This document shows positions 1 to 64,000 of a stretch of DNA of 64,000 nt, in pieces. Position 1 is the first letter of the stretch, and each line of letters begins with the position of its first letter. The position numbers and the translations under genes were made by a program. A model generated the notes under the pieces. That model made no database searches. It had not been told where the DNA came from and saw only the letters and a program-made list of their open reading frames with translations. Source of the stretch: Giardia intestinalis (taxonomy: Eukaryota); NCBI GenBank assembly GCA_000002435.2, contig CM018790.1; one strand, 5' to 3'.

Positions 1-3000
1 AAGCACACTGGATCAAGACAGATTTCGCTTTTGAGTATCTGCCCGCCTCTATTTCGCGGTCTGCAAGTAAATATGCGGTTCTAGCTGCGTCTCCATACTT
101 CTCCATAGCCATGTAAAACTTGAACACATATAGCGGGGGGCGCTTACAGCCATCCAATTCTCCGTTAAGATATTTGAGAATCAGCTCAATAATGGAAACA
201 GATTGCTTACATGATTTAAGCAGATCGAGAGCTTTGTCTATATCTGTCGATCCATCGCCGTAGTGAAGCAAGAGCTTGATAGCCGCCTCATGCTCCCCAA
301 GCAATTCCAGGAAGTGCGCCGCAGCCCTAATGTTTCTAGGAACTTGTAGTGGCTGGGAGGAGGTTTCTGGAGTTTCGTCAAGCGGGCTAATATCCGGGTT
401 ACTGCGTGTGACGGGTGCCGAAAAGTAACGCACCGCCTTTTTCAGAAACTCCTGGGGAGCACGCTCGTTAACAAGGCGAATTAGAATGTCTTCATTACTG
501 GTCTGAATTGCAAGGTCAAATGCCTCATCGAATGCTCCACTCAGCACTCCGAAAAATATAGCCTTCTTTATGTTACCAGCTGTCCGGTGATAGAGGGAAA
601 GGCTTGCTGAGGATCCTTTGAGCTCTGCCTCCAACTCATACACCGCCAAAGTAGTACGCTCCCCAGCGTGCGCCTTTTCGAGGAGAAGCTTTGTCTCTTT
701 AACGGCTGACTCTGCTTCGGAGATCTTTCCTAGTGCAATCAGACAATCCACAATTTCACGACTCTGACCAGCGCGCTTGAAAAGAACCAGAGCCTTATCC
801 GGATCGTCTTTCATGTAAACTCTCGCCAAGTCTGCGACAATATTCATATCGGTAACATTGTCTATAAGCCGCTCTGCCTCACCGTACTGCCGTGACTTGA
901 TATAGCAGCCGACTGCTCGAGATAAAAGCAGCGGTGGGTCTATTTCTTTCAGATCCTTTTCTTGCACGATGTCCTGTATGCTAGTGGGGAGAAGCTCTGA
1001 GAGAAGCTTCTTAGTTGCTTCTACGTTAAGCACCGCATCTATCTCTTTAACTATGGAGATATCAATACCTGAGCTATCACCAGAGGCTGTCTGTGAAAGC
1101 GCAGAGTTTGCTATCGTTGTTAGGAGAGATGGAATGAGAGCAAAGAGAAGGAGAGGCTTGGTCCCCCCAGTACCTTGGATACCAGATCCACCGCCCCTAT
1201 TCCCGCCAACACGAATCATGTTAGTGTCTGTAGAATTATATATGTATGCATAGATGTTTAGCTCGCCACTAAGAAGGCCTGCTATCTCCTTTCTGAGCCT
1301 TGAGTAACACGCCTCTGCTAAGTTAGAGGAGGCTTCCAAAAAGAGAGCAGCTTCCGCAAAGCGCTTCTGCAGACATAGAATGTTTCCGCATTCCATGCAA
1401 AGGCGAGACCGCTGAAGGATATTCAAAGGGTCCTTGACCCTAGGAACAAACCGATTCGTCGCTTCTTTGCGAGGAGGAAGAGCCATTTCCTTCAGGTCTG
1501 AAAGCTTCCCTAACTGCGCGTAACAGCGTGACATGAGGCCTATCAGAAAGGGAATTAGTTTGGGCGGAATGCTGCTCCACATGAAGCGTGCTTCGCCTGA
1601 CTCCTGTCCTTGCTTGCTGTCATCCTTTAGCAAGTTCATGCAGACGTCAAGGCACTCTGGATATTGAAGCCTGTTCTCCAATTCTCCCGCCCACTGTATC
1701 AAGATCTCGCTTCTGACAGCTGTGGACCCTATCCTCGTTGCTAGCATGCTCGCAGTATTCCAATCTAAGCTATCCATACGGAAGGAGAGGGCCACGTTTG
1801 GCTTTCGGGACTTAAGGAGAAACCGCTCCGCTGCACTAAGATAGACGTCTGCCTTGCTCTGTCCCATGGCAAATGCCACGTTGCTACTATTATCTCCAGA
1901 TGCTGGAAGATCAGGGCATGCCATCAGCAGGGAAAGAGCCATAGCTGTGTTATTGTCATATTCGTTGATGCAGATTCTGGATAGAAAAAGGGATAACGCA
2001 GCTGGGTCGTTGCTGTGTGTTGTATTCATTGTGGACAGATTGCGAAGCAGGTCATTAACACCCTGTGCACCCCTAGAATCTAGGAACGTCGTATCCTGAT
2101 AAGTCCCAAGGCTATGCATAACGTGCTCTTCAGTTGTCCCATACAAAGAGAGCTCTCTGTAAGCAGTAAGCGCAGTGCTAAAGTCTGTAATACGAACTGC
2201 CGAATCAGCTACGTACTTCATCACATCTGTGTTGCCAGAAACGGACGCAAGGATAAATGCTAGCTTCGTGTGGCCGATAGTTCCTAACTCCACTGCTGCT
2301 TTTTCGTATTCTTGCAACAGCCCTGCCGCTTTGAGCGATCGATACTTAGGGAAAAGACCAGATATTTTGAACGGAACGGAATTGAACTCCTGACCAGTGT
2401 ATTGAAGCAAGCTATCCTGCAGAGGTGCCAGGTAGCTATAATAAGACATAAATAAGTCATCTTTTTGTGAAGTGTTGTCCTCGATATCATCACCCTTCAG
2501 CAGGAGAGGACGTGGGGCTCCAAATGATGCCGAATTGTCGTAGAACGCTAGGCATGTTGCAAAGCTTTGAAGCCCACTAATATAGTCGCGCTGGCGAAGT
2601 TCTGCTCCGTCCAAAACAAATCCCATGCCCCCTGCAACTATCGTTGGTAACGTTGTACTGGAAGATGTAGCAACAGAGGCTTTTACAGCTAATATCCCAT
2701 AGCCTTCTTGCTCTGGTAGCGAATGGTGAAGCACGCAAACATAGGAATTAGCTGGCAGACAGTCGCTTCCAATCTTTGTACAAGTCGTTATAACGAACGT
2801 ATTTGCCAACAATGAGTCAAAGGTAATATCATAAATACACTCAGGCTCCTCTTTGAAAAGCAGTGAGACAGATTCAAAACTATCGTTCGAAGCTTCTTCA
2901 GATAGAATGCGTGAGTATCGCGCATCGTTTATCAAAATTCCTTCAGCAGGAAGATAAAAACACGGCCGAATTTTTGCACCAGTTCGATATATTGCGCAAA

Positions 3001-5083
3001 TTGTGCCACCAGGACTAAGCTTAATTGTTACGTTTGCATCCGTGCCTCTTCTTAAAACAACATTGTCTGTGAATTCATCTGGAAGCTGCTGGGCAGCAAC
3101 TTTAACAAAGTTTAGTTTCCCATCGTCTTCGTAAATGGAGTACACAACCAGCATCCCTCCGAAGGTAATGCCGTAAACAAAGGGAGAACAACAGGCGCAT
3201 ACTTGAAACTTGAGGCTCTCCACGTCAGAAAGTATTAGACTTGGACAGGAACCAACGATCACCTCCAACGTACCTTCCTGTGCAAGAGACACGATGCAAA
3301 TCGACCCTGTTTCCAGTGTCATAATGTCGAATCTGGTTGGCTTGGTTGTGGGTTCTGCCGTGTGCCAAGATAGTTCAGGATTGAGTTGTGCCGGGTCAGA
3401 GCCGATTAAAATAAGCTTTGAATACCTTATTTTGCTATTAGATAAATAGCCAATTGCCCCGTCAGAAACTGCAAATTGAGATGGTTCACCATTCAGGTCA
3501 ATAAGAGTCGAGAGCTTGTATGCCTTTGGAGGAGCCATGGGATTTGCCAACACAAAGCTGAGGGATGCCACACTAGGGCTGGCCAATGAGAGACAGAAGA
3601 CCACACCTTTTTTGTGATCAAACACGGAGGCCTCGCTAACAGATTGATCAAGGTAGCATACGTCTGGTGGGTTCAGTGGAACACTAACTTGCCAGAGTAC
3701 CACATTAGTTGTCAGCATTACAGTCACAACACCGTTGGAAAACGCAACGGCACAAAGACCTCTATTAAAAAGACTATGGGAAATATTAACAGGATAACCA
3801 GTTATGCCCGGAAATGTGGGGTTTTTGCCGAAAAGGAGGTAGGGGGTTTCCTGGGTAGGATTGTGGAGATTAACTACCGAGAAGCCTCGTTCCACCGGGA
3901 GAACAAGCTTGTCTCCCGTACCTAGGACGGAAAGAAATCCAATTCCGTGGCACGTGCTCACTCCCTTCATTATATATTCGGTGAGGCTGTTTATTCCATT
4001 TGCATTGTCCTGGAGCCCCACCTGATCGTTCATCTCTTCAATGTAACCATTGTACGTTCCAGTTGATCCTGAAACGGATAACTTAATAGCGTTTCGTTGC
4101 CACATGATGGCTCCAAACCTTGTCACGTGTGCATCTGTTGATAGATTAAATCCTACTTTAGATCTGTCTAGTGAAACGCGAAGTATCAACGCATTAGAAA
4201 ATAGTACAAAAATCGAGGGAGGAATAGAGGCAGTTCGTGGACAGTACACCATATCAATTAACGTGTCTGCCCCCACATCTGGTAGATTGAGAATCGCACA
4301 GCCATCTATGCCGTTGACTACCGCAGTGAATAAATTCTTGCTATCCAATGTCTCTGCAGACCACATCTCTGGCACGGTGGAGATAATGATGAGTTTGTAT
4401 CCGGGTTCATATGATACCTGCGAGTCTGAGTGACTTTTTTTCATGATAGAGGGATGGAAGAAGGCTGGGACTGCAACCGCATCTATGCACTCATTGGTAT
4501 CTATAAGAATTTCTATTGGAAGAAGCTTGCCCAGAAAGAGACAGCCAAGAGCCTTTTGCTTTAAGGTGGCCTGAGTGTTTCCATCACTGTCAGATACTAT
4601 CAGACTCTCTGCAGACAAGGAAATGATCCGGTGGGTAGAAATAGTATGACAAACGGAAACCAACCTGCGAACATGCTTGGTCATTTGGGGGACACGCTTG
4701 GTAGTGTGCGGGTCATACGTAAAAATATGCCCCTGGCCGGTACCAATTACCAGTTGTCGCTCTAGCGTATTCCATGATAAACACGTTGGATCTGTAACGT
4801 CTAGCATCAGCTTGATTAAGCTTTTCTGAGATGAGGACCATATTCTCACTAGCTGTGAGCCAGAGCATAGTACAGCGAAGTATGCTCCATTGGGTGACCA
4901 CATCACGTCCAGAATAGTGGAGTTTTCAGTCGGGATCTTGTCCACTAGAGCCCCATCCTTCGTATAAAAAGTAACTTGGGTCCGTGCGGCAACGGCCAGT
5001 ATGTCATCCCTTGGTGACCACGACAGCATCACTGGCCGATTACCATGTCTATCTCCTTTGATCTGAAATTTAAGATGCATCAC
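1..5083 (-). CDS. IFT172: Intraflagellar transport protein 172 (IFT172)-like WD40 + TPR/alpha-solenoid protein, partial. The ATG is at 5081-5083, and the C-terminus lies beyond the window start.
   Basis: The minus-strand frame is open from the ATG at 5083 to position 1, because no ORF ending at 5083 appears in the track. So at least 1694 aa are visible. The N-terminus reads MHLKFQIKGDRHGNRPVMLSWSPRDDILAVAARTQVTFYTKDGALVDK..., which aligns with the human IFT172 N-terminus as I remember it ([53 protein letters not shown]). WD-repeat beta-strand patterns are followed by helical TPR-like sequence. Only IFT172 among the IFT WD/TPR proteins reaches this size. Confidence 0.55.
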   Translation of the reverse strand, partial: MMHLKFQIKGDRHGNRPVMLSWSPRDDILAVAARTQVTFYTKDGALVDKIPTENSTILDVMWSPNGAYFAVLCSGSQLVRIWSSSQKSLIKLMLDVTDPTCLSWNTLERQLVIGTGQGHIFTYDPHTTKRVPQMTKHVRRLVSVCHTISTHRIISLSAESLIVSDSDGNTQATLKQKALGCLFLGKLLPIEILIDTNECIDAVAVPAFFHPSIMKKSHSDSQVSYEPGYKLIIISTVPEMWSAETLDSKNLFTAVVNGIDGCAILNLPDVGADTLIDMVYCPRTASIPPSIFVLFSNALILRVSLDRSKVGFNLSTDAHVTRFGAIMWQRNAIKLSVSGSTGTYNGYIEEMNDQVGLQDNANGINSLTEYIMKGVSTCHGIGFLSVLGTGDKLVLPVERGFSVVNLHNPTQETPYLLFGKNPTFPGITGYPVNISHSLFNRGLCAVAFSNGVVTVMLTTNVVLWQVSVPLNPPDVCYLDQSVSEASVFDHKKGVVFCLSLASPSVASLSFVLANPMAPPKAYKLSTLIDLNGEPSQFAVSDGAIGYLSNSKIRYSKLILIGSDPAQLNPELSWHTAEPTTKPTRFDIMTLETGSICIVSLAQEGTLEVIVGSCPSLILSDVESLKFQVCACCSPFVYGITFGGMLVVYSIYEDDGKLNFVKVAAQQLPDEFTDNVVLRRGTDANVTIKLSPGGTICAIYRTGAKIRPCFYLPAEGILINDARYSRILSEEASNDSFESVSLLFKEEPECIYDITFDSLLANTFVITTCTKIGSDCLPANSYVCVLHHSLPEQEGYGILAVKASVATSSSTTLPTIVAGGMGFVLDGAELRQRDYISGLQSFATCLAFYDNSASFGAPRPLLLKGDDIEDNTSQKDDLFMSYYSYLAPLQDSLLQYTGQEFNSVPFKISGLFPKYRSLKAAGLLQEYEKAAVELGTIGHTKLAFILASVSGNTDVMKYVADSAVRITDFSTALTAYRELSLYGTTEEHVMHSLGTYQDTTFLDSRGAQGVNDLLRNLSTMNTTHSNDPAALSLFLSRICINEYDNNTAMALSLLMACPDLPASGDNSSNVAFAMGQSKADVYLSAAERFLLKSRKPNVALSFRMDSLDWNTASMLATRIGSTAVRSEILIQWAGELENRLQYPECLDVCMNLLKDDSKQGQESGEARFMWSSIPPKLIPFLIGLMSRCYAQLGKLSDLKEMALPPRKEATNRFVPRVKDPLNILQRSRLCMECGNILCLQKRFAEAALFLEASSNLAEACYSRLRKEIAGLLSGELNIYAYIYNSTDTNMIRVGGNRGGGSGIQGTGGTKPLLLFALIPSLLTTIANSALSQTASGDSSGIDISIVKEIDAVLNVEATKKLLSELLPTSIQDIVQEKDLKEIDPPLLLSRAVGCYIKSRQYGEAERLIDNVTDMNIVADLARVYMKDDPDKALVLFKRAGQSREIVDCLIALGKISEAESAVKETKLLLEKAHAGERTTLAVYELEAELKGSSASLSLYHRTAGNIKKAIFFGVLSGAFDEAFDLAIQTSNEDILIRLVNERAPQEFLKKAVRYFSAPVTRSNPDISPLDETPETSSQPLQVPRNIRAAAHFLELLGEHEAAIKLLLHYGDGSTDIDKALDLLKSCKQSVSIIELILKYLNGELDGCKRPPLYVFKFYMAMEKYGDAARTAYLLADREIEAGRYSKAKSVLIQCA

Positions 5084-5187
5084 GAAGGGGCCAATTAATT
5101 TTTGGCCATTTACTCTGCTTCACCGAGGCTGGTTTGCCAGCTGCTATCCGAGCAAGTCTCACGCGAACTACCACTCCAAGCAAAGCC

Positions 5188-5212
5188 CAAGATCCAGAAT
5201 CTGAAAGTCGGA
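5188..5212 (+). repeat. 20-bp motif GATCCAGAATC(T/C)GAAA, copy 1.
   Basis: The sequence aagatccagaatctgaaagtcggattcc recurs at 22885-22906 in direct orientation and at 21775-21800 in reverse orientation (gatttcggattctggatctc). Confidence 0.6.
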
Positions 5213-5294
5213 TTCCATCCAGCTCTGGTGAGAAAAGAAGACTTTATTTTCATCTCCCTAGGAGCTGTTGCTATTCCTCCCAGCGCCTTCTAAG

Positions 5295-5445
5295 ACTTCC
5301 TCTTCCTCCGACCAGTTATGGGCAGCCAGGACTCAGTTCGCCTCTGCCAGCCAAGCACCCCAAGTCCTATTTCTTGTCGAGGGATTCACATGGGTCACGT
5401 GTGGGTCCGTCTGGACAGGCGGGGCGAGTGATTAGTGCCATCACT
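5295..5445 (-). repeat. Short dispersed repeat element of about 150 bp, copy A, in reverse orientation. The outer palindrome boundary falls inside it.
   Basis: The reverse complement of 5340-5445 reads ggcactaatcactcgccccgcctgtccagacggacccacacgtgacccatgtgaatccctcgacaag...ggctggcagaggcg, which is shared with 20925-21014 and 22997-23100. The outer 45 bp (5295-5340) is a diverged match to 23100-23140. Confidence 0.7.
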
Positions 5446-8400
5446 GGCTTCAAGCTCTCCGTTGCTCTGGGAGCTCCTTGAGACCGGCCAGGAAGGAGGC
5501 CTCCTGCCCCTCAGTGCTCTTACACCCAATGTTGACCGTCGAGCATAGCGCTTCGCTAGGTCTGTCGCCTCTGTGACTACCCTGTCGCGTCACTGTCATC
5601 GGCATGGGCAGTGAGTGGAGTATCTCCTTCAGCTCCTGGTGAGCAGGTTCTGTACCACGCAGTATGGGGGCATGCGCAGGGCCCCGAGGGACCGAGTCCA
5701 GGAGTGCAGCGCGTCCCAGCCGGAGGAAGGCCTCGACGCAGCTCCTCGGGACGGGGCACACTTGCCTGGGAGAGGCCGTCTGCTGTTGGGGCTCTCGTTA
5801 TGTCGAGCGAGGCCGCCGTGCCCATCAGCTTGTGTCTCCCTGTGCCATGCGAACACCACCCATGTGCAATCGGTGGAACGCAGTCTGCTCTGTCTCGAGG
5901 AAGGCCAGTGTCTGGGTCTCCAGGGGGCTCGGGACTGCCTTGTGGAGCGCATCATGATCGTCCCCTGATCGTGGTTGTCCTGTCTCGTTCTTGGGAAGAG
6001 GGCAGAACAAAAGTTCTTCTCCCGTCGGAGTCGCTTGGCACTTGAGTTCGAACTTTGGGTTTTGATCTTGGCCAATGCAGGGATGAGGGAGACCTGCTTC
6101 CCCAGAGCGGCGGTGGCTTGCATGGGAAGATCACTCAGATAGCAGGTGACAGCCCCACCCCGGCTAAAAAACTTGAGGCAGCCGTCGCGCCCGCCGCCCC
6201 CAGGACAGAGATTCTGCGTGCATGGCCAGCTGCCCTTGTCAGTTCGGTCTACTGGTCCGGTAGTCTGAGGACCTTCTGCGCCGCTTCTGATGTATGATGC
6301 ATCGCAACTGCTTATAGGGGTAAGCAGCATGAAAAGGCAATTGCATGTGTGGACATTGTACTATGACCGTCTCAGAGGGCCGAAGTCTCCAACTACAGAG
6401 CGCTGCACCGAGCAACACGCCCCACTGCCCTGCGCCGGTGGCTGCCTCCACCACCGTCTTCGTTGCACTTGGGCTGTGCCTGCCCAGCAGACTGAGCAGA
6501 GATTACAGAAGCTTCTCTAATAATGCACACACGCCGCATAAGGTCTGATGATGGAATGGACACCACCTGTCTGAGCTGTCTGCTATTGACGAGAGACAGC
6601 CCTTGGTTGCACTAGAGTGCTTTTGTTTAAGCATAAGGTCTTCGCACCTACTCCCCCATCAGCTATAGCGATAGCTGTATATCCAGAAGGGTCCTGCAGA
6701 GCGTTCCACCGTCTTTCAAGGTAAGGCATGGGCTCCATACCTATAGCTAAAAACAGAAATCCGTGCACCAAGTGTCACGAGTCTAGTATACTGACCGACC
6801 TGAATCGCAGTGCACTTGTCAAGGACCTGTGCACACGTTTGGATGCTCACTGCTAGTGGTAGACGGGCTTGTAAGGAAAATTGCTTCTGGTCGCGCTTGC
6901 CTTATAGTGTTTGATCCTGGGTGGCATGCCTCAGCAAAGGAAGATGCTATTTATATGCATAGAAGGCTATCCATGCACAGTGATTCCTGGAAAGCCGGTT
7001 CGCACGGAGAGGGTAGAGGCCATCAGCAAACCAGTGAGATACACCTGACGCTAGAGAGGCCAGCTACCGGCTCAGATTGCAGTGGTGACACTTGTAGTGC
7101 CCCTCTGACTTCTAAGCATGGAAACGTCACGGGGTCTGTGGGCAAACCGGACGCTCTTTTTGATTTTATACGTTTGTAGCAACGTAGTATTTATTGGGGT
7201 CTGCTTCGTCTGGAGTCGAGGAGGCTCGCTTTCTCTCCACATACAGATTAAGATCGATTGTAGGGGTATACTGTGCAGATCAGTACCAGTCAGTGTGGTC
7301 TCTGTCCACAGGTACCTCACTTGCGTCTTCCCGTGGCAGACATTCACCAACAACACCTCCGGCCTGTGTGGTGTTCTACAGTGTACCTTCACCTTCGACC
7401 AAGGGGCTGGTACACACGTTACGTAATTTAGATTGCTCATCAGTCAGGGTGGTATGGTCCGCTCTTGTTCTCCACTTGCATATCTCGTATAACCTGCTGA
7501 TAGCCTTTCCAGATTAGTATGCAGATGCTTCTATCGGTCCTGTAAGGCATGCGTCATGTAGGTAACCATTACAGGCCAGAGTCCTGTCTGCTAAGGAAAA
7601 GAACCACCAGTTTACCATGTGGACATCCGTTGTGCTCTCCAGTATCTCCTCGCCAGCCGCCATCTAGTTCTCCCTGCCGTTTGGAGCCCGTATGTATATT
7701 GTTACTGACAAGCACTTGGTTTCAATGGGCCCCTGGGACGTTAAGCACTTTACCCTGTGCAGTGGGTATGTTCAATGTGGGAGATACACAATCAGCATTG
7801 ACTTTCTCACTCATTGTTTGTGTAATTATTGTTGCTTCTTAGTCTAATTAGCAACCCAGATCATGGCCTCCAGTGTAGTGGTATTCTACCAACAGACAGC
7901 TGGCAGTGACTGTGGCACGTACTTTCATCAAGACACAGCCACCTGAGCAGGGGTATGAAATGGGTCCTTGTTATTCTACGATTCTGCTAATTCCTCAGAT
8001 AGCAGGGATCAGAGCAGCTTATTGTTAGTATTGACTATCTCCGTGTCTCCATTTATCTTCGTCGCTTGAGATACGCTTGACTCCAAAGACTCGAAAAGGT
8101 GCTATACTGTGCTCAGATCTGCGAGTCTCAATTAAGTAAGGCTACCATCTCGGTGGCTGCGCTGAGGTAGCTACACACCTTGTGGGCTCTGCAAGGTGCA
8201 TTACAGCCCAATGGAACCCTTACCTATCGAATGCAGGCCGCAATGCAGCCTCGCTGGTGCACGATTTCTTAAGATGACTGATCAATCCGCAGAGTCCACC
8301 CTACTCATGTAGAGCCAGCGATAGATGACGATATCAACCCTGTAGATAATCTACACTGTACATCAGTGGTCCTATAGGTAAGTAAGGGTCAGCCATCCCG

Positions 8401-9916
8401 CAGTAATGAGCATTAGCGGTGTCTTTCCCAAGAATAAATGGGCGAGTTGTCAGCAGTCACAACATCCGCTTTCTCAATGAAGACCGCCCTGCCACTGAGG
8501 CCCAGGCCAGTCTCCTATAAGATCCTTGACAAGATTGTATCCAAGATGTATATCTATGGTGCTCCCCGACTCAAGGTGTATGCTGCTGAACCTCCCATTT
8601 CTCGTATCAGCTTATGAATATCGATGTCCCTGCCTCTAGCAGAATTGTATTAGAAATAATATGAGATATGGCGCCTTCAGTCGGGTTGTTCGGATTCCCA
8701 GCTGCACAACGGGGGCCCACTTTCGTATTGTGCATCAGAAAGACATGTCATGCCGTAATGATGCAACCTTTCGTATGGTATAATTCTTGCGTCAAGAGAT
8801 AGGGCACTTGTATCGATCGGCATATCTACCCATGGCCAGTTATAGCTTGGACCAAAGGTCACAAACGAACGCTATCTAACTCCCTTATCAACAGACGGGA
8901 GATCTGACCATCCTTCTGCCTCACACAAAGCCACAAAGGATTCTAGATCAGGATTTCGGCCAGTAGCTGGCAAGTCATTATACTCTCCTGGATTTCTGCT
9001 CCCTCTACTATAGGTATCCACATGTAGGAAGCTCTGAGGGCCTAAAGTCCTACACCAATAGGCTCAGGGTACTGCAAACCCAGGTGTTTTCACTAGTGGT
9101 GGTAGTGATGGTCTCAAGATGATCCAGAAGGGATGACAGGAGTCCTGGTCAATCAACTTAGAAGGTGGCACGGCTTGGTCAGTGATTCTCCTTGTCCAGA
9201 TGCGGGACTGCTTGTCTGCGCCTTCTAAGCTTCACATGGCATCCCGTCATGCGATAGGATATCTTAATAATATTCATTAAAAAAGGCCAGAAATGACACA
9301 CTGTACATCCAACAGACTGCTGCACCTTATTATCTAATCTTTGCCGGTTCACACCTTCCACAAACCCCAGTGGTTGCTGCGATCTTCTCTTAGGATCTCG
9401 TAGGGGTCTTTCATTAAGGGAGGCTCCCCTGTGACGACCAGAGGTCGCAGACATAATCCAAAGGGATGCGAATGCTACGGAGGCGGAGAGAAGGTCATCG
9501 GCGCACGGGGGTCCGCAGGGGCCCGACCCGTCCAGGGAAAGCACAGGGAGCTGGCTTATCAGAGACGCAAAGACGCCAGGAGAAAAGCCAGCAACGAACC
9601 CACGGCACAGTGGAGGCACTCGAGCCGTCCTTTGATTGGCCGCAGGGCAGAGAGGCGGCAAGCGTGTGGAGAGGTCTCACCACTTATTTTTGGATTTTCT
9701 GTTTCCCTGCGTGTTGTGCAGGGAGCATGGGGTTCAGACCCAGGGAGCTCGCGTGGGCTGTATGCAGTAGATGTGCTTAGTATTCGATGAGCTTCTATGC
9801 CCTAAGCAGAGGTATCGTAGAAGACGAATCTCTTTGGATTAATTAGCATAGTGTAGTCAGGTCTTTAGTCTTAAGTATCTTATTCTTACTTATACGACAA
9901 GCTGAGAAGGACCTCA

Positions 9917-11803
9917 ATGTTGCTGGTAGTTTTCTACTTTGTGCTGAGTGCTCTTGCGGGAGCATGTACTGTTGAGGCTAACACACGAGATTGTACAGAG
10001 AATAAGTGCGAAATGGTTGGCGAAACAGAAATCTGTACACAATGCAAGACGGGCGGAAATGTTCCCATTGATGGAGTGTGTAAGGCGGTTGCTGAGGCCG
10101 CCAATAAGTGTACGAAGAGCGATGACAATCCGGTAGGCGCAGGAGATACGACTTGTGGAAAATGCGTAAACGCATACTTCATGTACAAAGGCGGATGTTA
10201 TCTGGCCGGTGCAGCTGGACCGGGTACTGGTACTAAAATGTGCAAGCAGGCTGCTGGTGGCAAGTGTACGCAAGCTGCTGATGCGAAGAACTACTTCATT
10301 CCACCAGCAAATACAGACGATACTCATGATTCTGTCGTTTGGTGCGGTGATGAAATAGGCGTAACACTTAGTAGTACTCAGTATAAGGGTGTTGCTAAGT
10401 GCCTAGTATGTGATGCTCCCGGTGGGGCTGGTGCTGCAACGTGCACAACCTGTGAAGACGGGTACTTTGGTGCTACTTGTAAAAAATGCCATGAAAGTTG
10501 TAGGACATGTGAAGCTGCAGAAGAGAATAAGTGCAAGTCGTGTACAGATGGCTACTTCCTTGGAGCAACCAATGGAGCCGCAGGTAAGTGCCTTAAGTGT
10601 AACTCTAAAACAGAGGAAGGCTGGCACGGAGTTGACAACTGTGCTAAGTGCACGTCATCTAATACGCAAAACACCCCTGCGACATGCACTGAATGCGTTG
10701 CAAATTTCTATCTAAAACCAGCCGCGGGTGCAACTCCTTCTAGTTGCGTCACAGAAACGGGGTGCGGTGACGGATACTTCCCAACTATTGTTGATGAGAT
10801 CAAGAAATGTATCGCTTGCGGTACAGCTGCAAATGGTGGCATAGATGACTGCAAAAAGTGTTCTCTCAAAACAACGTCTGCGAAGGCAGGAATAGAGATC
10901 GTATGCACTGAATGTAATACTAAATGGCTCAGTCCTCTAGGAGACGCATGTTTGGATAGCTGTCCTCCTGGAACACATGCTGATTCTGGCAATATTTGTC
11001 CTTTATGTCATAGCACATGTGCAGAGTGTGATGGCAATGCAGAAGCCACATCGTGCAGAGCATGTTATCCCGGATTTGTGCTGAGTTATGGCAGCGATAA
11101 AGTCAGAGGCACATGTATTCAAGAATGTACCGGCAAATACGCAGAAAATTGTGAAGAAAATATGTGTACGGCTGTCCTTGGAGGCTCCAAGTATTGTAGC
11201 AAGTGTAAGGCCGGATTCGTTCCAATAGATGGTGTCTGTGTATCGACAGCTTCACGAGCAGTAACCGGATGTACGCCAGGAAATGGAGTATGCATTGCAT
11301 GTACAGACTCATACTTCTTACAGTCTGGAGGATGCTATCAGTCGACAGTGTTTCCTGGTAATAAGCTGTGTACACTAGCTAGTAATGGAAAGTGTACAGC
11401 ATGCTCCAACGGGCAAACAGCAGATGGTCAAGGTTCGTGCCCAGCGTGTAATGCCATCTGTGCAACATGTGCGGCAGGAAATATAGACCAATGCCAAACT
11501 TGCTTCCCTGGATACTATAAATCCGGAACTAAGTGCGTAAAATGTAGCATTACTGACAACGGAATAACTGGTGTAGAGAACTGCATAAGCTGTGCCCCTC
11601 CAGCTGGTAATAGTGGTCCTGTCACTTGCTATATGAAGACAGATGACACTAACGATGGTGGTAACGACAACAACGGCGGAAGCACGAACAAGAGCGGGCT
11701 CTCCACAGGGGCCATCGCGGGGATCTCCGTGGCTGTGATTGTTGTTGTAGGTGGTCTCATAGGCTTCTTGTGTTGGTGGTTCATATGTAGAGGGAAGGCG
11801 TAA
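9917..11803 (+). CDS. vsp: Variant-specific surface protein (VSP), 628 aa, copy 1.
   Basis: The ATG is at 9917. The product has an N-terminal signal peptide (MLLVVFYFVLSALAGA), many CXXC motifs, GGCY motifs (KGGCYLAG, QSGGCYQS), and a single C-terminal transmembrane helix (AIAGISVAVIVVVGGLIGFLCWWFI). It ends in the invariant Giardia VSP tail CRGKA, and the stop codon TAA is embedded in ACTTAGGTAGTAAAC. Confidence 0.92.
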   Translation: MLLVVFYFVLSALAGACTVEANTRDCTENKCEMVGETEICTQCKTGGNVPIDGVCKAVAEAANKCTKSDDNPVGAGDTTCGKCVNAYFMYKGGCYLAGAAGPGTGTKMCKQAAGGKCTQAADAKNYFIPPANTDDTHDSVVWCGDEIGVTLSSTQYKGVAKCLVCDAPGGAGAATCTTCEDGYFGATCKKCHESCRTCEAAEENKCKSCTDGYFLGATNGAAGKCLKCNSKTEEGWHGVDNCAKCTSSNTQNTPATCTECVANFYLKPAAGATPSSCVTETGCGDGYFPTIVDEIKKCIACGTAANGGIDDCKKCSLKTTSAKAGIEIVCTECNTKWLSPLGDACLDSCPPGTHADSGNICPLCHSTCAECDGNAEATSCRACYPGFVLSYGSDKVRGTCIQECTGKYAENCEENMCTAVLGGSKYCSKCKAGFVPIDGVCVSTASRAVTGCTPGNGVCIACTDSYFLQSGGCYQSTVFPGNKLCTLASNGKCTACSNGQTADGQGSCPACNAICATCAAGNIDQCQTCFPGYYKSGTKCVKCSITDNGITGVENCISCAPPAGNSGPVTCYMKTDDTNDGGNDNNGGSTNKSGLSTGAIAGISVAVIVVVGGLIGFLCWWFICRGKA

Positions 11804-11817
11804 CTTAGGTAGTAAAC
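11803..11817 (+). promoter_or_regulatory. VSP-type extended polyadenylation signal ACTTAGGTAGTAAAC overlapping the stop codon.
   Basis: The sequence acttaggtagtaaac begins at the last base of the TAA stop. It matches the vsp extended poly(A) signal consensus as I recall it (ACTYAGRTAGTRAAY), and it contains the general Giardia AGTRAAY poly(A) motif. Confidence 0.6.
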
Positions 11818-14536
11818 GCGTTACTTTATGTAACCTATGTAGATGTGCTGCTGGGGCTATCTGAGCGCGGTCCAGAGATCGTGTGGGTAATCATCGCTCC
11901 TTCCTGACCAGTCCAGAGACGATGGCTGGTTGTGAATAATATAACGAGAGAATCCTCTCCAGTGATACCTCCAGAGCCTGGTGCATTCCTCAATCATTTC
12001 GTGGGCGTGTGCTCAGACCGAATGCGTACATCGGTCCTTTAGGGGTTCAGGCCCTCTTGCAGACTCTCTGATCCGCCGGCGCCTCTCCTTGGTCTGCCGC
12101 CTTGGTGGATGAGGCTTGGGTCGCTGTCTTTTTTAGATGCCCCCATCTGTCAGAGGGCTGCCCTCGGGCTCTCTTCTGGCCGCCCCTCGGTGTCCGTCCG
12201 GCTGTGGCCCGGGCAGTGCTTCTACAGTCGCGGTCACTTGGGTATCAGCGGGCCAGCTGGTGGGCGAGGCGGGGTTGGTGAGGCTGGAGGGGACTGGTGG
12301 GGGCTGAGGTGGGCGGTGTTGTATGCGCCCCTGACCTCTTGGTGAGTGGGGTGATCGCAGCTGTTATGACTGGGGGCTGTCCATCTGTGACTCATCCCTC
12401 TGTGTGCTCGTGGTCTGTGAGTGCCTCCACCCAGACAACCCTCAGGAGCCGGAGAGTGGTGCCAGCCTAGCTGTCCTCCCTCCTCGGTGCCTCCCAGTGC
12501 AGACTCACCGGAGGCCACTACCCTGTCAGCCACCCGAAGGAGCCGTGCACGCCGGGACAGAGAGAGTGACCAAGGGGAGTCAAGCAGCCCTGCCATGAGA
12601 GTGCACAGCAACCAGCCTGGACTGTATGGGCTGCTCGAACAGTGGTAGTGGCAGACGACTCCCTCTGACAGCAGCCCTGATGACGGCACTGGCCTGCTCT
12701 TGAGACTGAATGACAGTGAACACAGACGGACATGAGCGCAGGAGGACCATCCACACACGAACAGACTGTGTGGACCCAGAGAGGACTAGGGTCTGCTCAG
12801 ACACACGCTGACTGTGCCCCATACGAGAGTACCAGGCAACCACCCGAGCACCCGAGAGGCAGGTACAGCCACGGGCACTAGAGATCCCCAGCCAGACACA
12901 TTGCCATGCTCATCCACAGGGGCATCAGAGGGCCAGGTGGGGTCACTCTCACAATCAGGGGCCTGATAGGAAGCCAGAGGACCCGAGCAGCACAGCACAG
13001 CAGGCCCAAGGGAGGCACACTCCAGGCAGGTGAGCAGTGGCAGAGCCTTGACAGCTGCCAGCCCCCCATGACACCCAGGCAGGCACCAGACTCCGAAGAC
13101 TCGCTGGCCTCCACCTATGACCCGAGAGGGCAGCAACCAGAGGAGCGAGGAGGCCTTCGGATGACACAAGAGGCCGGCTGTCCAGCGGGCGATGGAGCAC
13201 AGGTGGCCTCTGAGCACCATAAGGCACAGGACTGACCATCAGAGTGATGCCCGGTCACAGAGACGACCACGAGCACCCTCCACCCACTCTGAGGGGCTGT
13301 CGATCATTCACTGCCTCTCATAGCAGACCTCCTTAAGGGCAGTGCAGTGGGTCCCAGCTCATGCAGGAGGGTGCACACCCCTCAGTATAGGACACCCCGA
13401 CTCTCCCCGAGGGGTCATCAGAGCCATGAGAGGTGTCAAGGTCCTGATAGATCACACCGGGAACCCCTCGAATGGGCACAGCAGGTGAGGTATGGGTGAC
13501 CCCAGCGTGCTCCTCTCTGCATGGTAGAGCATCCTGAGACCAAGGGGGTCACCTCTGCCTACGGATAATACACAGCACTCCATGACAAGGACCCACCAGG
13601 AGCAGCACAGCTGACCACGGGGACAGTGCAGTCACCAGTGCCCCACCGTGCCAGTCTTCTGGGCCATCACACTAGAGGCACGAGAGAACCCCATCCCATC
13701 CACCGGCTCATCTATGCCCCTGCTGGCCCGAGGTGAACTAACCTTGTCGAGGCACTGGACAGGGCATGCCAGGGGGCCCAGCAGACCCGCACAGAGCAAC
13801 AGGAGGGGCTGCGATGGCCTGCCTCACCCTTCACGCACCAGCCAGACAGAGCAGCAGTACTGCCTGAGACATGCAGGGGCTAAGGGAGGCGCTCAGTCGG
13901 GGGACACGACACGATCGTCGGTGCCTCTGTCTCGGGAGTGCAACGCAGGCTGGTGATCAGACACAACCACCTTAGCAAACAGAGCGGGGATCACCCACCA
14001 CCGCAATGACCCACCGGACCCAGGGGCGCATACAACACCGCCCACCTCAGCCCCCACCAGTCCCCTCCAGCCTCACCAACCCCGCCTCGCCCACCAGCTG
14101 GCCCGCTGATACCCAAGTGACCGCGACTGTAGAAGCACTGCCCGGGCCACAGCCGGACGGACACCGAGGGGCGGCCAGAAGAGAGCCCGAGGGCAGCCCT
14201 CTGACAGATGGGGGCATCTAAAAAAGACAGCGACCCAAGCCTCATCCACCAAGGCGGCAGACCAAGGAGAGGCGCCGGCGGATCAGAGAGTCTGCAAGAG
14301 GGCCTGAACCCCTAAAGGACCGATGTACGCATTCGGTCTGAGCACACGCCCACGAAATGATTGAGGAATGCACCAGGCTCTGGAGGTATCACTGGAGAGG
14401 ATTCTCTCGTTATATTATTCACAACCAGCCATCGTCTCTGGACTGGTCAGGAAGGAGCGATGATTACCCACACGATCTCTGGACCGCGCTCAGATAGCCC
14501 CAGCAGCACATCTACATAGGTTACATAAAGTAACGC

Positions 14537-14551
14537 GTTTACTACCTAAGT
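14537..14551 (-). promoter_or_regulatory. VSP-type extended polyadenylation signal of VSP copy 2, the mirror image of 11803-11817.
   Basis: It is the reverse complement of the same 15-mer, located at the 3' end of the minus-strand VSP. Confidence 0.6.
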
Positions 14552-16437
14552 TACGCCTTCCCTCTACATATGAACCACCAACACAAGAAGCCTATGAGAC
14601 CACCTACAACAACAATCACAGCCACGGAGATCCCCGCGATGGCCCCTGTGGAGAGCCCGCTCTTGTTCGTGCTTCCGCCGTTGTTGTCGTTACCACCATC
14701 GTTAGTGTCATCTGTCTTCATATAGCAAGTGACAGGACCACTATTACCAGCTGGAGGGGCACAGCTTATGCAGTTCTCTACACCAGTTATTCCGTTGTCA
14801 GTAATGCTACATTTTACGCACTTAGTTCCGGATTTATAGTATCCAGGGAAGCAAGTTTGGCATTGGTCTATATTTCCTGCCGCACATGTTGCACAGATGG
14901 CATTACACGCTGGGCACGAACCTTGACCATCTGCTGTTTGCCCGTTGGAGCATGCTGTACACTTTCCATTACTAGCTAGTGTACACAGCTTATTACCAGG
15001 AAACACTGTCGACTGATAGCATCCTCCAGACTGTAAGAAGTATGAGTCTGTACATGCAATGCATACTCCATTTCCTGGCGTACATCCGGTTACTGCTCGT
15101 GAAGCTGTCGATACACAGACACCATCTATTGGAACGAATCCGGCCTTACACTTGCTACAATACTTGGAGCCTCCAAGGACAGCCGTACACATATTTTCTT
15201 CACAATTTTCTGCGTATTTGCCGGTACATTCTTGAATACATGTGCCTCTGACTTTATCGCTGCCATAACTCAGCACAAATCCGGGATAACATGCTCTGCA
15301 CGATGTGGCTTCTGCATTGCCATCACACTCTGCACATGTGCTATGACATAAAGGACAAATATTGCCAGAATCAGCATGTGTTCCAGGAGGACAGCTATCC
15401 AAACATGCGTCTCCTAGAGGACTGAGCCATTTAGTATTACATTCAGTGCATACGATCTCTATTCCTGCCTTCGCAGACGTTGTTTTGAGAGAACACTTTT
15501 TGCAGTCATCTATGCCACCATTTGCAGCTGTACCGCAAGCGATACATTTCTTGATCTCATCAACAATAGTTGGGAAGTATCCGTCACCGCACCCCGTTTC
15601 TGTGACGCAACTAGAAGGAGTTGCACCCGCGGCTGGTTTTAGATAGAAATTTGCAACGCATTCAGTGCATGTCGCAGGGGTGTTTTGCGTATTAGATGAC
15701 GTGCACTTAGCACAGTTGTCAACTCCGTGCCAGCCTTCCTCTGTTTTAGAGTTACACTTAAGGCACTTACCTGCGGCTCCATTGGTTGCTCCAAGGAAGT
15801 AGCCATCTGTACACGACTTGCACTTATTCTCTTCTGCAGCTTCACATGTCCTACAACTTTCATGGCATTTTTTACAAGTAGCACCAAAGTACCCGTCTTC
15901 ACAGGTTGTGCACGTTGCAGCACCAGCCCCACCGGGAGCATCACATACTAGGCACTTAGCAACACCCTTATACTGAGTACTACTAAGTGTTACGCCTATT
16001 TCATCACCGCACCAAACGACAGAATCATGAGTATCGTCTGTATTTGCTGGTGGAATGAAGTAGTTCTTCGCATCAGCAGCTTGCGTACACTTGCCACCAG
16101 CAGCCTGCTTGCACATTTTAGTACCAGTACCCGGTCCAGCTGCACCGGCCAGATAACATCCGCCTTTGTACATGAAGTATGCGTTTACGCATTTTCCACA
16201 AGTCGTATCTCCTGCGCCTACCGGATTGTCATCGCTCTTCGTACACTTATTGGCGGCCTCAGCAACCGCCTTACACACTCCATCAATGGGAACATTTCCG
16301 CCCGTCTTGCATTGTGTACAGATTTCTGTTTCGCCAACCATTTCGCACTTATTCTCTGTACAATCTCGTGTGTTAGCCTCAACAGTACATGCTCCCGCAA
16401 GAGCACTCAGCACAAAGTAGAAAACTACCAGCAACAT
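14551..16437 (-). CDS. vsp: Variant-specific surface protein (VSP), 628 aa, copy 2. Its amino-acid sequence is identical to copy 1, and the two genes converge.
   Basis: It is the mirror image of 9917..11803 within the palindrome. The translation is 100% identical, including the CRGKA terminus. Confidence 0.92.
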   Translation of the reverse strand: MLLVVFYFVLSALAGACTVEANTRDCTENKCEMVGETEICTQCKTGGNVPIDGVCKAVAEAANKCTKSDDNPVGAGDTTCGKCVNAYFMYKGGCYLAGAAGPGTGTKMCKQAAGGKCTQAADAKNYFIPPANTDDTHDSVVWCGDEIGVTLSSTQYKGVAKCLVCDAPGGAGAATCTTCEDGYFGATCKKCHESCRTCEAAEENKCKSCTDGYFLGATNGAAGKCLKCNSKTEEGWHGVDNCAKCTSSNTQNTPATCTECVANFYLKPAAGATPSSCVTETGCGDGYFPTIVDEIKKCIACGTAANGGIDDCKKCSLKTTSAKAGIEIVCTECNTKWLSPLGDACLDSCPPGTHADSGNICPLCHSTCAECDGNAEATSCRACYPGFVLSYGSDKVRGTCIQECTGKYAENCEENMCTAVLGGSKYCSKCKAGFVPIDGVCVSTASRAVTGCTPGNGVCIACTDSYFLQSGGCYQSTVFPGNKLCTLASNGKCTACSNGQTADGQGSCPACNAICATCAAGNIDQCQTCFPGYYKSGTKCVKCSITDNGITGVENCISCAPPAGNSGPVTCYMKTDDTNDGGNDNNGGSTNKSGLSTGAIAGISVAVIVVVGGLIGFLCWWFICRGKA

Positions 16438-19400
16438 TGAGGTCCTTCTCAGCTTGTCGTATAAGTAAGAATAAGATACTTAAGACTAAAGACCTGACTA
16501 CACTATGCTAATTAATCCAAAGAGATTCGTCTTCTACGATACCTCTGCTTAGGGCATAGAAGCTCATCGAATACTAAGCACATCTACTGCATACAGCCCA
16601 CGCGAGCTCCCTGGGTCTGAACCCCATGCTCCCTGCACAACACGCAGGGAAACAGAAAATCCAAAAATAAGTGGTGAGACCTCTCCACACGCTTGCCGCC
16701 TCTCTGCCCTGCGGCCAATCAAAGGACGGCTCGAGTGCCTCCACTGTGCCGTGGGTTCGTTGCTGGCTTTTCTCCTGGCGTCTTTGCGTCTCTGATAAGC
16801 CAGCTCCCTGTGCTTTCCCTGGACGGGTCGGGCCCCTGCGGACCCCCGTGCGCCGATGACCTTCTCTCCGCCTCCGTAGCATTCGCATCCCTTTGGATTA
16901 TGTCTGCGACCTCTGGTCGTCACAGGGGAGCCTCCCTTAATGAAAGACCCCTACGAGATCCTAAGAGAAGATCGCAGCAACCACTGGGGTTTGTGGAAGG
17001 TGTGAACCGGCAAAGATTAGATAATAAGGTGCAGCAGTCTGTTGGATGTACAGTGTGTCATTTCTGGCCTTTTTTAATGAATATTATTAAGATATCCTAT
17101 CGCATGACGGGATGCCATGTGAAGCTTAGAAGGCGCAGACAAGCAGTCCCGCATCTGGACAAGGAGAATCACTGACCAAGCCGTGCCACCTTCTAAGTTG
17201 ATTGACCAGGACTCCTGTCATCCCTTCTGGATCATCTTGAGACCATCACTACCACCACTAGTGAAAACACCTGGGTTTGCAGTACCCTGAGCCTATTGGT
17301 GTAGGACTTTAGGCCCTCAGAGCTTCCTACATGTGGATACCTATAGTAGAGGGAGCAGAAATCCAGGAGAGTATAATGACTTGCCAGCTACTGGCCGAAA
17401 TCCTGATCTAGAATCCTTTGTGGCTTTGTGTGAGGCAGAAGGATGGTCAGATCTCCCGTCTGTTGATAAGGGAGTTAGATAGCGTTCGTTTGTGACCTTT
17501 GGTCCAAGCTATAACTGGCCATGGGTAGATATGCCGATCGATACAAGTGCCCTATCTCTTGACGCAAGAATTATACCATACGAAAGGTTGCATCATTACG
17601 GCATGACATGTCTTTCTGATGCACAATACGAAAGTGGGCCCCCGTTGTGCAGCTGGGAATCCGAACAACCCGACTGAAGGCGCCATATCTCATATTATTT
17701 CTAATACAATTCTGCTAGAGGCAGGGACATCGATATTCATAAGCTGATACGAGAAATGGGAGGTTCAGCAGCATACACCTTGAGTCGGGGAGCACCATAG
17801 ATATACATCTTGGATACAATCTTGTCAAGGATCTTATAGGAGACTGGCCTGGGCCTCAGTGGCAGGGCGGTCTTCATTGAGAAAGCGGATGTTGTGACTG
17901 CTGACAACTCGCCCATTTATTCTTGGGAAAGACACCGCTAATGCTCATTACTGCGGGATGGCTGACCCTTACTTACCTATAGGACCACTGATGTACAGTG
18001 TAGATTATCTACAGGGTTGATATCGTCATCTATCGCTGGCTCTACATGAGTAGGGTGGACTCTGCGGATTGATCAGTCATCTTAAGAAATCGTGCACCAG
18101 CGAGGCTGCATTGCGGCCTGCATTCGATAGGTAAGGGTTCCATTGGGCTGTAATGCACCTTGCAGAGCCCACAAGGTGTGTAGCTACCTCAGCGCAGCCA
18201 CCGAGATGGTAGCCTTACTTAATTGAGACTCGCAGATCTGAGCACAGTATAGCACCTTTTCGAGTCTTTGGAGTCAAGCGTATCTCAAGCGACGAAGATA
18301 AATGGAGACACGGAGATAGTCAATACTAACAATAAGCTGCTCTGATCCCTGCTATCTGAGGAATTAGCAGAATCGTAGAATAACAAGGACCCATTTCATA
18401 CCCCTGCTCAGGTGGCTGTGTCTTGATGAAAGTACGTGCCACAGTCACTGCCAGCTGTCTGTTGGTAGAATACCACTACACTGGAGGCCATGATCTGGGT
18501 TGCTAATTAGACTAAGAAGCAACAATAATTACACAAACAATGAGTGAGAAAGTCAATGCTGATTGTGTATCTCCCACATTGAACATACCCACTGCACAGG
18601 GTAAAGTGCTTAACGTCCCAGGGGCCCATTGAAACCAAGTGCTTGTCAGTAACAATATACATACGGGCTCCAAACGGCAGGGAGAACTAGATGGCGGCTG
18701 GCGAGGAGATACTGGAGAGCACAACGGATGTCCACATGGTAAACTGGTGGTTCTTTTCCTTAGCAGACAGGACTCTGGCCTGTAATGGTTACCTACATGA
18801 CGCATGCCTTACAGGACCGATAGAAGCATCTGCATACTAATCTGGAAAGGCTATCAGCAGGTTATACGAGATATGCAAGTGGAGAACAAGAGCGGACCAT
18901 ACCACCCTGACTGATGAGCAATCTAAATTACGTAACGTGTGTACCAGCCCCTTGGTCGAAGGTGAAGGTACACTGTAGAACACCACACAGGCCGGAGGTG
19001 TTGTTGGTGAATGTCTGCCACGGGAAGACGCAAGTGAGGTACCTGTGGACAGAGACCACACTGACTGGTACTGATCTGCACAGTATACCCCTACAATCGA
19101 TCTTAATCTGTATGTGGAGAGAAAGCGAGCCTCCTCGACTCCAGACGAAGCAGACCCCAATAAATACTACGTTGCTACAAACGTATAAAATCAAAAAGAG
19201 CGTCCGGTTTGCCCACAGACCCCGTGACGTTTCCATGCTTAGAAGTCAGAGGGGCACTACAAGTGTCACCACTGCAATCTGAGCCGGTAGCTGGCCTCTC
19301 TAGCGTCAGGTGTATCTCACTGGTTTGCTGATGGCCTCTACCCTCTCCGTGCGAACCGGCTTTCCAGGAATCACTGTGCATGGATAGCCTTCTATGCATA

Positions 19401-20924
19401 TAAATAGCATCTTCCTTTGCTGAGGCATGCCACCCAGGATCAAACACTATAAGGCAAGCGCGACCAGAAGCAATTTTCCTTACAAGCCCGTCTACCACTA
19501 GCAGTGAGCATCCAAACGTGTGCACAGGTCCTTGACAAGTGCACTGCGATTCAGGTCGGTCAGTATACTAGACTCGTGACACTTGGTGCACGGATTTCTG
19601 TTTTTAGCTATAGGTATGGAGCCCATGCCTTACCTTGAAAGACGGTGGAACGCTCTGCAGGACCCTTCTGGATATACAGCTATCGCTATAGCTGATGGGG
19701 GAGTAGGTGCGAAGACCTTATGCTTAAACAAAAGCACTCTAGTGCAACCAAGGGCTGTCTCTCGTCAATAGCAGACAGCTCAGACAGGTGGTGTCCATTC
19801 CATCATCAGACCTTATGCGGCGTGTGTGCATTATTAGAGAAGCTTCTGTAATCTCTGCTCAGTCTGCTGGGCAGGCACAGCCCAAGTGCAACGAAGACGG
19901 TGGTGGAGGCAGCCACCGGCGCAGGGCAGTGGGGCGTGTTGCTCGGTGCAGCGCTCTGTAGTTGGAGACTTCGGCCCTCTGAGACGGTCATAGTACAATG
20001 TCCACACATGCAATTGCCTTTTCATGCTGCTTACCCCTATAAGCAGTTGCGATGCATCATACATCAGAAGCGGCGCAGAAGGTCCTCAGACTACCGGACC
20101 AGTAGACCGAACTGACAAGGGCAGCTGGCCATGCACGCAGAATCTCTGTCCTGGGGGCGGCGGGCGCGACGGCTGCCTCAAGTTTTTTAGCCGGGGTGGG
20201 GCTGTCACCTGCTATCTGAGTGATCTTCCCATGCAAGCTACCGCCGCTCTGGGGAAGCAGGTCTCCCTCATCCCTGCATTGGCCAAGATCAAAACCCAAA
20301 GTTCGAACTCAAGTGCCAAGCGACTCCGACGGGAGAAGAACTTTTGTTCTGCCCTCTTCCCAAGAACGAGACAGGACAACCACGATCAGGGGACGATCAT
20401 GATGCGCTCCACAAGGCAGTCCCGAGCCCCCTGGAGACCCAGACACTGGCCTTCCTCGAGACAGAGCAGACTGCGTTCCACCGATTGCACATGGGTGGTG
20501 TTCGCATGGCACAGGGAGACACAAGCTGATGGGTACAGCGGTCTTGCTCGACATAACGAGAGCCCCAACAGCAGACGGCCTCTCCCAGGCAAGTGTGCCC
20601 CGTCCCGAGGAGCTGCGTCGAGGCCTTCCTCCGGCTGGGACGCGCTGCACTCCTGGACTCGGTCCCTCGGGGCCCTGCGCATGCCCCCATACTGCGTGGT
20701 ACAGAACCTGCTCACCAGGAGCTGAAGGAGATACTCCACTCACTGCCCATGCCGATGACAGTGACGCGACAGGGTAGTCACAGAGGCGACAGACCTAGCG
20801 AAGCGCTATGCTCGACGGTCAACATTGGGTGTAAGAGCACTGAGGGGCAGGAGGCCTCCTTCCTGGCCGGTCTCAAGGAGCTCCCAGAGCAACGGAGAGC
20901 TTGAAGCCAGTGATGGCACTAATC

Positions 20925-21063
20925 ACTCGCCCCGCCTGTCCAGACGGACCCACACGTGACCCATGTGAATCCCTCGACAAGAAATAGGACTTGGGGTGCT
21001 TGGCTGGCAGAGGCGGACTGATCCTAACCGCACCGAAGAGTGGAGGCCTGGACCACCTGCCGG
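20925..21063 (+). repeat. Short dispersed repeat element, copy B, at the right outer boundary of the palindrome.
   Basis: ggcactaatcactcgcc...ggcagaggcggactgatcctaaccgcaccgaagagtggaggcctggaccacctgccggg matches 22997-23150 along its whole length with scattered mismatches. The match continues about 50 bp beyond the point where palindrome identity ends at 21014. Confidence 0.75.
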
Positions 21064-21774
21064 GGGTCTGCCGCAGCAGCTGGCAGTGCCTGACACCCTC
21101 GAGTAGACGGGCGCCGGTTGTAGAGAGAGACGGCCTGACGGTGAACCGGTCCTGATCGCTCGTGATGCTTCGGATGACACCCTTCAGAGAGGTGGCCCTG
21201 GACCGACGCCTCAGCAGACCGAAGCATCACCCCAAGCGTGCTGTGCGGTGCAGATGGACCAGCTCATACGTCATTGAGCCAGACGCACTGCATAGAATGA
21301 TGCGCCGACACGATCTCGTACTGGGTGACTGGCCACCTGTAAGAGCGCACTGCGATCCATGAGCAGAGGGGTGGGCCTCCTCCCCCGACACCACCGCATG
21401 GGATTACTCCATCGGCATCCATGAACGCATACTATGACTCCAAGACAGAGGCGCAGGGGGAGCACACCCTTGATAATGGAACAGATGGTGCCCTCCACGA
21501 GGAGGCGAAGAGGCACCCGAGGAACGGGGCAGGCACCCGGGGTCGTGGCGTGGGATCTTCGTCATGGAGCACCAGCACCAGGGCCACGTGGAGGCCAGAT
21601 CGCCGCGACAGACGCAAGACCTGAGATAGCAGGTGCTCAATAGATGTCAGACGATGGTTGACCCCGACGGGCCAGAGGAAGGAAAGTCCTAGGGGGCACC
21701 GCGAGGAGCGGCAGGGACTCCCGAGAGGCAGAGCAAAGTTCCTTCTTCTTCTCCCATCGGAATCGCTACATCCG

Positions 21775-21800
21775 ATCTCAGATTTCGGATTCTGGATCTC
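21775..21800 (-). repeat. 20-bp motif GAGATCCAGAATCCGAAATC, copy 2, in reverse orientation, just 3' of the ankyrin gene.
   Basis: atctcagatttcggattctggatctc is the reverse complement of the motif at 22885-22906. Confidence 0.6.
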
Positions 21801-21832
21801 AACCGATGCAGGGACGGGAGGTACTTGTTTGT

Positions 21833-22591
21833 TCAGGGCGGCGACTCGCACGGGGGATTTACTTGGACAGCAACTAGCAAACTAATCTCAGTGAAACAGG
21901 GTAAACATTGTGATATGATCAGCAAGTAGGCGAGTTCACTCACAAGTTTCCTAGGCTGCATCTGTAAGTATGGATCTACAATACCCTCACTCTCGAGAAA
22001 AGATGCTACCTCGGAGTGATTCCATCTATTGGCCGTACGGATGGCATGTACGCCACCTATGTCCTTCTCCTTCTCCAGTAGCAACTTGACACACTCCAGA
22101 TGATCATGCCCTGCTGCAAGCACGAGGGCAGTAAAACCTCTGCCTTTCTGCATGCCTCCCTCAGCATCCAGGAGTAGTCTCACGACCTCGGTGCGGCCAA
22201 AATGTGCCGCCCACATGAGGGCTGTCCATCCATTACTGCTCCTCATACCGCTCTCGCACCTCATCAGCAGCTTCACCACTCTGGTGTGTCCGAGCACCGC
22301 AGCAACCATCAGGGCCGTCCCCCCACTTATGTCTTTCCTCCCTGCCTTGACAAGCTTCGCCACCATCCTTGCCTGATAAGGGATGTAGCGCTTCACCGCC
22401 TTCACGTCGTTTCGGTTGGCTGCCTTCATAAGCGTGGTGACCCCGTTCTCGTCCACGCTGCCTTCATCATCCATTTCTGAAGGCTCAGTTGGGTTTCCTG
22501 CGCCCTCTTCGCTCGTGTCCCTTTCGGGCATGAGGGGTGGGGCGCAGTCGCACTCCTGAAGGAGTTGACCTAAATCATCCGCAGACGACAT
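21833..22591 (-). CDS. Ankyrin-repeat protein of the Giardia Protein 21.1 type, 252 aa.
   Basis: The ATG is at 22589-22591. The product has at least four ankyrin repeats (GTALMVAAVLGHTRVVKLLM, GWTALMWAAHFGRTEVVRLLL, GFTALVLAAGHDHLECVKLLL and TTLMKAANRNDVKAVKRYI) and an acidic N-terminus. Confidence 0.75.
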   Translation of the reverse strand: MSSADDLGQLLQECDCAPPLMPERDTSEEGAGNPTEPSEMDDEGSVDENGVTTLMKAANRNDVKAVKRYIPYQARMVAKLVKAGRKDISGGTALMVAAVLGHTRVVKLLMRCESGMRSSNGWTALMWAAHFGRTEVVRLLLDAEGGMQKGRGFTALVLAAGHDHLECVKLLLEKEKDIGGVHAIRTANRWNHSEVASFLESEGIVDPYLQMQPRKLVSELAYLLIISQCLPCFTEISLLVAVQVNPPCESPP

Positions 22592-22884
22592 TTTTACTGC
22601 GGGTCACATAGAGCTCGTGTGTCAGTACGCCTGCAATTCCTGGGCCTCTTGCAGCGCATCCAGATGGCGCATCATACAAAGACTGCACCCCTTGAATTCC
22701 TTCCGTCGCCCCTGCTATGTGTAGCAAGGTGCAATGGAGTGACCTTCGGCCGTGGCGTCAGGCACGCTGTGAACAGAAGAGTTCATTCTGCTTCCTCTGG
22801 TTGGTTTGTCAGCTGTTGCCTGAACAGGTCCTCCATGCGAGCCGCCGCCGCCCCAGGCTGGCAGTCTCTCGCTCGCTCACCAGC

Positions 22885-22906
22885 CGAGATCCAGAATCCG
22901 AAATCA
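22885..22906 (+). repeat. 20-bp motif GAGATCCAGAATCCGAAATC, copy 3, lying 90 bp upstream of dispersed element C.
   Basis: gagatccagaatccgaaatcag is present here. Confidence 0.6.
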
Positions 22907-22994
22907 GAAGGTCAGATATCGTCCAGTTCTGACGGGGAAGATCTGTGCCTCCTCCCCGAGGCGGTAGCGAGTACAGATGAGCGTTCGAGGCTGG

Positions 22995-23150
22995 TAATGG
23001 CACTAATCACTCGCCACGCTGGTCGAGATGGACCCACACGTGACCCATATGAATCCCTCGACAAGAGATGGGGCCCCTGGGGTGTCTGGCTGGCAGAGGC
23101 GGACTGATCCTGACCGCACTGAAGAGTGGTGGCGGCCTGGGCCACCTACC
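22995..23150 (+). repeat. Short dispersed repeat element, copy C, in the intergenic region upstream of the ankyrin gene.
   Basis: It aligns directly with 20925-21063 (see copy B). Confidence 0.75.
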
Positions 23151-23282
23151 GGGCATCTATATTGGTGAAACAGGGTAAGTTCTCTTCGCTGAACACCAAA
23201 TATAAGACCCATGCGCAGTGTTCCTCAAAGCGAACAAGGTTTGCTGGCATCAAGAAGAATATCGTCATGAGTAATATGCAGT

Positions 23283-24242
23283 TTACTTTGGAGCTTCTGA
23301 AAAGACCTGAGGAGACGTCGACCATGTAAGTTTAGTGCCCTTTTCCTTGCCGTCGTCCTCTACCTCATCGGCCTTCCAGTCCCAGGTCCAGTTCGCCTTT
23401 CCATGACGAATAATAGATCCATCTTCGGTGGCCGAGTAGACGGGTGTAAAGTTAGCATTTGTCCTATCCCACATAGGATTCTTGCTCTTTGAAGGCTTTT
23501 TCCGCGGAGTCTTATTCCGTATAACAGGCTCTCCTGGTTTAGGATCCCATGGGTAGAGCATCTCGCTCTTGCGCATAATCTTGATGGAAGGCATATACTT
23601 CCGCTTGAAAAGCCAATCTACAAGGTCGTTTGCCATGTCAGGCATAGCCTCGACCTTAAGCTTAAGTCTGTTGAAGGTGGGGCTTTTTGTCTGCAGATTA
23701 GGGTGCACCCTGAAGCTTGGCGGGTCCTTCTTGAAGATTATCTGACCCCCCTTAATACATTGAACAACGTGCGGGACAAAGTCTGGTTTTACAATGACAT
23801 GAAGATTATCCGTAGAATCGAAGGGGTAATACTGACAAAACTCATCTAGAAGCGTTACGCAGTCAGTGGCCATGGTGCAGTCTGCCAAATGGTACATCAC
23901 TATCATGATCATGGCCTCACCGGGGTACTCGTCGGCAAACTTCTGAATTGCCTTCTTACCGGTGTCGTACTGATACTGACTGTTCCATAACATACTCTGG
24001 ACGTTGACTCGACCGACTGGGATAGAGGTTACGTTGAAATGGATGCATATCTTTGCTATCAGCTGCTCGTTGGTAGTTGTAACCAAAGCATATGCCTCGT
24101 TTCCATTATAATACACTAGGACGCGCTCGAGCATGAGGTTCTCGCACTGCTTATTGACAAAGTTGTGGAGCTGGTAAACGGAGGTCCTGGGGTCAAACCC
24201 TATGAATTTCGTCGTCGGAAGATAGTCTTCTTTCGTGGCCAT
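23283..24242 (-). CDS. Hypothetical protein, 319 aa.
   Basis: It is a clean ATG-initiated ORF (MATKEDYLPTTKFIGFDPRT...) with non-repetitive composition. It has a Lys/Pro-rich C-terminal tail. I could not recognise a domain by eye. Confidence 0.45.
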   Translation of the reverse strand: MATKEDYLPTTKFIGFDPRTSVYQLHNFVNKQCENLMLERVLVYYNGNEAYALVTTTNEQLIAKICIHFNVTSIPVGRVNVQSMLWNSQYQYDTGKKAIQKFADEYPGEAMIMIVMYHLADCTMATDCVTLLDEFCQYYPFDSTDNLHVIVKPDFVPHVVQCIKGGQIIFKKDPPSFRVHPNLQTKSPTFNRLKLKVEAMPDMANDLVDWLFKRKYMPSIKIMRKSEMLYPWDPKPGEPVIRNKTPRKKPSKSKNPMWDRTNANFTPVYSATEDGSIIRHGKANWTWDWKADEVEDDGKEKGTKLTWSTSPQVFSEAPK

Positions 24243-24439
24243 GAGCGAGGCAGGTTGTTAAAGTTAAAAAACAAGTGAGTGCATTTTTTGAATCAAAGGA
24301 CATGTTTATTCATCCAGACTGCAGATCACGATAACAACCAAGGCGAAGACACAGGATAACCGACAAGCGTAAATGTAGTAATACAGAAAGCATAGACCTA
24401 ACTATGCCGCGCCATCCAGGACTTAGGCGCACAATTGAC

Positions 24440-24838
24440 TTAGCGTCTAGCATACCGTTTACGCACAGAGGCGCCACGCTGTCTTAGAACAGGTTTCTGA
24501 GTGGATCCACTTACTCTGGTATCGGACGCGTGCTTAGAAATATTCTTTAAAGCGTTAAACTGATCTTCCAAAGACTTTTCTAACATGTTTCGGACAAGTT
24601 CTGGAATAAGAATCTGCAAGTAGAGCGGGCTAGTTTGAGAATTAGCGATGGACCTCACCGGGGTTGCATCTCCGGAGACGATCCGCCCGTTAATAAAAAG
24701 ACCGTAAAAGACCGGCTGAATGCCATATCTGTGAAGGACGACTTTTGCTATAGTGTAAAGGAACTTTACTGTTGCCATATCATCGACCAGCGCACTGACA
24801 GGGTATTTGAGAAGCTCCGATACAAAGATCACCTGCAT
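24440..24838 (-). CDS. Hypothetical small protein, 132 aa, possibly with a ubiquitin-like beta-grasp fold.
   Basis: The ORF is ATG-initiated (MQVIFVSELLKYPVSALVDD...). The hydrophobic pattern and the motif FYGLFINGRIV...SPLYLQI weakly resemble ATG12/UBL-type folds. It has a basic C-terminal tail. Confidence 0.35.
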   Translation of the reverse strand: MQVIFVSELLKYPVSALVDDMATVKFLYTIAKVVLHRYGIQPVFYGLFINGRIVSGDATPVRSIANSQTSPLYLQILIPELVRNMLEKSLEDQFNALKNISKHASDTRVSGSTQKPVLRQRGASVRKRYARR

Positions 24839-25197
24839 TTTTGCTTTGACTTTTTAATTTGATTGGCCTAGTTTATATTGTATGATTGTGCAATTGGGAT
24901 CAGCCACTCAACCTGTTGCTGCCTTTCTGCTGTCATCTGGTAAGCTCTAGGATGGCAGCGTTCCTGTCTCTCTGCCCTACCAGGCGCTTTTGACATGTAT
25001 CGCTCATGGGGTGTTTGCTCAATCTTCCTGATCTACAAAGTTGTCTAGTTACTTCTCATCGGGAAAGGACTTACCGTCTAGTTGAAAGGCTTGATTGAAA
25101 TACTATAAAAAAGTGCATGGGCTATGTAGCCACTCGTTTCTCGTTGTTCTAATCCTTTACTCCTCTGCCGTCTATCTTCAGCAACACCGGTGCTCTG

Positions 25198-25221
25198 ACC
25201 AATTAAAAAGTTAATTAAAAA
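25198..25221 (+). promoter_or_regulatory. AT-rich initiator/promoter tract immediately upstream of the AMPK-beta ATG.
   Basis: The sequence accaattaaaaagttaattaaaaaATG is present here. Short AT-rich elements abutting the start codon are the known form of Giardia core promoters. Confidence 0.4.
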
Positions 25222-25959
25222 ATGGGTCAAGCGGATTCCAGACTCGCTGATTCCCCGGCCGTCCCGAATGACCCCGCCACTGTGGAGGTCACCGTTACCT
25301 GGAACGATCCTAATGGATCGGCAGTTTACTGTATTGGCTCCTTCAACAACTGGACGGAGCGGTTGCCTCTTCAGCGCAACCACTCGGGAACATGGTTTGC
25401 AGTTCTTTATTTACCTCCAGGCATCTATCAGTATAAATTTATAGTGGATGGAAATTGGGTGTGTGCGCCTGATCAGCCCCAATGCCGCGACAACGACGGA
25501 AACCTGAACAATGTGATCCAGATTTCTGTCTCGGGCCACCTTACAGAGCCTGCGAATCAGGAAGATGCCCGTTGTGATTTTAGGCCCGGGGAGTCGCACC
25601 GAGAGATCGATGCGTGGTTCACTCTGTCGATTCCAGATAATCCCAGGGACGTGTGGAAGAGCTTTCCATCTGAGGTGCCGAAGCAGCTCCTGAAGACCAT
25701 TCTCAACGAGACCATCTCTAAGACAGACACATATGAGCCTACACTGCTCCTGCCAATCCCCGAACATGTCACGCTCACGCACTTCTTCCGCCAAAAGAGG
25801 CGGAAGATGATCACCGCGACCTCTGCGTCTATCAAGTATCGCAGCAAGTACCTTACTGTCGTGCTCTACTCGCCGTCCGACGAACCCGTCAACATCCCTG
25901 ACCTGAGCAGAGTTATACATGATTACGTAGCAACCAACAATATCAGACCAGATGTCTAA
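25222..25959 (+). CDS. AMP-activated protein kinase / SNF1 beta subunit, 245 aa.
   Basis: The N-terminus MGQ... is a candidate N-myristoylation site. A CBM48 glycogen-binding domain is present (VTWNDPNGSAVYCIGSFNNWTERLPLQRNHSGTWFAVLYLPPGIYQYKFIVDGNWVCAPDQP, compare AMPK-beta VYLSGSFNNWSKLPLTRS...GEHQYKFFVDGQW). A C-terminal ASC/interaction domain is also present (LLLPIPEHVTLTHF...KYRSKYLTVVLYSP). Confidence 0.85.
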   Translation: MGQADSRLADSPAVPNDPATVEVTVTWNDPNGSAVYCIGSFNNWTERLPLQRNHSGTWFAVLYLPPGIYQYKFIVDGNWVCAPDQPQCRDNDGNLNNVIQISVSGHLTEPANQEDARCDFRPGESHREIDAWFTLSIPDNPRDVWKSFPSEVPKQLLKTILNETISKTDTYEPTLLLPIPEHVTLTHFFRQKRRKMITATSASIKYRSKYLTVVLYSPSDEPVNIPDLSRVIHDYVATNNIRPDV

Positions 25960-26035
25960 CTAGGACACTAATCAGAAATTTACAACACACTGGTGACACA
26001 CGGACGTCCCTGCACACCGTCACCACTTCCTTTCC

Positions 26036-28576
26036 TTAAAGCTTCTTGCCATCTTTTTCTCCAAATAAACCAAGATTATATATGCATGTGTACTCTCCGC
26101 CGTTATTTGTGAATTGAACACGTACCTGTATGAGGTCGTGATTCTCCTGCAGTTGGAAGGCTTGCTGCTCTGGGCCATCGACGTCGAAAGTGAAGCTCCC
26201 CAGCTGAATCTCCTTTCCAGTGGTTGTGCGCCCGATGAACGTTAGATCACGTGGGACAGTAGTCCGGCCGGTAGAGAGCTTCGGCGCAGCTGGATGTGAG
26301 ATAGTGCCGTAGTACAACGTAACTGGGTCCTTAAAACGCAATACAACATGCCCGTTTTTCTTCGTCGGCCAACATGCTCCTGGTGACATGTTCTCGTTGA
26401 ACATGAGCCGTACACGCTCGTTCCCGGAGATGAGAGTTTTGAGGCTCTCTGCGATGTTCGTAATGTCATCAGATTTGCCTGCAATTCTTGTCCCAAAAGA
26501 CTGTTTCGTAAAATCCGTGTACTGTAACCGCAGATCGTCAACTACGCCTTGTGAGACAGTACTTGTGCTTTCGGAAGAGTAGCTCGTTTGCTTCAATAGA
26601 GCCTTCTTTATTATTCCTGCTAGTCCCATCTTCAGATGATCCACGCGCTCGTTAGCCTCCTGAATCATCTTGTTTTCTGAGGCATTTATCCTCTCCTGAA
26701 TAGCAAGAGTAACGTTCTGTGCCTGCTGTGTAATGTGTTGGGAAAGCTTATACCGTGCCTCTTCAAGGTCAGCTAATGTCAACAGTGAGGACTGAGAATC
26801 ACCATGGCTGCCAGTGCTACCAAAGCCAGAGCCCACCCGGTCTGAAAGCTCTCCAAGTACAACGATAATTCTATCTATGGCGTGCTGCATAGAGCTCAGG
26901 CTTTCAGATGCAAACATTACTGGGGCCGTACCATTGACAGATACCTCTGCATTGACAGCGGACTTTGCAGCAAGGTCAATAAGCACAGTGGATAAGCTCT
27001 CTGTCTGTGTACGGATGCTAGCTAGAGAGTCGCTAATTACCTGGTTTGTTATTGCGGCAGCATCCTTCAGCTGTGTCTGGATGTCAAGGAGGATCGATTG
27101 CTGCAAGGCCTGTAACTCTTTAGTGATGCTCTCGTTGCGATATGACGTCTCTAACCTACGTGACAGGCCCTCTATCATCGTAAATAGAGCAGTGAAGTCG
27201 GCAGATCCTGCGGTTACCACTGCATCTGTCGCATCAGATATCTTCCCAACAGCTGCTTTGATTTTCTCCGAGGCTTTCTTTGCTGGCGTTGAGGTCGCAT
27301 TGAAACTGTTGTTCCTGAGGAGATCCTTCATCAGATCGATGGTAGCAGACTGCGCATTCAGCATCTCCTTCTCAAACTTAGCAATAGCATCAGAGAGTGC
27401 AGAAGTGCGCTCCTTGGTCGCTGAAGTCACTTCGTCCCTAACTATCTTGGCTAGATCTTTTAGTTGGTTGGTCGTAATACTCTGATCAGTGGCCCGAGCC
27501 GTATGCTTATCAATTATCTCTGCAATCTTGAACTCCAACTTTTGATGCTGATCCGAAAGTTTGGACGCCACCTGAGTTGCAATGTTATGAATTTCTTTAT
27601 TATCTAGTGTAAATGCGCGAGCATTGCCCCACTCTTTGAGCAGGACCTTGTTGTTTAACTCAAGGAGAGATTGTATTTCTTTCAGTGACGGGCCTGTGCA
27701 GGACACGCCTGCAACACCGTCACCTGTATGTATAGGAACCAGTGGAGCACCAGCGCCAACGATGCCTAGCCCAGCACATCCCGTCCAGAGGCGCATCAGC
27801 AGGTAGCTGAAGATGAAGAGCACCATGAGAGCAAGTAATCCACATGCGCTAGCGTAAACATACTCAGCGCAACCCCATGCTTTCTTGTAGGCGTAGAGCA
27901 TACCGGGTTCGCCAGCTGTAACCACTCTCGTACTCGTTGATAGCCTCGAAGGTGGACGCGGTCTTCTCTTGACACGCTGCTTGACCATGACATACTCATC
28001 TGTGTACTCATCTTCTTGGGACGGTTGGATAGCTGGGGACGGCTTCTTGATAGGAGTGGCCGACTGTCTGAGTGGGGTTGGAGTGGCTGGCTTAGGCACA
28101 TCCTTGGGAGATTTCCGTGCAGGTGGAGGGCTTGGCGTGGGGCTAGATTCTGGAGGAGTTGACGTGCTGGATGTTTCGGAAAGGGAAGCCTGCTGGGGTT
28201 GACTAGAAGAAGAATCCTTATCCTCTGATGTTATTTCGTATTTGGGAGGCTCCTGGACACGGGATCTCTGAATCGGTGCAACTTGTAGAGCTGTCAAAGA
28301 CTTCTGCAATTTAAGCGCATCACTCTGATCCATGAGGGTGTCAATCTTCTTGGGAGGGCGTGCATCGACCTCAGCGGCCATAAGATACTCTTGAAGCCGG
28401 AGGGTCCCCTCGTCTTGATTTCTAAGATTCTGGGTTATCCGCTCAGACTTACCGGATGTTAGCTCCGCCCTAAACCCGTCGCTTGTCTTCCTAAGGACTT
28501 CCTTTGTGTAGGCCTCATCCTCGCGCGTGGGATTCATACGCACAAGGGCTCCCGAAGAGCGAGTGCGGGGCGGCAT
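26036..28576 (-). CDS. SUN-domain nuclear-envelope protein (Sad1/UNC-84 family), 846 aa.
   Basis: The true ATG is probably at 28574-28576 (MPPRTRSSG...), preceded by aaaaataaaaataaaaat. The product has a basic, S/P-rich N-terminal region, one transmembrane helix (AWGCAEYVYASACGLLALMVLFIFSYLLMRLW), a long coiled-coil region, and a C-terminal SUN domain. The SUN domain reads PGACWPTKKNGHVVLRFKDPVTLYYGTISHPAAPKLSTGRTTVPRDLTFIGR...LGSFTFDVDGPEQQAFQL, which compares with the SUN1/2 sequence PGNCWAF.G..G.VV.L...I.PT.VTLEH......P.....SAPKDF.I.G...LG.FTYD.DG...Q.F. Confidence 0.75.
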   Translation of the reverse strand: MPPRTRSSGALVRMNPTREDEAYTKEVLRKTSDGFRAELTSGKSERITQNLRNQDEGTLRLQEYLMAAEVDARPPKKIDTLMDQSDALKLQKSLTALQVAPIQRSRVQEPPKYEITSEDKDSSSSQPQQASLSETSSTSTPPESSPTPSPPPARKSPKDVPKPATPTPLRQSATPIKKPSPAIQPSQEDEYTDEYVMVKQRVKRRPRPPSRLSTSTRVVTAGEPGMLYAYKKAWGCAEYVYASACGLLALMVLFIFSYLLMRLWTGCAGLGIVGAGAPLVPIHTGDGVAGVSCTGPSLKEIQSLLELNNKVLLKEWGNARAFTLDNKEIHNIATQVASKLSDQHQKLEFKIAEIIDKHTARATDQSITTNQLKDLAKIVRDEVTSATKERTSALSDAIAKFEKEMLNAQSATIDLMKDLLRNNSFNATSTPAKKASEKIKAAVGKISDATDAVVTAGSADFTALFTMIEGLSRRLETSYRNESITKELQALQQSILLDIQTQLKDAAAITNQVISDSLASIRTQTESLSTVLIDLAAKSAVNAEVSVNGTAPVMFASESLSSMQHAIDRIIVVLGELSDRVGSGFGSTGSHGDSQSSLLTLADLEEARYKLSQHITQQAQNVTLAIQERINASENKMIQEANERVDHLKMGLAGIIKKALLKQTSYSSESTSTVSQGVVDDLRLQYTDFTKQSFGTRIAGKSDDITNIAESLKTLISGNERVRLMFNENMSPGACWPTKKNGHVVLRFKDPVTLYYGTISHPAAPKLSTGRTTVPRDLTFIGRTTTGKEIQLGSFTFDVDGPEQQAFQLQENHDLIQVRVQFTNNGGEYTCIYNLGLFGEKDGKKL

Positions 28577-28627
28577 TTTTATTTTTATTTTTAGCTTTGG
28601 CTTTGGCTTTAAACAGAAAGCATACAC

Positions 28628-30307
28628 TTAGTAGGATTTGCTACTGCAAGCTCGCCGTTTCGAACATTCGCATGTACACCGCGAAAGAGAATTGCATCCT
28701 GTTCCACAGCTACAGTGGTTGATAGCGTTTTGTTCTAACCTGCGATAGATATCCATTTGGTTAATCAGTAGCTTGCTTTTCTGTGCCAGATATGCTCTCT
28801 CTGTCTTTAGAATAGCTTCTTGAGACGCTAAAGCCTCTGCCTTTGTCCTCAAAACAGCCATATCAAGAGCGGACGCAGTGATAAACCGCTTAGATTCGTG
28901 CTTGAGACTATTCAATTCGGCCTCCAGTAGGTGAGCTCTATCAGCTGCTCGCCTGATCATTTGAAGTTCATCTGCATCAATTGTCACCGTCTTCTGTGCA
29001 GTGGTTGGCCCGGCCCAATTATTATTTCTGGCCACAAGCGATACCTTGTTAACAGTGCTAAGTATTTTACGAGTCCAACGATCTCGTCCAGCACTCTGAA
29101 ACACGAATCCGATGACGCATGTACAGACCCTCCCTGTAAACGTATCCTTTAGATCCAAGAGAAAAGGACATTTCAAGAGGGGAAGTTCTCTATTGCATAG
29201 AGCTGCGAATGCTGCGGAGATCTGTGTCATTATGCTTTCGTTGTTTGCGGATGGATGTATTATGGAAGAGGGCACCTCTACAGCGCTTCGCTCTGATTGG
29301 ACTCCATGACAACCCAAGACTTGGATGTCTCCTAGCCTCTCTGCTCTGCTACACTTTCCTTCCTTGATCCTATGCGCCAACGTCGGGCCACAGGATTGGG
29401 TGATTACAGATTTTCCACTGCTTCCAGATGGAGAAAGATGGTTGATGGATGTTGTCTCTATAAACTGCTGAGAGCCTACCCCTGGAGTGGTTCTTGGAAA
29501 GTGACCCCTTCCCGGAATAGCTTCCTCAAGCACTGGTATGGCAGTGGACCCAGAAGCTCCGCCGACAAAGGGAATTATGCCCAATTTCAACGTGGATGTC
29601 ACTATAAAGGATCCAGATTCGTCTGAAATGGTTATATTGAAGGTAGAGATAGTGGGCATGGTTCGACCTACGTCTATGAGCAGGCTGCAATATGTATTCA
29701 GCAGAGCATCAGGGGTTATATATTGTTGGGGCATGAGGCACACGACACTGTTGTTCTCACGATAGCCAAGTACTTGGCATGATAAGGTGAAGATTGCACC
29801 AGGACTTCTGGCCTTGAGCCTATGCAGTAAGCGAGCAATAAAGCACTGCTCAAGGCTGCTCATGCTGCAGAAGAAGAAGGAAATAGGTTCCGGCAGGGGG
29901 CCGGAAAGGTGCCCCACGTCGGTACCAGCAAACGCAAGAATATGTAGATCCTCTCCGTGGCATAGAAGATCCAGATACCAGTCCAGTACCTCCCCGTAAA
30001 GCCAATCGTTGGTTTCGTCCGGTCCCACAATGGCTTGACAGCTTAATAGGGATCTTCCCTCCCCAAAGCTTATGGGGCCCGCTTCCCTAGCTGCTCTGCC
30101 CCTTCCTCCTCCTCCATGATATGACAGTATCGAGGCGGAGCTCGGGCGTGTAACTCCTTGAGCAATAAACGGAATCGTCAATTGTGAAGTAGACTCCTTT
30201 CGGACTTCATAAAGAGCGGCATGCTTAGGGTTAAAGAAGCAACTGCGGGTAGCTTCTGGGACAGGGATAATGCGGATGTATCCTGAGATTTTGGGCCTTT
30301 GAGACAT
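28628..30307 (-). CDS. Hypothetical protein of about 559 aa with a C-terminal coiled coil and a Cys-rich tail.
   Basis: The track ORF starts at a TTG at 30364. The first ATG is at 30305-30307 (MSQRPKISGYIRIIP...). The C-terminal heptad-rich region ELQMIRRAADRAHLLEAELNSLKHESKRF... is followed by HCSCGTGCNSLSRCTCECS. I did not recognise a domain. Confidence 0.45.
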   Translation of the reverse strand: MSQRPKISGYIRIIPVPEATRSCFFNPKHAALYEVRKESTSQLTIPFIAQGVTRPSSASILSYHGGGGRGRAAREAGPISFGEGRSLLSCQAIVGPDETNDWLYGEVLDWYLDLLCHGEDLHILAFAGTDVGHLSGPLPEPISFFFCSMSSLEQCFIARLLHRLKARSPGAIFTLSCQVLGYRENNSVVCLMPQQYITPDALLNTYCSLLIDVGRTMPTISTFNITISDESGSFIVTSTLKLGIIPFVGGASGSTAIPVLEEAIPGRGHFPRTTPGVGSQQFIETTSINHLSPSGSSGKSVITQSCGPTLAHRIKEGKCSRAERLGDIQVLGCHGVQSERSAVEVPSSIIHPSANNESIMTQISAAFAALCNRELPLLKCPFLLDLKDTFTGRVCTCVIGFVFQSAGRDRWTRKILSTVNKVSLVARNNNWAGPTTAQKTVTIDADELQMIRRAADRAHLLEAELNSLKHESKRFITASALDMAVLRTKAEALASQEAILKTERAYLAQKSKLLINQMDIYRRLEQNAINHCSCGTGCNSLSRCTCECSKRRACSSKSY

Positions 30308-30327
30308 CAGTTTTGGCCAGTAAAAAA

Positions 30328-31002
30328 ATGGCTCTACCAACCTTATTCTCAGCAAATTCGTCAACCATCCTAGGTCGTATTGAGCGTTACCTTAAACATG
30401 CGTGCTGGAAGTGTGGAACCAAGCAGCCCGTGACTATTCTCTGTAGCGGCTGTGGAGCTCTTCAGCCCATCTCTCGGCCAACCAACTACTTCAAGCTTAT
30501 GGGCATTTCAGAGACATATGACATAGATCTGAAGAAGCTCAAACAGCGATACAATATGCTGCAGGCAAGAATACACCCAGATGTTATTGGCAAAGAGGTT
30601 AGGACACCTAACGCGCCGCCAGGGCTCCTCCAACTGGCTGAGAGCCTGTCATCGGAGGTGAACCATGCACATGACGTTCTCAAAGATGACATGCGGCGAG
30701 CGGAGTACCTGGCGTCTCTGTACAATGTCTCAGCGTCGGCGGCCTCCCCGGCCCTCTTGATTGACCAGATGGTTCTCCGAGACCAGATAGCCTCTTTCCA
30801 TCATAAGAAAAATGCTAAGAAACTATCTGAAATGCGCCACGCGCTGACCAAACGCTTTTCTGATTGCTCGGAGCTCTTCGGAAAGGCGCTAGCAGAAAAA
30901 GATTCGAACCAAATGGCGAGTTTACTATGTGAAATGAGATTCCTGACATCTACCTTAGATGAACTCAAGGGCCGTATGAACACCTTGGACATAGAAGAAT
31001 AG
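30328..31002 (+). CDS. hscB: Fe-S cluster co-chaperone HscB/Jac1/HSC20, the mitosomal ISC J-protein, 224 aa.
   Basis: The N-terminal tetracysteine zinc-finger CWKCGTKQPVTILCSGCGALQP is typical of eukaryotic HSC20. The J-domain has an HPD motif (YFKLMGISETYDIDLKKLKQRYNMLQARIHPDV), and a C-terminal helical HscB domain follows. The real ATG is at 30328, because the track start at 30313 is TTG. Confidence 0.75.
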   Translation: MALPTLFSANSSTILGRIERYLKHACWKCGTKQPVTILCSGCGALQPISRPTNYFKLMGISETYDIDLKKLKQRYNMLQARIHPDVIGKEVRTPNAPPGLLQLAESLSSEVNHAHDVLKDDMRRAEYLASLYNVSASAASPALLIDQMVLRDQIASFHHKKNAKKLSEMRHALTKRFSDCSELFGKALAEKDSNQMASLLCEMRFLTSTLDELKGRMNTLDIEE

Positions 31003-31026
31003 GCAGCATGCGATCTATCTAGCAAT

Positions 31027-34000
31027 TCAAGAAAGGGACCTAATCTTCTCTCGTTGGGCCGCAGTCAGGCGTGATTCATTAAGTGACGAGAGCGTAGTCT
31101 TAGGAACACGCGCCTTGGCCACTCCAATGACTAGTATATCAACTAACGCGTCCATAGCATATGCCTTGATAGACAGCTCGGAGGCTATCTGCACTAGCGT
31201 TTTACAGACAGCAATCCAGTTCTCCTTTTCCTTTAGTAGAGTATCCAGAATCCCCTTCTCTGCAGCAGTACACATGTTCTTGATAGCTGCTATTGACAAT
31301 TCAATGCACTGAATGTTCCCCTGGGTTTGCACATACTCTATCAGAGTAGCCAAGAACCCAAAGATCATAGGGCATCCCGTCCTTCCTACACCAGCAATCG
31401 TGACTTCGTTGCTCAACAATGTCTTGAGGAGGATGATGTAGGAATGTGCGAGAGTTAACACAATGGTGCACTTACTAACCATAATAGTCTTAAAGAGAGC
31501 AGAGTTCTTCGCCAGATATTGACATATGTTCTCAGAATCCTGCTCATCTGAGCACGACTCAGCAAATACAGTAACAATTTCCACAGGACGAATTATCTGG
31601 CCTGTGATTTTCTCGCTGTCCAACGAAATATCTATGGAAGTTCCTTGCTCCTGCCCTGCTTTCATCAGTTCTGTGAAAAAGCTCTTTATGGCCATGTCTA
31701 CCTTATTAATGTACACCCACAGGTGCTCATACACAAGGTCCTTGTCAGCCAGCGCGATGTACGGAGTTAGGGGGAGGAGTATAAAGAAGAGCCCCGGGTA
31801 GGGGCCACTTTTGTACAGGTCAATCAAAAGGTGCAGCATGGCAGCGCTCTCTAGCAGAACGTTGGAGAACTCTAGTGGAAAGCTTCCAAAGAATATTGTG
31901 AATACCCTTCCAAACAGCTGCAGCAGGTCGGGTTCATTGTTGTATGAAAAGGCTATCTCTTTAAAGCGGTTCATCAGGGGCTTCAGTGCTTGAATGTGAT
32001 AATTGCTTGAGGCCTCATTGAAAGGTTGTTGTGCTGAGGCGTCTTGTCCATCGTCAGCAGCCCCACTTTTGAGCTTAGCAGTATCGACACCGTCACCGTT
32101 AGATTCATCTGAGCTGCTGTCCTGCGGAAGCTTCAGATAGACTGTGTGGCCATCTGGTGGCTGAAGGGTGACAAGGTCGACTTTATTTCTATGAACGTTT
32201 AGAGGAGAAAAGGGATTGGAGAAAAGGATGCTGCTCTGTGTGCGCTTTGCAAATACTCGGAGCATGGCGACAAGCTGCTTCGGATCCGTTATATTGAGCT
32301 TTGATAGCAAAAGAATGTCTGCTCCTTCTAGTAGCTTCGCCAAGCCAAAGTCTTGGTAGTGTATAAGGACTGTCAGCAGTTGGCTGAGAAGAGATCTTTC
32401 GATTGAGATATTATTTATTTGGTACAGCTTCTTGAACAGGACAGTCACAGTATCACACACGTGCTGGAACGTCGTGCGTTGTAACGGCGCAACAAAGAGG
32501 CAGCGTGCGGAGGCCTGTGTTATCGTTGTATCCAGCTTTGTTTTCCCGAGTCTGTCATCTCCCGATGTGATTGCAATTCCCCCTGTTGCAGTGCCTTTTA
32601 TGTCTGCAAGAAGAAAGTCTATCTCCTCTATGGCTCCTTCCAGTACTGTCACCCAATAATAGGTTCGAATGCACGTGGAGGTGTCGCCGGAATTAAAGTC
32701 CAGCTCTCCCACTTTCAGCCCATTTAGTATCCTCCACAGCACAAAGTCAGGGAGTTTCTCTGCCTGTCTTAGTGCTGCCGTTTTGGAAACATAAGCATCC
32801 CGAAGAGCCTTCATGGCAAGGGTAATGTTCCGCTTGGAGTAGTTGCGATATAGTATGTCAAAATGCTTTAAGTGCATAGCTCGTGGGGAAAGCATGAAGT
32901 TCGTGGTTGGATTAAAGTCGGGGCCGATTTCATACGACATGTTTAGATATGCTACTACACTGTTAAGGTATCTCCACAAATCTTCGCTAATGTCGTTAAA
33001 TGAATCTATTAGCGACGTTGTCAAGCACAGACTATAGCTAAGTATACCATCTATCAGCACATTAACGGCATTAGCTTTATACACATCAGGAGGTAGTGTC
33101 ACATGTGTTGCCTCTCCAGACAGAGTGCAAGTCTTTTTCAATGCATCAACGTTCACGTCAGTGTCACATCCTGAGACTAGGATAAGATATTTTTGAACTA
33201 GCGCACACAAGCTAGTTACCATGACAATAAAGTTGTCTTTGGGCTCCTTCAAGTAAGGCTTCAACTTCTGAGACACTAAATCGTTGAATGAGTTCAGGTC
33301 TGGGCTTGCTACATTGCACGTAGAACAAAATATGCCACCTAACACGAATAGCAATTGGTGTAGAAGAACCATCATCCCCACGTGGATGAAATATCTGGAA
33401 TCGCCTTCATAGGTGCAAAGATACTTACACCGTGACGCATCTTTAGACGCGCAGACGTACGCGGAAGGAGGAGATGAGGAATAGAGCTCCTTGAAGAGAC
33501 TGTCAAAAGAGTCCAGAAGCTCTATGATACAGTTTCTGAAGTTGGTGCAGAATTCTGTTAGAGATCCAGCAGGAATGTCATCACATTTTAGGAATTCTGA
33601 TGTTGTTACTTTATTATGTAATCTTTCAGATGAGGACATTATCTTTCGAAGGGGGGCAGACGCTGGAAAGGTTTGTAGTAGGTCTGTTACAATAGAGCAG
33701 AACATTTTGAATTCAGACCAATTGACAGCAAGATTTACCTGTTCTGCTGCCCGCGCCTCCTCGTCTCTCCTGGCCTGTTCTGCTGCCCGCGCCTCCTCGT
33801 CTCTCCTGGCCTGTTCTGCTGCCCGTGCCTCCTCGTCTCTCCTGGCCTGTTCTGCTGCCCGTGCCTCCTCGTCTCTCCTGGCCTGTTCTGCTGCCCGTGC
33901 CTCCTCGTCTCTCCTGGCCTGTTCTGCTGCCCGTGCCTCCTCGTCTCTCCTGGCCTGTTCTGCTGCCCGCGCCTCCTCGTCTCTCCTGGCCTGTTCTGCT

Positions 34001-35442
34001 GCCCGTGCCTCCTCGTCTCTCCTGGCCTGTTCTGCTGCCCGTGCCTCCTCGTCTCTCCTGGCCTGTTCTGCTGCCCGTGCCTCCTCGTCTCTCCTGGCCT
34101 GTTCTGCTGCCCGTGCCTCCTCGTCTCTCCTGGCCTGTTCTGCTGCCCGCGCCTCCTCGTCTCTCCTGGCCTGTTCTGCTGCCCGCGCCTCCTCGTCTCT
34201 CCTGGCCTGTTCTGCTGCCCGTGCCTTCTTATCAGTATCTGCTTTAGCAGCAACACGCAGTGACCTCAAAGATTTAGCAGACAGCGCCCTGTCTCGATTG
34301 AATAATATTGGCTCATACATTTTTGCCTTTTGTGAAACCGTTATGCGCTTTGTTCTGATGAGTTTCTTAGTCATATCCCTTGCTCCAACCACGTATGCCA
34401 AGTCGTTACAGAAGTGGAAGAGCTCCGAGAATACTATTATGGTAGCTTCGGGATTATGAAATATGTCGTCATCGACCAGCAAAAGATCGTGAAACGGACA
34501 CTTAAAGGATGCAGTGAACACTAAAAAGTCGAGCAAACCATAGTCGTGCTTTTTCGAAAATGTCACTCTAAAAAAGCTATCGATGTTCCCCTTGGTCGCC
34601 AGGAAATAATCCTTTAGAGTAGGGTAAGGCTCCAAATTGATTGGGACGTTACCTTCATTGTTCATTAGTTTATACATACCGAATATGCAGTTGCCGAGGT
34701 CCCTGAGCTCATTGCCATCGAAGTCAAAGCCAGTATAATGCTGTGGTCCTGCTCTAGATAGGTTATTGAGTTTGGTATAAAGATAGTTCATCCAGCTGAT
34801 TAGTATGAGCGTTGCATGGTTGCGAATGGAAGAAAAATGCAATCTATGAGGATTTTGAGAATAAGATGCTGCGGACTTAGCTCTTCCTGCTGCTCTAGAA
34901 CACAGGTAGGAGCTACATAGATCCCCAGGTGCAAGGCTTACCGAAGTGAAGTCATCAAAAGTGTGTGTTTTTGCAAAAGCACTAAAACCAGCGTCCTCAA
35001 TGCAAGCAGAGCAAAATGGAACTGGAGTAAGAGTCTCCTGCTCGAGTCCTCTGACCATTGCGGTAGCCGTCAGGGTTGCTATAGTAATAAGTGCATCATA
35101 CAACTCTTGAGATCGATTATTGTGCAACAAAAGCCCGGCTATATCCGGGGAAATCCCTATGTCCCTCACAACTCCCGACGCTATGAAGAGAACGGACATC
35201 TGGTCTATCCCACTTGAAAGCGCGCTCTTGAGAGACCGAACAGATTTAAGGGAGAGTAATTTTAGCCGTGTAGCGCAAGCGAGGACCAGATAGCCGAGAC
35301 TCGTCCCTGCGGATAGCCGATGAACAAAGTCGGCACCGTCATCGCTAAATGGTTCGACAGGCAGCCTTTCAGCGGCAAGTACTCGATTGGCGTATCGCGC
35401 CAGAAAGCCTAGTGAGGGCCTCTGGAACCGTGGACGGTCCAT
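31027..35442 (-). CDS. Large hypothetical protein, 1471 aa, possibly alpha-solenoid, with an internal perfect 12-aa tandem repeat (RRDEEARAAEQA)n.
   Basis: It is one clean ATG-initiated ORF (MDRPRFQRPSLGFLARYANR...). It is helical/leucine-rich throughout. Between 33741 and 34228 about 14 copies of a 36-bp unit encode EARAAEQARRDE. Confidence 0.6.
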   Translation of the reverse strand: MDRPRFQRPSLGFLARYANRVLAAERLPVEPFSDDGADFVHRLSAGTSLGYLVLACATRLKLLSLKSVRSLKSALSSGIDQMSVLFIASGVVRDIGISPDIAGLLLHNNRSQELYDALITIATLTATAMVRGLEQETLTPVPFCSACIEDAGFSAFAKTHTFDDFTSVSLAPGDLCSSYLCSRAAGRAKSAASYSQNPHRLHFSSIRNHATLILISWMNYLYTKLNNLSRAGPQHYTGFDFDGNELRDLGNCIFGMYKLMNNEGNVPINLEPYPTLKDYFLATKGNIDSFFRVTFSKKHDYGLLDFLVFTASFKCPFHDLLLVDDDIFHNPEATIIVFSELFHFCNDLAYVVGARDMTKKLIRTKRITVSQKAKMYEPILFNRDRALSAKSLRSLRVAAKADTDKKARAAEQARRDEEARAAEQARRDEEARAAEQARRDEEARAAEQARRDEEARAAEQARRDEEARAAEQARRDEEARAAEQARRDEEARAAEQARRDEEARAAEQARRDEEARAAEQARRDEEARAAEQARRDEEARAAEQARRDEEARAAEQARRDEEARAAEQVNLAVNWSEFKMFCSIVTDLLQTFPASAPLRKIMSSSERLHNKVTTSEFLKCDDIPAGSLTEFCTNFRNCIIELLDSFDSLFKELYSSSPPSAYVCASKDASRCKYLCTYEGDSRYFIHVGMMVLLHQLLFVLGGIFCSTCNVASPDLNSFNDLVSQKLKPYLKEPKDNFIVMVTSLCALVQKYLILVSGCDTDVNVDALKKTCTLSGEATHVTLPPDVYKANAVNVLIDGILSYSLCLTTSLIDSFNDISEDLWRYLNSVVAYLNMSYEIGPDFNPTTNFMLSPRAMHLKHFDILYRNYSKRNITLAMKALRDAYVSKTAALRQAEKLPDFVLWRILNGLKVGELDFNSGDTSTCIRTYYWVTVLEGAIEEIDFLLADIKGTATGGIAITSGDDRLGKTKLDTTITQASARCLFVAPLQRTTFQHVCDTVTVLFKKLYQINNISIERSLLSQLLTVLIHYQDFGLAKLLEGADILLLSKLNITDPKQLVAMLRVFAKRTQSSILFSNPFSPLNVHRNKVDLVTLQPPDGHTVYLKLPQDSSSDESNGDGVDTAKLKSGAADDGQDASAQQPFNEASSNYHIQALKPLMNRFKEIAFSYNNEPDLLQLFGRVFTIFFGSFPLEFSNVLLESAAMLHLLIDLYKSGPYPGLFFILLPLTPYIALADKDLVYEHLWVYINKVDMAIKSFFTELMKAGQEQGTSIDISLDSEKITGQIIRPVEIVTVFAESCSDEQDSENICQYLAKNSALFKTIMVSKCTIVLTLAHSYIILLKTLLSNEVTIAGVGRTGCPMIFGFLATLIEYVQTQGNIQCIELSIAAIKNMCTAAEKGILDTLLKEKENWIAVCKTLVQIASELSIKAYAMDALVDILVIGVAKARVPKTTLSSLNESRLTAAQREKIRSLS
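33741..34228. repeat. 36-bp coding minisatellite of about 13.5 copies. Copies differ only at one synonymous C/T site.
   Basis: On the plus strand the unit gttctgctgcccg(c/t)gcctcctcgtctctcctggcct repeats head-to-tail. It produces long artefactual ORFs in three frames (33491..34459+, 33825..34247+, 33735..34256-). Confidence 0.9.
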
Positions 35443-35520
35443 AGTTTTTTAATTTACTTCACCATACGTTTTTAGAGTCAAACTTCAACGAAATGCTTTT
35501 TGGAAAATGTACTAGATTGC

Positions 35521-36438
35521 TTAGTCCTCTACGCTACATATACTTCCCTGAGCGCTCCCCCTGTTGCTTAAGACGTCGTTCCGTTGGTCCAGAAGGGAGT
35601 GGTAATATGTCCCGGGCCACTGGGCGTCTATGATCTCAAGGACAGTCAACCCATATGCATTTTCTATGTGAGTAGATGCATTGAGCTCCCTTACTAGATA
35701 TGTGAAGCATTGGACGCTCCCCTTCTCATCATGTAGACAGTAATGCAAAGGAGTCTGCTTACCCCGCTCCTGTGAGGACTGCATGCTGATGTTCATACCT
35801 GCAGAGAAAAGAAGCCTAAGCATGTCGACCCTGTCAAAGGAACAGACGACGTGTATAGAGGACATTCCATATGTCCCCTGGTCCGATAGGCAATTGAAGA
35901 GAGTTGTGTAGGTCTTGGGAGCCGAGTCTAAAAAGATACTGCGCTGTTCTGGAGTTAATCTAGGGGATTGTTGGGGAGATAGATGCTTTGGTGACTTTGA
36001 AGAGTGGACGGATCCCGACCCCGAGAGAGCCATCCCGGGATCATCTGAAAAGATTGAAATGAGATACTCAAGGCACACTGTACCGTTAAAGATGATGTCT
36101 CCAAAACATGCCAAAACTGCTGTAGGGATCCCAGCAGCAAAAAAATTCCTAAACTTAGGGTTCGTGGCTACAGTGAGAATGGCGAACATGATTCGTTGAT
36201 CCAATATCTTTGTGAAAGTAAACGTAGCGGACGTTTCACCTGTCGAAACCGTAACAAGGTGTGCCTCTCCGTTTTGCGTGTGTTCAAGGGACGTTATGCT
36301 CGAGAGGCGAAACACTGGTCCAGAGTGAATCTTGAGCTGATCAAGTGTCAAAACAACGTCTTTGGTTTCATTTTTCTTTTTCCGCGGGCAGAGAATAGGA
36401 AGCTTTGCCTTGAAAATAAGACTCTGATCGGATTTCAT
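35521..36438 (-). CDS. PH-like N-terminal domain plus C-terminal ankyrin-repeat protein, 305 aa.
   Basis: The ATG is at 36436-36438. The N-terminus has a beta-rich PH/GRAM-like pattern (LTLDQLKIHSGPVFRLSSITSLEHTQNGEAHLVTVSTGETSATFTF). The C-terminus has ankyrin repeats (GMSSIHVVCSFDRVDMLRLLFSAGMNI and TPLHYCLHDEKGSVQCFTYLVRELNASTHIENAYGLTVLEII). Confidence 0.55.
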   Translation of the reverse strand: MKSDQSLIFKAKLPILCPRKKKNETKDVVLTLDQLKIHSGPVFRLSSITSLEHTQNGEAHLVTVSTGETSATFTFTKILDQRIMFAILTVATNPKFRNFFAAGIPTAVLACFGDIIFNGTVCLEYLISIFSDDPGMALSGSGSVHSSKSPKHLSPQQSPRLTPEQRSIFLDSAPKTYTTLFNCLSDQGTYGMSSIHVVCSFDRVDMLRLLFSAGMNISMQSSQERGKQTPLHYCLHDEKGSVQCFTYLVRELNASTHIENAYGLTVLEIIDAQWPGTYYHSLLDQRNDVLSNRGSAQGSICSVED

Positions 36439-36471
36439 TACGATGGCACCTAAAATTTATTTTTCCCGATT

Positions 36472-37866
36472 ATGGAAACTTGCACGCTGGAAAACTTAAA
36501 GAACTACGAAGAAATCCTTGCGGAGAACGCCGATAAGTACCAGGCCCTTATAAACAAGGCCAAACAAGAGTTTTCAAATCTCTTGCCACGGTTTAGTGAA
36601 ATATTGAATCTTAAAGAAACCATACGAGCCCAAGCTTCAGAAGTCGAGCGGTTGAATATTGAGAATAATGTACTGCTGACAAAGCTGACAGCTGCGTCTC
36701 TAGAGCGCAACGAGGCAATTTATACAGCACAACAAGCCCAACTGCAGGTCGCTGCATTCCAGAACAAGAATGAGAAACTCTTGGAAATTGTTCACTTGCT
36801 CAGAAATAATGGGGGAAATATGGAAGATCTTTTCGTAGCCTCTTTTGAGTTACCCCACAACGGATCTAAAAAGGGAGCAATCGGGATGCTTGGTCGCATG
36901 GAGATGATAAAAGAAGATAGGATGTTGAGCCGCCCTAACAGTGCTATCAGATGCACAAATTGCAGAGCATCTGCAACGCCTCGGGACACGCACTCTGGAA
37001 GAGAGGATGAGTGGATAGCAGCTGTTAGCGGTACTAACTCTGGATTGCCTGAGGACTTACGTCACGCACCGTACGAGGCACGAATATCATCATTAGAGGC
37101 GGAGCGCGACGGCATTCTCGATCTCTACACAGCCCGGATCTCTGAACTTCAGGGCTCGCTTGAGCGGGTGCGCGCAACCCTATCCGAGCGTGCAGAGAAA
37201 GCGGAGAATGAGCTTGATGCCACATCGAAGGAGCTTGTGCGCAATCTTCGACGTGCAGGGGATTTGGAGGCCCGCGTCCTTCACTTGGAAAGCAATCTAG
37301 CCACGCTTGCTGCCAAGGGCACACTTACCGCCAACCGTGTGCGTGAGGAGGCAGAGCAGGCCATTCGAGACGCAAGAAGAGAGCTCAAAGTCTTTGAACT
37401 AAACAAGCAGAAAGAAATAAAGACCGTTGAAAAGAAAGCAAAGCAGACCATTTCGTTCGACAACAGCAAGCTCAAGGAACGGATTGCAGAGTTAGAGACT
37501 ATAAATGCCGAGTTATCTAATAAGGTAATATTGACAGAGGACAGACTTCATCGCTGCGAGAAAAAGCTGAGAGAGATCACTACAGAGAACGCCCTTGTGC
37601 GCGAGTCTCTTCGCAACCTCCATTCCTCGGGTTTGCCAAGCCTGGCGCTGACAGGAATCACGAAGAGCTCCGGGACACAGAGCTCGCTAAAGCAGGAGTC
37701 CACCACAAATGCACCATCCATCGATTTACTTAGTATCTGCAGTGGGGGAGATGATTGGGTGACCATGTACGAAGCATACAATGATAACAGTAGTAGTGTG
37801 AGTGCGGCCGGTTTCCAGAACATTTCCAGGCGGGACCCAAAAAGGAAGTCAACCACGGATGGGTAG
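36472..37866 (+). CDS. Coiled-coil protein, 464 aa, hypothetical.
   Basis: It is ATG-initiated. Heptad-rich stretches are present (EILNLKETIRAQASEVERLNIENNVLLTKLTAASLERNE... and LERVRATLSERAEKAENELDATSKELVRNLRRAGDLEARVLHLESNLATLAAKG). The C-terminus is Ser-rich. Confidence 0.5.
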   Translation: METCTLENLKNYEEILAENADKYQALINKAKQEFSNLLPRFSEILNLKETIRAQASEVERLNIENNVLLTKLTAASLERNEAIYTAQQAQLQVAAFQNKNEKLLEIVHLLRNNGGNMEDLFVASFELPHNGSKKGAIGMLGRMEMIKEDRMLSRPNSAIRCTNCRASATPRDTHSGREDEWIAAVSGTNSGLPEDLRHAPYEARISSLEAERDGILDLYTARISELQGSLERVRATLSERAEKAENELDATSKELVRNLRRAGDLEARVLHLESNLATLAAKGTLTANRVREEAEQAIRDARRELKVFELNKQKEIKTVEKKAKQTISFDNSKLKERIAELETINAELSNKVILTEDRLHRCEKKLREITTENALVRESLRNLHSSGLPSLALTGITKSSGTQSSLKQESTTNAPSIDLLSICSGGDDWVTMYEAYNDNSSSVSAAGFQNISRRDPKRKSTTDG

Positions 37867-37872
37867 ACTGTA

Positions 37873-38358
37873 TCATTCCAGTTGGAGGGTGGTGTGATCT
37901 GCTCCGCATGCGCTGCACGTAAAAGTCCTGCTATCACTTGCATATTGCTTTGCAGCGATCTTGTCCACGTTCTTAATAAGCCCTATGCCACCCTCTGCTT
38001 CATCGCTGAATAGGCTCGTAAATCCCACAATGATGTCGGTGAACGTAATAATGGGAGACCAGCTTTCTGGATGGAAAGATGTGTAAGAAAAGCAAATGTT
38101 TCTATTTGTTTCGAACCGGCCGCTGGGGGTGATCATCTGGATGTTGGGTGGCTTCGTGGGATGTGCCATATCCAGGAGAATTCGGCCGTGGTAGATACCA
38201 TTATCATAAATAGTGTCCTTTGGCCCCGCGACTGAGAAATGCAACTCTAGAAGGTCGTTGTTCTTAAGCATGAACAAGCGCACCCCAGGGGTTGTCTTCC
38301 TGAGCTCCTTTAGTATGTGGCGTTGGATTATTTGTGGATGCTGTGGACGTACGCTCAT
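37873..38358 (-). CDS. Ubiquitin-conjugating enzyme E2 of the Ubc6/UBE2J type, 161 aa, without a C-terminal membrane anchor.
   Basis: A UBC fold is present: ...HFSVAGPKDTIYDNGIYHGRILLDMAHPTKPPNIQMITPSGRFETNRNICFSYTSFHPESWSPIITFTDIIVGFTSLF. This closely parallels Ubc6 ([65 protein letters not shown]). The catalytic Cys is in NICFS, and the HPxxWxP motif is present. Confidence 0.8.
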   Translation of the reverse strand: MSVRPQHPQIIQRHILKELRKTTPGVRLFMLKNNDLLELHFSVAGPKDTIYDNGIYHGRILLDMAHPTKPPNIQMITPSGRFETNRNICFSYTSFHPESWSPIITFTDIIVGFTSLFSDEAEGGIGLIKNVDKIAAKQYASDSRTFTCSACGADHTTLQLE

Positions 38359-38373
38359 TTTGAATTAGTTTTA

Positions 38374-39507
38374 ATGTCGGTCAGAGCACTTTCAGACGGA
38401 GTGCAAGAATTGCTGAGCTCACCACTTCTCACAGAAAGGCGTGTTGCTGAGCTTCTGGATCCCATTCTACGCAAGCGCCCCTCCTTGGTCCTTCTTGTAT
38501 TTTCTCTTCTTATCCGTAGACTGTTGCTACCAGATATTGGGCCAGATGCCCACAACATCGCACTTTTATACAGCTTCTGTCTTGACCGCACACACGTTGG
38601 GACTTTTGAAGGGCTTTCGCTGGCTCTAGAAACTCACGCAACACTCTTGCTCCAATGTGTGATCGTGGAGGGCAACTTGCGCTTTGAAGATCAGCCTCAT
38701 TCTGTGTGTGCACTAGTGCGACATAAGGGAGCTCTCTCGATAATATTCAAAACTCTGGCACTCACCCCCTGGCTCTCCAAAGAGGATGTCGCTGCTTTAG
38801 TTCAGGCGCCAATTATTCAGCGCCTCCGTGCCAGCGAGCAATATTCTCGCCGGCAGGAGCACTTTACAAAACAGACCAACTTTGTAACAGCGTCTAAGCT
38901 TATCGTCAATATCACACGGCAGAAGTACCCTTTGTTACACAGCAGATACTCCGCGATCCTTTATTCGATTGTGCAAAACTATGATACCCTTTTTAACTCC
39001 ATTGAATCTGCTGATAATGCTCCTCTGTTTCGGGAGTACTTGCACGCCTTACAAGCAGAAAGATCCAGTGCTGCCGGGAATTTTGCTCAGCTAGGCCCCT
39101 ACTTTAAGTGGCGACATTATCGAGACCAGATATTAGCTGCTGCTGCCAGAGAACGCTCACAGGATCAGCCGACTGTCATCAAAACTGTAATGATCAATAT
39201 ACGTGGGTTTGCCGAACACTCAAGAGCACGTAGCTCCAATTTTACTCTAACATACAATGCATTCCTGCGAGAGATGCTAAGGATAACCTCTAATACTATC
39301 CCTTTGGAAAATGAACTAAAGAAACAGGAAGAGATCATAGAAACCCTTTTGTCCAACAACATACGTGCCGCAGCCATAGCTCTTCCAACTAACACCCTTA
39401 AACAGTGCCATGATATGCTGATATTGGCGGGCCTAATACGGCAAGATGTTTTAAACTGCTCTGGAACGACGCTCTTTCTCTTGGGGGTGTCCTATGGTAC
39501 AGACTAA
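38374..39507 (+). CDS. Hypothetical protein of about 377 aa.
   Basis: The track ORF starts at a GTG at 38317 and overlaps the E2 gene. The likely ATG is at 38374 (MSVRALSDGVQELL...), directly after an AT-rich tract (tttgaattagttttaATG). The product looks helical, and I recognised no domain. Confidence 0.45.
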   Translation: MSVRALSDGVQELLSSPLLTERRVAELLDPILRKRPSLVLLVFSLLIRRLLLPDIGPDAHNIALLYSFCLDRTHVGTFEGLSLALETHATLLLQCVIVEGNLRFEDQPHSVCALVRHKGALSIIFKTLALTPWLSKEDVAALVQAPIIQRLRASEQYSRRQEHFTKQTNFVTASKLIVNITRQKYPLLHSRYSAILYSIVQNYDTLFNSIESADNAPLFREYLHALQAERSSAAGNFAQLGPYFKWRHYRDQILAAAARERSQDQPTVIKTVMINIRGFAEHSRARSSNFTLTYNAFLREMLRITSNTIPLENELKKQEEIIETLLSNNIRAAAIALPTNTLKQCHDMLILAGLIRQDVLNCSGTTLFLLGVSYGTD

Positions 39508-39520
39508 AAGACTAGAGGTT

Positions 39521-42500
39521 TCATGATACTATGCGTTTTATCCTTTCCTTATCAAAGTCTATGTACTCTTCTAGCTCCTCTAGCGTCTTTAAGAACGTTT
39601 CTCGAGCCAGTAGGTAAAGACCCTCATAGTCCCTATATTTTCCCATGAGCTGATTCGCAAGTACGATCTTTTCTGCTTGCAGGTTCATCAACCTGATAAT
39701 GAGCTTCCCCAATCTTTCGCGACAGAGCTCTATCTCAGTGTGTGTTAGGGAATTTGGTTCCTTACAATATACTGGCAGTTCATTGCGCAGAATGTCTATT
39801 TTTTCCGCTATGTGTGGTGGAAGCATCTCATTATTAGCCTGAACATAGTCAGAATTAGACATGAACCCAGTTATATTGAACCGACCGTGGTATCCAGACT
39901 CACGGCATGTACCATAGGGACCCATGAAGTATACATCTGAATCCGATTGAGGAATGTATGCTTTGTCTACATGTCGAAGCCTGTTTTGCTTTGATTCCTG
40001 GCTTGATCCGTGATAGGTGCTATCACCCGTAAGATAGCTCCCTTGGCGTAAAGCGTGAGTCGCCTTGCTATCGGGATACTTATATAAGTTGCGATAATGC
40101 TTCATCGAAACGTCTGTCTTGACCACCAACTTGGGGTATATTAAGTCAGACAAGAATACCTTTATCAGTCTGGGACATAGTGCGAAATAGCTTGAAGACG
40201 TAGTACCAGTGATGGTCTCTAGCTCTTCAGGTTCTTCCGGGTTCGTGGCTTCAGAAAAATCATCCACAGGGGTACTGAGTGGGGCCATCGCAAGGGATTG
40301 ATGGTATGGCATATTAAGCTTTAAGCTTGCTCTGATTGTTGCTAGTCGCTCGGTTGGAGTAAAGAGCTCTTTAATATCATAGCCTTCATCAGAGTTCAGC
40401 TCCGGGCTTCCTCCCGATTTACGTTTGTCGATAAGAGAATCTTCCAGACTGGTGGAGGGAGCCGTTTTTGTCACACTGTGTGCGCCTGAATAGAGGGAGC
40501 TAGACACGTCATCCATCATGTGTGCGTCTGTCAATTCTTTAGAGTGTACCTTTTGTTCTGGTCGATCTGTGGCTATCCCTACTGTTGGTGACGAAATGCT
40601 TTCTCTGTTTTGGTCATCAAATGGCATGATCTTTTCTGGGAATATCCTAAGCGAATCATCTGCTTCTACGCTACTCTCCAAACATCTTACGGATCGATTG
40701 CTTTGATCTCTAACTATTACATCCGTATTCATGGTTTGGTTTTCTAGAAGGCCGTCATTTGACTTCGTGGCAATGAACGTGTCGTGGTTGTCATTGAGTT
40801 GCTTCTCAGTAAGTGCCACAGTAGTCGATGAGACAAGGTCATCGAAGTTAACCACCTGGATTGTAGTCTCCTGCTCTTCGGAAAATTCATTTCGCTTATT
40901 CAGGAACATTCTAACAATGTCCATAGTTCCGCTGTTCACGCTGGGGGTCACGATACCTGTTAAGTTTTGAAAGACTTTATTAAGCTCATCTGGAAGCCTT
41001 TCAGTATCATAGATTGCTTTTTCAACTATCCTGATGGCCTCTTGGATTGGATTGCTGTATTCCTCATAGACGTATATGACTCTTTGGCGCGAATTTGTGT
41101 GAGGAAATGGGTGTGCAGTGTAGTAGTAAACATTTAGACATCCGGCTAATTTGATTGATGAATCACCAGAGTACACCTGCTGTTGTATCCGTCGCCGAAA
41201 GATTTGTCGCGAGGTGTAGGAATGAATCGTGTTGCAAGACGATCCAGTATCAACTGAGGTTTCGTCGGATGCTAAAACAAACGGATAGTAATTATAAATG
41301 ATATTGGAGTAATACGTTATTGGATAGCCATCTTTCTCATCGGTAGCTCTATGTGCAGATACATGGTCGGCGTGCGTCCGTAGTAGCACTTCCCCAGGGA
41401 TGTGTAAGTTCGGTTCTGTGTGTACAGGCACTAAGTGAGGATTAGAGTATGGCCCCCCAAGGAACGATAAGCTGTCTTCGGGGTGCCCAGCCTTACTGTC
41501 TGCTCCCATGTCATAAGAAAGTAGTTGAGCCAAGATCTTCTGTTTTATCTGCTCCTCCTTTTCTGTGAGAAGTGCAGCCGATTGAACTATCTTGTACGGC
41601 TCCACCTTCTGAACAATTATCTTGGGCGTGCCGTCAGGTTTCCGCAAATCAGGTGGGTCGTAGAACCGCTTCAACCTCTCAGTGAACTCTCGAATTGTCT
41701 CTGAGTGAGGACAGCAATAGATATATTCTGTAGTCGATTCCTTACCGTTGTTTTCCGTCGTGATAGACACCCAATAGTAGTGCACATTCTCATGTAGTTT
41801 GTAAGCGTCCTCGTGGCTCTTCTTTTCGGCCAGGAGTGCGTCACTATAGCACTGGATCATAGAAAGCGGGTCGAAATAGCTAGGTAGCTTATCTTGTGTG
41901 GGTGTAGCCAGAGAGCTAGAATACAGCTCCGTCAGTGTCATAAGAAGCTTGTAGATATGCTTGGTATATAAATAGAACTTGGCAGTCTGGAACTCGGTGG
42001 CAGCGCTCTGCAGTGCAAGTAGTAATTTGAAAAACTGACCACCGTCCAGAGATGAGTATATGTTTTCGCTTTTCCCCATTAGATGCTGTGCCTTTGCAAT
42101 GTACGCGAACCATACATCCAAATCGTTCTGCACAGTAATGTCGGGAATAATCTTGCGCAGCTCCGGGATAACTATCTTACTGAGAGAGTAGACTGAAGGG
42201 AGACTGGAGTAATCAATAACCTTGTCGTCAAATTGTGACCTGACAATTAAGTACTCGCTAATAAGCCCCGCAATCAATATAGACACCATTCCGGCTTCAA
42301 CGTGCCGTCTGTTTTCCCTTAAAAAGTTAAAGAGCGACTGCAGACTAAATAGGCGCAGGTCCACTTGACCAACGTAGCAATCTGCCTGTGACAGCTTGAG
42401 CTCTGCATACAGATCCAAGTCGGTAACGGTGCTCCCCATCGATTGGATCTTGGAGCGCTCCTTTATCATGTACTCGCTTTCTATTACTATGAGCAATCTA

Positions 42501-45500
42501 TCATAGAAGAGACATACAGTTGAATAGAAGTGCTTGCAGATAAAGCTAACCTTGCCTGAGACGGGAGTCATCTCATGCAACCCAGAACCGTCGTCACAGC
42601 CTCCGTTTATCCAGGCCTCGTCGTTAGAGCATATCTCGTTGACACCAGCACGTACGTAATCAAAGAATGAAATTATTGCCTTCTTCTTCTTGGCTGTAAG
42701 ATCCATAGTGACCAAGGAGTAATTGATCATCGAAAATAGAATGGACGTGTTGGCATGATAGTCAAATTCTATTTTGAGCAATATCGCGATTATCGTTGCT
42801 GCTAGACTGTACAGACTGAACTGTTCTAGGTCTATTTTATCAAGCAATGCCTTAATAACCATAGAGATTCCATGATCAAAATCAGATTTTTTATTTTCTA
42901 AACCATTGAATAAGATTGAGGCAATAGACGGAAAATAGTTGACAAGGGCGTTCAGCACAATCTCATTATACACAGCAAACTTGTGATCCTTAACTAGAAA
43001 GTATGCAAATGTATGAATTAATTCGGCGTGAACGTCACAGAAGCTTGAAGATGACGTTGACCCAGAATCCAGTACTCGAGTCTCGTCTGAATTGACAATA
43101 AGGTGTTGTGTGTATGAGAGTAATTGATACATAGCTGATTCATAAATAAGTGTCGAAAGCAGTGATGCAACCACGTCACAGGACGAATCAGGACCCTTTA
43201 TTAGCTTCAGATAAAGCAGGTCTGCTGATGTGGAATGGGCTCGTTGCGGGTTGCTTACATTATCCACGGTAGTTTGAGAAGCTAAAGAAATAGGCTTTTC
43301 AACGTGTGCTTCGGTTGAGTCAAGGACCGACAACTTATTACTTTTAATTTGGGCTGCTAGGTAGGTGATAACCTCCTCCACACTGGAGGGCTTCGTCCGA
43401 TGACTCAAGTGATGGCGAGGCGGGGATAGAGCTGGGGGGTGTGGCTCTACAGCAGGTATCTGCTTAATGCAGCTGTCAGTAAAAGTGAAGGTGCCTGTTA
43501 ATCTATGGACGCTCGAGCCTTTGTCGCGATGTCGAGCAGAAACGCTGTGAGATATTTCCTTCTCATCTCCGGTCATGTCCTCTTCTGCCGTGGGGTCGTC
43601 GATAGAGCCCACAACCGAATGTGTCAACTTATGCCAGGTGTGCTGAGACTCCTGAATATCTACAGAGTCCTCAAGCGCTCGATAGATGCTGGCATCGTCA
43701 GTATCATCAGAAGTAGTAAGAGTCGCCTGGCTGATCTGTGTGGAGATCTTAAATCCTTGGCGTGCAGATTGTTTAGAGGTAGGTTTCTTCATAGCGCGAT
43801 GCCCGCCTCTGGAGGTCGTAGACTCGCGCTGCTCCTTTATGATCCTCCTGGGGATGTATGGGATGTTGGGGCATGTCTGTTGTCCAAACGATGCTCCCGA
43901 AGGTATTGTTCCATGAGCATTATGATAGGCAGTTGCAGTGTGAAATAACTGGCTTGAAGTAACCCAAGTAGTAGAGGCATTTCTATCCGTTTTGGAGTAT
44001 GGGTCATAGGTCGACGTATGCTGAAGAGATAGCACCGGATTTTGGGTTGTATTGCTAGATAGTTTACCATCATCGTTATATTTGAGCACCCTCCCCATAA
44101 ACATATCCGTAATCGTTTCAGAAAACAAGAGTAGGTCATCACTCACCGAAGAACCAGATTTAAAAGAGTCAAAAAATGGACCGAGCCTCTGATGAGCGTG
44201 AACTTGCTGATTAGATGAATCACTATAGAATGGAGAAACAAACAGAAAAGGCGTGGGCTTAACAGAGCCATTATTTGGAGGAAGGAAGATGTTGTCGACA
44301 AGCTTGGAGTCACCAGACAGCAGAAAATTCAAATAACGCATGCTCTGAACACGGTAGGATGAAGATGTCAGAATAGTGGCCCTCTTTCTAAGAGAATCCT
44401 CGTCAAAGAGAAACGGTACATGGCGATAGATCTTAAGCATGCTCTGTGCTTGCTCCACAGTTAAGTTGCGCAAAAACTCAATGCAGTAATTTGTTAATCT
44501 TTGAAGAAAGGTAATAAGAAAGAGGAACATTTCTGCCATAAGAAGTTCCAACGAAAAGTCAGTGCATTGCGCCTGAACGTCCGATGTGTGTGAATACGGA
44601 GATCCCCGGACTGTCTTAGGTGTAGACGAATCTTCAAGATCTGATTGCTTCACAGTTGTCCTTGGAGTGGACAAGGATGCAACCGCCACTCCTGCATTGT
44701 CTGTAACATTACACTTCCTACCCTGGTCGCCAGGCACCGTGTGCACATCAGTCTCAGGTGTGCTTGCCCTATTACTGGTGTCAGTCTGCTTGTTGACTGA
44801 ATTGAAGAACTTGTCATAATTATCAAGAATTAATAGGAGCAGTGGGACACACGACACGTAGAGAAATGACGGGGTTTGTCTAGCTATGTCCCCCGAGCAA
44901 ACCTCCCAAAGAAATATAAAGATATTTGTGCAGATTGATCGGAAAGCCGTGTGGTCTTCTACGGAATGGGACAGCTCAGAATTATAGTTAAACAGCAGAC
45001 AATGCAATGCCTTGAGATACAAATGCGGAAGAATGCACCCCACTGGAATCAAGTTGAATGGTGGTAACGTGTAGTCGACGGAACCATCAGAGGTGTCGGA
45101 AGCGCCCCCTTGGAAAGTAAACGACTCCTTAGCGTGAATGTCTGTGAATGAGTATGAATAGAGAAGAGCCCGTTCCCTCATCAATTGGTGCAAAAAGTCA
45201 AAGAAGATCTGCCACCTGGTAAACCAATGACCACCCTTGAAGGTGTCATTTTTGTCAATCAGAGACTCGAGAAACGAGAACAACTTAGTCTTCTTGGGGC
45301 TAGTAACAACAAGAAGAATAAAAAGCTTTGCAGTCGAGGTAATAATAACAAAGGACTTATTGTACGAGGTTAGTGAATAACAGGAATCGATAAGATTATA
45401 AAGAATTGCGTTGATCAAATGGCCTATTGAGTTGATGAAAGCAATGAGGTCGGCTTCAAACTCAGCTCGCTCTACACTGTCATGAGAGACGGTCGCACTC

Positions 45501-48500
45501 GATGAGTGCGTGCCCTCCAAACTGTCGGAGTTTCCGGAGACATCCAGCACTGCGTTGTCAAAAAGAAAGCAGGACATACTAGCATTGTACAAATGCTTAT
45601 ACCTGGTCAAGATAATCATAAAGCTTTTGGCGATAAGGAGAAAGTTGTGGGGTATGATTGCAAAAAGACGGTCAACTAAAGAGGATTTCTGAATGATGTA
45701 CTTTATTACGCTGTTGTGTAAGTAAGAAACATAATTCTGAAGCGCTTGGAAGGTTGTTATAGAGCATATGTGGTGGGCAACCATGGCGTACACGGCCAGA
45801 TTGGCAAGTACGAAAGAGTCTTGCTTAAATGGCTCGGACAGGGAGGTATCTGATGAACTGTCTTGATGGTAGAACGAGATGTGATTGCCGATACCGCCGA
45901 GAGCCCGGTATATGTCTGATAGTGCCGCGAACTCGCCATCTAACGGATTCTGTATCGCGCTCGTAGAGCCAAACAACGGCGCTAGCATGGCCCCGAGAAG
46001 CGGAGTGTAGATGAAGTTCTGTAGCATCATAAGCCAGGAGTTGCGCCTCCCAAAAGTTTTGTGTGCTTTAAACGCGGCTGCCACTTCTTCGTTAATACAA
46101 TGGCGATATAAATTGTTGACAATCGCCATGCTCTCGTTTGAAATGGTGGTAAAGGGGGCAAGAACGTGCTCCAGGCAATTGAAAATAAGGTCCCTAGAAA
46201 CAACGTGTTCAAATAGCTCTTGGTGCATGAGCAGGGAGGCCAGTGCAACTGCAATATTATAGGTGGGCCCATATTGCTCCAATAGAATGCTCTCTCCATA
46301 AAATGGAATGGACTTACGCTTAGAAGCTGCTAGCTGGGCCTGAAGCTGGGCTTGAGTCGCTGCAAAGCTTGCACCTGCCGGTGCCAGCGGTCCACGTAGT
46401 TCGTCGCTCACAATGCTACTGGTAGCGTTTCCTAAGTATGCATCCCGGGATATCTTAAAACTGACCGCGTAGAGATTGACCTTGTCGCAAAATCTACGCA
46501 GGGTCTTCACGCTTTTATCCAGATCAATGCAGCTGTGGAGAACTATGTTCTTAGCGCATGTATATGCATAGTAAATTGCGTTCAAAAAGTGAGAATGTGT
46601 GTAAAGGGAAGATTCATAGCGTAGTGTGCAAAGCATATATCCTACCTGTTTAGTCTGCTTGCTGATGCCATCTGTTAGACCCTGTAAAGGCCTTTCCTTG
46701 TCAGCTTGAGACGACAAATAGCCTGCAGAAATTTGGCTCTGAAACGGGATAGAAATAGATCTATCATAGTTTTCGACAAACTCGCTATTTGTCATCATAG
46801 GAGGAGACAAGGCATCGACCCCGAGAGTGTTCTGCAGCACCGGTACTCCCAGCTCGTCGACACCCTTGACAAGAGGAAGGTATGCATAACCAAGTAGTGA
46901 AAGCTGAGTGCGTGCCTCAACGATGTGCTGAATGCTCGCTGGGTCTATTGAGTCTTGCATACCCGATCCCAGTATTTCAGTATATTGCGAGGATCTCACG
47001 GGAATGGAGTCAGCAGGATGCGACACGACGGAACTAGTGGTGGACATCTTACCTGAAGCAAGAGCATAGGTGGGGAATGTATGCTCCTTGTTATCAGTGG
47101 TACTACAGAATGCAGGTGTTGCATATAACTGTGTCAACTTGGTGAGATTCATGATCTCAGTGGCTGTTTTCTCTTGAGGTACAAAGACAGTATCGTCAAC
47201 ACCTACAATTGTCGAGAGATCACATTTATCTGCATGAGCCCTTTCTTTTGCAGAAAGCCCAGGAACCCCATAGAGCGTAAACAGGAAATGTGTCTTCGGA
47301 GTGATGTACAGCGGTAGCTCAAACTTAACCTCATCATGGAGTCGTACCACACGCGTATTGACAGCTGCAGAGGTCAAATACGAACTTCGAAAGGCTATTC
47401 GACCCTTAGTCATGTCATCCGGTGTCATGGAGCCGTGAAGCCTTGGATAAATGGCCCACATTATATCTTTATCGTCTAATGCATCATCAGAGCGCATCTC
47501 CACCTTCAGGAAGAAAGCATTGTAACGTGCATTCGGTAGAGTTACGATAAAAGACTGCGGATATAGGTAGACCCGATTCCTGAAGGGAGCGGCAGGAGTA
47601 CCGACCTCTCGGCGGAAGAAGCAGTCTAGCTGCTTAACGTAGATGTGGTTGGGATGAAGCTTATTTCCTCTAATGCGATCGAAGAAATAATGGGACTGAA
47701 GCGAAGAAAACGCCTTTTTATGCTCTAGTGTGGTCTCGGCGTCACGTAGCGTCAGATATATGCGTTGACTAGATATCCCTTGTGCGCTCATGAGGGCAAA
47801 TAATAAAAGATGACTCAGTGTGTCTGTAGTCAAATATCCGTGCTTCAAAAGCAACAATAAATCACTATGTTCTCCTCTCTCGAGAAGATGCAGACTATAG
47901 GACCAAACCATTAGCTCTAGTTCATGTGCAAAATCCGGAAGGTGATTTGGCTGCAGAGTGCGGTAACTTGGGGCGTCCTTTATAGCTCTGAACACCCCTG
48001 AACTTGAATCATAGACACCGAACGTATTGACAGAAGTATTGACATACAATTGAACGTAGTTTAAAGCCCGTTTCTTTGATACGCGATCATTGTATGTGTT
48101 TAAAAGAACAGAGGCCAGAGGCTCTGTTTGTGAAATATTTTTAGGAAGGCGAACAAAGGTGTTAAGCTTATGCGAAACGGGTCGCAAGGGGTGCACAAAG
48201 GAAAGCCCCTTCTCATTTAGAACACTAGAAAAACGAGGATCCTTTTTGAGCTTGCTTACAGAGTAAATGCCGCGCCTTTTCTGCTCATTGAAGTATCCAC
48301 ACATGCGGCCAATAAGCTCCCTGCGTTCAGGATCAGTGTCGGACTCCTGTAGATGCACAAATGAATCGGCGTCAGAGTTGGAATTGCAATCTGCCTCCAA
48401 TAGATCTTGCAGCCTGACCTGTTGCTCCATCCCATCTCTACGCTTGATGCTTGAAGTTCTAGAATAAATAATTTTGGTGAGCAAAAGAAAGTTTTCCAAT

Positions 48501-50503
48501 TGCTGAATAGAGACCTTGCTATCACAAACTGTAGTACTGATTTTTCCACGCGAAGAAGCTGTCTGTGCTAGTGTTGCAACTGGAACAGATTCGTCCGAGC
48601 GCACTACGCTCCGCGGTACTCCCATGATGCTAATATTATGAGCAAAAGCGTGGGGCTGAGAGTCTGGGTTAGAAGTACTTGGGCAAGCATCGTAAAAGTT
48701 AGAGTCGGGCAGGACACTGGCCACTTGGTCAAAGGTTGCTCGTGCACTACTTGTGTCTGCAGGGTCTAGAGACAGTGCTCCCTGAACATGGCTAGATGAG
48801 TCGTGCGGGTGGGCTACCCGCTTCAAAGATGCACTACCTTGCATAGAGAACGCCGATAAAGGAAAGATGGGAGAAATGCTCACGGCAAACGTCTCCCTGA
48901 GCCCACCAGTCTGTCTGATAGCTGCCCTAACCTTAGGGAGATACTTGTTACACTCTGCCAAGATCTGCTCACCATACTTTCCATAGGCTGCGAAGATACT
49001 AGTTGGAACTTTGGACTCAGTACTTAGGCTGCTAGTGCAGGTATAATCAATACCTGGATACTTAAAGAAAGGCATGTCACCTTTGGACTTCTTAGCTTCA
49101 AGTTTCCTCTTCGTGTGGCCCTGAACTGAGGGTGCACCAGATTGCTTGCTTTGGCTATCACTGGTCAGAGTGTGGGAAAGAGAACTGACTATCGCTTCAT
49201 TGATGCTACTGTCATGTCTTGTCTGGGAAAACTTGTTGCTTAGTACACCCGAGATTACTCTGATGTCATGGGATGCAACACCGTCTGCCAGTCTCTGCAA
49301 GTAAAGGCTGTAGCGGTCGACTTCCGACCTGATCTTTTCATCTGCAAGGGCAAGGTCTTCTAGCTCTTTGATCCTGGAGTAGAATGCGTGCGATTCATCA
49401 GACGAGACACCTATGGTCTTTTCTAGAAACACAACCAAGAAAATACGTCTGAAGCACGTCTGCGATGAAATGGGAATGGTAAACTCCACGAGCTTCGACC
49501 TTTCGATCGTATCCAAGATAGTCATGAGTCTGCTATAAAGGGGCTTAGAATCAAGTGATGTTTTATCACACGCGAAGCTCCGAAGTGTCGAAAAACAGTT
49601 CATATCTATATACTGGCTCTCAGACACCCTATAGAGCCCATGTTGACCGTTGTCAGTGGAGCTATAGTAATACAATGCAATTGAGCCGTAAAACGGCTCC
49701 ATGACCTCTCTGTTCACCATCCCTACCACCAAATTTTCAATGCTGAGACTCATTCTGAGCACAGGCGGCTTAATAAAAGGCGGTATTGATATCTTCTCAA
49801 AGAGAAAGTCGCTGGACGTGATCTTCCCGATGTTCATTAACTCCAAGAGCAACCGGGGCTCAGTAAAGAGTCTCTCCAAAAGGATGTTGATAGGTGGTAC
49901 GTTATTGACGGTTTTTTGGGTGGTAAAGGTCTTGCTCTTTTGGCTTCTGACACCACCTGTGTAACGGTCTAGAAGGACCGGCACATTACGCATAAGTTTG
50001 CTGGCATTTTCCAGCACACTTAGAGCCGACGACGTTCGAAATATGGGGTCCACATCGGCGTAGATGGTACACGGATGGGTCAGAAAAAACCGGATAATGT
50101 CCAGTGTGGCATGCGGATACTCTACCGCCTTAAGGAACGGAGCATCTATCTGAAGCCTTATGGAGCTTATAGGGCTGGAGGAAGTGGTACGATGGGTGGA
50201 GATAGATTCTTGTCCGTATCGTACACTGCCGCTCCTGTTAGAGTCTGGCTCCAAACGGCTATCCTCAGAAACCTGCATATCACAGAACTGTGGGCCTGCT
50301 CTACCACTAGGAGCGCTTTCACGGAGAGTCCTAAAATCATCAAGTACGTGCGGTGCCACGCGCCAGTACGTAAATGGCACTCTGGGGGAGCGCTGGATGC
50401 CAAATCCGGCCGCCTCCTTTAGGACATTGAAGTACTCCACGTCTGAGGCCTTCAAACCGAAGACAAATTGGTCCCAATTATACTGTGCTGAACTGTTTGA
50501 CAT
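39521..50503 (-). CDS. Giant hypothetical protein, 3660 aa.
   Basis: It is a single uninterrupted ATG-initiated ORF of 10,983 bp (MSNSSAQYNWDQFVFGLKASDVEYF...). The composition is non-repetitive with long predicted helical stretches. I saw no P-loop or other recognisable catalytic motif. The antisense ORFs are all short. Confidence 0.6.
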   Translation of the reverse strand: MSNSSAQYNWDQFVFGLKASDVEYFNVLKEAAGFGIQRSPRVPFTYWRVAPHVLDDFRTLRESAPSGRAGPQFCDMQVSEDSRLEPDSNRSGSVRYGQESISTHRTTSSSPISSIRLQIDAPFLKAVEYPHATLDIIRFFLTHPCTIYADVDPIFRTSSALSVLENASKLMRNVPVLLDRYTGGVRSQKSKTFTTQKTVNNVPPINILLERLFTEPRLLLELMNIGKITSSDFLFEKISIPPFIKPPVLRMSLSIENLVVGMVNREVMEPFYGSIALYYYSSTDNGQHGLYRVSESQYIDMNCFSTLRSFACDKTSLDSKPLYSRLMTILDTIERSKLVEFTIPISSQTCFRRIFLVVFLEKTIGVSSDESHAFYSRIKELEDLALADEKIRSEVDRYSLYLQRLADGVASHDIRVISGVLSNKFSQTRHDSSINEAIVSSLSHTLTSDSQSKQSGAPSVQGHTKRKLEAKKSKGDMPFFKYPGIDYTCTSSLSTESKVPTSIFAAYGKYGEQILAECNKYLPKVRAAIRQTGGLRETFAVSISPIFPLSAFSMQGSASLKRVAHPHDSSSHVQGALSLDPADTSSARATFDQVASVLPDSNFYDACPSTSNPDSQPHAFAHNISIMGVPRSVVRSDESVPVATLAQTASSRGKISTTVCDSKVSIQQLENFLLLTKIIYSRTSSIKRRDGMEQQVRLQDLLEADCNSNSDADSFVHLQESDTDPERRELIGRMCGYFNEQKRRGIYSVSKLKKDPRFSSVLNEKGLSFVHPLRPVSHKLNTFVRLPKNISQTEPLASVLLNTYNDRVSKKRALNYVQLYVNTSVNTFGVYDSSSGVFRAIKDAPSYRTLQPNHLPDFAHELELMVWSYSLHLLERGEHSDLLLLLKHGYLTTDTLSHLLLFALMSAQGISSQRIYLTLRDAETTLEHKKAFSSLQSHYFFDRIRGNKLHPNHIYVKQLDCFFRREVGTPAAPFRNRVYLYPQSFIVTLPNARYNAFFLKVEMRSDDALDDKDIMWAIYPRLHGSMTPDDMTKGRIAFRSSYLTSAAVNTRVVRLHDEVKFELPLYITPKTHFLFTLYGVPGLSAKERAHADKCDLSTIVGVDDTVFVPQEKTATEIMNLTKLTQLYATPAFCSTTDNKEHTFPTYALASGKMSTTSSVVSHPADSIPVRSSQYTEILGSGMQDSIDPASIQHIVEARTQLSLLGYAYLPLVKGVDELGVPVLQNTLGVDALSPPMMTNSEFVENYDRSISIPFQSQISAGYLSSQADKERPLQGLTDGISKQTKQVGYMLCTLRYESSLYTHSHFLNAIYYAYTCAKNIVLHSCIDLDKSVKTLRRFCDKVNLYAVSFKISRDAYLGNATSSIVSDELRGPLAPAGASFAATQAQLQAQLAASKRKSIPFYGESILLEQYGPTYNIAVALASLLMHQELFEHVVSRDLIFNCLEHVLAPFTTISNESMAIVNNLYRHCINEEVAAAFKAHKTFGRRNSWLMMLQNFIYTPLLGAMLAPLFGSTSAIQNPLDGEFAALSDIYRALGGIGNHISFYHQDSSSDTSLSEPFKQDSFVLANLAVYAMVAHHICSITTFQALQNYVSYLHNSVIKYIIQKSSLVDRLFAIIPHNFLLIAKSFMIILTRYKHLYNASMSCFLFDNAVLDVSGNSDSLEGTHSSSATVSHDSVERAEFEADLIAFINSIGHLINAILYNLIDSCYSLTSYNKSFVIITSTAKLFILLVVTSPKKTKLFSFLESLIDKNDTFKGGHWFTRWQIFFDFLHQLMRERALLYSYSFTDIHAKESFTFQGGASDTSDGSVDYTLPPFNLIPVGCILPHLYLKALHCLLFNYNSELSHSVEDHTAFRSICTNIFIFLWEVCSGDIARQTPSFLYVSCVPLLLLILDNYDKFFNSVNKQTDTSNRASTPETDVHTVPGDQGRKCNVTDNAGVAVASLSTPRTTVKQSDLEDSSTPKTVRGSPYSHTSDVQAQCTDFSLELLMAEMFLFLITFLQRLTNYCIEFLRNLTVEQAQSMLKIYRHVPFLFDEDSLRKRATILTSSSYRVQSMRYLNFLLSGDSKLVDNIFLPPNNGSVKPTPFLFVSPFYSDSSNQQVHAHQRLGPFFDSFKSGSSVSDDLLLFSETITDMFMGRVLKYNDDGKLSSNTTQNPVLSLQHTSTYDPYSKTDRNASTTWVTSSQLFHTATAYHNAHGTIPSGASFGQQTCPNIPYIPRRIIKEQRESTTSRGGHRAMKKPTSKQSARQGFKISTQISQATLTTSDDTDDASIYRALEDSVDIQESQHTWHKLTHSVVGSIDDPTAEEDMTGDEKEISHSVSARHRDKGSSVHRLTGTFTFTDSCIKQIPAVEPHPPALSPPRHHLSHRTKPSSVEEVITYLAAQIKSNKLSVLDSTEAHVEKPISLASQTTVDNVSNPQRAHSTSADLLYLKLIKGPDSSCDVVASLLSTLIYESAMYQLLSYTQHLIVNSDETRVLDSGSTSSSSFCDVHAELIHTFAYFLVKDHKFAVYNEIVLNALVNYFPSIASILFNGLENKKSDFDHGISMVIKALLDKIDLEQFSLYSLAATIIAILLKIEFDYHANTSILFSMINYSLVTMDLTAKKKKAIISFFDYVRAGVNEICSNDEAWINGGCDDGSGLHEMTPVSGKVSFICKHFYSTVCLFYDRLLIVIESEYMIKERSKIQSMGSTVTDLDLYAELKLSQADCYVGQVDLRLFSLQSLFNFLRENRRHVEAGMVSILIAGLISEYLIVRSQFDDKVIDYSSLPSVYSLSKIVIPELRKIIPDITVQNDLDVWFAYIAKAQHLMGKSENIYSSLDGGQFFKLLLALQSAATEFQTAKFYLYTKHIYKLLMTLTELYSSSLATPTQDKLPSYFDPLSMIQCYSDALLAEKKSHEDAYKLHENVHYYWVSITTENNGKESTTEYIYCCPHSETIREFTERLKRFYDPPDLRKPDGTPKIIVQKVEPYKIVQSAALLTEKEEQIKQKILAQLLSYDMGADSKAGHPEDSLSFLGGPYSNPHLVPVHTEPNLHIPGEVLLRTHADHVSAHRATDEKDGYPITYYSNIIYNYYPFVLASDETSVDTGSSCNTIHSYTSRQIFRRRIQQQVYSGDSSIKLAGCLNVYYYTAHPFPHTNSRQRVIYVYEEYSNPIQEAIRIVEKAIYDTERLPDELNKVFQNLTGIVTPSVNSGTMDIVRMFLNKRNEFSEEQETTIQVVNFDDLVSSTTVALTEKQLNDNHDTFIATKSNDGLLENQTMNTDVIVRDQSNRSVRCLESSVEADDSLRIFPEKIMPFDDQNRESISSPTVGIATDRPEQKVHSKELTDAHMMDDVSSSLYSGAHSVTKTAPSTSLEDSLIDKRKSGGSPELNSDEGYDIKELFTPTERLATIRASLKLNMPYHQSLAMAPLSTPVDDFSEATNPEEPEELETITGTTSSSYFALCPRLIKVFLSDLIYPKLVVKTDVSMKHYRNLYKYPDSKATHALRQGSYLTGDSTYHGSSQESKQNRLRHVDKAYIPQSDSDVYFMGPYGTCRESGYHGRFNITGFMSNSDYVQANNEMLPPHIAEKIDILRNELPVYCKEPNSLTHTEIELCRERLGKLIIRLMNLQAEKIVLANQLMGKYRDYEGLYLLARETFLKTLEELEEYIDFDKERIKRIVS

Positions 50504-50645
50504 TGGTCAAAAGCCACAGGAGGATCGCAGCCCAACTAAAGCTCCAAGAGGACAAGTGCAATTAAATCTGTCCACAGTTTCCATACACTTTCCATATCTT
50601 TATTGCCAAATATCCAATCACATTAAAATTTTATCGGATTCTAAA

Positions 50646-51059
50646 ATGGCGGAAGCTGAACTGACGCAGGACGTGGCCGAGGCCTTCATGCATTTTTACT
50701 ATGATTCTCTATTAACAGACCTGTTGAGAATACAATCTGTGGTTGACCAAAGCTGCAAGTTTGTCTACCGCACGTGCAAGCCCCACGGGAAGGAATCCCA
50801 ATATGATTCTAAAAAAGATCCCCAGGCCATTATGAAGGCACTCGAGGTCATCTATAAAGATATAGATAAAGTAGACATATTGATGTGGACCCCTGTTCTT
50901 TTGGAGGACAGTATTACCCTTGTGGTGTCTGCTAAGTACCAGCAGAAAAATAAGCAAGAGCCTTTGCTTACTAGTGAAGTGTTAGTCATAGGAAGGAGCA
51001 AGCAAAAACAGAAGCGGGGATTCTCCCTATTAGCAATCACTACGCACATCATAGAATGA
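50646..51059 (+). CDS. NTF2-like small protein, 137 aa. It could be nuclear transport factor 2 or an NXT/Mtr2 relative.
   Basis: The likely start is MAEAELTQDVAEAFMHFYYDSLL..., preceded by a 142-bp gap after the giant gene. Against human NTF2 it aligns as F.QHYY..F ... SC..W.G..F.GK.AI..KL..LPF......+ ... DS IIS+VVG. The track ORF starting at 50160 would overlap 344 bp of the giant gene. Confidence 0.45.
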   Translation: MAEAELTQDVAEAFMHFYYDSLLTDLLRIQSVVDQSCKFVYRTCKPHGKESQYDSKKDPQAIMKALEVIYKDIDKVDILMWTPVLLEDSITLVVSAKYQQKNKQEPLLTSEVLVIGRSKQKQKRGFSLLAITTHIIE

Positions 51060-51104
51060 TAGCGGGGTGGCTAAAAAATAAATCAGGTGACGGTGAGAGT
51101 AAAC

Positions 51105-53717
51105 ATGTGTCTCACGCATGCAGTGGAGACAATTGTGCATCGTCTAGAGGCCGAGCTAGACACCCCCTTGGGCAAGCTGCTGGAGGTTCATGAAAGCTAC
51201 CACGCCAAGGCATTTCCATTCAATGGGAGCTATAAGCAGCTACTCAAGCAACAGCACAGTATACCGTTCACAGAATATGATGCTATACTTATGTACAGGA
51301 TTCTATTTTATATCTACGATGCTATCAATCCAATTAATATATTACCAGAGCAGCTAAATGAAACAGTAGCTCCATGCGTCCTGTCCTTGCTCTCTCTGAT
51401 GCTTGGCAGGCACGTCTCCCCAGTGTTATGTGCCCTCAAAACCTTCATTTTATCAACCACACATGATACATTCTTTAAACCCATATACCGGAGTAGAGGT
51501 TGTGCATTTCCACATCTATTTCATGCATCGCTCAGCTCTGTCATCCAGGCTCATGCCGTAGGCTTCCTCACTGAAGCTTTGCAGGAGACGCCGTATGCAA
51601 AGTATATCAAATTGTACTGTAGACGATCGCGGCACGCCATATGCTGCCCTGTGATCTCCACGTCCTTTATCGACCAAGTACTTATGCAGTTTCTATCAAC
51701 ATCAAGCCCATTTTTGTCGAAAACACTGGCCAGTGAGTGCTGCAGCTGCGATCGATCAATAGTGCACGCTTTAAAGATAGTAGAAAAAAGGTGCAAGTTT
51801 CGGTACCTAGATAAGACTCGGCTCTACCTTCCAGACATCTCCTGTGGGTCCTCTTTCGGCCCGCCTGTGTCTTGCTTCAGTGACCAGAGCAGACCAGGAC
51901 CTGTTCGACTGACGTGGCTTCCAGTATCCAGGACCGTCATGAGTAGGGACGATCCTCTGTATCCTATTACTAAGTCCCCGGTGCCGTGTGCATGCTGTAG
52001 CTCTTCCACGACTTCGCCACAGACTTCCACCTGCACTCTAGGCATCACGGGGCGTGTTACCCAGCTCTTCCTAGACTTCCTGTCTCTCTCCTGTAAAACC
52101 GCAAAGGACTCGGGCAAGCCAGCCGACACACTTTCGTTTTTAAGATACTTAGAGACAACAGACACTAAGGATCTATGTTCCTGCATCAAACGGGATCTTA
52201 TTGCTGCTGCACAGCTTGATATGCTGCACGAACTTGATAAGCTCCTGCAGGAGGGCAGCCTGGCGTCTTGCCCTAGCCCAGCTGTGAGAAAGAAGCTTGC
52301 TGAGGTTGCTCATGTCTTTTCTATGCTGTATTATGATGTCCTAACATTGGAATGTCGAAGCACTGGACAATATACCACACTTTTGGCGTCCCACAATTAC
52401 ACTCCTGACAGGGCTCTCAGACTGTCCACTGGTGTCGGCAAGGTCCGAAAGACTAACAGCAATAACGAGGATCTTAGCAGCGACGGTGACTGGGTGCAGG
52501 AGCCAGCTAATGTACCTAAGAAAAAGCAATCATATCGGGTGTTCACCAGAGCCTTCGAAGCGAAAAATCTAGCACTGAACCTGTTCATCAAAGAGTGCAG
52601 TAGCTTCAAAGACCTGGATGCTTCGGGTATCTCTAAAGCGTCAGCGCTTTTCAGAATTATGACCTCTATGTGTCCAGAGAACAAAGATGAGGCCTTCTCA
52701 TCTACCTCCAAGGAGAAACGCGTCTCACTGCCATCTTCATATACTCACTCTGGCACCAGTAGCCATGAGGGAGACTCCCTCAGATACATTTTGGCTGTAA
52801 TGACCTCTTCTCTCTACAGTCCTGTCTCTCCCCCGCCCACGTCACACCCCTTCTACTTTTCCACAAGACAATTGTATAGGTTTATTCTGCTGAACAATTC
52901 TGCAAGTCCATGGATTCTTAATTTGGTAGAGCAGATCAGAACAAAAGACATCCAGATTGTGCGACACCGTGTACTGCCGACCAGAAGGATGTCCGTCTAT
53001 GAGTGTTCCAGACAGTGCTCGTGCCCCCTCTCATGCTTACGCCGGTGCGTTCAGTTTGGCAAGCGGTATAGGCTTCAAATCTTCCGGCAGCGGTATGGAT
53101 ATTGGGGTCTCAGGACACTGGATTATATACCAAAAGGAGCGCCGGTGTGTGAGTACACCGGAGATCTGATTGGAGAGAACCTAGCAGAGCGACGGGGTGT
53201 AATAGCTGACATGCAGCGCTGCTCATATCTCTATGACATCGTTTGTGTCTTCAAGTATTGCTTCTCATCTTCTGAAAAGCCAGCTCACAGAGACGCCCGC
53301 GGTGCATCCTCTGGAGGAATGCGGCTTGGACTTTCTAGCCATGGGATACGGGGTGCACACGTTTCTCAAGAAACCGCTGACTCCGATGATTCTTATAACC
53401 GCAGCGCATCAGACTTGGAGGCCAGCACCATATATGTTATAGACGCCACTAGAGCAGGCAATGAAGGCCGATATGCTAACCATCGCACAAGGGATAATAT
53501 AGTAGCCAAGCGAATAATATGGGACGACGACCCGATCACTAGTCACTTTGCCCACCCTCATCTTTACTTCTTTGCCACCACTGACATCAAACCAATGGAA
53601 GAGCTGTTCCTCAACTACATGTACAAGGACAACGGCGACGGCCTCATAAGGCTGAAGTACCCCTGGGCTTTCGACAATGAAGCAGTGACGAAGGAAGCCA
53701 ATGAGGAGATTCACTAA
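51105..53717 (+). CDS. Histone-lysine N-methyltransferase with a C-terminal AWS/pre-SET + SET domain, about 870 aa.
   Basis: The C-terminus holds the Cys cluster CSRQCSCPLSCLRRCVQFGKRYRLQIFRQRYGYWGLRTLDYIPKGAPVCEYTGDLIGE. This is followed by ...RYANHRTRDNIV... (NHSC-like) and ...MEELFLNYMY (ELxxDY-like), the SET2/SUV39-type order. The long N-terminal region is unassigned. The track start at 51087 is GTG, and the first ATG is at 51105. Confidence 0.65.
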   Translation: MCLTHAVETIVHRLEAELDTPLGKLLEVHESYHAKAFPFNGSYKQLLKQQHSIPFTEYDAILMYRILFYIYDAINPINILPEQLNETVAPCVLSLLSLMLGRHVSPVLCALKTFILSTTHDTFFKPIYRSRGCAFPHLFHASLSSVIQAHAVGFLTEALQETPYAKYIKLYCRRSRHAICCPVISTSFIDQVLMQFLSTSSPFLSKTLASECCSCDRSIVHALKIVEKRCKFRYLDKTRLYLPDISCGSSFGPPVSCFSDQSRPGPVRLTWLPVSRTVMSRDDPLYPITKSPVPCACCSSSTTSPQTSTCTLGITGRVTQLFLDFLSLSCKTAKDSGKPADTLSFLRYLETTDTKDLCSCIKRDLIAAAQLDMLHELDKLLQEGSLASCPSPAVRKKLAEVAHVFSMLYYDVLTLECRSTGQYTTLLASHNYTPDRALRLSTGVGKVRKTNSNNEDLSSDGDWVQEPANVPKKKQSYRVFTRAFEAKNLALNLFIKECSSFKDLDASGISKASALFRIMTSMCPENKDEAFSSTSKEKRVSLPSSYTHSGTSSHEGDSLRYILAVMTSSLYSPVSPPPTSHPFYFSTRQLYRFILLNNSASPWILNLVEQIRTKDIQIVRHRVLPTRRMSVYECSRQCSCPLSCLRRCVQFGKRYRLQIFRQRYGYWGLRTLDYIPKGAPVCEYTGDLIGENLAERRGVIADMQRCSYLYDIVCVFKYCFSSSEKPAHRDARGASSGGMRLGLSSHGIRGAHVSQETADSDDSYNRSASDLEASTIYVIDATRAGNEGRYANHRTRDNIVAKRIIWDDDPITSHFAHPHLYFFATTDIKPMEELFLNYMYKDNGDGLIRLKYPWAFDNEAVTKEANEEIH

Positions 53718-53811
53718 CGCGTCAATTGTGTAACCAACTCTGCGCTTCTGTGAACAGGCACCTTGATGCCTCACAGGCGACAATCTAAGTCCGACGAGCC
53801 GACAGCTTGCT

Positions 53812-54294
53812 CTACTTACGGCTCACTTGAGAACTCAAGTCCCCGACGCGCCCGCCAACGGTTCCGGAACCCTTTGCAACAGAGTCTCTGCCAGCCAGAC
53901 CACGCCCGGTACCGTCCGCGTTGAAGCGCTCCTTGTGGGTTCCATGGTAAGTGCTCGGGTCCGTCAACCTATCAAATATAGACCCGCCCTTGACCTGGGA
54001 CGCAGCCTTTGGCTTGTCTCTACTGGAGGTCGGGTGTTCCGTGTGTGCTGCCTCGGTACCTGCAGGCTTACGGTTGACAGTCGGTGCAACGGGATCGTGC
54101 TTTTTGTTAATGTTGGATGCCTCCTGGAGCTTGATGTGGTCGTGCTTCACATCAGGGCGATCGTTGAAGCGAGCGCGGTGGGACGCCTGATAGGTGCTCG
54201 GATCCGTCAGCCTGTCGAATATGGAGCCGCCCTTGATCTGGGAGGCGGCTTTGGGCTTTTCCGTCATGTCTTGTTTCGCGTAATGGTCCGGCAT
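53812..54294 (-). CDS. p25-alpha / TPPP family protein, 160 aa, with an internally duplicated C-terminal motif.
   Basis: Two copies of KAASQ(I/V)KGGSIFDRLTDPSTY(Q/H)..H(R/K)(A/E)RFN are present. The second matches the TPPP C-terminus ([28 protein letters not shown]) as RLTDPSTYHGTHKERFNADGTGRGLAGR. Confidence 0.7.
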   Translation of the reverse strand: MPDHYAKQDMTEKPKAASQIKGGSIFDRLTDPSTYQASHRARFNDRPDVKHDHIKLQEASNINKKHDPVAPTVNRKPAGTEAAHTEHPTSSRDKPKAASQVKGGSIFDRLTDPSTYHGTHKERFNADGTGRGLAGRDSVAKGSGTVGGRVGDLSSQVSRK

Positions 54295-54346
54295 GAGCTT
54301 AGCTTTTTAATTGGGGACACGAAAAACCTGTAATTTTATATTTAGA

Positions 54347-57300
54347 TTATCCTACCCATTCCCCTTCGAAGACTGTGCCATTTGCATATGTCATGACACC
54401 CTTACCGCATATCTTATTTGCCAGAAAGTGCCCCACATAAACATCTCCATTTGCATACCTCAGAGTTCCCTTTCCGTGGTACTTACCATAGCTAAACTCT
54501 CCTGTATACACGTCTCCACTCTTCTGCCGACGCACTCCTTCACCGTGCGGCATCCCAGCAGCAACGTTTCCTTCGTAGTAGTCTCCATTACTGTATGTTA
54601 TCTTGCAGTCGCTTCCTTCCATAACGTCATGGGCGAACGTTCCCTCCAGGACATCTCCGTTGATAAGGCGCATGATGCCCTGGCCGTGCTTCATGTTGTT
54701 AGCAAACTCCCCCTCATATCTGTCGCCGTCTCTGTAGACCAAAGTTCCTGCACCCCACATTTCGTTTTCTCTCCACATTCCCTCGTAGACACTGCCATCT
54801 GGAAAGGTCATTTTACCGAGTCCGCTACGAAGATCTTCCTTGTACGGTCCAGTGTATGTACTGCCGTTAGGATAATTCATCGTGCCGTGTCCATGCCGAA
54901 GGTCGTTAAGAAACTCACCTACATAAATCTTCTCTTCTTTGTATATTAGAGTGCCACTTCCACAGCGCTTATCCTCTTTATACTCGCCTTTGTACTTTAG
55001 CGCTCCAGTAGACAGGTAGAATGCACCACTCCCATGCCTCATGCAATCAAGTACGTCGCCCTCATAGTAGTCTGAGTTTGGATATACCATCCTGCACTTG
55101 TGGGCAGAAGGGGTTATGCTGGGGTTTGTCAGGGCAGAAGCATCGGCGTCTACCTCGTCTAGGGCCAAATTGTATTGAGCACATAAGTTCTCGGACGGGT
55201 CTGTGTGTCCTTTGTTGAGCAGCTCTATCCTGGCAGAGCACAGCGTAGAGTAGTGCTTCTTAAACTGCTCTGGTAATCTCTTAAGCTGCCAATGGATTGT
55301 AAGAAACGTGGTAGTTGATGAAAGAAACGCCTTTCCGGCTCCATAGAACACTCCGTAGACATATTCTCCTATATATCTAATATCGGAGCTTTTGAACACA
55401 ATCTCCACAGTATCTTTCTCGTTACCATTCTCATATGTGTTTTCCATTATTATTGGCTGGAGAGGTTGTATGGTTTTTTCTAGCACACCATCATCACTTT
55501 TACCGTCCTTGTCGCGTCGCTCTAACACCCGAAACCGGTTAGATGTGCCGTTGATGAATTTGACAAGCTTTCCGGATGGGACTCCTTTGACGTATCTTCC
55601 TGTTTCAATCTCTCCCTGGGAACTCAGAATAGTCTGATCACCGCACAGGTTGTCGTTCCTGAAAGCCCCAATGACTAGCAACCCGGATCCTGCTGAAAAT
55701 GCCTTCCCGGCCCCGTGTCGTCTATCTGCGTAGAAGCCTCCACGATATATGTCTCCGTTGACATAATGCACGACTGCAATGTTAGACGATGTAAGTGTAA
55801 ACTCATAGGGATCCTCACTACACCCAAGAGTCAGACAATAGCTAGGCTCCGCACTCTCTGGACCATGATCTTTCGAGGATGCAAACCTCATTGGGCCGGC
55901 GTATGTTCTTATGTGACTGTGTGGGCCATAAGGCCTTGTCTCGCTATGAGCGTAGATCAAAAGATTGTACCCCCCGTGGGAGATGTCTCCCTCATAAAAG
56001 CTAGCTGTCAGCACATAGTTATACATAGGGTTTGTCAGCTTCCCAAGCCCAGAAAACTTCCCTCTAGAAAATCTCCCTTTGTAGCTGATTCCATTAGAAT
56101 ATTCTAGGAGGCCTTCTCCGTGGAAGAGGCCGTCCTTTAAAGGGCCTCTATAATGGTAGGTATTATCTGAAACAGTGTATACTGTACATGCACCAGCCTG
56201 AGCTTGCTGTATCCCTTTAACTACCCGCCTGTTTTGCGGGTCTGAATATTTAAATATCACCGTGCAGTGCTCTTGTGCCTTTCCATCCTCAAACTCACCT
56301 TCTGTTAGAGTGTCTTCTGCGCTGCTATAATATGTGCCCACACCCGTTTGCTTTCCTGCGATAAACTGACCCTTGTACCATGAGCCATCACCGAATGAGA
56401 GTGTTCCATCTCCATGGGGAAGCCCATTTGCAAATTCTCCTACATAGCTAGCATCACCCATCCTACCATTGTTTCCATAGGTGATCTTGCCTGCACCCTC
56501 CAGACGCCCTTCAACGAAATTCCCTTCGTAGATGTCTCCCGTCGTGGTCAACAGCAACCGCCCGGGGCCATGTCTAACATTATTGTAAAATGCTCCCACA
56601 TATTCTTCTCCTTCACTGGGAAGTTCTTGGCGGGATTCTGGGCCATCACGGCGAGACTGCACAAAAATCCCCTCGTACCGCTCCTGCAGTGTTGGTCGGC
56701 CATTGTGATCTCTTTTATAAAGAGACAGAACTCCGTGACCCGAAAGGACATTATCACTGATTGGCCCCTGGTAATTGAAAAGTTCCGATGATATAACAAT
56801 GCTTTTTCCACAGAGCGTTAATTCAGGACTAATATATCCTTTGTAGTTCGCTAGAACTGGTTCCTCGTAATCAATCCCTAGTGCTTGGAAAAAGTTTTCT
56901 TCCACAAATGAGGCCTCCAAAGCTATCTCTACTTCCCCTTGAAAAGAGCATACACAAGACAAGAGCTGTTTAGAGCCTAGTAGTTCTAAAAGCCTGTAGT
57001 ACCTAGAGAGATTGAAGTAGTTACATAGCTTGTACAGGTCTGGCTTCTGAGGCGAGGTCACAACTCCTGAAACAACCCCTAGACCTGGAGCAGTTACTTT
57101 GCCTTCTAGCAAGGGAAGATCGGCGTCAAATTGGCCGGAGTATTCTACTAAGAGCTTGTCATTGCATTTCAGAGCAAACTCTCCTTGTCCCCTGCGTCTG
57201 CCGTTACGGTACGTCCCCGAGTAGAGGAGACGTAACTGCGAAGATCCTGTGTCAGACGAGTGAACAGAGATGTCCATGGTGGCCTCTCCGTCTAGTATGG

Positions 57301-59677
57301 AACTATTGTAGGTCCCAGTAATTGTTGCAGTGCATACTAAATAAGGAGCTTCTGCCTGAGAAAGCGTAGCATACTCTGATTCCACTTTATCCTGAGTAAG
57401 AACGGATAGCTCAAGCGATCCATCTAAGTAGCCATCTGCGAAAGACCCGGTTGCTAAAACAGCAAGCCTGGTGTCAGGAAATTGATAGAACATAGCTCCA
57501 GTCCCTGTCAGGCGCATATCCTCCAGTGTTCCAGCGTAGAACTGTGGAACGAGGCTAGTCAAGTTGCTAGGATCTAGGGTAACCGACTTCAAGTTACACG
57601 TTTGCACATCTGTCAAAACAGCTTGCTCGCTATTGAGGTCCTCTCCGGCTAAGATCTTGGCCACGACAGTTTCAAGATTATCTGCCGAAGCGTTGAAGAA
57701 AGATACGAAATAGGAGGGTGAAAACCTAGAAGGATTGGCCCTTTTGATTGGCTGAAGCTGACTAACAGTCATGAGGTCTGACGGATCATCAACCGTATCT
57801 CTGGCAGCTCTGGAAACAGAAAGGGATGTCTTAAGGCAGAGCTTCCGCATCGCACTCGTCACTAGCGATGGGAAGGCATTCGGTGCACTGCAATACACAC
57901 GATAGCGAAACGTATCCACCTCAACTAGGACAGGGCATTGTGGCACATTGTGCTTGAAAGAACCAATGGTTCTGCGGGCTATGTGTTCATTGGTTACTTT
58001 GTCTAAACACATGTAATCCGTGAGGACGCCAGATAAGAACGTATCATCCTCAAATTTTCCAACGAAATGATACAGATTTCCAGCCTGTTGTGTCCCCCGT
58101 CCTGATCGGAGGCCACGAACAAAGGTCCCCTTGTAAACTACCGCCAATCCTTTTCCCGGGAGTGTAGATCTTCCAAGGCGAGAAACACCTGTTGTTTGAA
58201 GGAATGATTCTATCACGGAAGCCTCCACTGTTGAAGATTGACAGACAGAGCTATGTTGAGGACGGAGCGCCGGATTGAAGCCCATCGAAAGGGTGCCCTC
58301 CCCCGTTATCTGATCATCCTGTGCAGTACCACTAAAATAGAGGTTATTGCAGATTATGTCAAGGTCTCCCTGTCGCTGGCACATAGTATCCAGTGTAAAC
58401 TTAGACTTATATGTAAGCGCGTTATTGGCCCTATCCTTAAACTCAATAGAGATACTACATGCGCCATGGAACACATTGCTTGAATATTTGGAAAATGTGA
58501 TCGCAAGTTTGAAGTACTGAATTAGGTCGACTTCACTTGATTCCAAAATAGCTAGGTCCCCTGTATAGCTGAAAGCAACGGTCCCAGTAGATGGGATCCC
58601 AGCTACATAATCTCCCGAAAAGGTGAACTGGTTATCGTACTCCACCTCACAGCTACCGTCCAATACCCCGGCCTTAATAGACCCTGTATAGCTTACTATT
58701 AATCGAGGAGAGATACATGAAGAGAGAAAGCGCATAAGCGGCTCCACTCTAGCGTTCCAGACACTCGTGTAGAGACCATCTTCATAGCAAAGGAGGTAGT
58801 CACTGAACACAGACACGCTATCGGGTTCTAGCAGCCCCAGAATAGTGTTAATGGTGTGTCTGGATGGGTACTTATTGGATCCCTTTATCACGTAGTGAGC
58901 TGCTCTGTCCTCTATCTTGCCAGAATTGAACTGTGCCTCATAGATGCCTCCGTCTGGAAGTAGAAGCCTTCCTGCACCGCTATATAGGCCATCCAGAAAG
59001 CCTCCTACGTAAATTGTCCCATCCTTATATTCTATTCTGCCCTGTCCTGTCTGTTGTCCATCCGAAAACTCTCCTTTGTACGTGTACTCTTCGGTTTGCA
59101 GCTCGCCACTGCCATGAAATACCCCCTTAGTGAACGCACCTACGTAGTAGAAGGCAGGGGTTTTAAGGGTTCCAGAGCCATGGTAATCCCCACATTCAAA
59201 GGCACCCTCATAGTGTGCCTCACCCACGATATCCAGAACCCCTTTGCCATGGCGAAGGTTGCTTTTCCATTCACCTTCGTAGTAGCTCCCGTCTTTATAC
59301 GTCAAGATGCCTCTACCCTCACGAACATCATTGGCCCATGTACCCTCATAGACTGAGCCATCGGGATAATGGCACGTCCCTGTGCCGTCACGCTTCTCTT
59401 GCCTGTATGTTCCTTCGTATACCGTACCGTCCTTATAGCGTGTGCGGCCCTTTTTAAACATCTGAAGAGACAATCCTTTGGTTTTATAGAGGTTTATGTC
59501 TTGGTCCTTAAGTATCGTTCCATTGGATGGTGGCAGATCATAGTACATCCAAAGATAAACTGTGACTATAGCTATAGGCAGGAGATGCGATTTATGAAAA
59601 CGGTGCTTGACGGTAAGCAAAGTCAATCTTATAGCACCTTGGTCGCCAGAAGGGTGTATGGATATTACACTACGCAT
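54347..59677 (-). CDS. MORN-repeat protein, 1776 aa.
   Basis: Dozens of MORN units (Y.G....G..HG.G.....+G..Y.G.W) are present. Examples are YEGTYRQEKRDGTGTCHYPDGSVYEGTWANDVREGRGILTYKDGSYYEGEWKSNLRHGKGVL and the C-terminal run YEGDVLDCMRHGSGAFY...YVGHFLANKICGKGVMTYANGTVFEGEWVG. The ATG at 59675-59677 overlaps the Dicer stop by 8 bp, so the true start may be a downstream Met. Confidence 0.75.
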   Translation of the reverse strand: MRSVISIHPSGDQGAIRLTLLTVKHRFHKSHLLPIAIVTVYLWMYYDLPPSNGTILKDQDINLYKTKGLSLQMFKKGRTRYKDGTVYEGTYRQEKRDGTGTCHYPDGSVYEGTWANDVREGRGILTYKDGSYYEGEWKSNLRHGKGVLDIVGEAHYEGAFECGDYHGSGTLKTPAFYYVGAFTKGVFHGSGELQTEEYTYKGEFSDGQQTGQGRIEYKDGTIYVGGFLDGLYSGAGRLLLPDGGIYEAQFNSGKIEDRAAHYVIKGSNKYPSRHTINTILGLLEPDSVSVFSDYLLCYEDGLYTSVWNARVEPLMRFLSSCISPRLIVSYTGSIKAGVLDGSCEVEYDNQFTFSGDYVAGIPSTGTVAFSYTGDLAILESSEVDLIQYFKLAITFSKYSSNVFHGACSISIEFKDRANNALTYKSKFTLDTMCQRQGDLDIICNNLYFSGTAQDDQITGEGTLSMGFNPALRPQHSSVCQSSTVEASVIESFLQTTGVSRLGRSTLPGKGLAVVYKGTFVRGLRSGRGTQQAGNLYHFVGKFEDDTFLSGVLTDYMCLDKVTNEHIARRTIGSFKHNVPQCPVLVEVDTFRYRVYCSAPNAFPSLVTSAMRKLCLKTSLSVSRAARDTVDDPSDLMTVSQLQPIKRANPSRFSPSYFVSFFNASADNLETVVAKILAGEDLNSEQAVLTDVQTCNLKSVTLDPSNLTSLVPQFYAGTLEDMRLTGTGAMFYQFPDTRLAVLATGSFADGYLDGSLELSVLTQDKVESEYATLSQAEAPYLVCTATITGTYNSSILDGEATMDISVHSSDTGSSQLRLLYSGTYRNGRRRGQGEFALKCNDKLLVEYSGQFDADLPLLEGKVTAPGLGVVSGVVTSPQKPDLYKLCNYFNLSRYYRLLELLGSKQLLSCVCSFQGEVEIALEASFVEENFFQALGIDYEEPVLANYKGYISPELTLCGKSIVISSELFNYQGPISDNVLSGHGVLSLYKRDHNGRPTLQERYEGIFVQSRRDGPESRQELPSEGEEYVGAFYNNVRHGPGRLLLTTTGDIYEGNFVEGRLEGAGKITYGNNGRMGDASYVGEFANGLPHGDGTLSFGDGSWYKGQFIAGKQTGVGTYYSSAEDTLTEGEFEDGKAQEHCTVIFKYSDPQNRRVVKGIQQAQAGACTVYTVSDNTYHYRGPLKDGLFHGEGLLEYSNGISYKGRFSRGKFSGLGKLTNPMYNYVLTASFYEGDISHGGYNLLIYAHSETRPYGPHSHIRTYAGPMRFASSKDHGPESAEPSYCLTLGCSEDPYEFTLTSSNIAVVHYVNGDIYRGGFYADRRHGAGKAFSAGSGLLVIGAFRNDNLCGDQTILSSQGEIETGRYVKGVPSGKLVKFINGTSNRFRVLERRDKDGKSDDGVLEKTIQPLQPIIMENTYENGNEKDTVEIVFKSSDIRYIGEYVYGVFYGAGKAFLSSTTTFLTIHWQLKRLPEQFKKHYSTLCSARIELLNKGHTDPSENLCAQYNLALDEVDADASALTNPSITPSAHKCRMVYPNSDYYEGDVLDCMRHGSGAFYLSTGALKYKGEYKEDKRCGSGTLIYKEEKIYVGEFLNDLRHGHGTMNYPNGSTYTGPYKEDLRSGLGKMTFPDGSVYEGMWRENEMWGAGTLVYRDGDRYEGEFANNMKHGQGIMRLINGDVLEGTFAHDVMEGSDCKITYSNGDYYEGNVAAGMPHGEGVRRQKSGDVYTGEFSYGKYHGKGTLRYANGDVYVGHFLANKICGKGVMTYANGTVFEGEWVG

Positions 59678-61934
59678 CAGCTACTACTTGTGGGAGAACA
59701 TGCTCTCGAACAAAAGCACCTGCTGCCTCTTCCCCGCACGCAAGAAGAATTGCTGCCAAAATGGCTTCAAATGTATCGCCATAAACCTTGCTGTCAGGCT
59801 GTATTTTCGGATGGGATTCTATAATAACCTCAGAAACTACAGAAGGAAACCTTTTTGTCAATCTTCCCAGTACAGAATTTGTTTCTGCAGATTGCCGCAT
59901 GCGTGTAAGAGCGCCCTCTGTGAGCGTGGGGTGGAGAGCGTGGAGATGGAGAGCAAGGCTGCACTTCAGGAATGCGTCTCCAAGAAGCTCAAGTTTTTGG
60001 TACACGTGAGGAGTTAGTGCTATTTGCAATAACCGAATCAGGAAGGGGATAGTGCCACTAGGAATGGGTACGGCCAGAGATCTGCTAACTGTCTGAGCTG
60101 CTATATGCTTACTACCTCCTGATGACTCATATGCCAGAATCTTCTCATAGAGAGCGAGAACCTTAGAAGCAACGGGCCCTGTAGGGGTTTCTGTGAGCGA
60201 CCCATATAAAACAGGACACTGCACAGAGCGATGATAGATATATAAAACAGGTATAGTGGGCGGACAAGCCGACTCATTCTTATCAGTTTGCTGTTCAACA
60301 TAGAAGCCTGGAGAGCCCAGCCATAGGCCTCGAGCCAAATGTGTCATTATGTCTATAACTGATACGACGCCGCCAGGTCCTGATAGGCCTGAACGATGCG
60401 AAAACTGGATACCAAGTCGGTACCAATCTAGCATGTCCTCTGCTGGAATGTCTCTGAGACGCTCGAGAAACATAGTTGACACCCGCGAAGAACAGAAGAC
60501 ACTAATGCCTTGCTCACAAGCATAGTCCACAAGGCTTCTGAATTCATGCGCCCCCGCTTCTCCCATGCAAACACGCTTTGATGCCTTGGTGACTGCATCT
60601 GGACAGGCAGATCCTACTGTCTTGGAGTGTTCGGGACTCATAAGCGTCTTCGCAAGAAATTCCTCACAGCCATAGATTCCATTAGGTCCCGTAAAGATTG
60701 ATCCAACGATCTCCTCATACATATCTGCCCATGTTTTGCTCTTCGCCACAAGGTTGTTGGAAAACTCCGCCAACTGAGGAAGTCCAAGCGTTTGTACAAG
60801 ATAGTTTAGAGCCTCATTGCGAACAAGCTCCATCTTTAGCTCAACAAGTGTTCCCACAGACGCATCTGGAAAAAGGCAAAGGAGGCGGGCAGTCACGATA
60901 AAGCCTAACACAGCATCTCCTAGCAATTCGAGTCGCTGGAAAACATCGGTGTGACTTACACCAAAAGGCCCAAAGGGTGTTCTCCAACCGGCAAGCCCTC
61001 GTCCACGCCCCTGATCGAGCCGAAGTCCGGCAGTGATTGCAAAGTATCGCTCGCCACCGATCCGCCCACAGTCAGGAAAGCTTTTATCCAGGGCACAGAT
61101 TGTATTCTGTATGTCACATATGTGCTTAGCAATCTCTGGTAGAAATTGAAGCGCCTGGACCCTGATTAGATCAAATTCATCTGGCAGCAGTAGGCAGAGC
61201 TCAGGCGGCAGGAAGCGAAGCTTGGGAGCCAAATCATCCCAGGATCCAGGCGCGGGAATCTGGTGGTCTTTTAGATCGTCTAATCTGACTGCTGCCACAA
61301 GCGGAAGATCTGCAGCACGCAGGTGAATATTGTGGGCTGTTGCATAGTATCTCATGTATGTTATTGATTCATTTGCTCTGGTAAAGTAAGAAAGGCTAGT
61401 TTGGGTAGAATCGATCCCAAGAACGACATAAAGAGACCAGCTTATTTCGGGAGTTGCAACCATACGCCCATGGAGGGATGCAGATAAAGTGGAATAGTCT
61501 GTATATTCATCTGACAAGCGCTTTGCATCACACATGAGTTGTGCAGTGACCATTAATGCACGCAAGTCCAGAGGGCTGGTAGGAGATAGTAAGGGTAAAA
61601 ATGCCAGGGTGGCGAATTGTGGTGGATTGGATATAAATCGAGGGAAAGTGTATTCATTGTGAGGCATTGTTGCTCCAATCTCAGTCCATGAAGCAGGAAA
61701 TGTGGGTCCCAGCAGCTGAAAGAGAATGGACTGATACACGGCTACTATAGTTGCATCAGTTCGAGAGAGAGACACCCTCGGACCCGCTTCAAAGTACACC
61801 TCTGCGGCGGGAAGCCCTCGGCCTGCACTAACCTTAAACCCTGGCAAGGTGCCCAGGTGAGTGTCTAGAAGTAGCAACCAGTGGGATGGTCCTCTAGTAG
61901 TCACAACTGTGCAACAGTGTCCCAAAGCATGCAT
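59670..61934 (-). CDS. DCR: Dicer (Giardia-type: PAZ plus tandem RNase III domains, no helicase, no dsRBD), 754 aa.
   Basis: Two RNase III signatures are present: FQRLELLGDAVLGFIVTARLLCLFPDASVGTLVELKMELVRNEALNY and YQKLELLGDAFLKCSLALHLHALHPTLTEGALTRMRQSAETNSVLGRL. The final catalytic-type motif is GDTFEAILAAILLACGE. The length and architecture match the crystallised Giardia Dicer of roughly 750 aa. The N-terminal third, of about 330 aa, precedes RNase IIIa and is consistent with the platform/PAZ region. Confidence 0.85.
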   Translation of the reverse strand: MHALGHCCTVVTTRGPSHWLLLLDTHLGTLPGFKVSAGRGLPAAEVYFEAGPRVSLSRTDATIVAVYQSILFQLLGPTFPASWTEIGATMPHNEYTFPRFISNPPQFATLAFLPLLSPTSPLDLRALMVTAQLMCDAKRLSDEYTDYSTLSASLHGRMVATPEISWSLYVVLGIDSTQTSLSYFTRANESITYMRYYATAHNIHLRAADLPLVAAVRLDDLKDHQIPAPGSWDDLAPKLRFLPPELCLLLPDEFDLIRVQALQFLPEIAKHICDIQNTICALDKSFPDCGRIGGERYFAITAGLRLDQGRGRGLAGWRTPFGPFGVSHTDVFQRLELLGDAVLGFIVTARLLCLFPDASVGTLVELKMELVRNEALNYLVQTLGLPQLAEFSNNLVAKSKTWADMYEEIVGSIFTGPNGIYGCEEFLAKTLMSPEHSKTVGSACPDAVTKASKRVCMGEAGAHEFRSLVDYACEQGISVFCSSRVSTMFLERLRDIPAEDMLDWYRLGIQFSHRSGLSGPGGVVSVIDIMTHLARGLWLGSPGFYVEQQTDKNESACPPTIPVLYIYHRSVQCPVLYGSLTETPTGPVASKVLALYEKILAYESSGGSKHIAAQTVSRSLAVPIPSGTIPFLIRLLQIALTPHVYQKLELLGDAFLKCSLALHLHALHPTLTEGALTRMRQSAETNSVLGRLTKRFPSVVSEVIIESHPKIQPDSKVYGDTFEAILAAILLACGEEAAGAFVREHVLPQVVADA

Positions 61935-61948
61935 TCCTACTAAAAATC
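61935..61948. promoter_or_regulatory. 14-bp AT-rich bidirectional intergenic region/promoter between the Dicer gene (minus strand) and gene 61949 (plus strand).
   Basis: The sequence runs catgcattcCTACTAAAAATCatgaag, and the two ATGs are 14 bp apart. Confidence 0.45.
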
Positions 61949-62935
61949 ATGAAGGCCAAGCCCTTTTCAATTGACTTGCTCCCACGCTTTATAGCACGCC
62001 TGGACGCGCATGGGGAGATGGCTAGGATTGTCGTGGGTAACTCTACCCCCCATGGCCCCATCGCTGCGACAGTGACTGTCTCTGAGTCTTCTGTCTCTCT
62101 CGTGCGACAGGTTGCGCGGCCGCTTTCGTATGGCCCAAATATGAGTGTAACGACACAGAAGCTTACGTTCATGCTGATTCATCGGCTTGGATCCCCACGG
62201 CAGCACTTACTTCTAGGATTCGAAGATGGAACTCTGGTCATTCTCTGTGCTGAGAGCGGGGTGCTCGTGGCTGCTGCACGGCTGCCTTGTGAGAATCCAG
62301 TCCACTCAATTGCATTTGATGACATGGGTGGGATTTTCGTGGTTATGACTGCAGTTGGAGGTGTTTACAGACTCGATGGTATGGCAGGAATCCTTGCAAG
62401 TGAGCGCCCTCCACTGCTGGATCTACAGCGCTGCAGCACTCTTAGTGCCGGAAGCGAGGTCTTCACATGTGGTTTTATCCCCGGCTCAGGAGGGGAGTCA
62501 CGGCTTCTGATCCTTTATTCCTCTGGGCGGATTGACCTCTTTAGTACTGCAGCAGACACATTTCTTCAGCCAGAAACAAACAGATCTGTCACTCTTCCAG
62601 TCCTTGGCGCAATGAACATTATCACTGCAGCGCATCTATGCCAACAATCCAGAGTCCTCTACGTTGGCACTTTCAATGGGTCTGTGCTTACGGTGCCACT
62701 GGACACTCTCACTCCCGACACCCATTTGCCAGATTGCGGCGGGCCTGTCAGCGCCATTTCCCCCGTTGAAGACGGGATTTGCGTGGGAACTCTTGGTGGC
62801 CGGGTGCTTTTCAAGGACACTACGATCTATGAAGACACGCACTGCTCCATATATTGCTTGGAGGCTCTAAATTCTCGGCTTCCCATAGTCTTGGCAGGAA
62901 CCAGTGTATGGTCCCTCATATTAGTAATGCTTTAA
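61949..62935 (+). CDS. Hypothetical protein, 328 aa, with beta-propeller-like composition.
   Basis: The ORF is ATG-initiated. Recurrent beta-strand/turn patterns are present (GTLVILCAESG, GGVYRLDG, GRIDLFS, GSVLTVPL, GGRVLFKD). It is convergent with the SMYD gene, with the two stops 5 bp apart. Confidence 0.45.
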   Translation: MKAKPFSIDLLPRFIARLDAHGEMARIVVGNSTPHGPIAATVTVSESSVSLVRQVARPLSYGPNMSVTTQKLTFMLIHRLGSPRQHLLLGFEDGTLVILCAESGVLVAAARLPCENPVHSIAFDDMGGIFVVMTAVGGVYRLDGMAGILASERPPLLDLQRCSTLSAGSEVFTCGFIPGSGGESRLLILYSSGRIDLFSTAADTFLQPETNRSVTLPVLGAMNIITAAHLCQQSRVLYVGTFNGSVLTVPLDTLTPDTHLPDCGGPVSAISPVEDGICVGTLGGRVLFKDTTIYEDTHCSIYCLEALNSRLPIVLAGTSVWSLILVML

Positions 62936-62940
62936 ATATT

Positions 62941-64000
62941 TTATTCCAAAGATAACTCGGCAAGACAGCGCGTGCATTGACAGGTAAAGCACCACTGCGC
63001 AAGCTCACGCCGACGCTCGACCACCGAGCGACCCAGGTCCGTAATATATGAGATATAAAGTTCCTCTTTTTGGGCACACGGCCGCAATAGAACAAGCGTG
63101 GCTTCGCGCGCATTTTCGCTATCTCCAAAAATAACTTGAGCATTAGGTGTGCAGCTGTGGTTGCAGCAAGATATTAGAGAATAGAGGCCTGCGCCTATCT
63201 CCTGTCCGGTCTTATCCTCTATGCTATAGCTATTTGTTAATAATATGCACACAAAATAGTTAAACATTTGAGCTCCCAAAAGTGTTGCCCTCGTTAATAG
63301 AAAATAATGCTCCGCAAATGATACGTCTGGGATAAGTTTCTCGAAAACACGACCTATATCTGGAAAAACCACATTGGGGAGGTTTTGTGAAGAACTCAGC
63401 TTTGTCTTCCGGGCCTGATTTCCAGGCTCCAGATATGCATAGTACATAAATGCGTATTGGAGGCTCAGTGCTTCGTCCTCTATCTCCATTAGATACGCGG
63501 CCTCTTTGCACATAATTTGGGCCATAATCTCCAGGACGTTATATGCAGAGAAGGGGGCACATAGCTCTGGGCAGTCGTGGATGGTATGCAGAATATCTTC
63601 GGCGATGTCTGGCCAGAGGGAAACACATAGGGCTACATGACCAAGAATGTAATGCCGTTCACGACAATTCTCTGAGCAGTATTCATGCCGACACGAAAAC
63701 GCATTTTCCTTGCGGTGCTTACATGGAACGGGCTGGCCTTTGATTGAAGAAAGACAACAAAAACAGTAACGCTTCTCATTGGTGGGCTGAATGACGTACT
63801 TTGATAGTGAATTGCGAGCCGTTAAGTCCAGGCGTTCGCGTGGAGTCTGGACCGCGGGGCTGATCTGTTCCCGAGGCGAATCAAACTCATCGTGGGTACG
63901 GCCGTGTTGACTGCTTGTTTGCTTATCGGTATAGACCTCCTTGACATAGGATGGGTGAAGCCAGCAGATTAGGGGGTTTTCAACAATAACCTGTGTGCCC
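62941..64000 (-). CDS. SET and MYND domain (SMYD-like) lysine methyltransferase, partial. It continues upstream of the track ORF and runs to the window edge.
   Basis: The track ORF (62941..63525) contains the core/post-SET region: ...CNHSCTPNAQVIFGDSENAREATLVLLRPCAQKEELYISY...WCFTCQCTRC. The same minus frame stays open from 63526 to 64000 by hand translation, and there it encodes a MYND zinc finger, YCFCCLSSIKGQPVPCKHRKENAFSCRHEYCSENCRERHYILGHVALC. So the gene extends upstream of the ATG at 63525, and its N-terminus is off-window. Confidence 0.7.
   Translation of the reverse strand, partial: GTQVIVENPLICWLHPSYVKEVYTDKQTSSQHGRTHDEFDSPREQISPAVQTPRERLDLTARNSLSKYVIQPTNEKRYCFCCLSSIKGQPVPCKHRKENAFSCRHEYCSENCRERHYILGHVALCVSLWPDIAEDILHTIHDCPELCAPFSAYNVLEIMAQIMCKEAAYLMEIEDEALSLQYAFMYYAYLEPGNQARKTKLSSSQNLPNVVFPDIGRVFEKLIPDVSFAEHYFLLTRATLLGAQMFNYFVCILLTNSYSIEDKTGQEIGAGLYSLISCCNHSCTPNAQVIFGDSENAREATLVLLRPCAQKEELYISYITDLGRSVVERRRELAQWCFTCQCTRCLAELSLE

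Follow-up and report, generated by a model that had tools for sequence, protein, structure and literature searches.

The minus-strand reading frame at 59670..61934 in the window (the whole 64,000-nucleotide stretch of DNA analysed here) is almost certainly the single-copy 'minimal Dicer' gene of Giardia intestinalis assemblage A isolate WB, working as a ruler-type dsRNA cutter; we put the probability of this reading at about 0.98, and nothing counts against the Dicer identification. The frame runs from ATG to TAG over 754 codons, a length with odds of ~2e-16 of remaining free of stops by chance. The first-pass annotation had called a Giardia-type Dicer of 754 aa here and proposed a BLASTP comparison with the Giardia Dicer structure entry; in that comparison the product proved identical to PDB 2FFL/2QVW chain A at 754/754 residues. 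In a phmmer search of the PDB the same entry was the top match (100% over the full length, 1727 bits), with plant DCL4 as the runner-up at 45.9 bits. An exact-sequence look-up returned XP_001705536.1 / KAE8302000.1 / A8BQJ3, 'Endoribonuclease Dicer-like' of G. intestinalis WB clone C6, and the 2265 nt of the coding sequence agree with the span given in the PDB molecule name GLP_546_48378_50642. As all 754 residues are those of a known Dicer, the earlier call was right and yet brings nothing new: this is the crystallised, well-studied WB Dicer and there is no new biology in its identification.

The Dicer gene serves as an anchor that fixes the window as G. intestinalis assemblage A isolate WB. 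The organism assignment made from the letters alone holds more widely: four window-encoded proteins, one of them an isolate-specific VSP, match the WB reference exactly and over the length annotated there. The MORN-repeat frame downstream of Dicer makes a fifth, agreeing with the older 2007 model of its gene. The present analysis makes two small additions, a corrected reading of the start of that downstream gene and the observation of a conserved divergent spacer of 14-15 bp.

Pfam resolved the protein, in order, into platform, PAZ, connector, RNase IIIa, insert and RNase IIIb. The N-terminal platform domain (aa 1-144; 61503..61934, minus strand) matches PF17895, 'Giardia Dicer N-terminal domain', over the complete profile (1-144/144; E=1e-100). 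It is followed by a PAZ domain, a binder of dsRNA ends with a 3' overhang (aa 154-252; 61179..61475, minus strand; PF02170, E=5.6e-10, 39.7 bits against a gathering cut-off of 28.8), and by a connector region that leads from PAZ to RNase IIIa (aa 253-332; 60939..61178, minus strand), which has no Pfam family of its own and is 71-88% conserved among Giardia lineages. According to the structure of MacRae 2006, as cited by PMC2583053 and PMC7827160, a connector helix in this region sets the ruler distance. Two RNase III domains lie in the single polypeptide, detected by PF00636 and PF14622, each in two stretches: RNase IIIa (aa 333-414; 60693..60938, minus strand; PF00636, E=1.4e-28, two stretches) and RNase IIIb (aa 643-749; 59688..60008, minus strand; PF14622 over 643-749 and the second PF00636 stretch). 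Between them is an insert or bridging region of ~228 aa (aa 415-642; 60009..60692, minus strand) with no Pfam family.

Much of this had been foreseen. Both RNase III motifs quoted in the first-pass annotation are present, QRLELLGDAVLGF beginning at aa 333 and QKLELLGDAFLKC at aa 646, and its figure of about 330 aa for the N-terminal region holds, given that the first RNase III domain begins at ~aa 326-333. The stated absence of a DExD helicase and a dsRBD was likewise borne out: helicase, DUF283 and dsRBD families gave no Pfam match in the frame even at E<=1, and no Walker A, DEAD or SAT motif was found in it, a single DEFD at aa 252 being isolated. The platform and PAZ domains (aa 1-144 and 154-252) inside the N-terminal region had gone unrecognised. 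Beyond Giardia, no credible relative of the N-terminal 330 aa turned up among the 1.84 billion representatives searched; two weak matches (E=1e-5 and 2.4e-4), one to a protein with CUB repeats and the other to a bacterial protein with an Ig domain, were rejected as spurious.

The catalytic set is complete. The acidic residues of RNase IIIa are E336 (60927-60929), D340 (60915-60917), D404 (60723-60725) and E407 (60714-60716), and those of RNase IIIb are E649 (59988-59990), D653 (59976-59978), D720 (59775-59777) and E723 (59766-59768). Their spacing, which had been proposed as a check, is 4/64/3 and 4/67/3 respectively, and all eight are unchanged across five other Giardia orthologues, down to 62% identity. 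Missing catalytic residues, or best matches that were bacterial or Drosha-like, had been named beforehand as findings that would speak against a Dicer, and neither was found; the call is thus supported by the 754/754 identity, the minimal architecture and the full catalytic set.

Identity, domains, residues, conservation and genomic context come from the present analysis; the ruler mechanism, the product size and the roles in VSP expression and miRNA production are drawn from the literature. For exactly this protein, Mg2+-dependent cleavage of dsRNA to 25-27 nt, measured from the PAZ-bound end, has been published (MacRae 2006, via PMC8138440 and PMC2583053), and it was from its crystal structure that the way Dicers size their products became defined (MacRae 2006, via PMC2583053 and PMC7827160); together the structure and biochemistry have become the textbook case of how small RNAs are measured. 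On this model, PAZ would anchor the 2-nt 3' overhang at the end of the dsRNA, while a long connector helix on the platform domain would keep PAZ at a fixed distance from the pseudo-dimer formed by the two RNase III domains within the one chain. Each RNase III domain would then cut one strand, by way of its four acidic residues and Mg2+, and duplexes of 25-27 nt would be released, the small RNAs then presumably entering the Argonaute pathway.

The enzyme complements a Dicer deletion in S. pombe (PMC2583053), and published knock-downs implicate it both in single-variant VSP expression and in the making of snoRNA-derived miRNAs (PMC3566956, PMC8957917, PMC2583053). Knock-down of Dicer leads to expression of multiple VSPs (PMC3566956, PMC8957917). 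The literature is divided on whether VSPs are controlled by RdRP-dependent siRNAs or by miRNAs, both models being cited in PMC8957917, and Giardia has been described as apparently lacking classical RNAi (PMC2583053). It is possible, although we hold it only tentatively and consider it somewhat unlikely, that this Dicer serves mainly to turn snoRNA- and ORF-derived precursors into miRNAs that repress translation, covering both the Drosha and the Dicer steps, and that VSPs are controlled by miRNA targeting instead of RdRP-driven siRNA decay of vsp mRNAs. Consistent with this, miR2 and miR3 fall sharply and growth slows on Dicer knock-down (PMC2583053); Drosha and Exportin 5 are absent from Giardia (PMC3566956); and Argonaute-bound miRNAs are reported to repress VSP expression through targets in coding sequence (PMC3937270). 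However, silencing of either Dicer or RdRP gave trophozoites with several VSPs, and dsRNA arising from vsp transcripts was proposed (Prucca et al. 2008, as related in PMC8957917 and PMC3566956). The siRNA and miRNA models are not mutually exclusive, and the sequence of the window does not decide between them. A literature search for post-2018 work on a Dicer knockout with an antigenic-variation phenotype brought up only general reviews; the published evidence that was found consists of partial knock-downs.

Upstream, Dicer is arranged head to head with the gene for a conserved hypothetical protein of 328 aa, GL50803_00103888 (61949..62935, plus strand; exact match to XP_001705535.1). The distance of 14 bp previously given between the Dicer start and this divergent gene is exact, the spacer between the two ATGs being TCCTACTAAAAATC (61935..61948). 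The spacer is 15 bp long and nearly invariant (GATTTTTAGTA[A/G]G..) in three lineages of Giardia with Dicers of 62-81% identity, and it has a conserved core of ATTTTTAGTA; it is presumed to act as a shared minimal A/T-rich bidirectional promoter. GL50803_00103888 is more conserved than Dicer (89, 77 and 70% identical in three related loci). No Pfam family was found in it at E<=0.001, and a search at E<=10 raised nothing beyond sub-threshold hints of a beta-propeller (E 0.05-0.35). A four-sequence profile run against the PDB returned only the WD40 protein TEX1 (E=0.13), and a single-sequence AlphaFold model (mean pLDDT 44, pTM 0.40) was too poor for a fold search; the fold is possibly a beta-propeller. 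That one minimal bidirectional promoter drives both this gene and Dicer, and that the two products act together, the 328-aa protein for example standing in for the dsRBD or helicase cofactors that Dicer lacks, appears to us very unlikely. Since genes in Giardia are commonly packed tightly and in a conserved manner, coincidental adjacency is our default reading.

Downstream lies a gene for a MORN-repeat protein annotated as 'putative phosphatidylinositol-4-phosphate 5-kinase' (54347..59461, minus strand; 1704 aa from the conserved M73; Pfam MORN E=1.7e-88). The claim that the Dicer stop overlaps the ATG of this gene stands only for the longest-frame reading. The first ATG of the longest MORN frame, at 59677..59675, precedes the Dicer TAG (59672..59670) by 2 nt; the two frames thus overlap by 8 nt (ATGCGTAG), but the two codons have no base in common. 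By comparison, the current RefSeq model XP_001705538.2 begins at M73 (ATG 59461-59459), 208 nt downstream. The M73 start is also found in three relatives, and the 72 codons upstream of it are broken by stops in the related sequences L001, L002 and L003; the ATG at 59677..59675 is probably not the real start. No canonical Giardia poly(A) signal AGTRAAY was found past the Dicer stop on the minus strand in 59460-59670, although the motif is not enriched in the window as a whole (30 found versus 32 expected).

The wider order of genes (SET, the 328-aa gene divergent from Dicer, then MORN and p25-alpha downstream) is kept in three other Giardia lineages. A 194-aa SET-domain frame at 62941..63525 was considered as a truncation of a 409-aa reference protein and this was rejected, since the frame is still open at the edge of the window and the gene continues beyond it. 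Scanning the full window against Rfam, at gathering thresholds, yielded no match; no annotated family of snoRNA or miRNA precursors is thus seen near Dicer.

Dicer had also been tied functionally to the VSP genes seen elsewhere in the window. Such a tie is a trans-acting role taken from the literature (PMC3566956, PMC8957917); a genomic linkage, for instance a co-regulated locus, is most improbable. In its favour, two identical 628-aa VSP genes (9917..11803 and 14551..16437) do share the window with Dicer. They are, however, ~43-52 kb away, with more than ten unrelated genes in between (DOCK-like, SET, p25-alpha, MORN, ankyrin, SUN, AMPK-beta, E2 and others), and no VSP family match was present among the called genes in 16 kb around Dicer on the related contig L001 (41 kb). 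Moreover, with ~200 vsp genes in ~12 Mb (PMC8957917), the chance of at least one VSP in a random 64-kb window is ~0.66 (Poisson). VSP genes being dense enough for chance co-occurrence, the link between Dicer and VSPs is the published trans-acting function.

Two other identities for the product, a Drosha-like enzyme and an RNase III of bacterial type (class 1), can be dismissed: in the PDB search its RNase III domains do match both Drosha (E ~7e-11 to 3e-10) and RNase III of bacteria (E ~3e-5 to 6e-3), as would be expected of any RNase III domain, but the Drosha matches are confined to the RNase III motifs, and the PDB search, the domain content and the 754/754 BLASTP identity rule both identities out. 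In class 1 enzymes, of about 220-250 aa, a single RNase III domain precedes a dsRBD, whereas the product here has two RNase III domains per chain, no dsrm match and 754 aa. Drosha carries tandem RNase III domains and a C-terminal dsRBD and has no PAZ; the Giardia protein has PAZ, along with the Giardia Dicer platform domain, and no dsRBD. What Drosha (6V5B, 5B16) and Giardia Dicer have in common is the intramolecular dimer of two RNase III domains, with RNase IIIa of the latter aligning over aa 332-415 (E ~7e-11).

With the canonical Dicers of metazoa and plants (human Dicer 5ZAK, Arabidopsis DCL1 7ELD and DCL4 9KBY), the Giardia enzyme shares PAZ, tandem RNase III domains and the E-x3-D ... 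D-x2-E signature, the RNase III motifs aligning at E ~1e-8 to 1e-11. It differs from them in lacking the N-terminal helicase, DUF283 and C-terminal dsRBD (Pfam; PMC7827160), for which it has been called a 'minimal Dicer' (PMC7827160), and the miRNA-type 5' pocket is also reported to be missing (PMC7827160). It is smaller (754 aa versus ~1600-2200 aa) and its products are longer (25-27 nt versus 21-23 nt; PMC8138440, PMC7827160). Dicers of other Giardia lineages, taken from metagenome and read-archive assemblies (P0003, P0004, P0005 and P0006; 81, 67, 64 and 62% identical respectively), are much closer: at 750-755 aa they have the same four Pfam families and catalytic residues as WB Dicer, and they share its flanking genes, with a divergent spacer of 15 bp. 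Their divergence is greatest in the platform, in PAZ and in the insert between the RNase III domains (52-70% identity), the insert (aa 415-642) being the least conserved part of the protein, whereas the RNase III domains are 71-89% identical. Closest of all is the crystallised Giardia Dicer itself (2FFL, 2QVW; A8BQJ3), in which residues, domain order and catalytic residues are all identical to those of the product encoded here, the sole difference being two additional N-terminal residues in the PDB chain (756 versus 754 aa).

An ATG-initiated ORF of 754 amino acids lies at 59670..61934 on the minus strand in the ORF listing of the window, with an in-frame stop five codons 5' of its ATG; the probability of 754 sense codons in a row by chance is ~2e-16. 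The first-pass annotation of this ORF as Giardia Dicer was right in all essentials. A phmmer search against all PDB chains returned the crystallised Giardia Dicer (2FFL_A/2QVW; molecule name Dicer, GLP_546_48378_50642) with 1727 bits over residues 1-754 and all positions identical, and BLASTP against 2FFL_A gave 754/754 identities with zero gaps; the span in that molecule name, 48378-50642, is 2265 nt, equal to that of 59670-61934. Bacterial-type RNase III or Drosha-like proteins had been named as the best matches that a misidentified gene would give, and the top match is Giardia Dicer.

By exact-sequence look-up the product is XP_001705536.1/KAE8302000.1/UniProt A8BQJ3 (DCL_GIAIC), encoded on a 1,539,535-bp contig of Giardia intestinalis ATCC 50803/WB clone C6. 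The divergent 328-amino-acid neighbour is an exact match to XP_001705535.1 (GL50803_00103888), and a 628-amino-acid variant surface protein (VSP) of the window to WB reference KAE8301981.1/KAE8301982.1. The SET-domain gene (62941-64000, minus strand) runs past the window end, and its listed 194-amino-acid ORF is the exact C-terminal part, from an internal Met, of the 409-amino-acid XP_001705534.1. The assemblage A2 (DH) Dicer orthologue is 97% identical. These exact matches securely place the window in G. intestinalis assemblage A, isolate WB, in keeping with the earlier use of Dicer as an anchor for the organism. The gene is fully characterised in the reference genome, and is therefore already known and of low interest in itself.

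A Pfam scan of the ORF down to E=1 returned four families and no others: the Giardia Dicer N-terminal (platform) domain (PF17895, residues 1-144, E=1e-100), PAZ (PF02170, residues 154-252, E=5.6e-10, exceeding the gathering score), Ribonuclease_3 (PF00636, two stretches, best 333-414, E=1.4e-28) and Ribonuclease-III-like (PF14622, two stretches, best 643-749, E=1.3e-19). The platform and PAZ matches identify the N-terminal ~330 amino acids as a platform-PAZ-connector module; this region had been recognised from sequence, its PAZ domain overlooked. Both RNase III motifs quoted at that stage were found (QRLELLGDAVLGF from residue 333 and QKLELLGDAFLKC from residue 646), and an insert of ~228 amino acids separates the two domains. 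The reported lack of a helicase and a dsRBD was borne out, with helicase, DUF283 and dsRBD families giving no match down to E=1 and Walker A, DEAD and SAT motifs likewise absent from the ORF.

The proposed check of catalytic spacing found all eight acidic residues, whose absence would also have counted against the annotation, in place: E336, D340, D404 and E407 in RNase IIIa (spacing 4/64/3), and E649, D653, D720 and E723 in RNase IIIb (4/67/3). None of the eight varies when the protein is aligned with five further Dicers of Giardia lineages (97, 81, 67, 64 and 62% identical). Compared region by region with the four more diverged orthologues (81-62% overall), identity was 71-89% for the RNase III domains, 71-88% for the connector, 56-84% for the platform and PAZ, and 52-70% for the inter-domain insert.

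Published work describes a functional core of PAZ plus tandem RNase III domains acting as a molecular ruler, with the two RNase III domains forming an intramolecular dimer in which each cuts one strand (PMC7827160). For this same protein, structural and biochemical work (MacRae 2006, cited in PMC8138440) showed that dsRNA is cut in a Mg2+-dependent manner to products of 25-27 nt. An S. pombe strain deleted for Dicer is complemented by the Giardia enzyme (PMC2583053; PMC3566956), whose partial knock-down in Giardia lowered miR2 and miR3 and slowed growth (PMC2583053). PMC3566956 and PMC8957917 report that trophozoites display several VSPs following knock-down of Dicer or RdRP; in these sources, control of VSPs via siRNAs or via miRNAs is debated.

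The first-pass annotation had linked Dicer to VSP biology elsewhere in the window. Two identical 628-amino-acid VSP genes are indeed present in convergent orientation (9917..11803, plus strand; 14551..16437, minus strand), each copy with a PF03302 match (E=1.8e-91), a C-terminal CRGKA and 24 CxxC motifs. They lie ~43-52 kb from Dicer with many unrelated genes intervening and, given a ~12-Mb genome with ~200 vsp genes (PMC8957917), at least one VSP is expected in ~66% of random 64-kb windows. The link is therefore functional in trans, as in the literature, and no property of the locus. The VSP copies, separate accessions in the WB reference, sit in a perfect inverted repeat of 7,001 nt (5333-12333 and 14021-21021, 100% complementary), each arm also carrying identical 233- and 160-amino-acid ORFs. 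The 1,687-nt spacer (12334-14020) falls mostly within a stretch, 12001-14000, of unusually high GC (0.62). Region 1-9900 is ORF-poor for so compact a genome, with ORFs of at least 150 amino acids only at 5629..6330 and 9179..9661, both in the repeat arm; possible readings are non-coding, degenerate or repeat-associated sequence beside the VSP palindrome.

An overlap of the Dicer stop with the next gene's ATG had also been proposed, and this holds only for the longest MORN-repeat ORF, whose ATG (59677-59675) forms ATGCGTAG with the Dicer TAG, an 8-nt ORF overlap. The 2007 gene model (XP_001705538.1, 1776 amino acids) uses that start; the revised model (XP_001705538.2/KAE8301999.1, 1704 amino acids) begins at M73 of the longest ORF, ATG 59461-59459, 208 nt 3' of the Dicer stop. 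The first 72 codons (59462-59677, minus strand) are open in the WB lineage only, the corresponding frame carrying stop codons and indels of lengths not divisible by three in 3/3 related Giardia loci with Dicer orthologues (L001, L002 and L003; 67, 62 and 81% identical). The M73 context, ..CAG ATG TTT AAA AAG GGC CGC (MFKKGRTRY), is conserved in these relatives. Together, the revised start, the broken frame and the conserved context indicate that the overlap most likely reflects a frame that happens to be open in the WB lineage and is no real overlap of genes.

On the other side, the 14-bp gap described between Dicer and its divergent neighbour proved exact: TCCTACTAAAAATC separates the Dicer ATG (61934-61932) from that of the 328-amino-acid gene (61949-62935, plus strand). 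The genes are also head to head in all three related loci, with a spacer of 15 bp that is near-invariant (GATTTTTAGTA, A or G, then G) against variable adjoining coding bases. This A/T-rich spacer may be a shared minimal bidirectional promoter/initiator, in line with what is described for Giardia, where promoters are very short and transcription can be bidirectional. The 328-amino-acid protein is 89/77/70% identical across Giardia lineages, versus 81/67/62% for Dicer; it has no Pfam family, only sub-threshold beta-propeller hints, and its single-sequence AlphaFold model (pLDDT 44) is too poor for use. The additions to the known picture are only small, namely the corrected start of the downstream gene and the conserved 14-15-bp spacer shared with this well-conserved uncharacterised gene.

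L001 and L002 keep the gene order SET, 328-amino-acid gene, divergent Dicer, MORN, p25-alpha and SET; L003 is a 6.2-kb contig ending within the MORN-repeat gene. A 3660-amino-acid ORF (39521-50503, minus strand) weakly matches the DOCK-type C2 and DHR-2 families, and a DOCK-like gene in L001 (3119-amino-acid product) lies on the other side of the Dicer cluster, which suggests either that the two are paralogues or that the lineages differ by a rearrangement.

Searching 5.8 billion proteins with a word index matched only Giardia-type proteins of 750-755 amino acids, a synthetic 'designer RRM-Dicer' and, weakly, one plant protein. The synthetic protein (P0002, from outside the window) is built on the Giardia Dicer scaffold (86% identical) with PAZ swapped for an RRM (PF00076), and shows the engineering use of this scaffold. 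With the N-terminal 330 amino acids as query, HMMER was run exhaustively over 1.84 billion cluster representatives and found the Giardia cluster as the single real relative; two weak matches, one to a protein with CUB repeats and one to a bacterial Ig-domain protein, were rejected. This distribution fits the reported absence of Dicer and Argonaute from Spironucleus salmonicida (PMC3916229) and newly sequenced diplomonads (PMC11437800).
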